From Octopus vulgaris (lineage: Eukaryota), in the NCBI GenBank assembly GCA_951406725.2, contig OX597822.1, positions 117,676,001 through 117,740,000 on the forward strand: a DNA stretch of 64,000 nucleotides. The letters run 5' to 3'. Under the pieces are notes generated by a model. It was given only the letters and a program-made list of their open reading frames with translations. It made no database searches and was not told the DNA's origin. Made by a program: the position numbers and the translations under genes. This document shows, piece by piece, positions 1 through 64,000 of the stretch. The stretch's first letter is position 1. Every line of letters begins with the position of its first letter.

Positions 1-78
1 TCACACCTTTGTATTACATATATAAATATGATCGTATGTATATATGTACGTGTATATGTATACATACACACACGAATA

Positions 79-167
<89 letters not shown>

Positions 168-373
168 GTTACACGCATACATACATGTATGTATGCAATC
201 AGTTATATTTGCTTCTCTGTCTTTCCTTAGTCAATTTATGTTCTGTTCTAAATTGGGGCGTCATAGATATACAAGATAAAATTTCACCATATCGCCATAT
301 TGTCAATATAACATTGGTAAGCAGACTGTAAAAGTACATCATTAAAATCATTAATATATATATACATATGTGT

Positions 374-410
<37 letters not shown>

Positions 411-589
411 GTGTATGTGTGTGTCTGCCTATCTGTCTGCATGTATGTATGTCAACTGAATATAGATATTAATATAAAAGAGCGGATGACAGTAGCTGAA
501 AGCAAAAACAGTTTTCGTTTCTGGTTTCCATTCACACAACAACAGTCGTAAATGGATGATCGATAATACGAAACTACAGAAATTATAGC

Positions 590-631
<42 letters not shown>

Positions 632-1149
632 ATCTATCTATCTCCCATTCTCTCCTTATTTACTTCTCTCTTCTTATCTCTCACTTCTCCCTCTTTCCTT
701 CTCCATTTTCCTCTCTTTCTCTCCCTCTCTTTCTCTCTCAAAGTGCAAATGTATTAATCATTAATAAAACCGAATCCTTCGTTAAGGCCATCAATACATA
801 TGTTCCCTGTCCTAATATGGCATTTGTAAGTAGGGCATTTTACTATCAAATGTCTCAGTCTACTTATCTGCAAATAGGCTGCATCATTAAGAAAAACTTC
901 ACCTCTGAATGAAAGACCAAACAATTAATTGCCTCAGTTTGTTGTCACCACTAAGTAGACATCCCTGTCAATGAAAAATTCAAGTCCCCCAGTCGTTGTT
1001 TTCACACCTACCTGATCAACTAAGAGAAACATATTGTAAACGGTTTCTCAGATATTACTTATAGTACCTCAATCTTCCGATGCAAGACAGATATGTGGGA
1101 CTTTTGATCTCAATACAGTACAGCAGCTTGCTTGTTGCTAATATTTGAA

Positions 1150-1478
1150 TCAGCCTAGTCGTGGTACTCCGTCGGTTACAGTATGCTCGTGAAATTAATG
1201 TGCAAGTGTACCCGGACCGTAGTTCTCGAGGAGATTCAGCGTGACACAGTGTGTGACAAGGCTGGCCACTTTGAAATACAAGTACAACAGAAACGGGAAG
1301 AAAGAGTGAGAGAAAGTTGTGGTGAAAGAGTACAGCAGGGTTCGCCTCTCTCCTACCGGAGCATCGTGGAGCTTTAGGTGTTTTCGCTCAATAAACATTC
1401 ACAACGCCCGGTCAGGGAATTGCAACTTCGATCCTACGACCGTGAGTCCGCTGCCCTAACCACTGGACCATTGCGCCT
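1150..1478 (-). mobile_element. tRNA-derived SINE family C (tail type 1)
   Basis: Head AGGCGCAATGGTCCAGTGGTTAGGGCAGCGGACTC followed by a B-box-like motif. Confidence 0.85.
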
Positions 1479-2044
1479 GTAACAACAGGCCTAGTAAGAA
1501 GAGAGACAAATGGAAAGTGAAAAATAGGGCAACTGATTAAAATACGAATGTAGCTTAATTGTCAATGAAATTATGAATGTGAAAGATTTATGAGTGTGTA
1601 AATTTTATTTTTTAACTGAAATAATAAAAAAAAAACAATAAAAAAATATTTAATTTAATGAGACGAAAACTATGAAATTCTTTGCGGTGTCGTTGATGAT
1701 TTTTTCCTCATTGCAATGATGCCGGTGGCATACATAAAAAGTCTCCTCAGAATAAAAAGAATATGTAGAATTATATTATCATCCTCAATTAGAGTAACAA
1801 ACACTCATAAGTTTTTTCTTTTAGAACTTCATTGCATGAAAGTCCTCGAACTGAATTCTATCACTTAAGCTAAGATAAATATATTTTTCTATAAAATAAG
1901 AAAGATATTTAGATCTAGACTTGATAGGTGGCGCTACTTATTCTCCTTTAACGTCGCTACGGAGTTTCATATTATTTAGATCCTCACGTATAATCTGGTC
2001 TATCCGTTGGTCACATCACTCGTCTTTGTAAGCGACAACTCAGC

Positions 2045-2142
<98 letters not shown>

Positions 2143-2143
2143 G

Positions 2144-2176
<33 letters not shown>

Positions 2177-2539
2177 ATATTCATATGTATGTTCGTATGT
2201 GTGTGTGTATAGTTGACGTTATAAAATATGTATAAACTTTTGAGAGAACGTGGAATAACCCTGTTCTGGCATTGGATCTCGATGTATAAATAAGGTCATA
2301 AATAATAGCATCAACATATTGTGCTGACAAACCCATTTTGGACAGCCTTCGACTTTTTCTATCAAAAATGTTATTTCTTCCTCACAGTATTTACATATTA
2401 CTGTTTAGAGCTGCTTTACGTGTATTTGGAAATTTAATTCTGAAAAAGAATTATTATACGTCTTTCAGAAGTTCATAAATTGTTATGACGTCAACACTAT
2501 AAACTGTCGCTGATAACACTAAAGTTACTAAAATAGATA

Positions 2540-3123
2540 GAGTGTTTGGTGCAATTTATATTAATGGGTAGGACCAAATTGACGAAAAAAAGGAGCAGAG
2601 TCGGGTAGCGAACCCGTATCGTCATCATTTTTGTGCATGTGCGTAAAATGGCGAAAGTTTTCGATCTGGGTCAGAGTTCGTCAAATTGATGTCACGATGG
2701 CTAGTGTGCAAAATTCATAACTTTTGTTTGAGAAATAAAGTGGTCTTATCTAATCAAAACCTGAAGAGTTGGGGAATTAAAACAACGAATTAAATAAGTT
2801 TTAGCAAATCGAAACAATTCGCATTGAAATGAAGAATTAGCAAATTACCATTAATAAGTTGTATGTTTACACCCATGAAACATTTTTCGTCAAATTTCGC
2901 CATTTTTCGTCAAATTGACGTCACGATGGCTAATGCGAAAAATGCAGAAATTTTAAGACTTTTGAAAAATCGATGCTAATTAAAAATCGATTTTTAAAAA
3001 ATTCCAAGTGTGTAAGTGACCGCATGAACACGTGTCAAGTTCCATCAAGGTCTGTTGAATAGACTCGGAGGAGTTAAAGTAACAAATTGGCAAACACACA
3101 AACTTGCCATTTATTATTATAGA
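2540..3123 (-). mobile_element. Probable non-autonomous Helitron (third family)
   Basis: 5' end A|TCTATAATAATAAATGGC. Internal repeat at about 2678-2715 and 2907-2943. Hairpin CGGGT-tcgct-ACCCG near the far end. No clear 3' CTAG. Confidence 0.55.
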
Positions 3124-3316
3124 TTGTCTTTTCTTTAAAGTTAGGCATATCACCATGGATACCACTATGTGAAGTAGGTTGTTTATATATAGTATTTTAT
3201 GCACATCATGCAAACACACGCAAACACACATATATTTATGAACATACACACATGCACACTCACACACACACACATATACACACACGAATAGGTTTGTATG
3301 CACATGTGCATAGTGC

Positions 3317-3585
3317 ATGTGTGTGTATGTGTGTGTATGTGTGTGTATGTGTGTGTATGTGTGTGTATGTGTGTGTATGTGTGTGTATGTGTGTGTGAGT
3401 GTGTGTATGTGTGTGTATGTGTGTGTATGTGTGTGTGAGTGTGTGTATGTGTGTGTATGTGTGTGTATGTGTGTGTATGTGTGTATGTGTGTGTATGTGT
3501 GTGCATGTGTGTGTATGTGTGTGTATGTGTGTGTATGTGTGTGTATGTGTGTGTATGTGTGTGTATGTGTGTGTATGTGTGTGTA

Positions 3586-3617
<32 letters not shown>

Positions 3618-3697
3618 TGTATGTGTGTGTATGTGTGTGTATGTGTGTGTATGTGTGTGTATGTGTGTGTATGTGTGTGTATGTGTGTGTATGTGTG
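3317..3697. repeat. (GTGTGTATGT)n decamer satellite
   Basis: Direct reading. Confidence 0.95.
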
Positions 3698-4479
3698 TCT
3701 GTACATCAACTCTTTTATATTGTGTACCTATTACCTTTGTATAATTTCAATTGCATGTATGTATAAATAAATACATACAGAACCCCTCCTACCACATGTA
3801 TATGCTTATAAACGTATCATGTGGAAACTTCTAAAGATTTACTAACTTTTCTCTATAATTTTAACACAACTGGCTCTACTAAAGACTGTTGTACAATCGC
3901 CCATAGACATCTTCCGCATGATATACACAGCATAATTCACGTCAAACTTGCTTTGCTTGTAAGAAAATATATTTTGAAACCATACCTCGACGATGCCAAA
4001 TAATTCCGTCTTTCAACAAAAGCAAGACACAAACACTACATACACCAGGAAACATATCTTACACAACACAGTTCTTACACATAAATCTACACAAATAAAG
4101 GATTGAAAATTACTACAAACGCACGTCTGAAATATCTTTGGTGAGGTTTCAAAGCAATTGTACATATGCAACATCTCAAATATTAACGTTTAGAATACAT
4201 ATTACTGACTGATTGTTCTCTAGAAATTGTCTGCCATTATATTTGTCTATAGTTGAGGGTAATCACAACATAATAGGTTATGTAACACTCTGTACAAACT
4301 GATTTATTGGATATTAATAAAATGCTTTAAGAAGCTATAGCCACTACATTCTATTCCATTATGCTTTGGGCCCACTCAGTATTAACTCCAACAATAATTT
4401 TCGCTAAGAACTATTTTTTCCTATACTTTAATATTTCTCTCTGGCTACTAATATGGTTCCGTGGAGGAACACGAACTTA

Positions 4480-5180
4480 TGAGTTACTCATCTAACTCAC
4501 CGCTGACCATCGAAATTTGGGTGGAACACACCCTGGTATTTGACATATTTAACTAATTTAACGCGTTTGCTATGAGCATGTTCGACTGTGCCTGCCTGTC
4601 ACTGGCTTCCATTTCTCTCCGTCTCTCGAATTTGAAGCTCCTCCCAGTTTAGATTAGCGTGCATTAATGGATTTCTCTGGTCCCCATCCCATCAACCCTG
4701 GTGTGCTGCAAGGCACACATTCTTTATGCTGTTCATTAACGATCTCGTTACATATAGCACTTACTTCTCTGCCAATAACAGCCACTCTTTCTTGCTCTCT
4801 AACTCTCCATACGCAGCCGAGATATCACAGGCAAACCTGTACTGACTCCATGATCAGGCATTCAAAACCTTTTCTTCGGTGGAAACAAGGCAATTATGTC
4901 TCTTTTCACAGCATCGCAATTCTGTCTGTTTTTCCCAGCATGTGAAGGAAACAATCTCCATCCACAGTCTGACTAGAAGACTGCAGTAGCACAAAATATC
5001 CTTCCTCAAAGTCCCCACAAACACAATCACTGGTTACCTCCTCCTGTTGATCTCATATCCATGACAAGCAAACCTATTTCTCAAAGACGAGAATTCTTAA
5101 AACCAGAAAATATTTTTCGGCCCCGAGGAGTTGCTTACTTTCAACTATACTCAAAATCAACGCATAACTATTTATTCAGT
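4480..5180 (+). mobile_element. Highly degraded LINE RT remnant
   Basis: PINPGVLQG resembles GVPQG; otherwise disrupted. Confidence 0.4.
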
Positions 5181-5223
5181 AAAGTAGGTTTGTCACTGCT
5201 ACCACATAAGCAGATAATTGACA

Positions 5224-5606
5224 AGGAGTGGCTGTGTGGTAAGTAGCTTGCTTATCAACCACATGGTTCCGGGTTCAGTCCCACTTTGAGCTAGTGTCTT
5301 CTACTACAGCTTCGGGCTGACCAAAGCCTTCTGAGTGGATTTGATAGACGGAAACTGAAAGAAGCCCGTCGTATATATGTATATGTATACATATGTGTGT
5401 GTGTTTGTCCCCCCTACCCCAACATCGCTTAACAACCGATGCTGGTGTGTTTACGTCCCTGTAACTTAGCGGTTCGGCAAAAGAGACGGATAAAATGAGT
5501 ACTAGGCTTACAAAGAATAAGTCCTGGGGTCGATTTGCTCGACTAAAGCCGGTGCTCCGGCATGACCGCAATCAAATATGACTGAAACAAGTAAAAGAGT
5601 AAGGAG
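5224..5606 (+). mobile_element. tRNA-derived SINE family A
   Basis: A-box TGGCTGTGTGGT, B-box GGGTTCAGTCCC, internal microsatellite, tail GTAAAAGA repeats; many copies in the window. Confidence 0.9.
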
Positions 5607-6730
5607 TCAACAACATAAACAGTTAATTGACAAAGACTTAACAACACAATTCAATTTCTCGTGCACAAATCCACTGTCTTTTCAAACTACCATTTCTACG
5701 AAAAATACGTCTTCCCAGAGCAGAGCTGTATCCATATCAACCAAGGTCCATCTTACATACTCATCTCTCTATTTCATGTCACAAGATATTGTTCTTCTCT
5801 TACACATTTAGACTCCTCAGTAACAAAATAGGAAGTGGTAACCTCCAAAAGAACATTGATACGCAGCATAATTTAAGACAATTATTTACATGGAATTCCT
5901 CTTATTGGTTTAACTAGACGAAGGCCTAACTCACATTGATTTGACCCGTTCTTGACAGTGAGGGACAGTTGTGGTTCTCCGGGTAAGTATTGTTAGGAAA
6001 AGCCCGCAAAAGCTTGTAACATTCTGGAATAGTTCTGGAATAGTTCTGCCTTCACAGCTATATATAGGCACATTTATTTTCATACTGTTTCAACAGAAGT
6101 TCGGATCGCTGTGCGGTCATGAATACGATCAGCAATGAAAGATTAGCTGGGAACCAAAGTTCAAAGTATTGTTACAACAACGCTAATCAAGAAAGGGACA
6201 AACAGACCTTAAGGTATATCTTAATGGCAGCAACTGAGTTAGAGAAGTTCTCTATTCACAAAGCAGTACAATGGGAAACAGATTCTGATTTGATAATTTT
6301 AACAAAATGGAATAAGAATTCTGGAGTGACAAGCCAGAATATGAAAGCGAGAGGCGATTCAGGAATTAGATTCACTATAAGAACATATTACCAAAGGTAA
6401 CAGAATTTGCTACGTCAGTAAACGACATTAATAGGTTCCCTTGACAAGGAAATGCTTTGTTACAATTATCACTGTGTAAGCAGCAACAGCGTCTCTCTGC
6501 CCCAATAAAAGCAAAGAAGGCTTCAAAAGCAACTAAGAACCACACGTTTCGCAATAACAGTCACGCGGTGAGACTTTATGTCCGAATAATATATTTTGTC
6601 ACAGTATGAAGTTTATTGCTTCGTGAGAGAGCCATGCAGACTAAATTTAGATCGGTATTCACACTTCAAATTAAATTTATAATGTGTATACAAACGTAAA
6701 ACAGTGTTAGTAGTGAGATTCTAACGAAGG

Positions 6731-6882
6731 GCGCAGGAGAGGCTGTGTGGTAAGTAGCTTGCTTACCAACCACATGGTTCTGGGTTCAGTCCCAATGCGT
6801 GGCATCTTGGGCAAGTGTCTTTTACTATAGCCTCGGGCCAACCAAAGCCTTGTGAGTGGATTTGGTAGACGGAAGCCCGTCG

Positions 6883-6914
<32 letters not shown>

Positions 6915-7135
6915 AGTGTGTGTATGTTTATGTGCCTGTGTCCCCCTAGCATTGCTTGACAACCGATGCTGGTGTGTTTACGTCCCCGTAACATAGCGGT
7001 TCGACAAATGAGACCGATAAAACAAGTACTGTGCTTACAAAGAATAAGTCCCGGGGTCGATTTGCTCGACTAAAAGCGGTGCTCCAGCATGGCTGCAGTC
7101 AAATGACTGAAACAAGTAAAAGAGTAAAAGAGTAA
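6731..7135 (+). mobile_element. SINE family A
   Basis: Full-length copy with CORE-like CTTGGGCAAGT. Confidence 0.9.
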
Positions 7136-8052
7136 AGGAAATCACTTGAGGAACCTTGCGTGTTAAAAGACTGTGGTCATGGTTCTTCGTGATTAACCGG
7201 TTCTTCCTTGGAAAGAGCAGCTCCGTCACTTAAGGTACTACGTAATCTTTCTTTAGCCTTAGTTTGAAAAATTCTCAGGTATCCCAAGCAGCATCTGCAT
7301 GCAATACAAATGGACTAACAAGAACTAGGGAACCATTAATTCAAGATGAACTTACGATACATTCGTTCCCCATTATGAGTATATTTATACACATAATCGA
7401 ATACATACACATACGCACTCACACATACACACACTCACATACATATACATATATACATATAAATACATGTATATATGTGTGTGTATGCGTATGTGTACGC
7501 GCTTGCGCGTGTTAATTCACTCGTACATTCGCACACGCAGACAAGCAAATAAACAGACCAACAAATAGAGAGACAATTGTTGTACGATAAATGCTGTGCG
7601 TTTTAATTCCATTCTTAAGTCGTTAATAATTGTTCGCTTGTATACTCATATGTCGGACATAGTTTTGAATTTAATGTATCTGATACGTCTGGGAATAGTC
7701 AGAAATGCGTAAGTACATCTCGAAATAATGTTTCCTAATGCTAGCCATTATCATTTGCATTATCAGAAAATAGAAGACAAGTGGGGGACTTGTTACTAAA
7801 GGGAGAAATTTATTGTAGACGGTGCTCTTAGATAATTGCAGAAAGAAAAGATGGCCGGCTGAGAATTCCATCTCATATACAGTTAAGATAAATTATATGT
7901 TGTCTGTTGCACAGTTAAGTAAGAGTCATTGTTTGAATGTCTATCAAGTGTAAGAGTTGAAGACGTGTGTGTCCTGAAGTACGCGCCTCAAACACTTGAT
8001 TGAAGAATGACGCACTCATGCAGATGCAAAAATGTACACACACACTCACATG

Positions 8053-8088
<36 letters not shown>

Positions 8089-8303
8089 CACGTAAACTAG
8101 GTAAAAAAAACGAATAAAGCATATTAGGCTTACGCTTAGGAGATAGGAAAAATAGAAGAAAAAGTCTCATACATTCTTCTTAAAGAATAGGCAATGAGAG
8201 AAAAATGAGGAACACGTCTCTCTCTCTCTCTGTATATATAGTAAGAAAAAGGGAGGAACTTTGATTATCCTCACGTGGATGGATAGATGTAATGCAATAT
8301 ATG

Positions 8304-8346
<43 letters not shown>

Positions 8347-8399
8347 AAAGAAAAGGCACTCACTTTACATAGTTTGAATATAATTTTTAATATATTTTA

Positions 8400-9600
8400 T
8401 GTTGTTGTCGACCGATTTCGCTTTCGCTAATCATGACATTGAAATTATTATAATATCGTGTTCTCTTAAGAATATTTTAGTCCATGTTGTGTGTAAAGTT
8501 TGAGAATGAATGATTCAACAACTAGAAGAACGTAAGGGGAGGTAATTTCTCATCCTTCTGGGAGGGGATGAATAAATATACACAAAAGCTCAAAAGCTAA
8601 AGTAGTGAGATGAAATATGTACAGTGATGGGTATGATATCGTGAATTAAAATATATACTGAGATCAAAGTTGGTTATGGGTTCATATTTAGACGTGTTCT
8701 GTATTTTTCGAAGAACAAATTTTCTTTATATAAACGTTCTTGTATAGATATAGATTCTTTGCACTGGTAGATGGGGAGCACTGTCAAGTTTGGTTGGATA
8801 TTACCTGCACATCTCTCTATGTGTTCATTCAAGAGAATCTGTCTGTATTGCGGGAACCAGATCTGTTCCGTGAGTAGTGTAGTTCTCCGTCTCAGTGTCA
8901 TACTTGTCTGACCTATATAATGTCCACAACGTGAACAAGTCATAACATAAATTAGATTCTCGGACACACAAGTGAACGTGGTTTTAATTGTGAACCTCTC
9001 TCCTTATTTGAATAGGAATTCCGTGCCTTCTAGTAGGTTGGGGCGTGTTCCATGTTTGAGCGTACACATTTTTAACCGTTCGTTTCGTGGTGGTTGGTGT
9101 GTAAAACTTCGCATTTGTTAGAAGTCTTTTTAGCGATGTGTGTTGCTTTTTGCATTTGATGAATTCATGCACTTTCAGAATGTTGTTCATTTTTGGGTCT
9201 CTATTTAGTAAAGGGAGTTTTTTTTTACAATAGTGTTGTATGCCTCATTGTTTCTAGGGTTGTGAGTTGATATATACAGTAGTGTTTTGAGATGAGTTGT
9301 GGTGTTACGTATTGTCGCCCTTAGTGCTTTAACGTCTAATTTCTAACCACACTTAATTCCATCGTCTGTAGGCGAAGGTGGATATTGTCTTTCAGTTAGT
9401 GTTGTCTTGAGGTTTGAACGATGAAGGGCCCGAGTATCTCTATCAGGCACTATTGTGTATTCTATCAGAGGCTATTATGCATTCTATCAGACACCTTTTA
9501 CTAAATTAAAGGGGGTATTTCTTTTGATGTGTTTTTGGCGACAAAAGCTAAACGGGAGTTATTGCTTCAAGTCTGTTGGTTTATGATAAATGTCAGTTAT
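8400..9600 (-). mobile_element. Penelope-like element remnant (RT C-terminus, GIY-YIG, pLTR)
   Basis: NLIYVMTCSRCGHYIGQT is a GIY-YIG motif with Cys pair. Upstream SLKRLL linker. A hammerhead-like motif lies downstream at 8406-8438. Confidence 0.85.
8406..8438 (-). ncRNA. Minimal hammerhead-like ribozyme, A3-U8 core
   Basis: UGUC AUGAUUA GC-GAAA-GC GAAA UCGG UC^ GACA. Confidence 0.65.
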
Positions 9601-9622
9601 AATTTGGTTGTTGACCTTTTAT

Positions 9623-9664
<42 letters not shown>

Positions 9665-9667
<3 letters not shown>

Positions 9668-10027
9668 CGCAGGAGTGGCTGTGTGGGTTCAGTCCCACTG
9701 CGCGGCATCTTGGGCAAGTGTCTTCTGCTATAGCCCTGGCCGACCAATGCCCTGTGAGTGGATTTGGTAGACGAAAACTGAAAGAAGCCTGTCGTATATA
9801 TGTATATGTGTGTGTGTGTGTTTGTGTGTCTGTGTTTGTCCCCCTAGCATTGCTTGACAACTGATGCTGGTGTGTTTACGTCCCCGTCACTTAGCGGTTC
9901 GGCAAAAGAGACCGATAGAATAAGTACTGGGCTTACAAAGAATAAGTCCTGGGGTCGATTTGCTCGACTAAAGGCGGTGCTCCAGCATGGCCGCAGTCAA
10001 ATGACTGAAACAAATAAAAGAGTAAAA

Positions 10028-10029
<2 letters not shown>
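9665..10029 (+). mobile_element. SINE family A (head deletion), within (TA)n
   Basis: Matches the other copies. Confidence 0.9.
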
Positions 10030-10091
<62 letters not shown>

Positions 10092-11199
10092 CAATATATG
10101 TATTACGTACATACATACGTATGTATATTTACATATATATATATCTTAAAAAGGTTAATTTGTTAAAGAAGGGGAGTTTAGATAAACGATATATGCTATT
10201 CCAATAGATTACGTAGAATACAATCTTTATCTAAACTTAACCACTTTTCTCTTCCTCGAGACTCCGGATTCACCTCATTGCGATCATTAGATGAACCGTT
10301 AATTTTGCTATTGTTCCAGCTTGTTTTATAGACAATGGAACATTAGTTCATTCCTTAGTGTATTGATATCATTTTCAGTGGATGGATTTTCGATGTTGTT
10401 CAAAGCGTTGCCACTAATTATCGTCGCCTTTCCTTTGCCAATTAGTGAATTATAGTTGCTTTTTAGTTCATGCGTAATTTCCTGTTATCGTTTTCAATTA
10501 TCCCAATCTTAAAGAATAGCTGCAAGCTAAGTTCAACATAACGACATATAAGCAAAAACTTAACGACGTAAGACCAAATTCTCAGAATAAAATCCGTTTG
10601 ACGTAGGATAAACGACAGTTAACGTCAACGCTGAGAACCCAGTTTATCAGAAGTTTCTAAACGTAAGCTTATCCCCCAAGTACCTGTGTCATTTAGGAAT
10701 TGTTAGAGCTCTTTAGCTATATTTCTCTTGTTATATTGCTTACTTTGTTGCTAATGTTAGTTGTATATTTGCAGAATACTCTAAATATGAAATATATAGC
10801 AAAAAAGAAAAAAAAAAAACCCGCAAAAGTCTTTATAATATTATTGATATCAAATATAGAATCTCTGTTTCAAGATGGGACAATGGCCGTTCATGCCGTA
10901 AAGACAAGAATTGGTAGGCTGTAAACAACAAAAACATGCAGAAAATGGGGACAGAAAATAAGGATCGGGTGCATTAATGTGTCAATCAAAATATGTATCA
11001 TATTTAAGGCACACCTCCACACACAAACACAAATATGTATTAAATAGAACTTCAGTTAGGGATGATTTCCGTAACATTGTATATGTACATACATACGTAT
11101 GTATGTAAGTATGTATGTATGTACGTATGTATGTATGTATATATGTATATATGTATGTGTGTGTATGCATGTATGTATGTATGTATGTATGTATGTATG

Positions 11200-11230
<31 letters not shown>

Positions 11231-11299
11231 GTATGTATGCATGTATGCATGTGTGTATGTATGTATTATATGTCTGTGTATGTTTGCGTATATGTATTA

Positions 11300-11348
<49 letters not shown>

Positions 11349-11372
11349 ACTATCTGTCTGTCTGTCTGTCTA

Positions 11373-11421
<49 letters not shown>

Positions 11422-11699
11422 GGCTATGGTCTGGTAGGGTGTGACGTTATAGTATTTCCAGAGAAGCACTCGACCCAAATACTGGTCTATTAATACTGTC
11501 GGGTCCCAGGCCAAAGCCAAAATTCGTCAGGTGTAGAAAATCCAAGATTCACGACGATTATATCGTCAAATGGGTTTCGCGAAGAGAAGAGAATCCAATG
11601 AAAGGAAGCAGAAACCGAAAATTCTTTAACACTTCCTTGTCATTTTCTTTTAATTGGATATATATATATATATATATATACATATATATGTATGTATGT

Positions 11700-11965
11700 A
11701 TATATATAACGGGAAGCTTTATGAAAATAGACAAAAGACGAAAGCAGGTTTACGGAAAATAAACAAAAGACGAAGGCAGGTGGAATACAAACAAACAATT
11801 GTATTAGTATGGCGCTCAGGAAATATAAATGAAACAAGTCTTTAACGTTTCGAGCCTACGCTCTTCAACAGAAAGATACACAGAGAAGAAACACAGAAAG
11901 AAGGAGAGAAAAACAAAAAAAAAAAATGCGTGCAGAGGCTAGCGAATCAACATGGCGATCTGATT
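11700..11965 (-). mobile_element. PLE pLTR-like repeat carrying a hammerhead-like motif
   Basis: Closely similar to 52115-52330. Confidence 0.7.
11839..11876 (-). ncRNA. Minimal hammerhead-like ribozyme, CUGUUGA core
   Basis: UCUUU CUGUUGA A GAGC-GUAG-GCUC GAAA CG UU^ AAAGA. Confidence 0.65.
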
Positions 11966-12394
11966 TCGGCCAGAAGTCAGAGATCAAACGTGAGACGCAA
12001 GAGCGAAATTAGGGGAGATAATAGGGTTAAATGACTTCGCTCCAACATAAGAGTGTGTGTGTGTGTATGAGAGAGTATTAGTGCATATGAGAGGTCTGGA
12101 CGTGTGTATGTATATATGATGTGATGTGTAAAGTCGTATGGTGTAGTGTAGAGAGAGGAGATGAGGGAAGAGAGGGGGAGGTAAGGGGGAGAGATGAGGG
12201 GGAGAGAGGGGAGGGGAAGGGGAAGGGGGAGAAAGAAAGGGGAGAAGAGGAGGGGGAAGGGGGAGAAGAAAGGAGAGGAGGAGGGAGGATAAAGGGAGAG
12301 GGGGAGAGAGAGAGAGAAGGGAAGTGAGGGAGCAGAGAGAAAGAGGGAAGGGGAAGAGGGAAAAAGGAGGGAGGGAGAAAGAGAATGTCAGGTC

Positions 12395-12590
12395 ACTCTT
12401 GAGCGGTACTGGTAACATGTAACCCAGTACAACCTGTTGCATGGTCGGGTCGTCGACGACTAAACTGGCAACCCCAGCAAGCTTACTTGGTGAGGATGGT
12501 GGTGGTTGGACACCCTGCAGGACGAAATATAAGACCTGTCAAAAGGTGGAAGAACTCATGCGTAGTCAACGGCCATCCAGAATCATGAGT
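12395..12590 (+). mobile_element. Interspersed repeat resembling an RTE-type 5'UTR
   Basis: Homologous to the minus strand of 35215-35405 (TACTGGTA...CC(A/G)GTACAA...ACTAAACT...GAGGATGG...ACGGCCATCCA). Confidence 0.55.
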
Positions 12591-12856
12591 ACATTGGTGT
12601 GTGTGTGTGTATGTGTGTGCGTGTGCATGTGTATGTGTATAATTGTATATATATTCTTATTTTTATATATCTTTTTAGATTTTTTATGTATCTTTTTATA
12701 TAATTATATAACTTTTATATGTTTATATATATTCATATTTAAAAAAAAAATTATTTATAGTTTTAAATTTGAATTTATTTATCTATTTATCTAAGCATTT
12801 ATTTATTTTTTATAAATAAAGAAAACATTTTTAAATTGTAAAAATTGCAAATTTTA

Positions 12857-14015
12857 AGTATATATTACACTTCTATATTTAAGAGATGAGGTATTATATA
12901 CATTATTTACAATGTTTACATTATCTACATTTGACGGATATTTGTCCTCATCTTGTTTGTTAACACAACGTTCCGGTTGATATATCCTCCAGACTTCTTC
13001 AGGTGACTTGGAGAAATTTCGAACCTGGGTTCTCATTCCTAAGGTATTTTTCGATGTTATTATATACTTCTTTTTCTTCTTCTTCTTCTTCTTCTTCTTC
13101 TTCTTCTTCTTCTTCTTCTTCTTCTTCTTCTTCTTCTTCTTCTTCTTCTTCTTCTTCTTCTTCTTCTTCTTCTTCTTCTTCTTGTTCAGATCACTGCTTG
13201 GAATCGAACTCGGAATCATGGGATTAGAGTGAAATTTAGGGCTTATAAATCTAATATTTTTCTATCCACCCGTAGCACCGGTTTCCATATGCTGTTCATA
13301 TTTGCACTCAATCTGCTTAGGAGGTTGTTGTGTCCTAGCATATGTACTGCTTCTTTAATTTTCGTATTTTCCACTGGTGTTGTCTATTATTTAAACTTCA
13401 TCCCACAGGGGGAGGTGGTCTCCATTTTTCCATTCATGATCAGCTATACCCGATTTATCAATATCTCCTCATGTCACAGCTTTGCAATGTTCCTCTACTC
13501 TTATTTTGAGGGAGCGGCTTGTCTCGCCTTTGTATAACTTACCACAGCTGCACGGGATGGAGTACACGCAGTCTTTGGTCATATTCTCTTCTATTGGTAG
13601 TTTCACTTGAAGGAGATATTTGCGAAGTATTGCTCTTGAATACTGTCCTGATGTCATATGGGCCACATATCTTTTGTATCTTTTCGGAGAGGCCTTTCAC
13701 ATAGGGTAGACAGACTGTGGACAGTTTTTTGGCCACATCCTCTCTCTTCTTCATAACTGGAGTGGAGAGTATGTTTTGGGGGTAGTTGTTGCTTAACAGA
13801 TCGTTATTGAGATTGATCATTTCTTCGTGGTGTGTATCACGACCACTACTTATATTCTTTGCTCGATGTTTTAGGCACTGAGCAATCCCTCTCTTTACAC
13901 TGTATGGATGGTGGGAATTGAAGTTGAGGTATTGTCCAGTAAAGGTCGGCTTGCAGTATATGGATGTCTTGAATCCATACTTGGTGCGTGTTATTAATAC
14001 GTCCAGGAATGCCAG
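12857..14015 (-). mobile_element. Penelope-like element remnant (RT C-terminus, GIY-YIG, pLTR)
   Basis: KTSIYCKPTFTGQYLNFNSHHP, LPYVKGLSEKI, CVYSIPCSCGKLYKGETSRSLKIRVEEH. Interrupted by (TTC)n at about 13068-13185. Hammerhead-like motif downstream. Confidence 0.9.
12964..13005 (-). ncRNA. Decayed PLE hammerhead, C3-G8 core
   Basis: CAC CUGAAGA A GUCUG...CAACC GGAA CG UU GUG; GAAA mutated to GGAA; lies downstream of a GIY-YIG remnant. Confidence 0.55.
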
Positions 14016-14019
14016 CTGA

Positions 14020-14740
14020 TTGTCTGCTTGGTATTAGGGACGTATTTTATTTTTTGGGAGAAGCCGCTGGCAGCGAGCGCTTGGTCGTAATATGGTGCGT
14101 GGTTATTGAATTTTTCCTCAGTGGAAGAGAGGTCAGATGTACGGATCGAGATACCGTTGACTATGTTATCAAAGGTGGATTTGTGGTGACTGGAATGAAT
14201 GTTTAGGTTTTCAGGTATTTAAGGCATTGGTTAGGTTCGTGATAAAGGGGTGTATTGGTATGTTTCTAAGTTTAAAGTTATGTCTAAAATGTTGGTAGTT
14301 TTGTGAGAATTTTCAAACGTAATAGACAGGTTTAGGCTAGAGAAGAATTTGTGTAGATCTTTTCTAGCTCGTTCTAAAAAGAATTTATCTACGATCTTGG
14401 TAACTAGCAAGACGTCATCTCTGTAGAGGCCTCCTTTGAGGTTAAGGAAATGTATTTGGAGCTGGTGGAGTATGTATAGTCCAACTAGGTCGGTGACCTG
14501 GACGGAGTCCGATAAGCCCATGGTAATGTCAAATAAATTACTATGGTTATTGGTATTGTTTTGGTGATTGGCCCGGCACCAAGGTTTGTCCTCAAAAGAA
14601 ATAAGGGTTTTGCGGCTATTAAGGATTATATTAATTTCTAGTGAAGGAAGGTTGGTTAGATTCCTAGCTAGAAGGAGTGCTTAAGAAGTTTGGGAGAAAT
14701 AGAAAATTAGTAAATATTTATATCGAATTGTAGGAAAGAA
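14020..14740 (-). mobile_element. Penelope-like RT remnant of a second lineage
   Basis: MGLSDSVQVTDLVGLYIL...GGLYRDD...NILDITLNL, matching the PLE RT MGS.D.AEV..LVGLY / GLYRDD pattern. Confidence 0.8.
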
Positions 14741-14986
14741 TCAGAGATATGCGAGTATCACTCCTACTCACATATCTCACATTCTTTTACTCCTTACCTT
14801 CTCATCTCTTCATATACCTCCTCCACACCACTCCCTTCCTCCCATCATATTATCGTGACCACCAACTAACACTCTCTTTCTCACCTCTTTCTTCACTTTT
14901 TTCACTCATTTTTTTTTCTCTCTCCTTTTTCTCTCCTCTTTTTTTTCTTTTTTCTCTTTTTGTTCCTCTCATTTTCTCTTCTTACT

Positions 14987-15345
14987 TTAAATTTGGGGAC
15001 TGTCGTGGCCAGATAAGATGTTCAACTTCACGAGAATGTTTCTCGTACCGCTTAGTAACAACTTTAGCTGTGTGAATTGGTGCATTATCATCCTGAAAGA
15101 TTGCGTTTCCGCAACCATAGTATGAATTTGATCAGATAAAATACATAAATAGTCTTGAGAATTAATTCTTCCATGAAGGAAAACCATTGGGCCGGCGGAT
15201 TTCCAAGATATAACCCTCCCCCACCAGATCGTCACAGATCCTTCTCCGTATTTAACAATTGGAAGAAGGAAGTCTAGGTCAAATGCTTCTTTTGGCTGTC
15301 TCCACACGTATACTTGGCCGGTAGTCGGAAATAAGGTAAAGGATT
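14987..15345 (-). mobile_element. Tc1-like transposase remnant
   Basis: VKYGEGSVTIW, GRINSQDY, then frameshifted QDDNAPIH...WPRQSPNL. Confidence 0.85.
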
Positions 15346-15544
15346 CATAAGATATATAAAGGTAAACAAAGAAATTAGGTTACTGTATGAATATTTCTTC
15401 TTTTAATATGTACGTTTAGAATGAGGGTACATATGTGCTCTATATTGATTTTAAACATTTTATATGCTATTTTAAAGTCTGACTTCACCACGTATCTATC
15501 TATCTGTCTATCTATTTATCTAGCTAGCTCACTATAGCGGAGAG

Positions 15545-15588
<44 letters not shown>

Positions 15589-16469
15589 GAGAAAGAGAGA
15601 GACAGAGAAAGAGAGAGGGGGAATGAGGGAGAAATAGGCAGATAGAAAGGGAAAGGAGGTGATACGCACAAAAATGTATTTCGAGTCATGTTTTTAATAT
15701 CTCATGTATAAAGCACGTTAAAACTATTTTTGCTGTAACAACATAATTTTTGTAACTTTTTTCAATAGAATTACAAAAATTTCAAAACGAAGAGAAAAAA
15801 AATCGAAACAAAACGAAACGCTGCTGCAATGGCTTCCTTTCTCGTCTTTATTGCACGACTATTGCTTTATTCTGAAAACGCTTCTTTGGAACATTGATAT
15901 CTTTTACGTCTTGTTATAACTTGTGTTTAGCTAAACCCTTTAGCTACCACTTCAATAGGACAAAGAACCCGATGGTAATTGAACTAACGGTATTGGCAAG
16001 CTACAATGGTTACATTTGAATTTTTATTTGAAAACGTTAACAAAAAGAGATGAACAAAAAAAGAAAAGGCGAAATGTCGGTGAGTAAAATATCGATACGA
16101 CTCTGCAAACTAATGAATTAATATTCTGCAAACTGGTATTGATGTTATTGATCTTGATGTTATAACAATACACAATATTAAGCTAATGCTCAGTTTAGGA
16201 AATGGTATTTGTTCTGATTAATTCGTTATAAGAAAATGTCTTCATTTAACTATTATTTATCAAAGAACAACTCTTGACTGATTCGTTAATTAAAGTCAAA
16301 AATTTAACCTGCAATGCCAGTGTGCACCTTTCATCCCGAAGAACCTTTTAAATCATAAACATCACATTCGTATAAATTTTCTTTATTCACACTCACACAA
16401 ACACACACACATGCGCACTCGCACGCGCACTAACACACAAAGTCATATTCTAACAACACACACACAGTG

Positions 16470-16554
<85 letters not shown>

Positions 16555-16583
16555 GAGCGAGAGAGAGAGAGAGAGAGAGATAA

Positions 16584-16815
16584 AGGCGGCTAGCTGGCAG
16601 AAACGTTAGCACGCCGGGCGAAATGCGTAGCCGTATTTCGTCAGTCGTTACGTTCCGAGTTCAAATTCCGCCGAGGTCGACTTTGCCTTTAATCCCTTTG
16701 GGGTCGATAAATTAAGTGCCAGTTACGCACTGAGGTCGATGTAATCGACTTAATCCCTTTGTCTGTCCTTGTTTGTCCCCTCTATGTTTAGCTCCTTGTG
16801 GGTAGTAAAGAAAAG
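16584..16815 (+). mobile_element. tRNA-derived SINE family B (Deu/Nin-like central domain)
   Basis: A-box AGCTGGCAGAA, B-box GAGTTCAAATTC. The family core GCCTTTCATCCTTTCGGGGTCGATAAA..AAGTACC resembles the DeuSINE/Nin domain. Confidence 0.88.
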
Positions 16816-17934
16816 AAAAAATATATTTATATAGATAGATAGATAGATATGTACACATATGTATACATGTGTATGTATGTATGTATGTCTCCAGTGTGAA
16901 CTCTCGGGAAAAAGAGTACTTGATACCATTGTGAAGATTAATGATAACTGATTCTATTTTATCTGTTCTTGTTATCTTCGCCTTAGCGAAGGCGGAGGTA
17001 TTGTTTCAGTCATGTTTCTTTGTTTGTATATGGACAAGATATCTCAAGAACCGCCGGATGAAACTTTCAGGGATGTTTGACCAGAAGGAAGGAAGACGAA
17101 AAGGGGGTGGATAAAATAAGCGAAAAGGAACTTGAGGAGCTGTTCAAAGAGGTGTTGCATGAGGAACAGACATTGGTGAAGACACCGGTTGTTCCGGTGG
17201 AGGGAGGAAATTTAGAAACGCAACTGGAGAGACTGTTCAGAGTGGTGGAAGAAAAGAAGGTACCAGGAACGGAGCAGGAAAAGAGAAAACAAATTAGGAA
17301 AGGAAAATTTCGATGGAATTTCGTGACGCAAAAAGCAAAGAAACTGAAAAGAAAGTATTAAAGTTTAAACATATTATATAAGAGTAAAGTTGGCCACGGA
17401 TGTGTATTCCGAGAATGTAAAAAGCCATCGTGGTCGACAAGGACACCTACAACAGACTAAAAGACATGTGTGGAGAAGGGATTGACGCGCCAGGAGTGAT
17501 GGTGGAGTTCGATGAATTGGCACCTGTAGTGGAGCTGAAAGATTTAGAACCTTTCATGAGATATTAAAAAGGAAAAAAGTAAGTAAAATTGTTTTATTGA
17601 AGAAAGAAGGAAAAAGTAAAATTGTTTCATTTTAAAAAAGAGGAAAAAACGAGATTAAGAAAAAAAACAATAAGAAAAATAGAACGATTGTAAATAGTTT
17701 ATATAAACGTTCAAATAATACTGCGTGGGACTGGGGCCCATGCAGCCGTTTCATTTATCATTTTTATATAACGTTTCATTTTCATTCGTTTTATGTTTTT
17801 GTCTCCACTGTGGTGTTGTGTTTGCCTTTGTAGTGACCCCTCTGTGTTGTGGCCCTAGTGCCAAAATAAAGAACCATAGTTTCACCCGTCTACAATTATT
17901 GTTGCTGTCACTTTTGCTTTCATTTCTCTGCTAT

Positions 17935-18135
17935 CTTTTTTCTTTTATTTGTTTCAGTCATTCGACCGCGGCCATGTTGGGGCACTGCTTTAAAGAACTG
18001 CGATCGAACCAATGAACCCCGGTGCTTACTTTTTTTTTATTAATCCAGGCACTTATTCTATCGATGTGTGTTGCCGAATCGCAAAGTTACGCCCACGTAA
18101 ACACACCAACACGGGTTGTCAAGTGGCGATGGGGG
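17935..18135 (-). mobile_element. SINE family A, diverged 3' half
   Basis: TTTCAGTCATTCGACCGCGGCCATG...AACACACCAAC. Confidence 0.75.
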
Positions 18136-18704
18136 ACTCTGCTTGACAACCATAAAACAAGTATCGGCCCTTACTTCAGTTGATTCGCTCTCTTCTACCA
18201 TTCCTTACAAATATCGATCCTTGTATTCAATTAAAAATTATATCAATATTATACAACAGTTTATTTGAAATTTAACACTAATGGAGGATGAAGGAAGTGT
18301 TATGCGGTTAGAAAGTTCCCTTTACATATAAGGGATTGCAAGGTCACTATTGATCGTGTCTAATTGCATTTAAATTTTACCAGGACTGATAAACTAATGA
18401 GTTCTTTAACTTCAGGGGTTCCACTGGTTATTGCTAGTTTATCGCAGGAAATCTAGCCCATGTGAATTTCACCTTTTGAAAATCAACCAACGGAAAGAAT
18501 TAAAACCACTTCTTCGAAATAAGGAAATATTCGTCAAATGTACAGTATTAGGGATACCTCTTATTTTTCGGGAGTCGATAAAACATCAGTCAACAATGCA
18601 GTGCCTTATTCTAGCCATTTACATCTGGGTTAGTTTGGTCATTTAGTTGTGTTATGGATTCGCTGCATTGCCGGTGAAATTATGTCAGTTGCCTAACAAG
18701 GCTA

Positions 18705-19070
18705 AAGGCAGTTAGTTGGCGGAGGCTATAAGTCGTCGAAAAATGACAAGCAGCATTCTTTCCGGCTCTTTAAGTTATGAGTTCAAATCCCGCCAAGATC
18801 GACATTCACCTTTATCCTTTCGGTGTCGATAAAATAAAATTCCAGCCAAGCACCAGGGCCAGTGGTATCGACCACTCTCCCTTAAAATTGCTGGACCTCA
18901 GCCTAAATCAGAATTTATTAACAGCGTCGTTAGAGCGTCTTTCAAATTAACTTCTGGTATATGTTGCGGGTCTTTACGCCCTGAGTTCAGATCCTGCCAA
19001 GACTCAGTTTGCCTTTTATTTCCTTTTATTACTTATGAGCTAATAAAGTACCAGTGAAGTACCAGATTTG
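18705..19070 (+). mobile_element. Two diverged SINE family B copies
   Basis: GAGTTCAAATCCCGCC...CCTTTATCCTTTCGGTGTCGATAAAA. Confidence 0.65.
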
Positions 19071-19303
19071 TAAAACGCTGGAATTGTGAAACCATGTATG
19101 AATTCATCTCATACTTTCATCGACAATCGTTTTCTTTCCAAGTAAAGCAGCGTCAGGTATCTCCTATGAAAAATAAAATAAAAATACGTCGAAGTCTAAC
19201 AGAAATGTCTGTTATTACAGACGGCAGAAATGAATCATTTTATAAATTCCGCTATCGTAAATATAAAGATATTGGTGAACGCAGTCAAGAGATACACTTA
19301 TTG

Positions 19304-19342
<39 letters not shown>

Positions 19343-19368
19343 CACACACACACGCACGCACACACACG

Positions 19369-19411
<43 letters not shown>

Positions 19412-19689
19412 TTTGTGAAAATCGAAGAGAGACGTATTTTTCAGAAGTTTTAGAATCGTTCGCTTTCACTTCCTCTGTTATTCTCAAATTACATTGAAAG
19501 AAATGTTGAATTTAGAATTATGAAGATGTACTTGCATAGCAAGTGACCTGATCTGAGATCGTGTGCTGAAACAAAAACAATTGCAGCATGGAAGGTGTAT
19601 ATAAGCCATTCAAAGACACAAAAACCGTTAGATTCACTTCAACATTTAAATTAATTTTCCAAAATATTTTCGTCGCTGCAGCACGGAAT

Positions 19690-19740
19690 TTTGTCTGTGA
19701 ACAGGTCGCTGTCTCAAAGCTACGAAAATATTTTGACAAA
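19690..19740 (+). ncRNA. Minimal hammerhead-like ribozyme, G3-C8 core
   Basis: UUUGUC(U) GUGAACA G GUCGCU-GUCUCAA-AGCUAC GAAA AUAU UU^ (U)GACAAA. Confidence 0.6.
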
Positions 19741-20099
19741 TTAAATTTTAATTTAGAAGAAAGCAAACAAATAGATAATTTTTCTTGAAGATAAACCGAA
19801 ACAGAGAAAAAAAATCGAGAATTGTGGAGACACAAAAATATTGAGGTTTCAGTGGAATTCGAAATTAAAAAGAAAGATAAATGAATTTAAGATAGAAATA
19901 AGGAATGCCACAATTAATGCTTTAACATTTGCGTTCATTTCTGCAGACTAGATTTATGCCTATATTCCAAGGAAGGCGTGACTAGATTTTCTGAAGTTCA
20001 TACCCGAGCAAAATAGTGAAACCTTCTGAGTTACATTCAGTGGTGTACAATGTGAATCAAATTTGGGATATTTTCTTTACACGGTTTCGCTGAGACCTG

Positions 20100-20945
20100 C
20101 AGTGACCTACGAAGTTTGCTCTCCAACCACATGTTTCCAGATTCAGTCCCACAGTGTAGGATCTTGGACTATTGTCTTCTGCTATAGTCATGGTGGCTTT
20201 GGTAGGTGGAAACGGAAGATCGTCGTATACAAAAATAAGTAGACCCATCCATAAGTCCATCCATATATACGTATATGAATATATATATCACCGTGATCAC
20301 CGTGACCGACCAGGCTATCAGATGTTGTTACACATCGCTGGTCACAATGCGCTAATCATTGTTTTAGCCTTCAAATGACGCCACCTCGCTGGCTAAGCGA
20401 GCAGGCCAGCAGAAGAAAGAGTGAGAGAAAGTTGTGGCGAAAGAGGACAGCAGGGAACGCCACAGACCCCTGCCGGAGCCTTGTGGAATTTTAGGTGTTT
20501 TCGCCCAAAAATACTTACAACGCCCGGTCTGGGAATCGAAACCGCGATCCATAACCGCGTGTCCGCTGCCCTAACAACTGGACCATTGCGCCTCCACACA
20601 CACACACATATATACTCATACCTACATACATGCGCGCGCGCGTGCGTGGTTTTTGTGTCTTTCAGCTTGACAAGTCTTGTTGTGTTTACGTCCCTGTAAC
20701 TTAGCGGTCGGGCAAAAGTGAGTGATAGAATAAATACTTTGCTTAAAAGAAGTACTGGAGTCGATTGGTTCGACTAAAATTCTTGAAGGTAGTATATATA
20801 CAGTTCAAATGCTTGTTTTGCATCCGCTTTGTTTTAGTTTCCGCCTCACAGCACACCACCTTTGGCATATGTCTTCTGCTATAGCCCAAGGCCGTACAGT
20901 ACGATGTGAATTTAGTAGACGGAAACTGCATGGAAGTCCGTCCTG
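20100..20945 (+). mobile_element. Diverged SINE family A pieces (one split by a family C copy, plus a second head)
   Basis: Head about 20100-20230, tail about 20645-20790, second head about 20800-20945. Confidence 0.7.
20290..20595 (-). mobile_element. SINE family C (tail type 2)
   Basis: Same head and body; the tail ends in (CACGGTGAT)2. Confidence 0.85.
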
Positions 20946-22169
20946 TACACACACACACACACACACACACACACGATAGGATGAGAAAAAAATCGAGAAA
21001 AGGCAAGAAAGAAGTAGATATAATAGATTGAAAGTTTTCAGGTCTAAGGACTTTAACACTACTGAATTCTAGATCTGAAATTTTCAGCTGTTGTAAGAAT
21101 ATGTCTAAGTTCTTTGGGAAAATTCGAAAGTGCTCTCCGGATTGAACAACTCTATCACAGACTCTTAGCTCCTATCTTTTCAGCCTTATATTTTACGATC
21201 TTAGGGAAAATAATTCTAATAAGCACCCCCAACTCCTTTTGTTTCTTTCTGTTTTCTTTTTCCTTTTCTGGTTTTTCAACTTTCTACTCTTTATATCTAC
21301 ATTTTTCTCGCCTTCTCTCGCCTTCACTCGCCTTTTCTGTCATCCTATCGTCCCACTTTTAGTTCGTTATGCCATATGGGTAGTGTCTGATGACTGTGCT
21401 AGGGCACCAGACGTGTTAAAAAAATTGTGTCTGGCATGCTCGCAGCACGTGAAACTAATAGTAGAACATAAAACTTATATTGTGTTTACTAAACGACACG
21501 AATCATTCAATTTCTGCGAACCAAATCAACTCACAAGACTCCTAGGGTTATATAAGAAAAAACTACATATCGATATGTCTGAAGATGTGCGTTGGTATGC
21601 GTACTTTTGTGTGTGTATGTATGTGTGTGTGTGTATGTATGTGTGTGTGTGTGTGTGTGTGAGTCGGTGTCTGTCTGTGCGTGCATTATTATAATCAATA
21701 ACAGGTATACAATCTAATTAAGAAAATTAAAAACAAAGAATGGCAAAAATGGAAGCACGTGAAATGTGTGAAATATATATGATGCACACAACTTAATGAA
21801 ATAGTGACAAACGTAATCATATCAATACCAGAAGATAATTAATCAATGATGAAAATGTAATTTGGTTGTATATTACAAAAATGAAGAATTTTGTTTTTAA
21901 TATTATAAATAATCAAATTTTAAATTACTGTAATCACACTAAATAATGAAATTTATGCAAGGCAATGTAATTTATGCTGTAATCAATGTTGCTCTGGCTT
22001 CTTATAATGTCATTTGTAACGTGTTTCTTGTTTCTGCTCCGTTTTCTATTTGACAGATTCGTTGGATGGGTTATCAAATTCGTTGCGGGCACACTGACAC
22101 GTCGACAACGGCCAGCAGTTGATAAGAAGAAATGATGATGATGATGATGATGATAATAATAATAATAGT

Positions 22170-22710
22170 ACCAGGCAGTGGCTCTCGTGGCTTCTGATCT
22201 TAACTGATTGGAAGTGTTATCATGTACATTGTTTTGTCTTGGTATAAAAGATGGGCTACAGCAAATATTCTGCTCAATACCACAGATTTGCCTGTCAGTT
22301 GTTTGACCTTAACCAGTTGAGCATGTCCCTTAGTGGCTGACGATATGTGCATCTCTGATCACGAGCAGAAGTAGTGGCGGAGCATCATAGCCATGTGTTG
22401 AGAGGGATTCTTTGGGGTTTGAATAATTCACCTTTGGAAACAGGGGTGTTTCGTTCAACATCCTTAAACAACCCTTATTCAGGGACCTTTTGAGCGGGAT
22501 GGGCTACTCGACCAGAACAAAATTCTAACTGGGCCCCACCTTGAAGGTCATGTGCTGTTTATCTTGATATGAGGTCACCATATCGCGCACATATGGTTGT
22601 GATGCATGTGCCTGGTGTACCCTTATCAGACGGGTAGTCATAATGGATATAGTGGGCTTCGTATATTTTACCCCAGTGTCACTTTGATGGCATGCACTGC
22701 TCTCTCACTC

Positions 22711-22762
<52 letters not shown>

Positions 22763-23333
22763 TTAATAATAATAATAATCCTTTCTACTATAGGCACAAG
22801 GCCTGAAATTTTGGGGGTTATGTTAAGTCGATTACATCGACCTCAGTGCGTAAGGGATTGTCTTGGTATAAAAGATGCGCTACACCAAATACCCTGTTCA
22901 ATACCACAGATTTGATTGTCAATTGTCTGACCTTAACCAGTTGAGCGTGTCCCTTAGTGGCTTACGATATGTGCATCTTATATCACGACCGAGAGCAATG
23001 AGGGAGCATCATAGTCATGTATTGAAAGGAATTCTTTGGGGTTTAAATAGTTCACCTCTGGAAACATGAGCTTTTCGCTTATCATCCTTAAACAAACCTT
23101 ATTCAGTGACCTTTTGAGCCTGATGAGCTATTCGACCTGAAAAACCTTCTGACTAGGCCCCACCTGCAAGGCCATGCGCTGTTTATCTTGATATGAGATC
23201 ACCATGTCGCTCACACATGGTCTTGATGCATGTTCCTGGTATACCCTTATCAGACACGTAGTCATGATGGGTGTATCGGGGTTCGTATATTTGTACCCCA
23301 GTGTCACTTTGCATTGCTCTCTCACTCAATAAT
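22170..23333 (+). mobile_element. Two tandem copies of a ~500-bp retroposon 3' segment ending in (AAT)n
   Basis: 22170-22710 and 22855-23330 are homologous and both end CTCTCTCACTCAATAAT. They are separated by (AAT)n and a family B fragment. Confidence 0.7.
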
Positions 23334-23377
23334 TTTGGCACAACATACATAAGTTTATATTTAAATATAAACACGCA

Positions 23378-23453
23378 TATACTTGTATATATAATTGTGT
23401 GAATGTATTCATGAATATATATATATATACACATACAAATATATGTGTGTGCG

Positions 23454-23491
<38 letters not shown>

Positions 23492-23525
23492 TACACACTC
23501 ATATATATATGAGTGTATATATAAA

Positions 23526-23577
<52 letters not shown>

Positions 23578-23729
23578 GTAAATATACATTTATATATACA
23601 CTCATATATATATGAGTGTGTATATATGTATATATATATATATATATATGTATATACGCACACACATATATTTGTATGTGTATATATATATATATATTCA
23701 TGAATACATTCACACAATTATATATACAA

Positions 23730-23735
<6 letters not shown>
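23378..23735. repeat. Quasi-palindrome centred on (TA)n
   Basis: Complex flanks are reverse complements of each other. Confidence 0.9.
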
Positions 23736-23772
<37 letters not shown>

Positions 23773-24177
23773 TGGAGTAGCTGTGTGGTAAGTAGCTTGT
23801 TTACCAACCACATGGTTCCGGATTCAGTCCCACTGCGTGGCACCTTGGGCAAGTGTCTTCTACTATAGCCTCAGGCCGACCAAAGCCTTGTGAGTGGATT
23901 TGGTAGACGGAAACTGAAAGAAGCCCGTCGTATATTTTGTATATATATGCGTGTGTGTGTTTGTGTGTCTGTGTTTGTACCCCTAGCATTGCTTGACAAC
24001 CGATGCTGGTGTGTTTATGTCCCCGTTACTTAGCGGTTCGGCAAAAGAGACCGATAGAATAAGTACTGGGCTTACAAAAGAATAGGTCCCGGTGTCGAGT
24101 TGCTCGACTAAAGGTGGTGCTCCAGCATAGCCGCAGTCAAATGACTGAAACAAGTAAAAGAGTAAAAGAGTAAAGAG

Positions 24178-24178
<1 letters not shown>
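23773..24178 (+). mobile_element. SINE family A
   Basis: Full-length copy. Confidence 0.92.
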
Positions 24179-24263
<85 letters not shown>

Positions 24264-24344
24264 ACAAAGTAAAGTTGTAAGGTACCGCACGAGAGGAAAT
24301 ATATACATAAAAGAAGTTTGAAAATGCAATTTTAAAGATATTTA

Positions 24345-24392
24345 TTCACCTGACAGGTTTCACTATTTTAGAAAAAGATTGTCAAAAGTAAA
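24345..24392 (-). ncRNA. Hammerhead-like motif, U3-A8 core
   Basis: UUUACUU UUGACAA stem II GAAA CCUG UC^ AGGUGAA. Confidence 0.5.
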
Positions 24393-24731
24393 ATGTAAAG
24401 CTTTGTATAAGCTTTGTTGTGTTAAGTACTGGTTGTCACAAAAGTATTAAAAATACAGTTATACATTCTTTGATAATAATAATAAGAAAATGTTAAAAAC
24501 AGTTTACAAGAATGTATTTAAAAAACTATTCATAACGGGACTACAAAACGTATTGCATACGTTAAGAATTTACATACATCATAGCTGTACCCTCGTTACA
24601 TGCGAAAAGTCATTGACAGAAAAACTTACTGAAATGATTCATTATTGATGCAATGTGATGCCCTTATATGATTTTTAAGCCCAGCCAAACTTTTACACAT
24701 TTTATTTAATAAAGATCATGTTTGTTTGGTA

Positions 24732-24766
<35 letters not shown>

Positions 24767-25039
24767 ATCCAAACAAGAAAACACAAATATATATATATAC
24801 ACAGAAGGAGATATATTTAAGAATTTAGAAAACATTGGAGAGGAACTGACCTGTCTTTCTGACATTTTCTGTCTTGTGTATAGCTAAGGAATGTTTGCTA
24901 TTTTAAGGAACAGTGTGGGAGGTTGGTTGGTGGGGGTAGGAAGAGCAATGTTGAATCAAAATGATTTTTTGTTTCTGGGCTAGTCTGTCATGGTTCAGTG
25001 GTTTTGGGGATTGGTCTTAGATGTCAGAATGGTGTTAGT

Positions 25040-25206
25040 GTGTGTGTGCGTGTGTGTGTGCGTGTGTGTGTGTGTGCGTGTGTGTGTGTGTGTTTATCCC
25101 CCAACATCGCTTGACAATCGATGGTGGTGTGTTTACGTCCCCGTAACTTAGCGGTTCGGCAAAATAGACCGATAGAATAAGAACTAGGATTACAAAGAAT
25201 AAGTCC
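25040..25206 (+). mobile_element. SINE family A internal fragment
   Basis: CATCGCTTGACAATCGATG...ACAAAGAATAAGTCC. Confidence 0.8.
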
Positions 25207-25824
25207 CACACTCACCACAATAACAATTATAACGACACAAACATACTCAGAGGCACACTCACGTACACACACATAGCATCCTCACCAACACAAAACACAC
25301 AAACATACACACGCACACACAGACATACACATACACGCATGCGAACAAACACATACACACACATGCGCACACACAACATCCTGACAAATCCTAATCACAG
25401 ACATACACACACACATAAATGTGCACACATATACACACACACATCATCCTACCAAATATAAAACACACACAGACCCATATACACATACCACAATAAACTC
25501 AGGGACCAATCAAAAGTTGTCCACACACGCGAACACAAGCACATGTATACACACACACACACACATAAAAACGTGCACAGAGACACACACACTGACACCA
25601 TTCTGACCTCTGAGACAAGTCCCAAATACCACTGAACAATGACAGACTAGCCCAGAAAGAAAAAAATCCTTTTGATTCAACATTGCTCCCCCCATCCCCA
25701 CAAACCAACCTCAAACACTGTCCCTTAAAGTAGCAGACATTCCTTAGCTACACACAAGACAGAAAATGTCAGAAAGATAGTTTATGTTCCTTTCCAATTT
25801 CTTGTAAATTCTTAAATATATCTC

Positions 25825-26012
<188 letters not shown>

Positions 26013-26223
26013 ATATGTATGTATATACTACCAAACAAACATGATTTTTATTGAACTCATAATACGTTTTGTAGTCCCGTTCTGAATATTTTCTTAAATA
26101 CTTTCTTGTAAACTGCTTTTAACATTTTTCTTATTATTATCAAAGAATGTATATATATATATATTTTAATACTTTTGTGACAACCAGTACTTAACACAAC
26201 AAAGCTTATGCAAAGCTTTACAT

Positions 26224-26271
26224 TTTACTTTTGAAAATCTTTTTCTAAAAAAGTGAAACCTGTCAGGTGAA
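26224..26271 (+). ncRNA. Hammerhead-like motif, U3-A8 core (inverted copy)
   Basis: UUUACUU UUGAAAA U-CUUUUU-CUA-AAAAAG-U GAAA CCUG UC^ AGGUGAA. Confidence 0.5.
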
Positions 26272-26554
26272 TAAATATCTTTAAAATTGCATTTTCAAAC
26301 CTTCTTTCATATATATTCACAGAGAGAGAGAGAGAGAAAGAAACTTGCGGTTGGAAAGCCGTCCTTGAATATTCATTAAGCAATAATATGCGTTTCTACA
26401 CTTGTCTGACAATAGGCCTTTACATAAAATCATGTATATATTCAAAGAGAGAAAATATACAGAGACCATCTATAAATGAAAGGAAAATATAAAAGTGGGT
26501 ACATAAGACGGGAACTGCCTTTGCTAACATCTGCCATATCATAATTAGAACAGT

Positions 26555-26870
26555 TTTTTCAGTCATTTCACTGCGGCCATGCTGGAGCATCGCCTTTATA
26601 CGAGCAAATCGACCCCCAGGACTTATTCTTTGTAATACTAGTACTTATTCTATCGGTCTCTTTTGCCGAACCGATAAGTTACGGGGACGCAAACACACTT
26701 GCATCGATTGTCAAGCGATGTTGGGGGGACAAACACACACAAAAAACACACATCTATATATGACAGGCTTCTTTCAGTTTCCTTCTAGCAAATCCATTCA
26801 CCAGGTTGAACCCGGAGCCAGAACCATGTGGTTGGTAAGCAAGCTAGTCACCACACAGCCACTCCTGCTC
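26555..26870 (-). mobile_element. SINE family A (internal deletion)
   Basis: Reverse-complement match to family A. Confidence 0.87.
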
Positions 26871-27114
26871 CTATGTATTTGTATAGCTTCACTGAAATCA
26901 ACCGAAATATTGCAGCGACTCATCCTGGCTCATTTTTGTCAATTTTGTTTTTCCATATAATTATGTTAGTGTGTGAATTCTTACTAAATTATTTAGATAA
27001 TTAGAAAGACATATTAATTAATTTATTTCTTAATCAATGCAAATTTAAAAGTCTTCTTTCTCTATCTTCTCGTTTACTTTTGCAGTCGGTGCTAAGTTTG
27101 CGCGCGCACGCACA

Positions 27115-27171
<57 letters not shown>

Positions 27172-27320
27172 GTGCATTATCTAATAACGTTCGAACATTC
27201 CAGCATCTTATATCCATAGGCTTGCATCTTAACTTGAATTTACTCACAGTTTCAGGATGACGACCGGATCCAGGCTGTGGTGCCCTGGGACACCTGCCGG
27301 GCCCCAGAACACAGAACAAA
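27172..27320 (-). mobile_element. RTE-like LINE 5' fragment
   Basis: MDIRCWNVRTLLD matches the RTE APE start motif WNVRTL. Confidence 0.65.
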
Positions 27321-27504
27321 ATGTTCCAGAGACCTTTTTGCCATTTACTTCAGTATCAATATCAACTTTCATTGTTTACTTGTGCCTTTTTAAGCTTCGG
27401 CCAGCCATGTACATACAAGATGTCCATTTCTTTCTCCTCTCCAGCGACACCTGTGCTTGACACTTTTTAAAGTGAGGAAAAGGTTTTCACAGAAATTATT
27501 CCCC

Positions 27505-27872
27505 CCTCTCTAAACTAAAATCCCGCCGAGGTCGACTTTGCCTTTCATCCTTTCGGGGTCGATAAATTAAGTACCAGGTACGCACGGGGGTCGATGTAAT
27601 CGACTTAATCCGTTTGTCTGTCCTTGTTTGACCCCCCTGTGTGTAGCCCCTTGTGGGCAGTAAAGAAATAAGAAACGTTAGCACGCCGGGCGAAATGCTT
27701 AGCGGTATTTCGTCTGCCGTTACGTTCTGAGTTCAAATTCCGCCGTGGTCGACTTTGCTTTTCATCCTTTTGAGGATCGATAAATTAAGTACCAGTTGCG
27801 TACTGGGGTCAATCTAATCGACTGGCACCGTCCCCCAAAATTTCGAACCTTGTGCCAAGAGTAGAAAAGAAT
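27505..27872 (+). mobile_element. SINE family B dimer
   Basis: A long-tail unit followed by a short-tail unit. Confidence 0.88.
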
Positions 27873-28557
27873 ATTTACGTTTTAGAGTGTTAGGTGAGTA
27901 CAGAGCGTAATATACACTATTAAATAACAAAAGAACAAGAGTTACGTAATCCCTTGCATTAATTCATGTGTACACAAGCATCTACATCAATGAAATATAT
28001 TTGTATCAGCCTTATTTTTTAATTTCAGAAATCAAAGGAGGATTTTGTTCTCTAGATTTTGAGTTCAAATTATGCCACGGTCGAGTTTGTCTTTTACGCT
28101 TTCAGGGTGAATAAAATACGTATAGCTGAGCACAGGGGGTGATCTTATCGACTTTCTCATACTCCTAAATTTGCTAACCTTGTGCCGAAATATGAAAGCA
28201 GTATTTATTTCAGAAATCATTACGTATATTTGGTGGATGGTGGACTGGCGAATTCATCATTGCTATTTCGTTATCTTCTGAGTTGAAGATTTACACCTAA
28301 GAAAGTTGTCTTTCGTCCTTCGGGGGTCGATAAAAAGGTAGAGAAAAAACAGCTAATTACTACAGAAGGTTTTAATCGCCTATCATTTCTCTCTTATGTT
28401 AGAAATCATTATTTCTTCCTTTCATTATATTATAAATACACAAATCTGCATACTTACTCACACAGTTACATGGCTTCAATAAATACGTGGGTTTAAATTA
28501 TATTTTGCTGGAAAATATTTTGAAAAAACAAAACAAAACAACCGCATAGAAATTAGA

Positions 28558-28972
28558 ATTTCTTTATTGCCGACAATGGGCTAAACACAGATGGGACAAA
28601 CAAGGACAGACAAACGGATTAAGTCGATTATATCGACCCCAGTGCGTAACTGGTACTTAATTTATCGACCCCGAAAGGATGAAAGGCAAAGTCGACCTCG
28701 GCGGAATTTGAACTCAGAACGTAGCGGCAGACAAAATACCTATTTCTTTACTACGCACCAGGGGCTAAACACAGAGAGGACAAACAAGGATAGGCAAACG
28801 GATTAAGTCGATTATATCGACCCCAGTGCGTAACTGGTACTTATTTAATCGACCCCGAAAGGATGAGAGGCAAAGTCGACCTCGGCGGAATTTGAACTCA
28901 GAACGTAACGGCAGACGAAATACGGCTACGCATTTCGCCCGGCGTGCCAACGTTTCTGCCAGCTCGCCGCCT
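28558..28972 (-). mobile_element. SINE family B dimer
   Basis: Two head-to-tail units. Confidence 0.9.
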
Positions 28973-29647
28973 TACAACCGCATAGAAATTATACGTCATT
29001 GTTTCGGTGTCAGTACAACAGCTAGGTCATATCTTTTTTAGTAAATCTATTCAGTAATGTGCACTGAATTAGCCTAGGGAAGGTAGCACACCTCAATGAA
29101 TACGATTATAGTAATCAATGTTACGTTTCGTTTTGGCTGTTGTCGGTGTTGGCAAAGTGAAGGTAGTGTCAGCGCTGCTTCTATAATATTACGTGCGTTT
29201 GATCTTGATAGTTATACGAAACTTTTAGAGCAAGGTTAAGCTCCTTTAAATAAAACAAGCCTAATCAATACACAGAACTTGATCAATGTAAAAACCAAAA
29301 ATTGATCTGAAATTATCGATTGCTCTACATCAGTTTTCAAGCTATCCTCCAAACACCTACAAGAAGTAAAGATGTTCGAAATGCACACACATAAATATAT
29401 GCATACATATATACCCGCGTGCGAGGGAAGTCACACACAGACACACACACACAGACACACACACACGCTTGCACACACATAGATACACAGACGCTCACAT
29501 GTATGTATATATAATATTATTTAGTATTATAATTATATACATATTTATGTAGGATATCACATTATTACATACATTTTTATATATAACCTCTCTCTAGGTG
29601 TATGTGTATACATATATATATGTATACATATATATGTATGTGTATAT

Positions 29648-29866
29648 ACTCTCTTTACTCTTTTACTCTTTTACTTGTTTCAGTCATTTGACTGCGGCCA
29701 TGCAGGAGCACCGCCTTTAGTCGAGCAAATCGACCCCGGGACTTATTCTTTGTAAGCCCAGTACTTATTCTATCGGTCTCTTTTGCCGAACCGCTAAGTG
29801 ACAGGGAGGTAAACACACCAGCATCGGTTGTCAAGCAATGCTAGGGGGACAAACACAGACCCCTTC

Positions 29867-29912
<46 letters not shown>

Positions 29913-30077
29913 TACGACAGGCTTCTTTCAGTTTCCGTCTACCAAATCCACTCACAAGGCATTGATCGGCCCGGGGCTATAGCAGAAGACACTTGCCCAA
30001 GATGCCACGCAGTGGGACTGAACCCGGAACCATGTGGTTGGTTAGCAAGCTACTTACCACACAGCCATTCCTGCGCC
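29648..30077 (-). mobile_element. SINE family A
   Basis: Full-length reverse-complement copy. Confidence 0.92.
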
Positions 30078-30082
30078 TTATT

Positions 30083-30168
<86 letters not shown>

Positions 30169-30319
30169 ACCTTAAGAGCCACCAGATGGGACGGCTTTTG
30201 AGCTAGTATATAGGTTTTAAGCAACTGACCTCGAATGGGAAGATCTGCAAACAGATCTCTGTTTTGGAGAATTTGTTGCAATTGCTTCCTCCAGAGTTAT
30301 ATTCCAACGATATTCATAT

Positions 30320-30618
30320 TCGTCGCAAAAAAATCATGTAAAAAAAATCGCCGATAACAATCGCAGTAATGAAAACACTAATCCAAAATTTCAGGATTGC
30401 AGGTCCGGATTCGGCCCAGAATGTTTTTAATTTACTCACGGAGTTAGCCTTTAGACTATAAATGTTGTTATCGTATAAAAAAAAAATTGTCGCAAAACGT
30501 CACGTAAGGAAATCGCCGAAAGCAATTACAGTAATGAAAACTTGGGAAACCAAAATTTCAGGATTGTGGGTCCGGAATCGGCCCGGAATGTTTTTAGTTT
30601 ACTCGCAGAGTCAGCCTG
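30320..30618 (+). repeat. Tandem duplication, unit about 168 bp
   Basis: GTCGCAAAA...CCAAAATTTCAGGATTG...GTCCGGA.TCGGCCC occurs twice. Confidence 0.85.
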
Positions 30619-30706
30619 ATTCCAAAATGATATGATATGTTGGGCTATGACCTCTAGGTGTAAAGTTGGAAAAGTATGACACTCTGACATTCACATTTAT
30701 TATATA

Positions 30707-31067
30707 CTAGCAGTATCGCCCGGCGTTGCTCGGGTTTGTAAGGGAAATAACTATATAAGCATTTTTAGAGAGTTATAGCCAAAAAATGCATTAAAAATGG
30801 AAAAAAAATGATGGTAAATTTTTTTTTAAATCGTTGACTCATCGTAGACATTTTTAGAGAGTTACTTCCCTTATATAATAGCGAAAAAATGCATTAAAAT
30901 GGAAAAAATCGTAGACTCATCGTAGACGCACGCTAATACCCAGAAGGGCTCGATATGAATCACGACAATCAGATACCCGGTTTTGGTTAAACTGCACCGC
31001 AAAATGTGGGAGTAGTTAGGAATCTAAATCGTAGGAGACAGACACACAACTCTTTTATATATAAAGA
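30707..31067 (-). mobile_element. Non-autonomous Helitron, family H1
   Basis: Minus strand A|TCTTTATATATAAAA ... CCCGAGCAACGCCGGG hairpin, CGATACTGCTAG|T. Confidence 0.88.
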
Positions 31068-31088
31068 TTATATTATTATATTATATTG

Positions 31089-31278
31089 AGGCAGCGAAAT
31101 GCTTAGCAGTATTTCGTCTGTCGTTATGGTTTTGAGTTCGAATTCCGCCGTGATCGACTTTCCCTTTCATTCTTTCGAGGTCGATAAAATTAGTACCAGT
31201 TACCTACTGGGGTTGATGTAACTGACTTAGTCCTTTCTACCAAAATCTGAGGCCTTGTGCTTCCAGGAGAAAGGATTT
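31089..31278 (+). mobile_element. SINE family B, short tail
   Basis: Diverged match to family B. Confidence 0.8.
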
Positions 31279-31387
31279 ATTAAAGTTGAAAAAGTGTGAC
31301 ACACTGACATTCACATTTATTACATTATATATGTGAAATTTTGGGGGAAAATTGATTTCAATTAAAGTGTATTTTATAAATTATATA

Positions 31388-31485
<98 letters not shown>

Positions 31486-31884
31486 CGCATATTTATTAAA
31501 GAAAGCAAAAAATAAAACAAAAATGATAATGTTCAGTATGTTGGCAACAGGAATTTCTGTCAAAGAGACAGTTAAACAAAGTTGTACTTCATCTCTCTCC
31601 TTCTCTCACATACCCACTCTTTCTCTCTTTTTTATTATTACTCCCACTGCCACCATCAACACTACTACTTTTAATAAAACATCATCGATCCTCCCTAAAT
31701 TTCTGCGTCTCTTTCTCTCCCACTCTTTTTCTCACTCTGTCTGTCTTCACCACCGCCCTCACTGTCTCTATGTCTGCTATTACTCTCATCCCATCATGAC
31801 GAATAGTAGGAATGTCATTGAATAGCGAGAGAGGGGGTCTAATTGTAACAAAATGACACACAGAAGTTAGTTTTCATATTTATT

Positions 31885-31937
<53 letters not shown>

Positions 31938-32318
31938 GCATATACATATGGGTGTGTTGTATGCGTCTATTACTTTAAAAGTTGACAGTCTACTCGAGTT
32001 TCAAACCAAGGTGGGTCTCTACAGGTCTGTGAGGTATGAAAAACTGTTTAGAATATATCTAAGGGAACGCTTCTTGTGTGGGGTGGGCGCTGATAAGTAT
32101 CTTTGGAAACCGATTTTAAAAATGTAAAAATTATAATAGAAAGTTATTGTTAAGGTGGGATGACATCGAAACAGCCCCCCCCCCCTGGTTCCGAACTCTG
32201 AATAAAGTGTTAAAAATTTCATGTGATATGCATATCTCTAGTGGGCTGAGTTTTATATCAAATGATGACTGTCACTACGTACAATACAATCTACAAATCT
32301 TGCATGTAATATATACAA

Positions 32319-32357
<39 letters not shown>

Positions 32358-32380
32358 CATACACACATATTTATATACAA

Positions 32381-32417
<37 letters not shown>

Positions 32418-33348
32418 CTTATATATAAATATACATATATATGAATATAAATGCATATACATACATACACACCACACACACATATACAGGCAACTCGAGG
32501 ATGTTAGATCCATATTAGGGGGGATTACATAATTCAAAAAATTCCACTCGTTAATCACTACCATATAAGGAGAAAGTGTCGACGGTATGTTAGGGATTAG
32601 TGTAGTAATACATATTGTTAATCTTGAAAGAAAGAAAATGGAGAAAAATGGTTGTGTAAATAATTTATTTGTATGATATAAAAATAAAATTTTTTTTTAT
32701 AACAATACAAATAAATTATAAATTGTATAGCTCAAAAAGAAATGGCAGATGAGAAAAACCTACATATATGTTTCGGTTCATGCCCTAAGCTGATACGTAA
32801 TTCTAACCTCTTTTTATATGCATCCTTTCAAGAAATATGTTAACCTTTGTTCTATAAGCTCATAAAAACCCTGACGAGGTTCTGACCCATATAATTGAAA
32901 ATGATACCAATTCTTAGCCTGTAACAAAATGCTTAGAATTACGTATCAACATTTCTTTTTGAGCTTTACAATTTATATTTTATTTTTATTGTTATTGTAA
33001 AAAATTTCAACATCTTTATATCATACAAATAAATTATTCATACATCCATTTTTCTCCATTTTCGTTCTTTAAATATATATAGTAACAAAAATAATAATCC
33101 ATGCATGGAATTTATAAATATTTTAATGCATACCTACGCGCGTTTCCACAAATTGCATGTTTCTTAAGATCTTAGTCCATATTACTGGGATGCTTACAGT
33201 ACGGCCCGTAGTATCTGTGAAAATCGAGTGGATCATAGTTCATGCGCTCATTTCCTCAGACGATATGCCATTAACGTTGGAAGCCAAGAATATATAACTA
33301 ATGAATAACTGAAAGATGTTTATCAATTTCCACCAATGAAAAGGCTGA

Positions 33349-33660
33349 TTGGATTATATGAGCAATTCTGTGTGTATTTGGTGGGGAGGAGTCTACATGC
33401 TAGATTATAAGGTTAACAGGCAACTTCTATCGAAACCGTTATCTCAACAAATTCGGCCACAGAAGGCAGGCTTCAGACTAAATCGGAGTGATGTATTATA
33501 CAGATGCAGTATGAGAGTGTCGGCTGAACAACAGACTAAAGATAAATCCATCCGCCAAACGCTCATAGATGTAAAAAACACTATCAGCTTTTTGAGATAT
33601 TCCATACGATTCCAGAAATATTGCATGAAGCTATGCTCACAAAGATCTGGATAAGAAACA
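33349..33660 (+). mobile_element. Degraded LINE RT remnant
   Basis: IRPQKAGFRLNRS resembles the Q.GFR..RS motif. Confidence 0.35.
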
Positions 33661-34379
33661 TTTCACATACCAACAAAAAAACTTAGCATTATTCTGCTTT
33701 CTGAATAATTGAGGATCGTTTCGATATTGACAGGAAGTGTAACTGCTCAATAAATATTGAATAAACTGAAAGAATGGAAATTCTAAGTTGTTAAGTTGCG
33801 ATCGAAAATGTCACATATGTCATTCATCTGTGGAAGAGAATGCATTTATGAACTGTAGCTGCTCCCAAAATGTCATGTCGTTTGTTACGAATATAATAGA
33901 ATGTCAACTATAAGAAGGGCCATTATAAAACATTTTTAACGTTAAACGTATTAAAACATTCTAACAAAGAAAATTGGTGAAAGATTCACGTAGAAATTTT
34001 GCCAAATGCTAATCCACTAGCTTTATATAGATATGAATGGAATAAATAAGAAACATGTTCTTGTAGTATTGTAGCGGTCAACTTCCCAGTGAATATAACT
34101 ATATCATTCAATGTTAGTTAGAAAGAGAATATTTATACAGAACCGGCAGTTTCTCAACCCAGATGTATGTTACAATAGGACAGCTGGAGTTTTCAAAGAA
34201 AAAAAAAAAGCCGTCTAACGTGTATTTTGTATATTCAATATGCAAGCGGAACAGTAAAAATGTGGAAAGATTTTCTACAATACAGCATATAACGCTTTGT
34301 TGATTTCTAAATTCCAAAGAAGATGGATTCTTTCCTATATTGAAAACAACCTTTACTCTATTTGAACACTCCAGTGAAT

Positions 34380-34730
34380 TAAAAATGAGAGTATGATACA
34401 TACATATGATTCGGCACTATGCTGTCGCCAAAACAATTTCCAATGCCACCCGCAAAAAAAGATTGTCCTAAAATGAACTTAGAAAATCTCTTTGTTATGG
34501 AATACATTCACAAACATCAACTCAAGGAATACTGGTGGAATGTTCCCATCAAAACATCTGTCAAATGTAAACACAACAGATCGGATATTGTTGTTTGGGA
34601 CAGAGGGGCAAATGTATGTACTACCAATGAGGTTAGTTACCCTGCAGATATAAATATCTCATTGGAAATCGAAAAAAAAGAGGATATCTATAGACAACTG
34701 CTCCGAAACCTACAGCTTCTATATCCAGAC
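34380..34730 (+). mobile_element. RLE-type LINE remnant (endonuclease region)
   Basis: EYWWNVPIKTSVKCKHNRSDIVVWD...EVSYPADINI...KEDIY...LQLLYP resembles the PD-(D/E)xK RLE domain. Confidence 0.72.
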
Positions 34731-35214
34731 ATACATACATACATACATACATACATACATACACACATACATACATTCATACATACATTAATACATACAT
34801 TCATACATACATACATACGTACATACGTACATACAAACAAAAATACCCTGTTGTTGCTGTTGAAATTCCAATGAAGGAACCTTGGATCTAGGTTAGAAAC
34901 CGGCTCTTTCTCTATTGATAAGAAATCTGGAAATAAAACTGAATGACATACATATATACATACATGGCGGTTGTTGACTGAAAGACGAGTATGACTAAAG
35001 CTGACAAATTATCTTATCCCAGATGTTAAAGACAAATTGCTATAAGAAATGCTTGCACAGAAATTTAAGGTGGATAACAGCTTGCACAACATTCTAAGAC
35101 TAGCAGCATCACAACTATTAAGTCCAGAAAGAAATAAGAGAAAGATTTCCAGCTTTGCAATAATGTGTGGGTTATTTTAGGAATTCTCTCTCCGAGAGTC
35201 TAAACAAGACGAGG

Positions 35215-35405
35215 GATATCTCACTCCCGGTTGTTGGATGGCCGTCCAGTCAACTATCATTTGATAGGTTTTGTTTTTCTCTCTGCAAGGTGTTCAATGA
35301 AAACCATCCTCCTTAACAAATAGACTTAGTGAATTTATAGTTTAGTATCCCACGGCTCGACCCTGGTACAGATTGTACCGGGTTCCAGGATACCAGTAGC
35401 ACAAA
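35215..35405 (-). mobile_element. Second, diverged copy of the 12.4 kb repeat
   Basis: Shared motifs in the same order. Confidence 0.5.
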
Positions 35406-35490
35406 GGATAACTTGAAACAACGTACATACACACATGTATACACACACGCACATGCACTCATACACAAAGGCACACAGATAATTATGAAG

Positions 35491-35528
<38 letters not shown>

Positions 35529-35582
35529 TTATATATACACATATACACACATACATACATATGCATATATATATATATATGA

Positions 35583-35805
35583 AGGCGGCGAGCTGGCAGA
35601 AACGTTAGCACGCCGGGCGAAATGCGTAGCTGTATTTCGTCTGCCGTTACGTTCTGAGTTCAAATTCCGCCGAGGTCGACTTTGCCTTTCATCCTTTCGG
35701 GGTCGATAAATTAAGTACCAGTTACACACTGGGGTCGACTTAATCTGTTTGTCTGTCCTTGTTTGTCCTCTCTGTGTGTAGCCCCTTGTGGGTAGTAAAG
35801 AAATA
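35583..35805 (+). mobile_element. SINE family B monomer in (TA)n
   Basis: Full-length match. Confidence 0.9.
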
Positions 35806-35899
35806 TATATATATATATACATATATTGATATAGATATACATACATATATGTGGATAAAATATATGTATACATACATTTGGATTTTCAACAATGAAAAT

Positions 35900-36760
35900 A
35901 TCAGCATAGCACTCAACAAGCTCAGCAATTCTTAGGGATCATCAGTGACCCGACCTGTGCGGGGATTGTAAAGAGGGTCAACTGGAGAGTGAGTTTTCTG
36001 CTCCGAACGTACATATTTCCTGAACATTTGGTGTTAGGACTAGTTGCTATACGCTGTTCGAACTCAAGCACTGCCGTTTTGTTATTTGCTTGAGATGGTT
36101 AGATGATCTATTGCATGTTTTTTTTTTGTCGTCTGTTCTACGTAGTCTATATTTCTGTTCGGCATCACGACGATTTCTCCTGACAAGGCGAGCCGCTGCA
36201 GTTTCCCAAATTACACTTTTGGGATTTGTAGAGCTTCTGCGCAGTACTGATGCTTCACATGTGGCCCAGGTTGCACTGGGGGTATTTTGAAATACAATAT
36301 TGACGTTTCCGGAATCAAAAAATTCAAACCAGTTTGGGCGTTGTATCTCATCACGGTAACAGTTCTAGTCTACTTTGTTCCAGTCAAAGTGAGTGGTTCG
36401 GAGGTAGTGATGCTTCTTGAATCTGCCCATAAGAGACAGAATAGCAATAATCATAGCATGATCAGTGTCAGTCAATTTCAGTGTAGTCGAAGTCACCAGC
36501 AATGAAAACGTAAGTGGCTGTTACGTGAAGATTTCAAAATGCTGTGTGTTTTGATGGCAATTGGTGGCCGATAGACAACTCCAAGTAGCAGAGTTGACAC
36601 GCCTATGCATAATTCGCAAAACAGTGCCTGGTGTTGTGATTGGTTCAAATCCTCACAAGGGATTCCTGGTACAGAATTTGTAAGGTGATTGTGTTGCAGA
36701 TAAGAACATTGTTACTCGACTCCTTCCAGTGGGTCCTTTTGCACAGTTTAGTGACTATGC
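35900..36760 (-). mobile_element. Degraded LINE APE endonuclease remnant
   Basis: LLLGVVYRPP and AGDFD on the minus strand; heavily frameshifted. Confidence 0.6.
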
Positions 36761-37988
36761 AGTCTAATATTTTTTGTAGTGTGTGTGTGTGAGAGGGGGG
36801 AGGGGTAATTGCATACAAATCTCAAACTGCTACTTGTTTATTTTTTGTGAGATAAACATTCATTGCATTTCTAATTAAATATTCAAATCTCTACCACAGT
36901 TTACTTTTAATTAGACAAGGTATACAGACATGAATGCTTGCTTGCATGCTATCACGCATGCAGTCACCCACATGCACACACTCCGCGCCTCAAACCTTGA
37001 TAATTTTAACACAACCTATATGAATAATATATCTTCTTAAAGAACACTTATTCCTCGATAGAAACCATTATATCGAGTCGTGAGTAGGTATAACAAAGCA
37101 GACGAATGAAAGCTTTTCCATTCTAAATCTACGACACGCTGAGACACCATCAAAATTGTTTCAAAATTAAAGAATAATTGGAATTACATAGACTTTTTCT
37201 ATAGTTTCGGTGCCAGCTATTAGTAACAGCTCTCACTTGTCAAATCTGTTGACGATAATTGCCATACGGTAATCTATGCAATCATTTAAAATATTTTTGC
37301 AACTCTTTTTCTGCTTCACTTGTATCTTTAATTATATTCTCAACTTCTGGCAAGATTTTTCTTCTTTGTTTTTTCTAATATGTTTCCTGCCCATCAGCAT
37401 AAATGTTTAATGTTTTTCAACATTAATTTGACGCTTCTTTGTCAGGCTACAATATCGAGTTAAAACCAATCTTCTCACATCGAAGAAATGCAGTAATAAC
37501 AGCAGCAATAATGACTGTAAATTTGAATAAAGATTAATTTATTTCAATAATTTGACTAATAATTAAAGAAAAATTTAATCCTTCAATAATGTATCAGTTG
37601 TTAGGAACTTTAGATTCACTGAATATATAATTAAAATTATGGTCAGAAATGCTTCTAGGCAATTGTTAATCAGATAAAGAAATATTAACGAAATGGCGTC
37701 TCATGACTTCAGATTTTAAGGGTTTCTTACACAAATTATATAAATTTCTTGTAAAGCTGGCGATGGCGATGGTTAAAGCCAACATAACACCGAACTAAAT
37801 GCTTTTATTATTTTGTCCAATTTTGTCACATTTGGAATTCAAAACTCACTTATACCGACCATGCATTTCATCACAACGCTTTCCACCAATAGCAACTCGT
37901 AGTACAGAAAATTCTATTCAAATGAGTATAACCATATTTTATTAAAAATCAGTTTAGTGATGAATCAGAAGGAATTTATATATCATAA

Positions 37989-38388
37989 CTAGCAGTATCG
38001 CCCAGCGTTGCTCGAGCTTGTTTTCTTTCCGACCCTTTAGAATTGGAATTTTTGAAAAGTAAAACTTTTGCATTATGTAGCTTGTTATTCTCTTTAAGTG
38101 AGCATTTTTCTGGTTGAAATACACCGAAAAATTGGCGACACAGCAGTAAAAGAATCGTAAAAAATAGGGATTTTCATAGAAAAAAAGCACCTTTTTGATG
38201 TAAATAATTTTTGGTGTTAACATGGTCCGATTTGAATTTTTTCTTCTACGGAATGAAGAAACAAGCCTTCTTCTATCATACTCTCAATTTTGGTCAACTT
38301 GCACCGCAGGGTCTCGAAGGAGATAGTGTTAGTTGAAAGCTACCAAACCTGCCACACACAAACAACTTCAGCTTTATATATATAAAGA
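37989..38388 (-). mobile_element. Non-autonomous Helitron, family H2
   Basis: 3' hairpin and CTAG|T; 5' TCTTTATATATA; near-identical to the 42.4 kb copy. Confidence 0.85.
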
Positions 38389-38902
38389 GAATGTGTGGTT
38401 GGCGTTGTCGATCAATGTAAACAATAGTCAGGGAAAGATCACTGCGTTGTTTCAACTCACTACAAAAATCAGTCCATTTCAGCGGCGTCGTTAATGTCCT
38501 TAACAAAAGTATGAATGTCACATGCACAAACATCACCATTCCGTACACATTTACTTTACGACTAACAATCAAATCGAATCTGCTGAAAGACGTCAGCAAA
38601 TTCTGATATTGAAACAAGAACAAACGTTTGTACATTGGTACAATATTCGATTGCGTTGAGCCTGGGGTGTTTTTGCTATTATATTATGTATTTCAGAATG
38701 AGAGAAACCAAAATCGAACATCAATAGACAATAATAAACGTTGTAAGACATCTAGTCCGGCGTCTGCTTGTTTCTACTACATGGACACTTTCATTTCTTT
38801 AAATAATTCATCTTTGTTAGAATAGCATTTGTATATTTTTATCAGTCGATAGTTGCACGCAGGCATACACACAAACACTCGTAACTGAATACATATGTAT
38901 CA

Positions 38903-39221
<319 letters not shown>

Positions 39222-39520
39222 ACCGGGTGCCGCAAAAGGCCCTCCGGCTCCATTGTTCTGCTTAAAATTTTCAAGTCAAACTCGCAGACCGATGAGGTTG
39301 CACCGGTCCAAACATGACGCAAGTGGGAAAGCAAAAACGAAAACATCAGTTACATGAAAGCAGTGTTAGCGCCTGCTTAACTTCGCTGGCGGCGGGGAGC
39401 AGCAGGAGAATCGATGGAAGGTTTTGGATGTCACTTTCCTCCGTTTGCCTATGCACTCGTACGTGTGTGTGTGTGTGTGTGTGCGTGTGTGTGTGCGTGC
39501 GTGTGTGTGTGTATACATAT

Positions 39521-39553
<33 letters not shown>

Positions 39554-39584
39554 CTGTATATATATATTATATATTTTCATTCAT

Positions 39585-39644
39585 ATAGATTGATAGATAG
39601 ATAGATACGTAGATAGATAGATAGATAGACAAAGAGAGAGATAG

Positions 39645-39697
<53 letters not shown>

Positions 39698-39789
39698 GAT
39701 AGACAGACATATAGATAGATAGATAGACAGGTAGATAGATAGAAAGACAGATAAATAGATAGAAAGATAGATATGTAGATATATAGATT

Positions 39790-39853
<64 letters not shown>

Positions 39854-39855
39854 TC

Positions 39856-39903
<48 letters not shown>

Positions 39904-40003
39904 TAGATAGATAGATAGACAGACATATAGATAGATAGATAGAGGTAGATAGATAGAAAGACAGATAAATAGATAGAAAGATAGATATGTAGATATATAG
40001 ATT

Positions 40004-40084
<81 letters not shown>

Positions 40085-40087
40085 ATC

Positions 40088-40124
<37 letters not shown>

Positions 40125-40130
40125 GTAGGT
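39585..40130. repeat. (GATA)n microsatellite with higher-order duplication
   Basis: The variant block GAAAGACAGATAAATAGATAGAAAGATAGATATGTAGATATATAGATTG occurs twice. Confidence 0.95.
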
Positions 40131-40294
40131 AGAATTAGTGAGAAACACATAGATGGGAACAAGAGAGGTTTCATGGTTGGAAGAGCAAGAGCAAATTACG
40201 TGATAATGATTAAAAGTAACGTTTAAATATGCGTTTGTAAGGGGGATAGAAGAAAACGCATATATTTACATAAATGTAAATCTGCATGTATTAC

Positions 40295-41215
40295 AGAGGA
40301 GGGTGGGAGGGAAAGAGCAGGAGAAATAAGGGAGAAAGAGTGATATAGAGAGAGAAATAAAGAGAAAAGGGGAGGAAAGGAAGAATAGGAGGGGGAAGAG
40401 GGGTGGAGGGAGAGGTTGTGAGACATAGTGAGTGATAGATAAAGAGTAGGAGAGATACAGGGAAAGAGAGAGAGGGTGGGAGAGAAAGGAAGAAAGTGGG
40501 CGAGAAAGGGGGGAGAATTTGAGAGTGACAGTGAGAGTGATATAGAAAGTGTGAAGGAAAAAGAGGAGAGAGGAGGGAGAGAGTGGAAAGAGGGGAAGAG
40601 GGAAAACGAGGGTAGGAGAGAGAGAGTTAGTGTGACGTAGAGATTGATAGAGAGTGGTCAAGGGAGGTAAAAAGGAAGAGAGAGGTTTAGGGAGGAGGAG
40701 AAAGGGCGAGAAAATAGGGAGGGAGAAATAGAGACATTGAAAGTGATGTAGAAAGAGCAAGGGAGATAGAGAGGGAGAGAGAAAGAAGGAGAAGGAGAGG
40801 AAGGGAAAGAGAAAGAGGAAAGGAAAGAAAAGGGGTAAATGAGGGAGGGGGAGAGAGGTAGTCTGACAGAGATAGTGATAGAGTAAGATCTGGAGAAATA
40901 GAGAAAGAGAGAGAGAGAGAGAGAGGGAGGAAGGAGAGACCAAGGAAGGAAAAGGGCAAGAGAAGAGGGAGAGAGAAGTAGAGAGAAAATGTAAGAGTGA
41001 TATAGAAAGAGCGAGGGCGAGGAGAGAGAGAGAGAGAGACGGAGCGAGGAAGAGGAAGGAAAAAGGAAAGGGAAAAGAGGGAAAACGAGGGAGGGTGTGA
41101 GGGGTAGTATAACAAAGTGTAATAGAGAGTGAGTGAGACATGAAAGAGGGATAGGTTGAGATAGTATAAGAGAGAGAGGAGGGAGAAGGGAGAGAAGGAG
41201 GCAGAGATCAGAGAG
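40295..41215. repeat. Purine-rich low-complexity tract
   Basis: About 900 bp of mostly G/A with no simple period. Confidence 0.9.
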
Positions 41216-41736
41216 TTTGAGTTGTTATTACTTTGCTGTCAAAGAGGATAGCAACATGTCTGACACATGAATCTAAAGTGACAGTTTATCAGCAGCCCGT
41301 TTATTATTGATCAGTAAGCCGCTCAAAGATAATATCATCGGATTAACAGCAGAATCGGTTGGTACTGATATTGGTTTGTTCAGCTTGTGACAGTATGTGA
41401 GAGTAGTCTCCGTCCGCCGACCAGTTTGCCAGAAAAAAATGTACGCATGCATACATACATGCATGCATCTATGTATGTATGCATGTATGTATGTGTGTAC
41501 GGATGGATGGATGGCTGCACGGATGGTTGAATGGATGAAAGGATTAATTTTTGGATGTACGTATGTTTGACTATTATGTATGTTTTTTTTCTTGTCAATG
41601 GAAGATGATCCGGTTTGCACCCCGGATCCGAAGCTCTTCCAACAACATGAATAGGGTAATTGTGTGTGTATATATATGCAAGTACTTGATGTCAGTGCAT
41701 GTGCAGATCTGCATATTTTGTTTTATGTATGTGCAC

Positions 41737-42379
41737 TTATATATATAGTTGCAAGTCTAGATGCGTACATGTGTACATATATGCTAAATTTTGGAAAGTT
41801 TTACTAATGCTTTGTCTTCTGATTAGCTTTCTCCCTTCTAGTTTTGGGACCGTAATTTTCAAGATCGGTGCTGAAGCAGTTGGTTTCCTACCGTAGTTTC
41901 TCAAAGAAAATACGCGTATAAACCTGAACTTGTAATCCGGGTGGAGTAAATATCTCCGTAGTTTAGTGGAAGTGTTTTCTTTGCCGCTAATCTCAAGCTT
42001 TATCTTGGTATCTGCTGAGTAAACTTTCACTACTCTACATAGTTTCTCTTTTCTATCCGGTATATCACGTTCACATTTTATTGACATTTTCACTGGGATA
42101 TTACACCAGTACTCCTGCATTGTATGAATGCTTATAATCTCTACCGCATTGTGGGTTACTGTATCTTTGGTTCTTCTGACGGATCTCATCGTACTGTGGA
42201 TAGGCCATAACACTGCGTCTCATAACATAGCATGATGGCATTTTCGGACATTACAATGTTATCAAAGTCTCAATCATCACATTTCGGTGCTTATCCTCTG
42301 CCTACGTCTCTTTTTGTGCAACAGCAATTTGATTGCTATCTCCTGTTCGTGGATTAGAAATGCATACCTTTCAAATTAA
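41737..42379 (-). mobile_element. RLE-type LINE remnant related to the 34.4 kb copy, ending at a Helitron
   Basis: EYWCNIPVKMSIKCE..PD...ADTKIKLEISGKEN...LLHPDYKFRFI. Confidence 0.65.
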
Positions 42380-42773
42380 CTAGCAGTATCGCCCGGCGTT
42401 GCTCGGGTTTGTTTCGACCCTTTAGAATTGGAATTTTTGAAAAGTAATAATTTTGCATTATGTAGCTTGTTATTCTCTTTAAGTGAACATTTTTCTGGTT
42501 GAAATACACCAAAAAATGGCGACACAGCAGTCAAACAATAGTAAAAAATAGGGATTTTTATAGAAAAAAACCTCACCTTTTTGATGTAAATAATGTTTGG
42601 TGTTAACATGGTCCGATTTGAATTCTTTCTTCTACAAAATGAAGAGCAAGCTTTCTTCTATCATACTCTCAATTTTGGTCAACTTGTGCCGCAGGGTCTC
42701 GGAGGAGATAGTGTTAGTTGAAGGCAACCAAACCTGCGACACACAGACAACTTCAGCTTTATATAGAGAGAGA
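42380..42773 (-). mobile_element. Non-autonomous Helitron, family H2
   Basis: A|TC ... hairpin CTAG|T, no target-site duplication. Confidence 0.87.
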
Positions 42774-43178
42774 TGTTCAGTGATCCTCTTACTGATCGGC
42801 AAGTGACTGCTTTTATCATCAAGGTTGCCGTCATTGTTGATCATTCCTTCTCCTGAGTGTATGTTGAAGTAGAGTCAGCCAACTTTGGGTATGCACTCAT
42901 GATCAGGAGACAAGGAATATTCTTCGAGAAGATGCTTTCCAAGTGTCGTGATGTTATTTGCTTCGTGTATGCAAACTTGGCCGGTGGATTCACTTCGATG
43001 CAAAGCATCTGCCCTCCTTGTTTCCGCTCTAGATGAAGGCGATCTAAAGGCACCGTTGATGGGAAAATTATTGAACTGGTCAATGTGATTTGAGTTTGTA
43101 CACTAGCGGTTCGGACATCATCTAGTATCGAAACGAGTATCCCAAATACAAATCAGTCCCACTGCCCCCGCGCTGACC

Positions 43179-43271
<93 letters not shown>

Positions 43272-43311
43272 AGCAGGTTGAGTCAAAACCTTTTTCGTAA
43301 TTCAATCTTCA

Positions 43312-43425
<114 letters not shown>

Positions 43426-43545
43426 ATAAAACTAACTGAATTTTTATTTTTAGATATAAATGATGTACTTAAATGTAGTTGTGTTTTTTAGCTTCTATTT
43501 TTTCCATGATCACATGTGAGTATTTTATTTATGTTCCCTCGTAAG

Positions 43546-43605
43546 CTCTACTGACGAAGAATGAATCCTTTATAGGATTAATTCCGAAATTGATTCAATA
43601 TAAAG
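43546..43605 (+). ncRNA. Hammerhead-like ribozyme, canonical CUGACGA core
   Basis: CUCUA CUGACGA long stem II (AAUCCU/AGGAUU) GAAA UUGAUUCAA UA^ UAAAG. Confidence 0.65.
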
Positions 43606-43733
43606 ATAACGAAATATAAATTTTCTAATGGTTAGTTGCCCGATTTCAGTTCAATTTTCCTGTAACAAGTGGATTATAAGTGGATAATCAGTATATTGGC
43701 TTTAGAATAATCTTCTTTAGCCCTTGCTTATAA

Positions 43734-43779
<46 letters not shown>

Positions 43780-43793
<14 letters not shown>

Positions 43794-44291
43794 TGTAGTT
43801 GTGTGAGTGTCTGTCCCCTTCGATTTAGATTCCTAACTACTCCCACATTTTGCGGTGCAGTTTAACCAAATTCGGGTATCTTATAGTCGTGATTAATATC
43901 GAGCCCGTCTGAGTATTAGCGCGCGTCTACGATGAGTCTACGATTTTAAAAATAATTTAACATCATTTTTTATTCCATTTTAATGCATAATTTTTCGTGT
44001 CGATGGCGGCGGAGTTGGCGCCCACGCTCAAACACCTGCACCTGTGTTTGCTTCTCCCCCTTCTTCCCTCCCTCGTGAAGCTGTGGGGAAGGGAGTTTAA
44101 GGAAATCAACGTCGTAATGCGTTGTCAAGGAGACCAGCGTTCTTTTAGAACAACGACTTTATGGCTTGAAGACACCAAAAGAGAAATGGCTAAGAAAGCC
44201 CGAATTAGCATCTATAAGGGAAGTAACTCTCTAAAAATGCTTATATAGTTATTTCCCTTACAAACCCGAGCAACGCCGGGCGATACTGCTA

Positions 44292-44292
<1 letters not shown>
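43780..44292 (+). mobile_element. Non-autonomous Helitron, family H1 (longer variant)
   Basis: Same 5' body and 3' hairpin-CTAG|T as the 30.7 kb copy, with extra internal sequence. The 5' end is lost in (TA)n. Confidence 0.85.
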
Positions 44293-44354
<62 letters not shown>

Positions 44355-45473
44355 TGCACACACACACACGCGCGCGCGTTTATATATAGCAGCATCAGCA
44401 TCAAACAGTGATGAACAAACGAATTCTAGGTTAGTTAAATTAGGCGATATTCTTCAACTTCTAAAGGCAAATTGACAGCAGTTGCCGTTGGGGAAAAGAA
44501 TTCTCTCTCATAGCAAGAGACTGGCTTAGAGAAGAACAGCGGTTGAAGGACTCCACAAACGATAAAATCCTGGATATTGGATTTTGGAAAAGGTGTAAAC
44601 CACAAAAACTGCCCTTTCTCCACGGCAACTGCAGTGAATTTCTCACAGACATATTTCAATTAACCTGAAATTCGTTTATTCTTCATCCCTGCATGTATGT
44701 ATGTATGTATGTATGTATGTATGTATGTATGTATTTATGTATGTATGTATGTATGTATGTATGTATGTATGTATGTATGTATGTATGTATGCATGTATGT
44801 ATGTATGCATGTATGTATGTGTGTACGGATGGATGGATGGCTGCACGGATGGTTGAATGGATGAAAGGATTAATTTTTGGATGTACGTATGTTTGACTAT
44901 TATGTATGTTTTTTTTCTTGTCAATGGAAGATGATCCGGTTTGCACCCCGGATCCGAAGCTCTTCCAACAACATGAATAGGGTAATTGTGTGTGTATATA
45001 TATGCAAGTACTTGATGTCAGTGCATGTGCAGATCTGCATATTTTGTTTTATGTATGTGCACTTATATATATATAGATGCGTACATGTGTACTTATATGC
45101 TAAATTTTGGAAAGTTTTACTAATGCTTTGTCTTCTGATTAGCTTTCTCCCTTCTAGTTTTGGGAACCGTAATTTTCAAGATCGGTGCTGAAGCAGTTGG
45201 TTTTCTACCGTAGTTTCTCAAAGAAAATACGCGTATAAACCTGAACTTGTAATCCGGGTGGAGTAAATATCTCCGTAGTTTAGTGGAAGTGTTTTCTTTG
45301 CCGCTAATCTCAAGCTTTATCTTGGTATCTGCTGAGTAAACTTTCACTACTCTACATAGTTTCTCTTTTCTATCCGGTATTTTAATTTTGTCCAGGCGGT
45401 CCGCGAGCTCAACTCATTCACTGATGTTGATTGTGTTTAGATAAAGCTACGGCTTTGAATCTTTCTTCGGCAT

Positions 45474-45518
45474 TTCCCGCTGAGGGCTGCTTAAGAAACA
45501 GAAACGCATATCTGGGAA
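45474..45518 (+). ncRNA. Decayed hammerhead-like motif
   Basis: UUCCCG CUGAGGG ... GAAA CGCAUA UC^ UGGGAA; A9G change. Confidence 0.45.
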
Positions 45519-45660
45519 TCCGCTAGAAGGTCGCGCACTAGGCAGCTATGATGCTTTTACACATTTTAGTAGAAGAGAAAATTTTTTCTCTTCACGGTAA
45601 CTCCACTAAATTTATCTTTAGAAGCTAAAATATGTTACAAACATTTTATCGAACCTAAAG

Positions 45661-45720
<60 letters not shown>

Positions 45721-45721
<1 letters not shown>

Positions 45722-46567
45722 CTTAGATAAAACTTAGATATGTTTCGACCAACGATTGGTCCAGGCCACGTCTAACTTAATAGCACCACCTGATAGGATT
45801 ATATGAATCCTGTTTAAGTCAAGTTTTGTTTATGGTCCATTCAAGTAGTGAGTTTCTGTTGGGTGAGTTGTATCCAATTATGGGTGGCTTATCTGGTATT
45901 TCTTGAAGGATTCTATCCAGACTCCGTTTAAAGTTGATGGGATCCTGTTCCTCTTCGATCTTTTTCGGGACGATGTTAAATAGGGCAGGGCCTGTTGAGG
46001 AAAAGAAATTATGTTGTAGTGTACATGTATGCTGTGATCTTGAATTGGGCTGGGGACGTATGGCCCGTGGTCCCAGTCTTGGATGAACCTTGAAGCTAAT
46101 GTTCAGGTCGTTTGGGCAAAGTTGGTGGTATATTCTCCACATCGTACAAATGATGTACTGCTCACGGCGACGCTGGAGAGAGTAGAGTTTCAAGGCTTTA
46201 AGGCGATCCCAATAATCGAGAGCAGCCGTGCCTTCAATACGTTTACTGAGTGCTCTCTGGGGTGATTCAATCCTCGAGATGTTTTGTCTTGTATGGGGAG
46301 ACCACAGTGGGCAGCAGTATTCGAGGTGTGGCCGTACAAAGGAGGAGAAATGTGGTATGATGACACCTTATTCTCTGGACCGGAAAGTTCTTAAGATCCA
46401 GGAACTCATCCTACGAGCTATATCGACCTTCTTGTTGATGTGTGCACTCCAACTGAGATCGTCATCAACAATTACACCCAGGTCTCTGATATTGTTAGAG
46501 GCTGTGAGCGAAGGAAGAGAGTATGGCTGTTTTAGTGAGGAATTTCTTCCAAAATGCATCAGCTGAA
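45721..46567 (-). mobile_element. 5'-truncated CR1-group LINE (different family): RT C-terminus and 3'UTR
   Basis: RDLGVIVD, WILRTF, RPHLEYCCPLWSP, LYSLQRRRE, IPDKP, with one internal stop. The 3' end has a hairpin and TATCTAAGT repeats. (TA)n on both sides. Confidence 0.88.
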
Positions 46568-46686
46568 ATATATATATATATATATATATATGCTCATGGT
46601 AATGCTATACCACTTCGTAATAATCCTTATTATTATTATTATTGTTGATATACACACGCACGCACACATACACACATACGTGTATA

Positions 46687-47387
<701 letters not shown>

Positions 47388-47409
47388 ATTATATATACAT
47401 ATGTATGTA

Positions 47410-47630
47410 TGGGTATGTGTTTTTATGTTTGTGTTTGTCTGCTGTCATTGCTTAAAAAACCGATGCTGGTTTGCATACATCCCCATAGCCAAGCGGTTCG
47501 GCGAAAAGAATCCGATAGAAAAATACCAGACTTGAATAAGTACCGTGGTCGATTCGTTCGACTAAGCCCTCCAAGCAGTGCCCCGGCATGGCCGCAGTCC
47601 AGTTATTGAAACGAGTAAAAAATAAAAGAA
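47410..47630 (+). mobile_element. SINE family A, 3' half
   Basis: CCGATGCTGG...GCATGGCCGCAGTC...GTAAAA. Confidence 0.75.
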
Positions 47631-48004
47631 ATGATAAAAATTATTGAAGTAGATAAATGTATATAAGAGAGTTCGAAGTAACTTCAGTAAGTTTCGTTGC
47701 TCTAATGTTTGGAGAACCTAAGGTCTTGAGTTCGTGCTTATCTTCTGAGATTAAGAAACAGAGTCCGATATTAGCCATGAAGGTCAAGTGACATCATCAT
47801 TAACAAAGTATGAAGTGTTTGGTGTTTCTGATTATCGGACGCTGCCTACCTCGAATTTATAGGCATTTTATCGACAACCCATATATTGCTTGAAGTGTAA
47901 TGTAAATATGAGGAAGATAGAAACACTTGTGTCGTTCTAGTCTAGGAAACAGAATTTAAGATGTTTTTGTATGTATAATTCTCGTCGCCATTTTTTTTTA
48001 TTTA

Positions 48005-48306
48005 ATCGCCCTTTTCAAACCTAGCCAGGTTCATGGGCCCGGTTTCCCAGTTTCTATGGCATGTGTGTTTCCCAGCTGGACGGGACGCCAGTCCATCGCA
48101 GCATTACCCAAGAAACAGGAAGAAAGAGTGAGAGAAAGTTGGGGTGAAAGAGTACAACAGGGTCGCCACCCCCACCCCCTGCCGGAGCCTCGAGGAGCTT
48201 TTAGGTGTTTTCGCTCAATAAACACACGCAACACCCGGTCAGGGAATCGGAACCGCGATCCTCCGACCGCGAGTCCGCGGCCCTACCCAATGGGCCATTG
48301 CGCCTC
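48005..48306 (-). mobile_element. SINE family C (tail type 3, V-domain-like)
   Basis: Same head and body; the tail contains GCGATGGACTGGCGTCCCGTCCAG. Confidence 0.85.
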
Positions 48307-48558
48307 CCGTCGCCAGTTAGTTCCTACAATAATATGACTTTGCTTATACCTTCATCGATACCAGTGAAAAAACACAGAATGAAACACACATTTATTCACT
48401 CTCTTTCTTTCCCTATTTATTTCTTCTGTCTCACACAACCACGTTGCAGGCACACGCATTCAAGCTCAAACACATCCAAGCATAGCAGCACGCATGGTCA
48501 CATGTACATTATATGTATGTGCATACACATACATACGTACATACATACATACATACAT

Positions 48559-48632
<74 letters not shown>

Positions 48633-48634
<2 letters not shown>

Positions 48635-49334
48635 GGGAGGTGACGGCAGCAGGGAGGGCCAAAAGGATGAGGAAAGCATCCAGAGCCAAATGGAGAAGCC
48701 TGGAACACAGGGAAACGATGACACATGTCCAGCTTCCAACACCACAACTGAAGACCAAAGAGGTGCGATGGCCGCAAGAAAGGAAAGGCACCCTGGAATT
48801 GATGGGAAGCAGGAGGTAAAGGGTGACAGAATCAAGGCTAAAGGAAGCCCTGTCCAGAGAAAGCAGAGGGACCCCAGCAAAAACTGTAAGGGCAGGGAAA
48901 GAAGCACCTGCAAATTCTACCTGAGGGGGGACTGCTGGTACGGCGTTGAAGGTGCAAACTGTCGCTTTGCACATCGGAGGCCCTACCGAAACCGCACGGA
49001 CGCGAGACAGAAGTCCCTCCCTCAGGGAGAACAAAAACAAAAACAAAAAGAAAAAGTTAAAAGAAGGGAAAAAAGCGCACTGACCACTACTGAAAGACGG
49101 TATGCAGATGTGGTGCGCGGAAACCCAATAGGTGGCCAGCTTCACCCAGATGTGAGAAGGGCGGCAGCTGAACAGCAGTCTTTTTTGTGCATGGCACAAA
49201 AAATTGTTCAGCAGCTGACCTGGCTACAAGCACAAAGCTGGAACTACCACCACATAAGGCCACCTCCAACAGATGCAGGATGGCCACCACAGACACCAAC
49301 ACCAACACACACACCACAAAAATATTTCTACTGA
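48633..49334 (+). CDS. LINE ORF1 with CCCH-type zinc finger (possibly 5'-truncated)
   Basis: 233-aa basic ORF containing [22 protein letters not shown] (C-x7-C-x8-C-x3-H). It overlaps the start of ORF2. The ATG abuts the (TA)n tract. Confidence 0.75.
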
Positions 49335-50206
49335 ATGTAGGAGGGCTGCTGCGCGGAAACTGTAAAAAGAAAATTTCATTCCTGAGAGACCTTGTGACAT
49401 GCAATCAAGCTATATGCATGGCACTCACAGAAACGCATCTTGAACCCGATATAGGTGATGCAGAAATACACATGCCGCAATATGCAGTCATACGCACAGA
49501 TAGAAAAGGGAGGAGCCATGGTGGAGTTGCAATGTACATCCGAGATGACCTCACGCCCCAGGTCCTGCTGTCATATTCAAACTCAGTATGTGAAACTCAA
49601 ATTGTACACATAAGACAACTGAATATCGTCATATGCACTACATATCGCCCACCAGATGCCCCAAAACACTCAGGCATGTTTGAAGACTGCCTAACAAAAA
49701 TAGGAGAAGTCCTCACCAACCTTGAACAGCACAACAGTGTATTCTTCATGGGTGACTTTAACCTCCCCAATGTGGAATGGCCTGGGGGGCAGATGCTCCC
49801 AGGGATGACACACCATCAGCAGGCACAGGTGGAGTCCCTGCTCCATCTCACAAATGCCTCTTTCATGGAGCAAATAGTTCTGCAACCAACAAGGGCAGAT
49901 AATATACTGGATCTCTGCTTCACAAACAATATGGATATTATCCATAATGTTAATGTGATGCCGACAATGATCTCGGATCACAACATAATAGAGCTGTCTA
50001 TGTATGGAACAAAAACCCCAGCAGACACACAGCCTATACGAAGCACCCACCATCTCTCCAACTTAAACTTTCATAAAGCCAACTGGAAGTCGATTGAGAA
50101 AGAGATCCTCAAACAGGATTGGCCTGAATGTCTCTCCACACCGGACATAAACATGAAACACAAACACTTCATGTCCATAATACAAGCCATATGTGACAAA
50201 AATTGA
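49187..50206 (+). CDS. LINE ORF2 N-terminal apurinic-like endonuclease (APE)
   Basis: Motifs LLNVGGL, ALTETHL, RKGRSHGGVAMY, TYRPP, MGDFN, NILDLCF, SDHN. The likely real start is MATT near 49280. The frame ends at the junction near 50200. Confidence 0.92.
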   Translation: MHGTKNCSAADLATSTKLELPPHKATSNRCRMATTDTNTNTHTTKIFLLNVGGLLRGNCKKKISFLRDLVTCNQAICMALTETHLEPDIGDAEIHMPQYAVIRTDRKGRSHGGVAMYIRDDLTPQVLLSYSNSVCETQIVHIRQLNIVICTTYRPPDAPKHSGMFEDCLTKIGEVLTNLEQHNSVFFMGDFNLPNVEWPGGQMLPGMTHHQQAQVESLLHLTNASFMEQIVLQPTRADNILDLCFTNNMDIIHNVNVMPTMISDHNIIELSMYGTKTPADTQPIRSTHHLSNLNFHKANWKSIEKEILKQDWPECLSTPDINMKHKHFMSIIQAICDKN

Positions 50207-51755
50207 GTACATCAACATCGAAGAAGATGATATCACACTAGCCATTGATGAGATTGACACAAACTCAGCTGCTGGACCTGATGGATTCCCAGCGATCCTT
50301 CTCAAATCGTGCAAACGAGCCCTTGCAAAACCGCTACAGCTTCTTTTTCAGAGCTTTCTTGCAAGTGGTAAGCTCCCAGTCAAACTGAAAGAGGGAGTAA
50401 TATGCCCTATCCATAAGGGAGGTAGCAGAGCAGATGCTAAAAATTATAGGCCTATCTCTCTGACCTCACACATCAGCAAAGTCATGGAACGAATAGTCCG
50501 TAAGAAACTAATCATGTTCCTTGAAGAAAATGACTTACTGTCTGACACCCAGCATGGATTTCGACCAGGTAGAGGCTGCCTAACACAGCTCCTGCAACAC
50601 TATGACTGGGTGTTGAAACAGCTACTAAATGGCTCAAATGTGGATGTAATATATCTCGACTTTGCAAAAGCCTTTGATAAAGTCGACCATGGTATGATCT
50701 GTCACAAACTGCGTGGTCTCGGCATAGGCGGGAAACTTGGAGAGTGGCTGCACAACTTTCTAAAAGACAGAAAACAGGCAGTTGTGAGCAATGGAGCCAC
50801 CTCCAAGGAAACGCAAATAACAAGCGGTGTCCCACAGGGCACTGTCTTGGGGCCACTGATGTTCATAGTGACCCTTTCAGACATGCCTTCAGTTGCTACG
50901 ATGACCACCCTTGCTAGCTATGCAGATGACACAAAAGTCTCCCACGCAATACAAAACACTGAAAATATTGCGCATCTGCAACATGAGCTGGACACAATAT
51001 ACAGGTGGGCTGAGGACAACAACATGCAGTTTAATGCAGGTAAGTTCCAGGCCCTGCGCTACTGGCACACAAAGGTAAATGACGTGAAGACTGGATACAC
51101 TGGCCCAGGAAGAATTGCAATCCCTGAGTCAAAATCAGTGCGTGACATGAGCAATGATGCATCTTTCCAAATGCATATTGCTAATCTGGTGATAAAATGC
51201 AGACGGCTAGCTGGATGGATTCTCCGAACTTTCAGAACAAGAGAGAAGGAGACACTGATGGTCCTATGGAAAACATTCGTCCTCAGCCGCTTGGACTACT
51301 GCTCCCAACTTTGGTCACCACACAATATAAAACAAACAGCAGAACTCGAAGCAACTCAGAGAAGCTACACAAAGAAAATCGTCTCAATGCAAAATGTCAG
51401 CTACTGGGAAAGACTGAAGGTATTAAACCTCTTCTCCCTGGAGCGGAGGCGGGAGAGATATGCAGTGATATACATCTGGAAAATCCTGGAGGGTCTTGTC
51501 CCAAACTTTGGCATTCAAAGTTACTCCAACCGCAGAACGGGGCGCCGCTGCGTGGTGCCAAGGATTCCAACATCACCATTAAAATACAGGTCCAGATACT
51601 GCAACAGCTTGGGTTTCAGAGGACCACAGCTCTTTAACATCCTCCCTAAATGCCTGAGAGACTTACATCGTGTGGATGTGGATTTCTTTAAAACTAAACT
51701 GGATCTCTTCTTGTTGGGAGTCCCAGATGAACCTACCTCACGACAGGAGACATGA
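50193..51755 (+). CDS. LINE ORF2 reverse transcriptase domain and C-terminus
   Basis: AAGPDGF, NYRPISLTS, QHGFR, YLDFAKAFDKVDH, SGVPQGTVLGP, YADD, LDYCSQLWSP, SLERRRER. Confidence 0.95.
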   Translation: MTKIEYINIEEDDITLAIDEIDTNSAAGPDGFPAILLKSCKRALAKPLQLLFQSFLASGKLPVKLKEGVICPIHKGGSRADAKNYRPISLTSHISKVMERIVRKKLIMFLEENDLLSDTQHGFRPGRGCLTQLLQHYDWVLKQLLNGSNVDVIYLDFAKAFDKVDHGMICHKLRGLGIGGKLGEWLHNFLKDRKQAVVSNGATSKETQITSGVPQGTVLGPLMFIVTLSDMPSVATMTTLASYADDTKVSHAIQNTENIAHLQHELDTIYRWAEDNNMQFNAGKFQALRYWHTKVNDVKTGYTGPGRIAIPESKSVRDMSNDASFQMHIANLVIKCRRLAGWILRTFRTREKETLMVLWKTFVLSRLDYCSQLWSPHNIKQTAELEATQRSYTKKIVSMQNVSYWERLKVLNLFSLERRRERYAVIYIWKILEGLVPNFGIQSYSNRRTGRRCVVPRIPTSPLKYRSRYCNSLGFRGPQLFNILPKCLRDLHRVDVDFFKTKLDLFLLGVPDEPTSRQET

Positions 51756-51901
51756 ATGCGGGCAGCAGCATCGAACTCCCTTGTTGATCAAGTGCCACGT
51801 ATCAGAGGAGGATTCACAAACTAGTGTAGCTCATTCAGCGGTGGTGCCCCAGCATGGCCGCGGCCTTCGGGCTAAAACATTTTTATGGATTAAGGATTTA
51901 A

Positions 51902-52011
<110 letters not shown>

Positions 52012-52114
52012 GAAAAATACAAACTGGGACAAGAACGTAAAACATTTAGAAGACGATACAAAAAACACGGACGGGACTATCTCTAATTTAATTTATATAT
52101 ATATATATACATAT

Positions 52115-52330
52115 ATATAATGGGAAGGTTTACGAAAATAAACAAAAGACGAAGGCAGGTGGAGTACAAACAAACAATTGTATTAGTATGGCGCTCAGGA
52201 ATAGAAATAGAACAAGTCTTTTACGTTTCGAGCCTACGCCTTCAACAGAAAGATACACAGAAAAAAACAAGGAGAGAAACATGGAGAGAAAAAAATGCGT
52301 GTAGGAGCTAACGACCTATCATGGCGTCCT
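52115..52330 (-). mobile_element. PLE pLTR-like repeat, second copy
   Basis: Closely similar to 11700-11965. Confidence 0.7.
52217..52253 (-). ncRNA. Minimal hammerhead-like ribozyme, CUGUUGA core (copy 2)
   Basis: UCUUU CUGUUGA A GGC-GUAG-GCUC GAAA CG UA^ AAAGA. Confidence 0.6.
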
Positions 52331-52382
52331 GACCATGATAGATGTATATATATATGTATATATGTATGTATATATATATATT

Positions 52383-52451
<69 letters not shown>

Positions 52452-53049
52452 GTATATTTTTATGAAATAGTGTTACTATAGATTTAACGTAAGGTAATGT
52501 CACGGTCCAAGTTAGAACGCTTAGAGTAAAAAGTTCTGAAAAAAAAAATTGAAGCTTTGTACCGGTGCATCTCAAGATGAGTCTTGTAACAAAAAAAAAT
52601 TACAAAATAAAGGCAAATGTTAACGGTACAAATCAGAATTAGTGAGGGCTTTGAGGGATAGGAAGCGGGTGGGGGAGGTCATTAAGTACAGAAAATGGTA
52701 AGTGGCACTATGATAGAATAAGAAAACTAAAGGTATAAGGCGAGGTACTTTTGCATTTTTTCATAAACTTCTCATTATTTGACCATGCCCTCGTTAAGAG
52801 AATAACAAACATAATTAGAGAAATTCCTGTTTTTTCTGAAGGGCTCACCCCCCCACCACCTCCACTGGAAATTACTGACACCCCCAGGTTAAAAACGACT
52901 ACTCTAAGTAATCAATTAGAATTTATTTCAGTTCACTGATTCTACCTACCAGTTAGCATAAATAAATCGTGATGTCGGATATCGTTATTGATAATAAACA
53001 CAAAAGAGTACGCAGGCCTTTGTGATAGCAATACTATAGATATCAGAAG

Positions 53050-53640
53050 GGCGGCGAGCTGGCAGAATCGTTAGCACGACGGGTGAAATGCTTTACGGTA
53101 TTTCGTCTGCCGTTACGTTCTTAGTTCAAATTCCGCCGAGGTCGACTTTGCCTTTCATCCTTTCGCAGTCGATTAAACAAGTACCAGTTACGCACTGGGG
53201 TCGATACAATCGACTTAATCCCTTTGTCTGTCCTTGTTTGTCCCCTCTATGTTTAACCCCTTGTGGGCAGTAAAGAAATAGGTATTTCGTCTGTCTTTAC
53301 TCTTTACATTCGGAGTTCAAATTCCGCTGAGGTCGCCTTTGCCTTTCATCCTTTCGGGGTCGATAAATTAAGTACCAGTTACGCACTGGGGTCGATGTAA
53401 TCGACTTAATCCGTTTTTCTGTCCTTATTTATCCTCTCTGTGTTTAGCCCCTTGTGGGTAGTAAAGAAATAGGTATTTCGTCTGCCGCTACGTTCTGAGT
53501 TCAAATTCCACTGAGGTCGCCTTTGCCTTTCATCCTTTCGGGTTCGATAAATTAAGTACCAGTTGCGTACCGGGGACGATGTAATCGACTGCACCCTTCA
53601 TCCAAAATTTCAGGCCTTGAGCCTAGAGTAGAAAAGAATA
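53050..53640 (+). mobile_element. SINE family B trimer
   Basis: Three units of about 190 bp; the last has the short tail. Confidence 0.92.
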
Positions 53641-53641
53641 T

Positions 53642-53950
53642 TATAGATGCCATTGTTGAGAGTACACATACGAGTAGTTATGACCATATGATGGTGCTAG
53701 ATATCCTTATTGGGAGTACACGTACGACCACGTGATGATACTGTTAGATATCCTCATTGATAGTACACATAGAAGTACACATGGCCATATGATGTACTAT
53801 TATATATGATTATTGGGAGAAAACGTAATAGTACACATGACCATGACACAGCTCTGTTAAATATCATTATTGAGACTATACATACGAGTATACATGACTA
53901 TGTCGGCGCTGTTGGATATCATCATCGAAAGCTTACATATGAATACAAAT
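53642..53950 (+). repeat. Diverged minisatellite, unit about 57 bp, 5-6 copies
   Basis: Recurring GATATC..TATTG.GAGTACACATACGAGTA..CATGACCA. Confidence 0.75.
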
Positions 53951-54423
53951 AAATTTATATCATATTGAATAAAGGATCAGAAGCATAAAGCGTTTGCTCT
54001 TGTTAGAAGCCAGGTAATAACATTAATTCATCAAAAGGAAATGTAAGATGATATTGTACGATAAGAAACAGAGAAACAACAGACGTTTCAGAGGTCAACT
54101 ATTTAGTAACTTAGTGAGAGGAGGAAGGAACGTCCATTAATATTTTAGGGTCTCCGAGACTGGTGCTAGGAAGAGAAGGGACCAAGTTATTCTCAGATCG
54201 GGGCCCAATTTTGAATCATTACAACAGAATGATTCGTGGTTAACTTATTCAATGGATATGTGGTGGTTTTAAACTGGGTAACAGTTAATTAATCCAGGAT
54301 AATATTGGATGCTATTTAAAATATTCAATATTGAGTTAGATAGAGACTTAGCGGTTGATGAGTAGAGGCGATGTGAAATGGGTTAAAATGTGCACAAAAT
54401 GAAACACTTCGTTATTCTTCTTG

Positions 54424-55037
54424 TTTCTTTATTGCCCACAAGGGGCTAAACATAGAGGGGACAAACAAAGACAGACAAAGGGATTAAGTCGATTATTTCG
54501 ACACCAGTGCGTAACTGGTACTTAATTTATCGAACCCGAAAGGATGAAAAGCAAAGTTGACCTCGGCGGAATTTGAACTCAGAACGTAATGGCAGACAAA
54601 ATACCTATTTCTTTACTACCCACAAAGGGCTAAACACTGAGAGGACAAACAAGGACAGACAAACGGATTAAGTCGATTGTATCGACCTCCAGTGCGTAAC
54701 TGGTACTTATTTAATCGACTGCGAAAGGATGAAAGGCAAAGTCGACCTCGGCGGAATTTGAACTCAGAACGTAACGGCAGGTGAAATACCTATTTCTTTA
54801 CTACCCACAAAGGGCTAAACACAGAGAGGACAAAAAAGGAGAGACAAACAAGGACAGACATAGGTATTAAGTCGATTGTATCGACCCCCAGTGCGTAACT
54901 GGTACTTATTTAATCGACTGCGAAAGGATGAAAGGCAAAGTCGACCTCGGCGGAATTTGAACTCAGAACGTAACAGCAGACGAAATACGGTTACGCATTT
55001 CGCCCGGTGTGCTAACGTTTCTGCCAGCTCGCCGCCT
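54424..55037 (-). mobile_element. SINE family B trimer
   Basis: Three units on the minus strand. Confidence 0.92.
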
Positions 55038-55989
55038 TCTTCGTTATTCTTCTATTGTCCTTCTACTTCATCCATTGATCTACTCTCACTCACCTTAATA
55101 TCATATTACATTCATGTAAAATATCTAATTTAAATAAGAATTTATTCATGAGAGAATGAACAGAATGATTTACTCAGCGGACATGAAAAGTTAACAAATC
55201 AACAAAATAAATAAACCAGATAATATAGGCACAAATAGGACATGGCCAGGATAACGTGGTTAAGGATAAAAACAAAACGAATTAGCCAAGTGCTTAGATG
55301 CAAGAAGAGACAACGAAACGTTCGATTCGTCCAACTGATGTGTGGATTGAAAGTTGCAACGTTTCGGATCCTTGCCTTTTTGAGCGGAACAGAAGGGGAA
55401 AGTCGGTTCACAACCATCAGTTATAATTTCGTTTTGTCTCGTAATAACTTGGAAAAGTGTTAAGTCTGTAAAACGTGAAGTTCTAGTTTTCACATGCTTT
55501 TCTAGAAAGACTTATATGGATTAAATGTTGTTGATGAAGACAATCACCTAGATCTCTAATTCTTTCTGAATATGATTCCAACCAACCAACCAAAAGTAAA
55601 CGGAATGCAATATTAAACTGACCATGGAGCATTGAAATCGCTAGATTGGCATTACGAATACATCATGAGCAAAATCAGTAGACGACCGCACTCACATTAT
55701 ATGGGCGACAGTATAAGCCAAAATAGCAGTGGTTGGCATGAAAACATTTATTGAAATTAAGGGGCAAGAAGAAAGATGAAGAGATAAATGCGTTATGCAT
55801 TCTCTGTGTTTGTAACTAGGAATAATTTTTTAGCACTGATACTTTCAGCCGTATAATTAATACAAATACTAAATTAAATTAGCTTTTCTATTATTTAATG
55901 TATAAATTGTGACGCCCACTATCTCTTCGAATTGCCTCCTCCCTAAATGAATCAGAATACACATTGCACAGATAACATACCTAATAATA

Positions 55990-56181
55990 CTGAAAATAAT
56001 AATAATAACAACAAAAATAATAATAATAATAATAACAATAATAATAATAATAATAATAATATATATATATAATATATATATATACATATATATATATACA
56101 TATATATATATACACATATATACGTACATATAAATATATTTATGCATATGTACATATAAATGTATATGGAAATAGATATGT

Positions 56182-56225
<44 letters not shown>

Positions 56226-56241
56226 ATTATACATATACATG

Positions 56242-56295
<54 letters not shown>

Positions 56296-56309
56296 TATAC
56301 ATATATACA

Positions 56310-56356
<47 letters not shown>

Positions 56357-56394
56357 CATATATATGTATATATATATTTATACATATATATGTG

Positions 56395-56425
<31 letters not shown>

Positions 56426-56426
56426 G

Positions 56427-56457
<31 letters not shown>

Positions 56458-56943
56458 GAATATGACGTGTTAGAGATTGATGTTGCCTAGACATGGTATT
56501 AATAGAAGTCTGGTGCATGGATGACTTACAGCTGCACAACATATTCTCCTCTAATATCAACTCTCGACATCTTTTCCTATTTTTCTCGAATGAGTAATTT
56601 ATTGGCAAGCTTCCACAAGTCTAAAACTCTGCTCAGCTTAGAGACAATATCATCCCTCTTCGATCCGTTTCTCCATATCCCCTTCCTCCTTACTCCTTTT
56701 GCCTTACTCTTATAATCATTCCCCCACCGCCTCTCACATACATGCATATATATATATATATACACGCGTCCATTTAACATGTATGCATGCATACGTGTGT
56801 ATACGTATGTATTTATGCTGCTTAATCATATAAACATCATTATTTCTATCCTTTTGTACTATTACTTTCTATCCCTGTTTTCACACATACAGAGGCTATG
56901 TATATATATATATATATATATACATATATATACATGCACATAC

Positions 56944-56998
<55 letters not shown>

Positions 56999-57104
56999 TA
57001 CATATATGTATATATACATACATATATATATATATACATATATATACATACACATATATCATATATATATATGCATACATATATGTATATATATATACAT
57101 ACCT

Positions 57105-57168
<64 letters not shown>

Positions 57169-57178
57169 ATATATATAC

Positions 57179-57218
<40 letters not shown>

Positions 57219-57379
57219 ATATATACATATATACATATATATATATGCATGCATGACGCATGCGTGCGTGTGTCCAGTCTTATACTCATACTGATATTAA
57301 GGCTCATACTTCTATCTTCTCTTTTTCCTTCATATATGTACCTATGTATATTTGTATATATGTGTGTGTATATATATAA

Positions 57380-57413
<34 letters not shown>

Positions 57414-57420
57414 GTGTATA
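55990..57420. repeat. Compound (AAT)n/(TA)n/(CA)n microsatellite field
   Basis: Direct reading. Confidence 0.9.
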
Positions 57421-58489
57421 TAGGTATCTCTCCCTCTCTCCCTCTTTCTCTCCTTCTCCACCTCTCCTCCCTCTCTCTCTTTCTTGCTCCTTCCTCTCCT
57501 TTCCTTCTCTGTCTCGCGTAGCGTTACTGAAATCAATATATTGTCATGTTTCTAACTTTCGAACAACCACACTGGAGTAATTTGCTACCGTTGTAATACA
57601 AGCCGCCCTATCGGATTGTTTTCCAGGTTAAGGGCCCATAGATGTTACCAGTAAATAATCGATATAACAATTTCTCTTCTTAACAAGTTACTTTCATTAA
57701 GATTCTGTAAAAATTAGCAAAAAGACGTAGCGAAATAACAGCCAACAACATTTCGTGGCACAGTGCTAATAATTTTCATCATGAGATCGAAGCTTTTTAG
57801 GGTGTTAATGATGTAAACGGTGAGTGTACATTGCTGAATTTAAATTGTTTTTAATTTTCTGACTAATGCTAATTAATGTCCATTATCGCAACCGGTATGA
57901 TATAAACTCGTTGCTATGGTTACTGTTTCTAATTACATCTCTTAAAATGTCGGTGTCCTTAGACTTGTGTAGTATAGTAAATAACATTAATGAATTACTA
58001 CTAATCTGATAGACAGCAGCACACATCAGTAAATAATTTGTATGCCGATCGCTATAAAAAGAGACCCGTGCTCTTTTAGGGTCATCGGTCGGGCGGAGTA
58101 ACTTTAGCCAAGGGGACACCCGATGAGGTCGAAACACCGTGGTGTATCAAAGTCCCTTTACACGTGCGTAAAAAAAGCGCATATTGTCTCAAGGCAAGAA
58201 GTGTTCTCCGATGACGAAAGAATGCAGCGCTCAGATGTACAGGCTCGGGTCTGCAAAAGCGCAATAAGAATGGATGGATACGTTATTGCTTGAATTATCT
58301 TCTTGAAATATTGACAACATCAATGTTATCGTTGCAAAAAAAAAACTTGCTGTGGTTATTGTTATTTAATTAACGCATTATAATCATAATCTATCATCAA
58401 TTACGATCGCTGTGTTACACATAACTCTGTATTTCATTTGTCATGACCATTATCCTCGTCTTCATAAAACTGCCAGCACCAAGATCGTC

Positions 58490-58521
58490 TTCACCATCAC
58501 CATCACCATCACCACCACCGC

Positions 58522-58553
<32 letters not shown>

Positions 58554-58579
58554 CCATCACCATCACCATCACCACCACC

Positions 58580-58613
<34 letters not shown>

Positions 58614-58653
58614 CCACCACCACCACCGCCACCGCCACCACCACCACCATCAC

Positions 58654-58700
<47 letters not shown>
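58490..58700. repeat. (CAT)n/(CAC)n trinucleotide repeat
   Basis: Direct reading. Confidence 0.95.
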
Positions 58701-59084
58701 GTCGACGTCATAATTATCAACAATATCAACCGACATCTCTTGGAGCATACGTATCTATTTCGTAGGGCGTCAGTGCCTTTGCCCTCTCGTCACGTTCCAC
58801 ATAGCACTTGGATAAGGAAAGAGAAAGAGAGAGAAGAAACAAGGACTGACCCAAGTAACTGACGAGTAATTCATTGAATTCTGAAGGGGGAAAAAAACAA
58901 AAAAACTAGCCTCAGCGTAATTTGAACTCGCAGTGCTGAAAGAAATACCGAGATGACGACTTGGCCGATTCGTAGCTTTTGTTACATTCTGCAATCTCAA
59001 GAGTGTCGAATCTCAAGAATGTCATAACTCAAGAAAGTGATAACATGTCTTGTGCTACCATTATATATAACACTGGCATGATTT

Positions 59085-59385
59085 AATCCTTTCTTTACTT
59101 GTTTCCGTCGCTGGACTGCGACACGTGTGTGTGTTCGTGTGTACACATGCACATACACACACATACACATGCACATACACACACATACACATGCACATAC
59201 ACACACATACACATGCACATTACGGACTTCCATACAGTTTCCGTCTACGAAATCTATTTACAAGGTATTGGTCGGCCGGTAACCATAATAGAAGACGCTT
59301 GCTTAAAATGCCACTCACGAAGACTGAATTTGAAACTAAACAGTGCAAACCCACCTACTTAACCATACAGCCATTTCCCTGCCTT
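59085..59385 (-). mobile_element. SINE family A, diverged
   Basis: CAGTTTCCGTCTAC...TACTTAACCATACAGCCA. Confidence 0.65.
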
Positions 59386-60762
59386 TATCACCGATTATTA
59401 TTTCATGTGGAGACGTACTTTTACCGATGTCTCAATCTCTTTCACAATGTTCTGACATTTCTATTTTACTATGTTATCTTCGCCTATCAGGTTCTTGATC
59501 ATTAATATTGCTGCTGTTTCTTTAGACCCAGACCAACGTTAATTAAACATATCTGTTAGACCATTAGGTCCAATGACACACAATCTAATGCATTACCATC
59601 CCTTTTTTCTTCTACACACAGTGCATCCCCGGTTAATTACACTGATCAATGTATCCTTTTCCTTGTGAAGGGATGATGTAGTTTGAGAGACATCAAAATG
59701 AATGAAACAATAGCATCTTCTATCAGTTCTCTCCCTTCACCAGCTCACCATCCCGATTTCCTCCATTGAAGAAACTAGACTTGTATACAATATTATTTAT
59801 TGCATAAGATTAATTGTTTATATAACAGCGTCCTTAAAATCAATATTAAGCAGAAAAGGTCTGACAATCCCTGAGAATAATGACAAAGAAATTTGCAAAC
59901 TGATAAAAGAAATAAACAAAAGCCCAACGAAAGAGAAGCGTTTCTCCCCCGTAATTCGCTCGAGTTTCCTCTAGAATCACGAATTTCTTCCAGAGAAGCT
60001 GTTATGTAATTTCTGATCTTTCAGACGTGTGAAGGAGAGTATCAGTGTAATACCTGTAAGCACTTTAAAGAATTGATAATTCACCCTCATTGATAAAATA
60101 ATAGAGATGATAGCATCTTACTTTTTGGAGAGGTAAATACAGAATAATTTCAAATGACTTTTATCGATATCGTTATCACTGTCTACCTTGTTGATTTTCT
60201 AATGTTCAAATATCGATTTCTCGTAAAGTTATCTTTAATATCGTCACAGTCACTACTTGCATCACAACAACAACAATAACAACAACAACAACAACAGCAA
60301 CAACAGCAGCAGCGGCAATAATACTGAGATTATTGATAATCGTTGTCATTGACGTCGCAGTCGCCGTCGTTGCTATAGAGAGAGAGTCGATCATCATCGT
60401 CATTGCGTCGTTATCATCTGCATCATTAATTTCATCGTTATTACTATGAGCATCCTCTTCCTGATCAATGCAAGCAACCATGTTTATGTATCCAATCTTG
60501 TATATTAGTCACCAATGTCTTATGTAGAATCTGCCATAAAATACTTATATACTACAAAGAAGAATTCATTGATAATATTATTAGCATGTTATACAATACC
60601 CGACTTAGCAAAAGCGGAATCGAGGACCATAAGACATGTTATTGCTTTTCGTTACATTACGTATATTTTGAATAATATTGTCATTACGGCAAATATGTCA
60701 GTGTTGAATCACATTCCTTTTTTACAATCGAACAACGAACAAAGTGCACAGGTGTGGTTGTA

Positions 60763-61000
60763 TACCTATTTCTTTACTTGCCACAAGGGGCTAAACACAG
60801 AGAGGACAAACAAGGACAGACAAACGGGTTAAGTCGATTATATTGACCCCAGTGCGTAACTGGAGCTTATTTAATTGACCCTGAAAGGATGAAAGGCAAA
60901 GTCGACCTCGGCGGAATTTGAACTCAGAACGTAACGTCAGACGAAATACCGCTAAGCATTTCGCCCCGCGGTGCTAACGATTCTGTCAGCTGGCCGCCTT
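60763..61000 (-). mobile_element. SINE family B monomer
   Basis: Full reverse-complement match. Confidence 0.88.
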
Positions 61001-61028
61001 GAAAATAATAATAGTAATAATGATAATA

Positions 61029-61061
<33 letters not shown>

Positions 61062-61179
61062 ATAATAATAATAAAAATATAATAATGATAATGATAACAA
61101 TAATGGTGATAAGACGAGGAAAGTTTTTCAGAACAGAAGGCTTATGGTGAAATGAAGGTAATGCAACCTCGTTCCTAAC

Positions 61180-62120
61180 TGTCACTTGCTAGTGACAGTT
61201 AGGAACAAGGGAGGACTGAAAGCAGAGATAAAAGGAAAAACAACGGAATAAGTGCAGAAAGGACGCGAAGAAGAATTTCGCAAGAAGGGACTACGGAATC
61301 CATTCCATGCAGCCACAACAGAAGTTGCTGTAAAAAATATGTGGGATTGGCTGATGAAAGGAACATTAAAAAAAGAGACCGAAAGCATTATACTGGCAGC
61401 GCAAGACCAAGCTTTGGTCTCGAACTGGAGTGTCAATCTTAGGAATGAGCAAGTGTCTCCGCTGTGCCGCATCTGCAATAGAGTGGATGAAACCATTGCA
61501 CATATCACGAACGAATTCCTAGATTTGCCCCAAACCACTACAAGTTGTAGCGACACGATCAGTTAGCTACATTGGAAATTGTGCAAAAAGTGGGGGGGGG
61601 GGCTAGAGAGAGGCATGACGTGGTATTAGCACAAACTGTAGAGAGTGGCGGAGTCGGAGACTAGCAAAACCCTCTGGGATTTCCCAACCCAAACAGATGA
61701 GGAGCTAGAGCATAAACAGACTGGAACTAGCGGTGGGGCAAAAGATGCACCACATATGCTATATAGTTGCATACCCCTTTGACCAACAAATAGTAAAAGA
61801 AGAAAGCGAAATGATAGATCGATACAGCCCTCTTAAGTACGAAATAGCTCCGGCTATGGAAAATGAAGAATGTGAAGATAGTGCCAATTATTGTTGCGTC
61901 TTTGGGAACAGTATCAGAAGTCATCAAGGGGAATATAAAGGAAATTGGAATAGAGTGCCCAGTAGAACTGTTACAAAAGGGTTGCCTCTTTGGCACGGCC
62001 AGAATAATCAGGAAAGTATTAGATAGCTGAAAAAAACGGATAGCATGGTACCGTAGGCTGCAGGTAGTATGCCCACTACTCCGAGAGCTCCAACAAAACC
62101 TGTGATAAACAGAAATTATA
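61180..62120 (+). mobile_element. RLE-type LINE 3' remnant (R4/Dong-like)
   Basis: WDWLMKGTLKKETESIILAAQDQAL and CRIC...ETIAHI zinc knuckle, then frameshifted LWDF..QTD, IVPIIV..LG, LQKGCLFGTARIIRKVL. (TAA)n-like tract upstream. Confidence 0.85.
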
Positions 62121-63373
62121 ATAATGTAATGATGTGAAGAAGAAGAAGAAGAAGAAGAAGAAGAAGAAGAAGAAGAAGAAGAAGAAGAAGAAGAAGAGGA
62201 GGAAGAAATGTCATTCTATTATGTGTAATATAATGAAAAATTTTCAACCTGATATGTCGTAGTTGAGAATAAAGTTTTTTTGGGTATATTTTGTGTGATC
62301 ATCGTCTCCATGCCAATATATTCTTTGTTATAAACTTATTGAAAGAAAAAAAAGAAAAGAATTTAACCTTAAAGATTAAATTCATGTGTATGAATGCATA
62401 AGACGATATTGACTAAGAGCTGTAAGGTATGAAACGGGGTTTTGGAGCAAAGCTGGGATTCTAAATATAAATAAAAATATTTTAATTGAAATATGTAAAA
62501 ACTAGAATTAAAAATATTAATTCAATTTTATATTGATTCAAACGTTGTTTATAGTTTTGATCATATATTTATAAATATACTTATACAATTATCACTATAT
62601 ATATAAATACGTGTGTGTGTGTGTAAGTGTCTGTGTATGTGAGTGTGTGAGCGTGATTTTGTATGTGTCTAAGATAAAAACACAACTGTTTAAGAAAGCC
62701 CCAAATATTAACTGATAATCGGCAGCGAATTTTCTGGTTTCAATTCATTGAAGAGTATATCCTGTAAGAAACTCGTTTTGCCATAGAGAGCTTCTAAAGT
62801 GAAAACTTCATTAAATGCTTTGTATGAAGCCTAATTTATTTAGAAACGGTAAATGAAAAGATTCGACTTTCATCCTTTCCAAAAGCAAGTAAAAATTACA
62901 GACTATGCTCATTTACAAATTAACTTTTTCGTAAGGAACCTTACTGAAAAATATTCCTAATTTTCAACAAAATGATGTTTTTCATTAATTATGTAGAGAT
63001 GAACGATTTTACTAGGTCCCTCCCTCTTTGACAAGGTGCAGAATTAAAATTTTCGAAAATGTCCATGTTCAAAATTTTATAGTGAATGAGAATAATCAAC
63101 CGAGCCTGTAATTACTAATTCTTATTATTTTCATTAGAGAAATGAAAAGTTAAATCTGACATCAACGGCATGCGAACTCAGAATGTATTGGAATAAAGCT
63201 GTCTTGCTATTATATCAGTGTATATTAATTTCTAGCATGAAAACAGGTTTACAATTCTTCTAGAAAGATATATGTAGAGGTTGGACAAAAGGCCACGAAA
63301 TCTGACTGCATAATACGATATATGGGCTTAATAAAGTGGTTCTAACTGTTACACCAACTGCATTTTTGTTTAC

Positions 63374-64000
63374 TCCCCGCTTTTGTACGTGATGGCCCTA
63401 GAGCCATTACTGCGAAAACTGAGCGGCATCCCGAGACAGCCGGGTAATGGAAAATCAGTGTCGGCGTACGCGGATGACATCACCATCATCGTAACCGAAA
63501 TGGACCACCTATGTAAAGTAGGCAAGGCCATAGAGGTTTACGAGACGGTGACAGGAGCAAAAGTTAATCGCGAAAAGTCAGTCGGCTTGCAACTCGGCAC
63601 CTGGAGAGGCAAGTCGATGCCTCCTGACAGCGTCGTGGGACGTTGGACGGAGGGTCCGATTAAACTGCTAGGGGTCTGGTTCGGTCCAGACCTCCAAATA
63701 GAGAAGAATTGGGGCGAGGTAACGAGCAAGGTGGCTGCAGTAGCCAAGACCTGGTCTTGGCGGTGGCTATCCTTGAAATGGAGGGCGGAGGTGGCCAATG
63801 TGTTTATCGCATCGGTTATCACCTACCGCCTTTCCGTCGTTCCTTGCCCCGATTCGTGGTTGACCAAGTTGGAAAGACAGCTCTTCTACTTCTTGTGGAA
63901 GGGTAGGAAACCACTTGTGAAACGCTCTACTTGCTGTCAACAACCGTTAAAGGGTGGGCTAGGGATGCCTTGGCTGATGATGCGCAGACATGCGCTGAGG
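63374..64000 (+). mobile_element. 5'-truncated L1/Tx1-clade LINE RT, open to the window end
   Basis: My translation from 63374: SPLLYVMALEPLLRKL...VSAYADDITI...GAKVNREKS...IKLLGVWFG...FLWKG...GGLGMP. No stop, so it is absent from the ORF track. Confidence 0.9.

What the first reader, a model, noticed from the sequence alone, without database searches (positions are those of the whole stretch)
8406..8438. A3-U8 hammerhead at the expected pLTR position of a Penelope element
The minus strand reads UGUC-AUGAUUA-GC GAAA GC-GAAA-UCGG-UC^GACA. It has a perfect 4-bp stem I, a GNRA-capped stem II and a GUC cleavage triplet. It lies about 240 nt downstream of the GIY-YIG ORF on the same strand, so the context independently supports the call.
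Basis: partly seen in the sequence, partly recalled or inferred. Interest (0 to 1): 0.75.

Follow-up and report, generated by a model that had tools for sequence, protein, structure and literature searches.

The report
Hammerhead ribozyme with flipped A-U core
A very abundant jumping gene of what is likely an octopus carries a tiny hammerhead-shaped RNA motif whose central C-G pair is replaced by A-U, a natural variant we could not find in print; it likely still cuts itself, slowly and as a pair of molecules, but cutting is untested.

Summary
The minus strand at 8438-8406 parses as a minimal type I hammerhead with A3 and U8 in place of C3 and G8, 235 nt after a decayed GIY-YIG frame. A strict descriptor finds it once in the window and 0 times in 12.8 Mb of random sequence per model. 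It lies near the 3' end of a 5'-truncated, dead Neptune/Nematis-type Penelope-like element (9624 to about 8345). No core change is among the 40 best-supported differences (118 hidden), so A3-U8 is very likely the family's majority state. Three related elements hold the same architecture at the same place with C3-G8 (2) or U3-A8 (1). Natural A3-U8 was not found in print, but two key papers were not held. Cleavage is untested, and one published screen found no A-U rescue. Verdict: new variant of a known kind.

The parts
8406..8438 (-). Minimal type I hammerhead motif with A3-U8 core (A3 8434, U8 8429, C17 8410; predicted cut between 8410 and 8409)
   Evidence: Sequence, descriptor scan, chance test, family contigs
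8435..8438 (-). Stem I, 5' strand (pairs with 8409-8406)
   Evidence: many family contigs diverge from 8405 on (43, 51, 41, 33 contigs in the four runs)
8420..8427 (-). Stem II, 2 bp with GAAA tetraloop, no extra base after A9
8411..8416 (-). A15.1 to U16.1 segment; AUCGGU here, self-complementary ACCGGU in 97-98% of family depth; predicted dimerisation site
   Evidence: Row 8415; self-duplex -3.1 kcal/mol for the window form, -8.3 for the natural ACCGGU of L011
8674..9624 (-). Decayed 3' part of the element's ORF: RT thumb, degenerate Cys linker, GIY-YIG endonuclease; several stops and frameshifts
   Evidence: tblastn of RT+GIY-YIG proteins aligns 9624-8677 in order, E down to 8e-28 for P0008; frames
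8439..8673 (-). 3' untranslated spacer, variable in length and sequence among family copies
   Evidence: Depth trough at 8547-8561, many joints and loose ends
8345..8396 (-). Second conserved block at the element's 3' end, with a splice-donor-like GUGAGU at 8363-8358 (donor role inferred from recalled consensus)
   Evidence: Depth peak at 8367-8396; sequence
8305..8344 (.). (TA)n microsatellite at the 3' junction; another lies at about 9630-9663 at the 5' junction; likely the split target site
   Evidence: (TA)n bias discussed for Neptune and Naiad in PMC8557442 (passages)

Best explanation
The motif is the family-wide minimal hammerhead of a high-copy Neptune/Nematis-type Penelope-like retroelement, in which A3 and U8 likely form the core Watson-Crick pair that is C3-G8 elsewhere, so that the RNA would still cut after GUC, probably slowly, as a dimer and with help from the element's protein. 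Shown: the sequence and its parse, its place in the element, the high-copy family in four organisms, the palindromic CCGG majority, three different complementary 3-8 pairs at the same place in related elements. Inferred: two motifs (tandem copies on one transcript, or two RNAs) pair through ACCGGU to build helix III between molecules; each core then acts on its partner's C17; the 3-8 pair positions the ribose of residue 8, so base identity can change while pairing holds; cleavage trims the element's RNA out of read-through or tandem transcripts. The window's copy is dead, and its U at 8415 favours a misfold in which the core pairs with the GAAA/loop III strand.
For: Chance test. Element context; 1747, 1842, 982 and 1147 contigs laid from four organisms; summed depth at 8427-8441 is 23095, 83579, 4263, 15557 against 486, 1109, 71, 293 in the spacer trough; loop III reads CCGG in 97.6, 98.0, 98.1, 97.1% of depth; 0 of the 40 shown difference rows fall on 8406-8414 or 8416-8449; two loose-end consensus lines read through the core and keep U8 (17 contigs, agreement 0.88; 8 contigs, 0.68), the second also A3, while position 7, the free position, differs (A, C against U); of 7 related loci with a C-terminal endonuclease and enough downstream DNA, 3 hold a clean motif 58-256 nt after the endonuclease match, with C3-G8 (L009, L011) or U3-A8 (L015), no base after A9, and palindromic loops GAUC, CCGG, UCGA. 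Natural U3-A8 and in vitro tolerance of 3-8 covariation are in PMC3088659 and PMC4209133; a PLE hammerhead is partly rescued by a 3-8 swap and needs the element's protein in PMC11167929.
Against: No cleavage or RNA evidence was obtained. In a pairwise screen of a type III hammerhead only the G3-C8 swap rescued; all other double mutants there were low (PMC9901934). 118 difference rows were hidden, so minor C3 or G8 forms are not excluded, and A3 and U8 were not counted copy by copy. Depth peaks partly reflect where this decayed copy resembles the family. Stem II has only 2 bp; the stems I+II-only fold has probability 1e-4 in this copy (8e-4 to 2e-2 in the three relatives), and co-folding two window copies did not give the dimer fold. 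U8 can pair with A13/A14 and compete with A3 (seen by inspection and). 4 of the 7 evaluable relatives gave no clean motif. In PMC11167929 cleavage was dispensable for insertion in vitro.
Confidence: 0.68

Rival explanations
1. The motif descends from a hammerhead and is family-wide, but no longer cuts: the fold is kept as a binding or folding signal for the element's protein near the RNA end, and A3-U8 is a tolerated or even off-switch state.
For: A-U rescue not seen in a pairwise screen; hammerhead cleavage dispensable for insertion in vitro and no RNA ends at the site in the lizard element; Naiads spread without canonical hammerheads; 2-bp stem II and competing U8-A pairing.
Against: A second, exactly compensating change at position 8 and retention of U4, G5, A6, A9, GAAA, NUH and the palindrome fit selection for the active conformation, in which alone 3 and 8 pair (PMC3884650 passages); position 7 is the one that varies.
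Confidence: 0.17
2. A3 was fixed because A3-U4-G5 spells AUG, a start codon for the element's ORF or a short upstream ORF in tandem copies; U8 is the later rescue that restored the ribozyme. This can hold together with cleavage.
For: The sequence shows AUG at 8434-8432. In the lizard element the ORF starts inside the hammerhead. It would explain a double change with no wobble path from C-G.
Against: The frame from this AUG stops after 15 codons in the window copy (read); the spacer behind the motif is AT-rich, variable and carries insertions, and the second base of codon 2 varies.
Confidence: 0.08
3. A3-U8 is peculiar to this decayed copy or a small subfamily, or the whole match is chance.
For: The copy is dead and differs from the family majority at about 26 of the 40 shown rows; 118 rows are hidden; no Rfam match; folding z -1.3.
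Against: A majority C3-G8 form would give two rows at depths near that of row 8415, which is shown; neither appears. Loose-end consensus lines keep U8 and A3. Chance rate at this place about 4e-4 even when relaxed.
Confidence: 0.07

Closest known systems
Minimal hammerheads in the pLTRs of metazoan Penelope-like elements (Cervera and De la Pena 2014, PMC4209133)
   Same: [quoted passage not shown] The subtype without a base after A9 and with a 4-nt palindrome resembles the Marsupenaeus row of their Fig. S3.
   Different: Core pair is A3-U8: 0 of the 56 representatives in Fig. S3 have it (53 C3-G8, 2 U3-A8, 1 U3-G8). Stem II is 2 bp, against 3-8 bp in those rows.
Natural U3-A8 hammerheads (Perreault et al. 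2011, PMC3088659; Schistosoma Cercyon elements, PMC4209133; locus L015 here)
   Same: Compensatory replacement of the C3-G8 pair by an A-U type pair.
   Different: Orientation is inverted: purine at 3, pyrimidine at 8. U3-A8 is reachable from C3-G8 by two transitions through a U-G wobble; A3-U8 needs two transversions through a mismatch (inference).
Protein-assisted hammerhead of the Anolis Poseidon element PAc (PMC11167929)
   Same: Minimal PLE hammerhead that depends on the 3-8 pair; a swap partly rescues.
   Different: PAc is C3-G8 and of the Poseidon clade; the swap tested was the engineered G3-C8.
Neptune and Nematis clades of endonuclease-bearing Penelope-like elements (as defined in PMC8557442)
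   Same: RT thumb followed by C-terminal GIY-YIG, close relatives with the CX2-5CxxC linker, (TA)n junctions.
   Different: Only a decayed 3' third is present; the linker is degenerate in this copy; Neptune against Nematis was not resolved.

Membership tests
Hammerhead ribozyme | Core U4 G5 A6 N7, A9, G12 A13 A14, A15.1-U16.1 and an NUH triplet in order | tested here: met
Hammerhead ribozyme | Literal CUGANGA consensus (C3, G8) | tested here: not met
   A3 and U8; no Rfam hammerhead match, though Rfam also misses the canonical-core relatives L009 and L011
Hammerhead ribozyme | Watson-Crick complementarity of positions 3 and 8 | tested here: met
   A-U here; C-G, C-G, U-A in three relatives. 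Complementarity shown, pairing inferred
Hammerhead ribozyme | Stems I and II flanking the core | tested here: met
   4 bp and 2 bp; 2-bp stems II are described in PMC3088659
Hammerhead ribozyme | Self-cleavage after N17 | not testable with these tools
   Needs a bench assay; no RNA holder listed
PLE minimal (dimeric) hammerhead | Palindromic helix/loop III | tested here: met
   CCGG in 97-98% of depth in four runs; the window copy itself has one change
PLE minimal (dimeric) hammerhead | Lies in the terminal region downstream of a PLE endonuclease, sense strand | tested here: met
PLE minimal (dimeric) hammerhead | Present in both pLTRs of a full or tandem copy | tested here: inconclusive
   No second copy in the window; no genome held; no contig spans the stretch
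PLE minimal (dimeric) hammerhead | Conserved as a family, A3 and U8 in most copies | tested here: met
   indirectly: no row at 8434 or 8429 among 40 shown, 118 hidden; two consensus loose ends agree
Neptune/Nematis PLE | C-terminal GIY-YIG after a PLE-type RT | tested here: met
   only the thumb region of the RT is present
Neptune/Nematis PLE | CX2-5CxxC linker before the endonuclease | tested here: inconclusive
   Degenerate in the window; present in nearest relatives such as P0001 and P0003
Neptune/Nematis PLE | Placement in an RT tree with reference elements | not tested
   No reference set on hand; the RT core is missing from this copy

The most novel reading that the evidence does not exclude
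This is the first natural, family-wide purine-3/pyrimidine-8 hammerhead: an active A3-U8 ribozyme with a 2-bp stem II, carried at the order of a thousand copies per genome in several octopod species, missed by all CUGANGA and UUGANAA searches. U8 would switch between pairing with the GAAA strand (off) and with A3 (on) under control of dimerisation or the element's protein, and together with the U6-core family in the same window it would point to an unexplored set of non-canonical hammerheads in cephalopod genomes.
Probability: 0.4. Interest if true: 0.68.

Novelty: new variant of a known kind. Interest (0 to 1): 0.52.

Why it matters
Nature had been seen to use C3-G8 and U3-A8; the inverted pair is known to us only from engineering. 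A family-wide A3-U8 is evolutionary evidence that pairing, not base identity or orientation, is what positions 3 and 8 require, even in a 33-nt ribozyme. It shows that core-literal searches undercount hammerheads, which bears on claims that some Penelope-like clades lack them (those searches used CUGANGA or relaxed descriptors, PMC8557442). It also gives a natural test of the open question whether cleavage matters to these elements: a lineage that rebuilt the catalytic pair by two transversions argues for selection on the active fold. The kind of system and its setting are known, so the gain is for specialists.

Tried and rejected
No whole genome is held, so copies could not be counted in an assembly. 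No second copy in the window. Rfam: nothing at gathering level in the window, only chance matches at 8300-8700, and no hammerhead match in 5 related loci, so Rfam silence is uninformative. Pattern scans for the family motif: 0 in viral contigs, 0 in metagenome contigs, 8 in prokaryote genomes, which by inspection lack a matching stem I and are about the chance number; rejected. Word-based protein searches with the endonuclease found nothing; the exhaustive search did. Related-locus scans of genome and viral contigs confirmed nothing. No RNA holder listed: no evidence either way. MAFFT misaligned the four motifs, so no pair counts or covariance model were made. Two further descriptor hits (L010 inside the ORF, L014 on the other strand) were set aside as chance. 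The endonuclease tree (23 rows) groups the window with P0003-P0005 (98/89) but leaves the motif-bearing relatives unresolved, so the order of core changes cannot be given. Earlier-findings look-ups by sequence, words and place gave nothing on A3-U8.

Full report
Observation. The minus strand at 8438-8406 reads UGUC AUGAUUA GC GAAA GC GAAA UCGG UC GACA. It parses as a type I minimal hammerhead: 4-bp stem I, A3-U4-G5-A6-U7-U8-A9, a 2-bp stem II with GAAA loop, GAAA, a 4-nt loop III and GUC. A descriptor that allows any Watson-Crick 3-8 pair and demands stem I of 4 bp, stem II of 2 bp and G10.1-C11.1 matched once in the window and 0 times in 12.8 Mb of random sequence for each of two Markov orders; allowing G-U and dropping the G-C demand gave 10 and 12 hits, about 4e-4 per 500 nt of one strand. 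The descriptor was written with the motif in view, so these rates are a guide. Folding energy is ordinary (z -1.30) and Rfam finds nothing, but Rfam also misses the canonical relatives found later.

Context. A stop-to-stop frame at 9003-8674 matches GIY-YIG (E 6e-4, below cut-off). An exhaustive search found 475 relatives; full-length ones carry RT and GIY-YIG (2 long proteins scanned: P0008 both domains, P0066 GIY-YIG only) and align in order to 9624-8677 through several stops. Near relatives have the Cys linker that PMC8557442 gives for Neptune and Nematis; in the window it is degenerate. (TA)n runs flank both ends. So this is a 5'-truncated, dead copy, 9624 to about 8345, with the motif 235 nt after the stop. 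The host is likely an octopod: the best named hits of a LINE in the window are from Argonauta hians (61-62%); the SINEs also look like those of Octopus (recalled, untested).

Family test. No genome is held. Of 24 listed runs I laid 4, from four different organisms, on 8352-8800: 1747, 1842, 982 and 1147 contigs. Summed depth peaks on the motif (23095, 83579, 4263, 15557 at 8427-8441) and falls to 486, 1109, 71, 293 in the spacer; single contigs have depths of about 14-19, 35-66, 4-12 and 14-24, which suggests the order of a thousand copies, though the tool warns that this is no copy number. The only shown difference inside the motif is at 8415, where 97.6, 98.0, 98.1 and 97.1% of depth turns loop III into CCGG, making ACCGGU self-complementary. 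40 rows were shown and 118 hidden; the shown rows go down to about 24% share, so I infer that no change at A3 or U8 is a majority, but minor forms are open. Two loose-end consensus lines read into the core: one keeps G5-A6-A7-U8-A9 (17 contigs, 0.88), one reads A3-U4-G5-A6-C7-U8-A9 (8 contigs, 0.68, with a 10.1 mismatch and an unclear stem I). Position 7 varies while U8 stays, as expected of a hammerhead. 43, 51, 41 and 33 contigs leave the window sequence at 8405, just past stem I, and the upstream spacer varies in length, so the motif is a conserved island between variable flanks. Caveat: depth also reflects where this decayed copy happens to resemble the family.

Relatives. A metagenome scan gave 14 loci. 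Three have an N-terminal endonuclease with RT downstream (L017-L019), two more continue as ORF after the endonuclease (L021, L022, by eye), and two have too little downstream DNA (L010, L014). Of the other 7, three hold a clean motif 256, 97 and 58 nt after the endonuclease match: L009 (C3-G8, loop GAUC), L011 (C3-G8, loop CCGG, 3-bp stem II) and L015 (U3-A8, loop UCGA). L016 and L020 show partial relics by eye; L012 and L013 show none. All three clean motifs share the window family's build: no base after A9 and a 4-nt palindrome. Three different complementary pairs at 3-8 in the same place of related elements is the best evidence that A3-U8 is a compensated core. The sample is small and the tree does not order the changes.

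Mechanism. Best reading: helix III forms between two motifs through ACCGGU (self-duplex -8.3 kcal/mol in L011, -3.1 for the window's form); each core cuts its partner after C17; A3-U8 holds residue 8 as C3-G8 does. Dimer action and low rates are described in PMC4209133; protein help and partial rescue by a 3-8 swap in PMC11167929. Against: only G3-C8 rescued in a type III screen (PMC9901934); the 2-bp stem II is weak; U8 can pair with the GAAA strand; co-folding two window copies gave no hammerhead dimer; cleavage was dispensable for insertion in vitro. The window copy's own U at 8415 pairs with A6 in the predicted misfold, so this copy is probably inactive. Rivals are a non-cutting signal (0.17), selection for the AUG spelled by A3-U4-G5 (0.08), and a private or chance state (0.07).

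Comparison and novelty. It works like, and by all tested features but the literal consensus belongs with, the minimal hammerheads of Penelope-like elements; cleavage is the untested defining feature. In Fig. S3 of PMC4209133, 0 of 56 representatives are A3-U8. PMC3088659 reports natural U3-A8. Five searches naming the pair or its mutations returned no paper with a natural A3-U8, and three wider ones listed none by title or abstract; one search gave nothing relevant. The library lacks most subscription papers. Lunse et al. 2017, on variants of these very ribozymes, and Przybilski and Hammann 2007 were not held; from recall, the latter found that any Watson-Crick 3-8 pair keeps some activity in engineered type III ribozymes, with a preference for pyrimidine-3/purine-8 in one. 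A prior record in Lunse et al. or in repeat databases is therefore possible.

What was read. PMC4209133: parts 1-2 of 4 of the text, parts 1-2 of 3 of supplement 2 (file 1 not searchable). PMC3088659: section 8 and passages. 10.64898/2026.07.22.740005: part 1 of 5 (supplements closed). Passages only: PMC8557442 (and a search of its supplement), PMC6765202, PMC6155905, PMC11014351, PMC9901934, PMC3884650, PMC11167929, PMC8495972, PMC10085705, PMC8490949. Figures were not seen.

Verdict. Real, family-wide by strong indirect evidence, and apparently unreported: a new variant of a known kind, interest 0.52.

Noticed in passing
window 11876-11836 and 52253-52214, minus strand (C3 at 11871 and 52248): Two copies (84.5% over 213 nt) of a short repeat next to (TA)n, each with a minimal hammerhead fold (5-bp stem I, CG palindrome) whose core reads CUGUUGA, i.e. 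U at position 6 in both. A6 is normally conserved; a natural A6C had low activity. May be a second non-canonical, family-wide core. No earlier finding matched.
   Followed up: partly
window 14680-13436 and about 13005-12965, minus strand: A second decayed Penelope-like element (thumb and endonuclease matches) followed by a GAA microsatellite and a broken canonical C3-G8 minimal hammerhead (C3 near 13002; GAAA and stem II damaged, by eye).
   Followed up: partly
window 10960-10190, minus strand: Decayed coding-like stretch after a splice-acceptor-like site near 10920 that resembles the N-terminal part of a Penelope-like ORF (recalled look); no match among 151 fetched proteins. Whether it is the 5' part of the same element is unresolved.
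   Followed up: partly
window 8363-8358, minus strand: Splice-donor-like GUGAGU within the second conserved block at the element's 3' end; PLE pLTRs are reported to hold intron starts.
   Followed up: no
window 49172-52086, plus strand: LINE with APE endonuclease and RT in long open frames; best named relatives in Argonauta hians.
   Followed up: partly
L015 2266-2305, plus strand: U3-A8 minimal hammerhead with UCGA palindrome behind a near full-length Neptune-like ORF, outside the schistosome Cercyon elements where U3-A8 was described.
   Followed up: partly
window 9664-10040 and about 6700-7200: Two copies of a SINE-like repeat, judged from similar translations; recalled as octopus-type.
   Followed up: no

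Follow-up and report, generated by a model that had tools for sequence, protein, structure and literature searches.

Positions 19690-19740 (+) of a 64,000-nt stretch of the Octopus vulgaris genome (contig OX597822.1; hereafter the window) read like a hammerhead ribozyme in which the canonical C3-G8 pair is exchanged for G3-C8, and the locus raises the question of whether this is a true hammerhead, whether a family of repeats shares its core and whether such a ribozyme could cleave. The elements named by an initial annotation, namely stem I, the GUGAACA core, stem II, the GAAA and the palindrome, were all present at the positions it gave. U4, G5, A6 and A9, then G12, A13 and A14, and the A15.1-U16.1 pair follow in the right order around three helices, which is the order of a type I hammerhead. 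A Watson-Crick pair between positions 3 and 8 is possible as G-C, and the letters of the canonical C3-G8 are absent from both the window copy and its family. The parts of the motif are as follows.

19690..19696 (+): 5′ strand of stem I, which reaches 7 bp with the family letter at 19696 (A in 97-99% of depth; U in this copy)
19697..19703 (+): core positions 3-9, G3 U4 G5 A6 A7 C8 A9 (GUGAACA), from the sequence
19704 (+): extra nucleotide, G, between A9 and G10.1, from the sequence; typical of the minimal hammerheads of Penelope-like elements (PLEs) described in PMC4209133
19705..19723 (+): stem II, which in the family has 5 bp and begins with the pair G10.1-C11.1 (19705/19723), and its variable loop of 9 nt
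19724..19733 (+): G12 A13 A14 A15.1, then helix III, then U17, from the sequence; GAAA occupies 19724-19727
19727-19732 (+): palindromic helix III, AAUAUU, from the sequence
19734..19740 (+): stem I, 3′ strand, from the sequence and fold prediction

Inspection of the sequence confirmed the stem I pairs that had been proposed (19690-19695 with 19735-19740), but the first pair of the helix, 19696/19734, is a U-U mismatch in the window copy. Stem II, described as 19705-19710/19718-19723, does contain a single C-U mismatch, but its sixth pair is private to the window copy, because the family has G at 19710 (75-91% of depth). Likewise, the core was read correctly apart from the extra G at 19704, between A9 and G10.1, which had gone unmentioned, and the palindrome is longer than stated, comprising 10 nt (19725-19734). 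The cleavage-site base, position 17, is U (19733), and from hammerhead numbering the predicted cut would fall between 19733 and 19734. U17 is a poor and unusual cleavage base for a hammerhead. The triplet UUU at 19731-19733 is formally of the NUH type by the criterion given in PMC3884650. The traits of minimal PLE hammerheads are all present, comprising the extra nucleotide at 19704, the G10.1-C11.1 pair (19705/19723) and the palindromic helix III (19727-19732), and these same three traits emerged unprompted in the PLE hammerheads described in PMC4209133.

Two copies of one abundant repeat

Family data were obtained from contigs of 4 of 24 sequencing runs aligned to 19412-20011, with rows of small share left out; runs X6, X8 and X11 are DNA or probable DNA under three organism labels, and X16 was taken by guess to be RNA. 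Relative to the single-copy flank, depth reached 2,200-3,200 times at 19696 and 26,000-53,000 times at 19548, ratios that we read only as very abundant, depth not being copy number. The fall in depth toward the 5′ end is confounded by the private changes of the window copy, which also clip alignments. X16 covered the repeat without unique flank and is uninformative on the expression of this locus. Together with BLAST comparison within the window, these data resolved the locus into two copies of one repeat.

19517..19677 (-): copy 1, 5′-truncated inside stem II, running to the family's fixed 3′ end at ~19517 (alignment to copy 2, depth)
19678..19759 (+): copy 2, starting ~12 nt before stem I, containing the whole motif and cut off at 19759 (depth)
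19675..19682 (no strand): point where the two copies meet head to head, within a palindrome of 8 nt; such a join is rare in the family (depth)
19530..19544 (-): 6-bp hairpin, 13 nt from the 3′ end of the unit, which bears on a Helentron origin
19582..19593 (-): 12-nt segment complementary to the 5′ end of the unit (19677-19688), either a long-range RNA stem or a sub-terminal repeat

What had been described as an inverted partial copy of the motif aligned to copy 2 at 19637-19677 with 83% identity over 42 columns. It is the 5′-truncated second copy of one repeat, placed head to head, and extends to 19517, beyond the bounds originally given. It does have G at the position of the mismatching U of the plus copy, as had been pointed out, but it supports the fold only by providing a second sample of the sequence; when one RNA spans the junction, the inverted copy is predicted to base-pair with the motif's 3′ half, abolishing stems I and II. 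Loose ends of the aligned contigs identified copies 1 and 2 as parts of one linear unit of ~200 nt, and those of X8 behind 19759 continue as copy 1 does. At the other side of the repeat, a fixed end was evident at ~19517-19524, where 102, 85 and 70 loose ends preceded 19524 in X6, X8 and X11, respectively, and depth dropped from 1e5 to below 100 left of 19512. The DNA after copy 2 is single-copy, with an X6 depth of 13.1 from 19792 on. Depth in X6 was 181 at the junction (19678) versus 36,751 ten bases away (19688), and in other loci the two orientations were joined at many different points (at least 15 joints).

BLAST of the window against itself detected no third copy within its 64 kb. Several other repeats were observed. 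One abundant repeat with a ~185-nt unit forms short tandems at 16478-16862, 27518-27875, 28558-28973, 35493-35852, 53045-53590, 54418-55040 and 60762-61000. A second abundant family of ~400-500 nt is SINE-like with an inner microsatellite and no called tRNA, and was located by BLAST within the window at:

5224-5602, 6730-7137, 9617-10118, 23718-24260, 26554-26871 and 29597-30105: ~400-500-nt SINE-like family

The window also contains a LINE fragment at 49172-51755 (+), with frameshift-split endonuclease (PF14529, PF03372) and reverse transcriptase (RT; PF00078) frames, and a direct duplication of ~620 nt with 96% identity (41439-42063 and 44765-45380).

Family letters, predicted folds and chance

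In all four runs the majority letters were A at 19696 (97.3-99.0% of depth) and G at 19721 (94.9-98.5%), and these two letters repair exactly the two stem mismatches of the window copy. None of the variants listed in the four runs fell at 19697-19708 or 19722-19745, segments that include G3, C8 and the rest of the core; in the region of stem II and loop II the variable positions among those listed were 19709, 19710, 19713 and 19715. G3 and C8 were the family letters in every run, including letters read from other loci at loose ends and between joints. The family majority thus keeps GUGANCA and both stems, the loss of which from a consensus the initial annotation had said would count against a ribozyme. 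It is safe to state that a very large subfamily carries G3-C8; a diverged C3-G8 subfamily could have escaped the alignment.

With three family letters in place, the minimum-energy fold is the hammerhead secondary structure with stems I and II of 7 and 5 bp, whose pair probabilities were 0.64-1.0 (z -2.5; 9 of 500 shuffles as stable). The corresponding 66-nt stretch of the window copy folds no better than shuffles (z -0.07), with stem pair probabilities of 0.008 and 0.18 alone and of 0.000 and 0.002 when the inverted copy is included in one RNA. The strong fold of 19640-19760 (z -4.3) simply reflects the two copies pairing with each other as a hairpin. The window copy is predicted to be inactive, as it carries three private changes in and beside the stems and lies next to an inverted copy antisense to its 3′ half.

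A descriptor that allowed any Watson-Crick 3-8 pair, written after the motif had been seen, matched the real window once and none of 1,435 block-wise dinucleotide shuffles of it. The whole anatomy would arise by chance at ~2e-13 per position, or ~2e-6 with the stems and palindrome granted free. We considered whether the motif could be a chance or locus-specific look-alike, either a decayed canonical C3-G8 copy or a hairpin mistaken for a hammerhead. The failure of the window copy as it stands to fold as a hammerhead, the fitting of the descriptor after the fact and the large number of windows scanned speak for such a reading, but they have to be set against G3 and C8 being family letters in all four runs, other loci included, against the improvement of both stems by family letters and against the complete lack of matches among the shuffles. 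The family letters largely exclude chance or local decay, and we consider a look-alike very improbable.

Searches for relatives were uniformly negative within the collections covered. Rfam hammerhead models did not match the window at the gathering score or at E up to 10, a level at which Rfam returned only chance matches of hairpin type. Family-specific patterns had no match in viral contigs, metagenomes or prokaryote genomes, nor was a relative with a different 3-8 pair found in these three types of collection; the fixed G3-C8 of one family may go back to a single founder. A broader type I pattern, G3-N8, returned 67 metagenome loci, with position 8 being T in 28, G in 15, A in 14 and C in 10, and none of the 67 combined stem II, the palindrome and UH. 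The best-looking locus examined (L056) sits inside a protein gene, and all 67 were rejected as relatives and treated as chance background.

Origin of the repeat

The repeat ends at a fixed 3′ position, is truncated to varying extents on its 5′ side and adjoins an inverted truncated copy; its flanks are AT-rich, being (TA)n-like in 62 X11 contigs. PMC8557442 describes PLE insertions that typically comprise adjacent inverted 5′-truncated copies and target microsatellites, and the head-to-head inverted copy to which attention had originally been drawn fits that description. Because inverted truncated copies, microsatellite targets and minimal-hammerhead features are all PLE traits, we infer that the repeat is the pLTR part of a PLE. 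A PLE enzyme acting in trans would have copied the repeat, starting at a fixed 3′ point and stopping at varying distances to leave the 5′ side truncated, and a template switch or fold-back could have produced the inverted second copy. The family-wide swapped-core hammerhead-like motif is real, and the repeat that carries it is likely PLE-derived. A tRNA-derived SINE was rejected as the identity of the repeat, which lacks the tRNA-like head, with its A and B boxes, of such elements.

Some copies of a PLE would be expected to continue into an RT and GIY-YIG frame, and head-to-tail partial tandems and a tail of 30-40 bp are further marks of such elements. Within the 64-kb window no gene for RT or GIY-YIG adjoins the repeat, and a protein search with the 52-residue open frame of copy 1, a weak search, gave seven candidates, none of them at E 0.1; this is the weakest point of the PLE assignment. 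Two PLE fragments are present elsewhere in the window, at 8.4-9.5 kb and 13.0-14.7 kb, each with a hammerhead-like motif of its own.

8674-9003 (-): GIY-YIG-like frame; Pfam match that falls short of the cutoff (E 0.0006); Atlas score 0.95, with the family present on 42-51% of the cluster's members
8438-8406 (-): small motif resembling a hammerhead, core A3-U8, ~240 nt behind the frame at 8674-9003 and followed by a (TA)n tract
13250-14033 (-): RT/endonuclease-like fragment recognised by eye; the tested frame had no Pfam match
13005-12960 (-): decayed canonical C3-G8 minimal hammerhead, core 13002-12996, a single copy behind the 13250-14033 fragment

Neither fragment has BLAST similarity to the repeat, so that neither is its shown partner, and neither the A3-U8 nor the C3-G8 PLE end is linked to the G3-C8 repeat. 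The motif at 8438-8406 has a 2-bp stem II with a GAAA loop, a near-palindromic helix III and C17, and its A3-U8 may have come about by decay of a single copy; an A3-U8 hammerhead core was not found in the literature searched. A second RT-like fragment, apparently of different origin, abuts the first at 14030-14680.

Helentron/HINE or TIR elements are recognised by sub-terminal inverted repeats, a 3′ hairpin, a CTRR or T-run terminus, and a TT target or target duplication. An origin as a non-autonomous DNA element of one of these kinds (Helentron/HINE, or the arm of a long-TIR foldback), in which the palindromes would act at the DNA level and the hammerhead look would be captured or accidental, would account for the 12-nt inverted pair between the 5′ end (19677-19688) and 19582-19593, which is complementary at 11 of 12 positions here and 10 of 12 with the family letter (chance 0.001-0.016). 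It would also be consistent with the hairpin 13 nt from the fixed 3′ end, with the lack of any RT link found for the repeat and with the TIR and Helitron expansions reported in O. vulgaris (PMC13282606). However, the 12-nt partner sits 65 nt from the 3′ end of the unit, a CTRR or T-run terminus is absent, both arms belong to one linear unit whose junction is rare and varies between loci, and the hammerhead-specific letters would occur by chance at ~2e-6 even with the stems granted. We therefore regard a DNA element as improbable.

Catalysis and comparison with known systems

Our preferred reading, held with moderate confidence, is that the window contains a decayed copy of an abundant non-autonomous repeat of the PLE pLTR type, the family form of which is a likely minimal type I hammerhead with G3-C8 that would cut slowly and only as a dimer. 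In the family form, G3-C8 would make the tertiary pair that C3-G8 makes in the active fold, and C8 would keep the 2′-OH that matters for catalysis at position 8 (PMC11300833). Two copies would pair through the helix III palindrome and cut after U17 (19733). The predicted family fold pairs G3 with U17 as a wobble, a mirror image of the C3-G17 trap described in PMC3884650, where G3-C8 is stated to be more active with G17 than with C17 (data not shown there). The 10-nt palindrome is predicted to pair A13/A14 with U17/U1.1 at -3.8 kcal/mol, versus -0.2 kcal/mol for the 6-nt helix III; in the predicted dimer of the family form, stems were swapped and helix III was not used. With U17 and the predicted G3-U17 wobble, cutting would be slow at best.

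A bolder proposal, to which we give only tentative credence, is that an active natural G3-C8 hammerhead has been fixed in a family of many thousands of copies, U17 having changed along with it and thereby avoiding a G3-C17 trap. According to PMC3884650, the 3-8 pair is seen in a tertiary-stabilised structure and absent from minimal-hammerhead crystals. Because the pair is seen in the tertiary-stabilised structure, fixation of a compensated swap in a successful family points to selection on catalysis.

It is also conceivable, though somewhat unlikely, that the repeat is PLE-derived and carries a true hammerhead homologue that has lost useful cleavage; the swap and U17 would then have been fixed in a founder, and amplification would not have needed self-cleavage. 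Such a relic is favoured by U17, by the predicted wobble of G3 with U17 and by competition from the 10-nt palindrome, and the PLE literature offers precedents: hammerhead mutations left insertion by a PLE in vitro unaffected (PMC11167929), Naiads are described as amplifying without canonical hammerheads in a paper that calls the function of PLE hammerheads unclear (PMC8557442), and minimal PLE hammerheads cleave poorly even as dimers (PMC4209133). Against this, two transversions that keep positions 3 and 8 complementary would be unlikely without selection on an active fold, and the family majority retains both stems and all other core letters.

If the slow dimeric G3-C8 hammerhead that we favour is indeed active, then C3-G8, A3-U8, the published U3-A8 and G3-C8 would represent all four Watson-Crick forms of the 3-8 pair in PLEs, and the family would be natural evidence that PLE lineages have been selected to keep a cleaving ribozyme. 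This bears on whether PLE hammerheads must cleave at all, given the tolerance of mutants during insertion in vitro (PMC11167929). If the repeat does not cleave, a very large family has spread without an active ribozyme. The repeat offers a simple natural substrate for testing the 3-8 pair. Families of this kind escape searches based on CUGANGA and Rfam models, so that many hammerheads in animal genomes may have gone uncounted.

In the text passages searched, G3-C8 was found only as engineered mutants, and a natural case may be in print elsewhere. A natural U3-A8 has already been published (PMC3088659, PMC4209133). The double mutant C3G/G8C partly restores cleavage in a PLE hammerhead, that of Anolis Poseidon PAc (PMC11167929), and a deep scan identified it as the sole rescue within the CUGA region (PMC9901934). 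The octopus repeat has the same swapped pair as these partly active molecules, which are laboratory mutants, whereas here it is the state of a family.

The repeat is probably already present in some octopus repeat library under some label. Probes from it were absent from the supplement, the part searched, of an O. vulgaris annotation study (PMC13282606). It resembles the octopus Naiad PLEs (Craig et al. 2021, PMC8557442) in its (TA)n target and its inverted 5′-truncated copies. Naiads were rejected as its identity: six repeat probes of 9-15 nt did not occur in the supplement of that paper, and the Naiad ends displayed there are dissimilar.

The repeat also shares a short non-coding unit, a type I hammerhead and many solo copies with the non-LTR retrozymes (bioRxiv 10.64898/2026.07.22.740005), which are non-autonomous PLE derivatives. 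Head-to-tail tandem arrays and circular RNA are described for the retrozymes, whereas the repeat is known from solo copies, and its non-canonical core would likely be missed by the canonical and minimal descriptors of that study.

The closest comparison is with the minimal hammerheads of PLEs (Cervera and De la Peña 2014, PMC4209133). The repeat differs from these in having G3-C8 rather than C3-G8 or the U3-A8 of Schistosoma Cercyon, and in having U17, and a link to a PLE open reading frame is seen only in the minimal hammerheads. Its stems I and II measure 7 and 5 bp, against 4-5 and 7-8 bp, respectively, in S. mansoni. In the remaining respects the two are alike, sharing the type I order, the extra nucleotide at 9/10.1, the G10.1-C11.1 pair, a palindromic helix III suited to dimers, dispersed single copies and nearby copies on the opposite strand.
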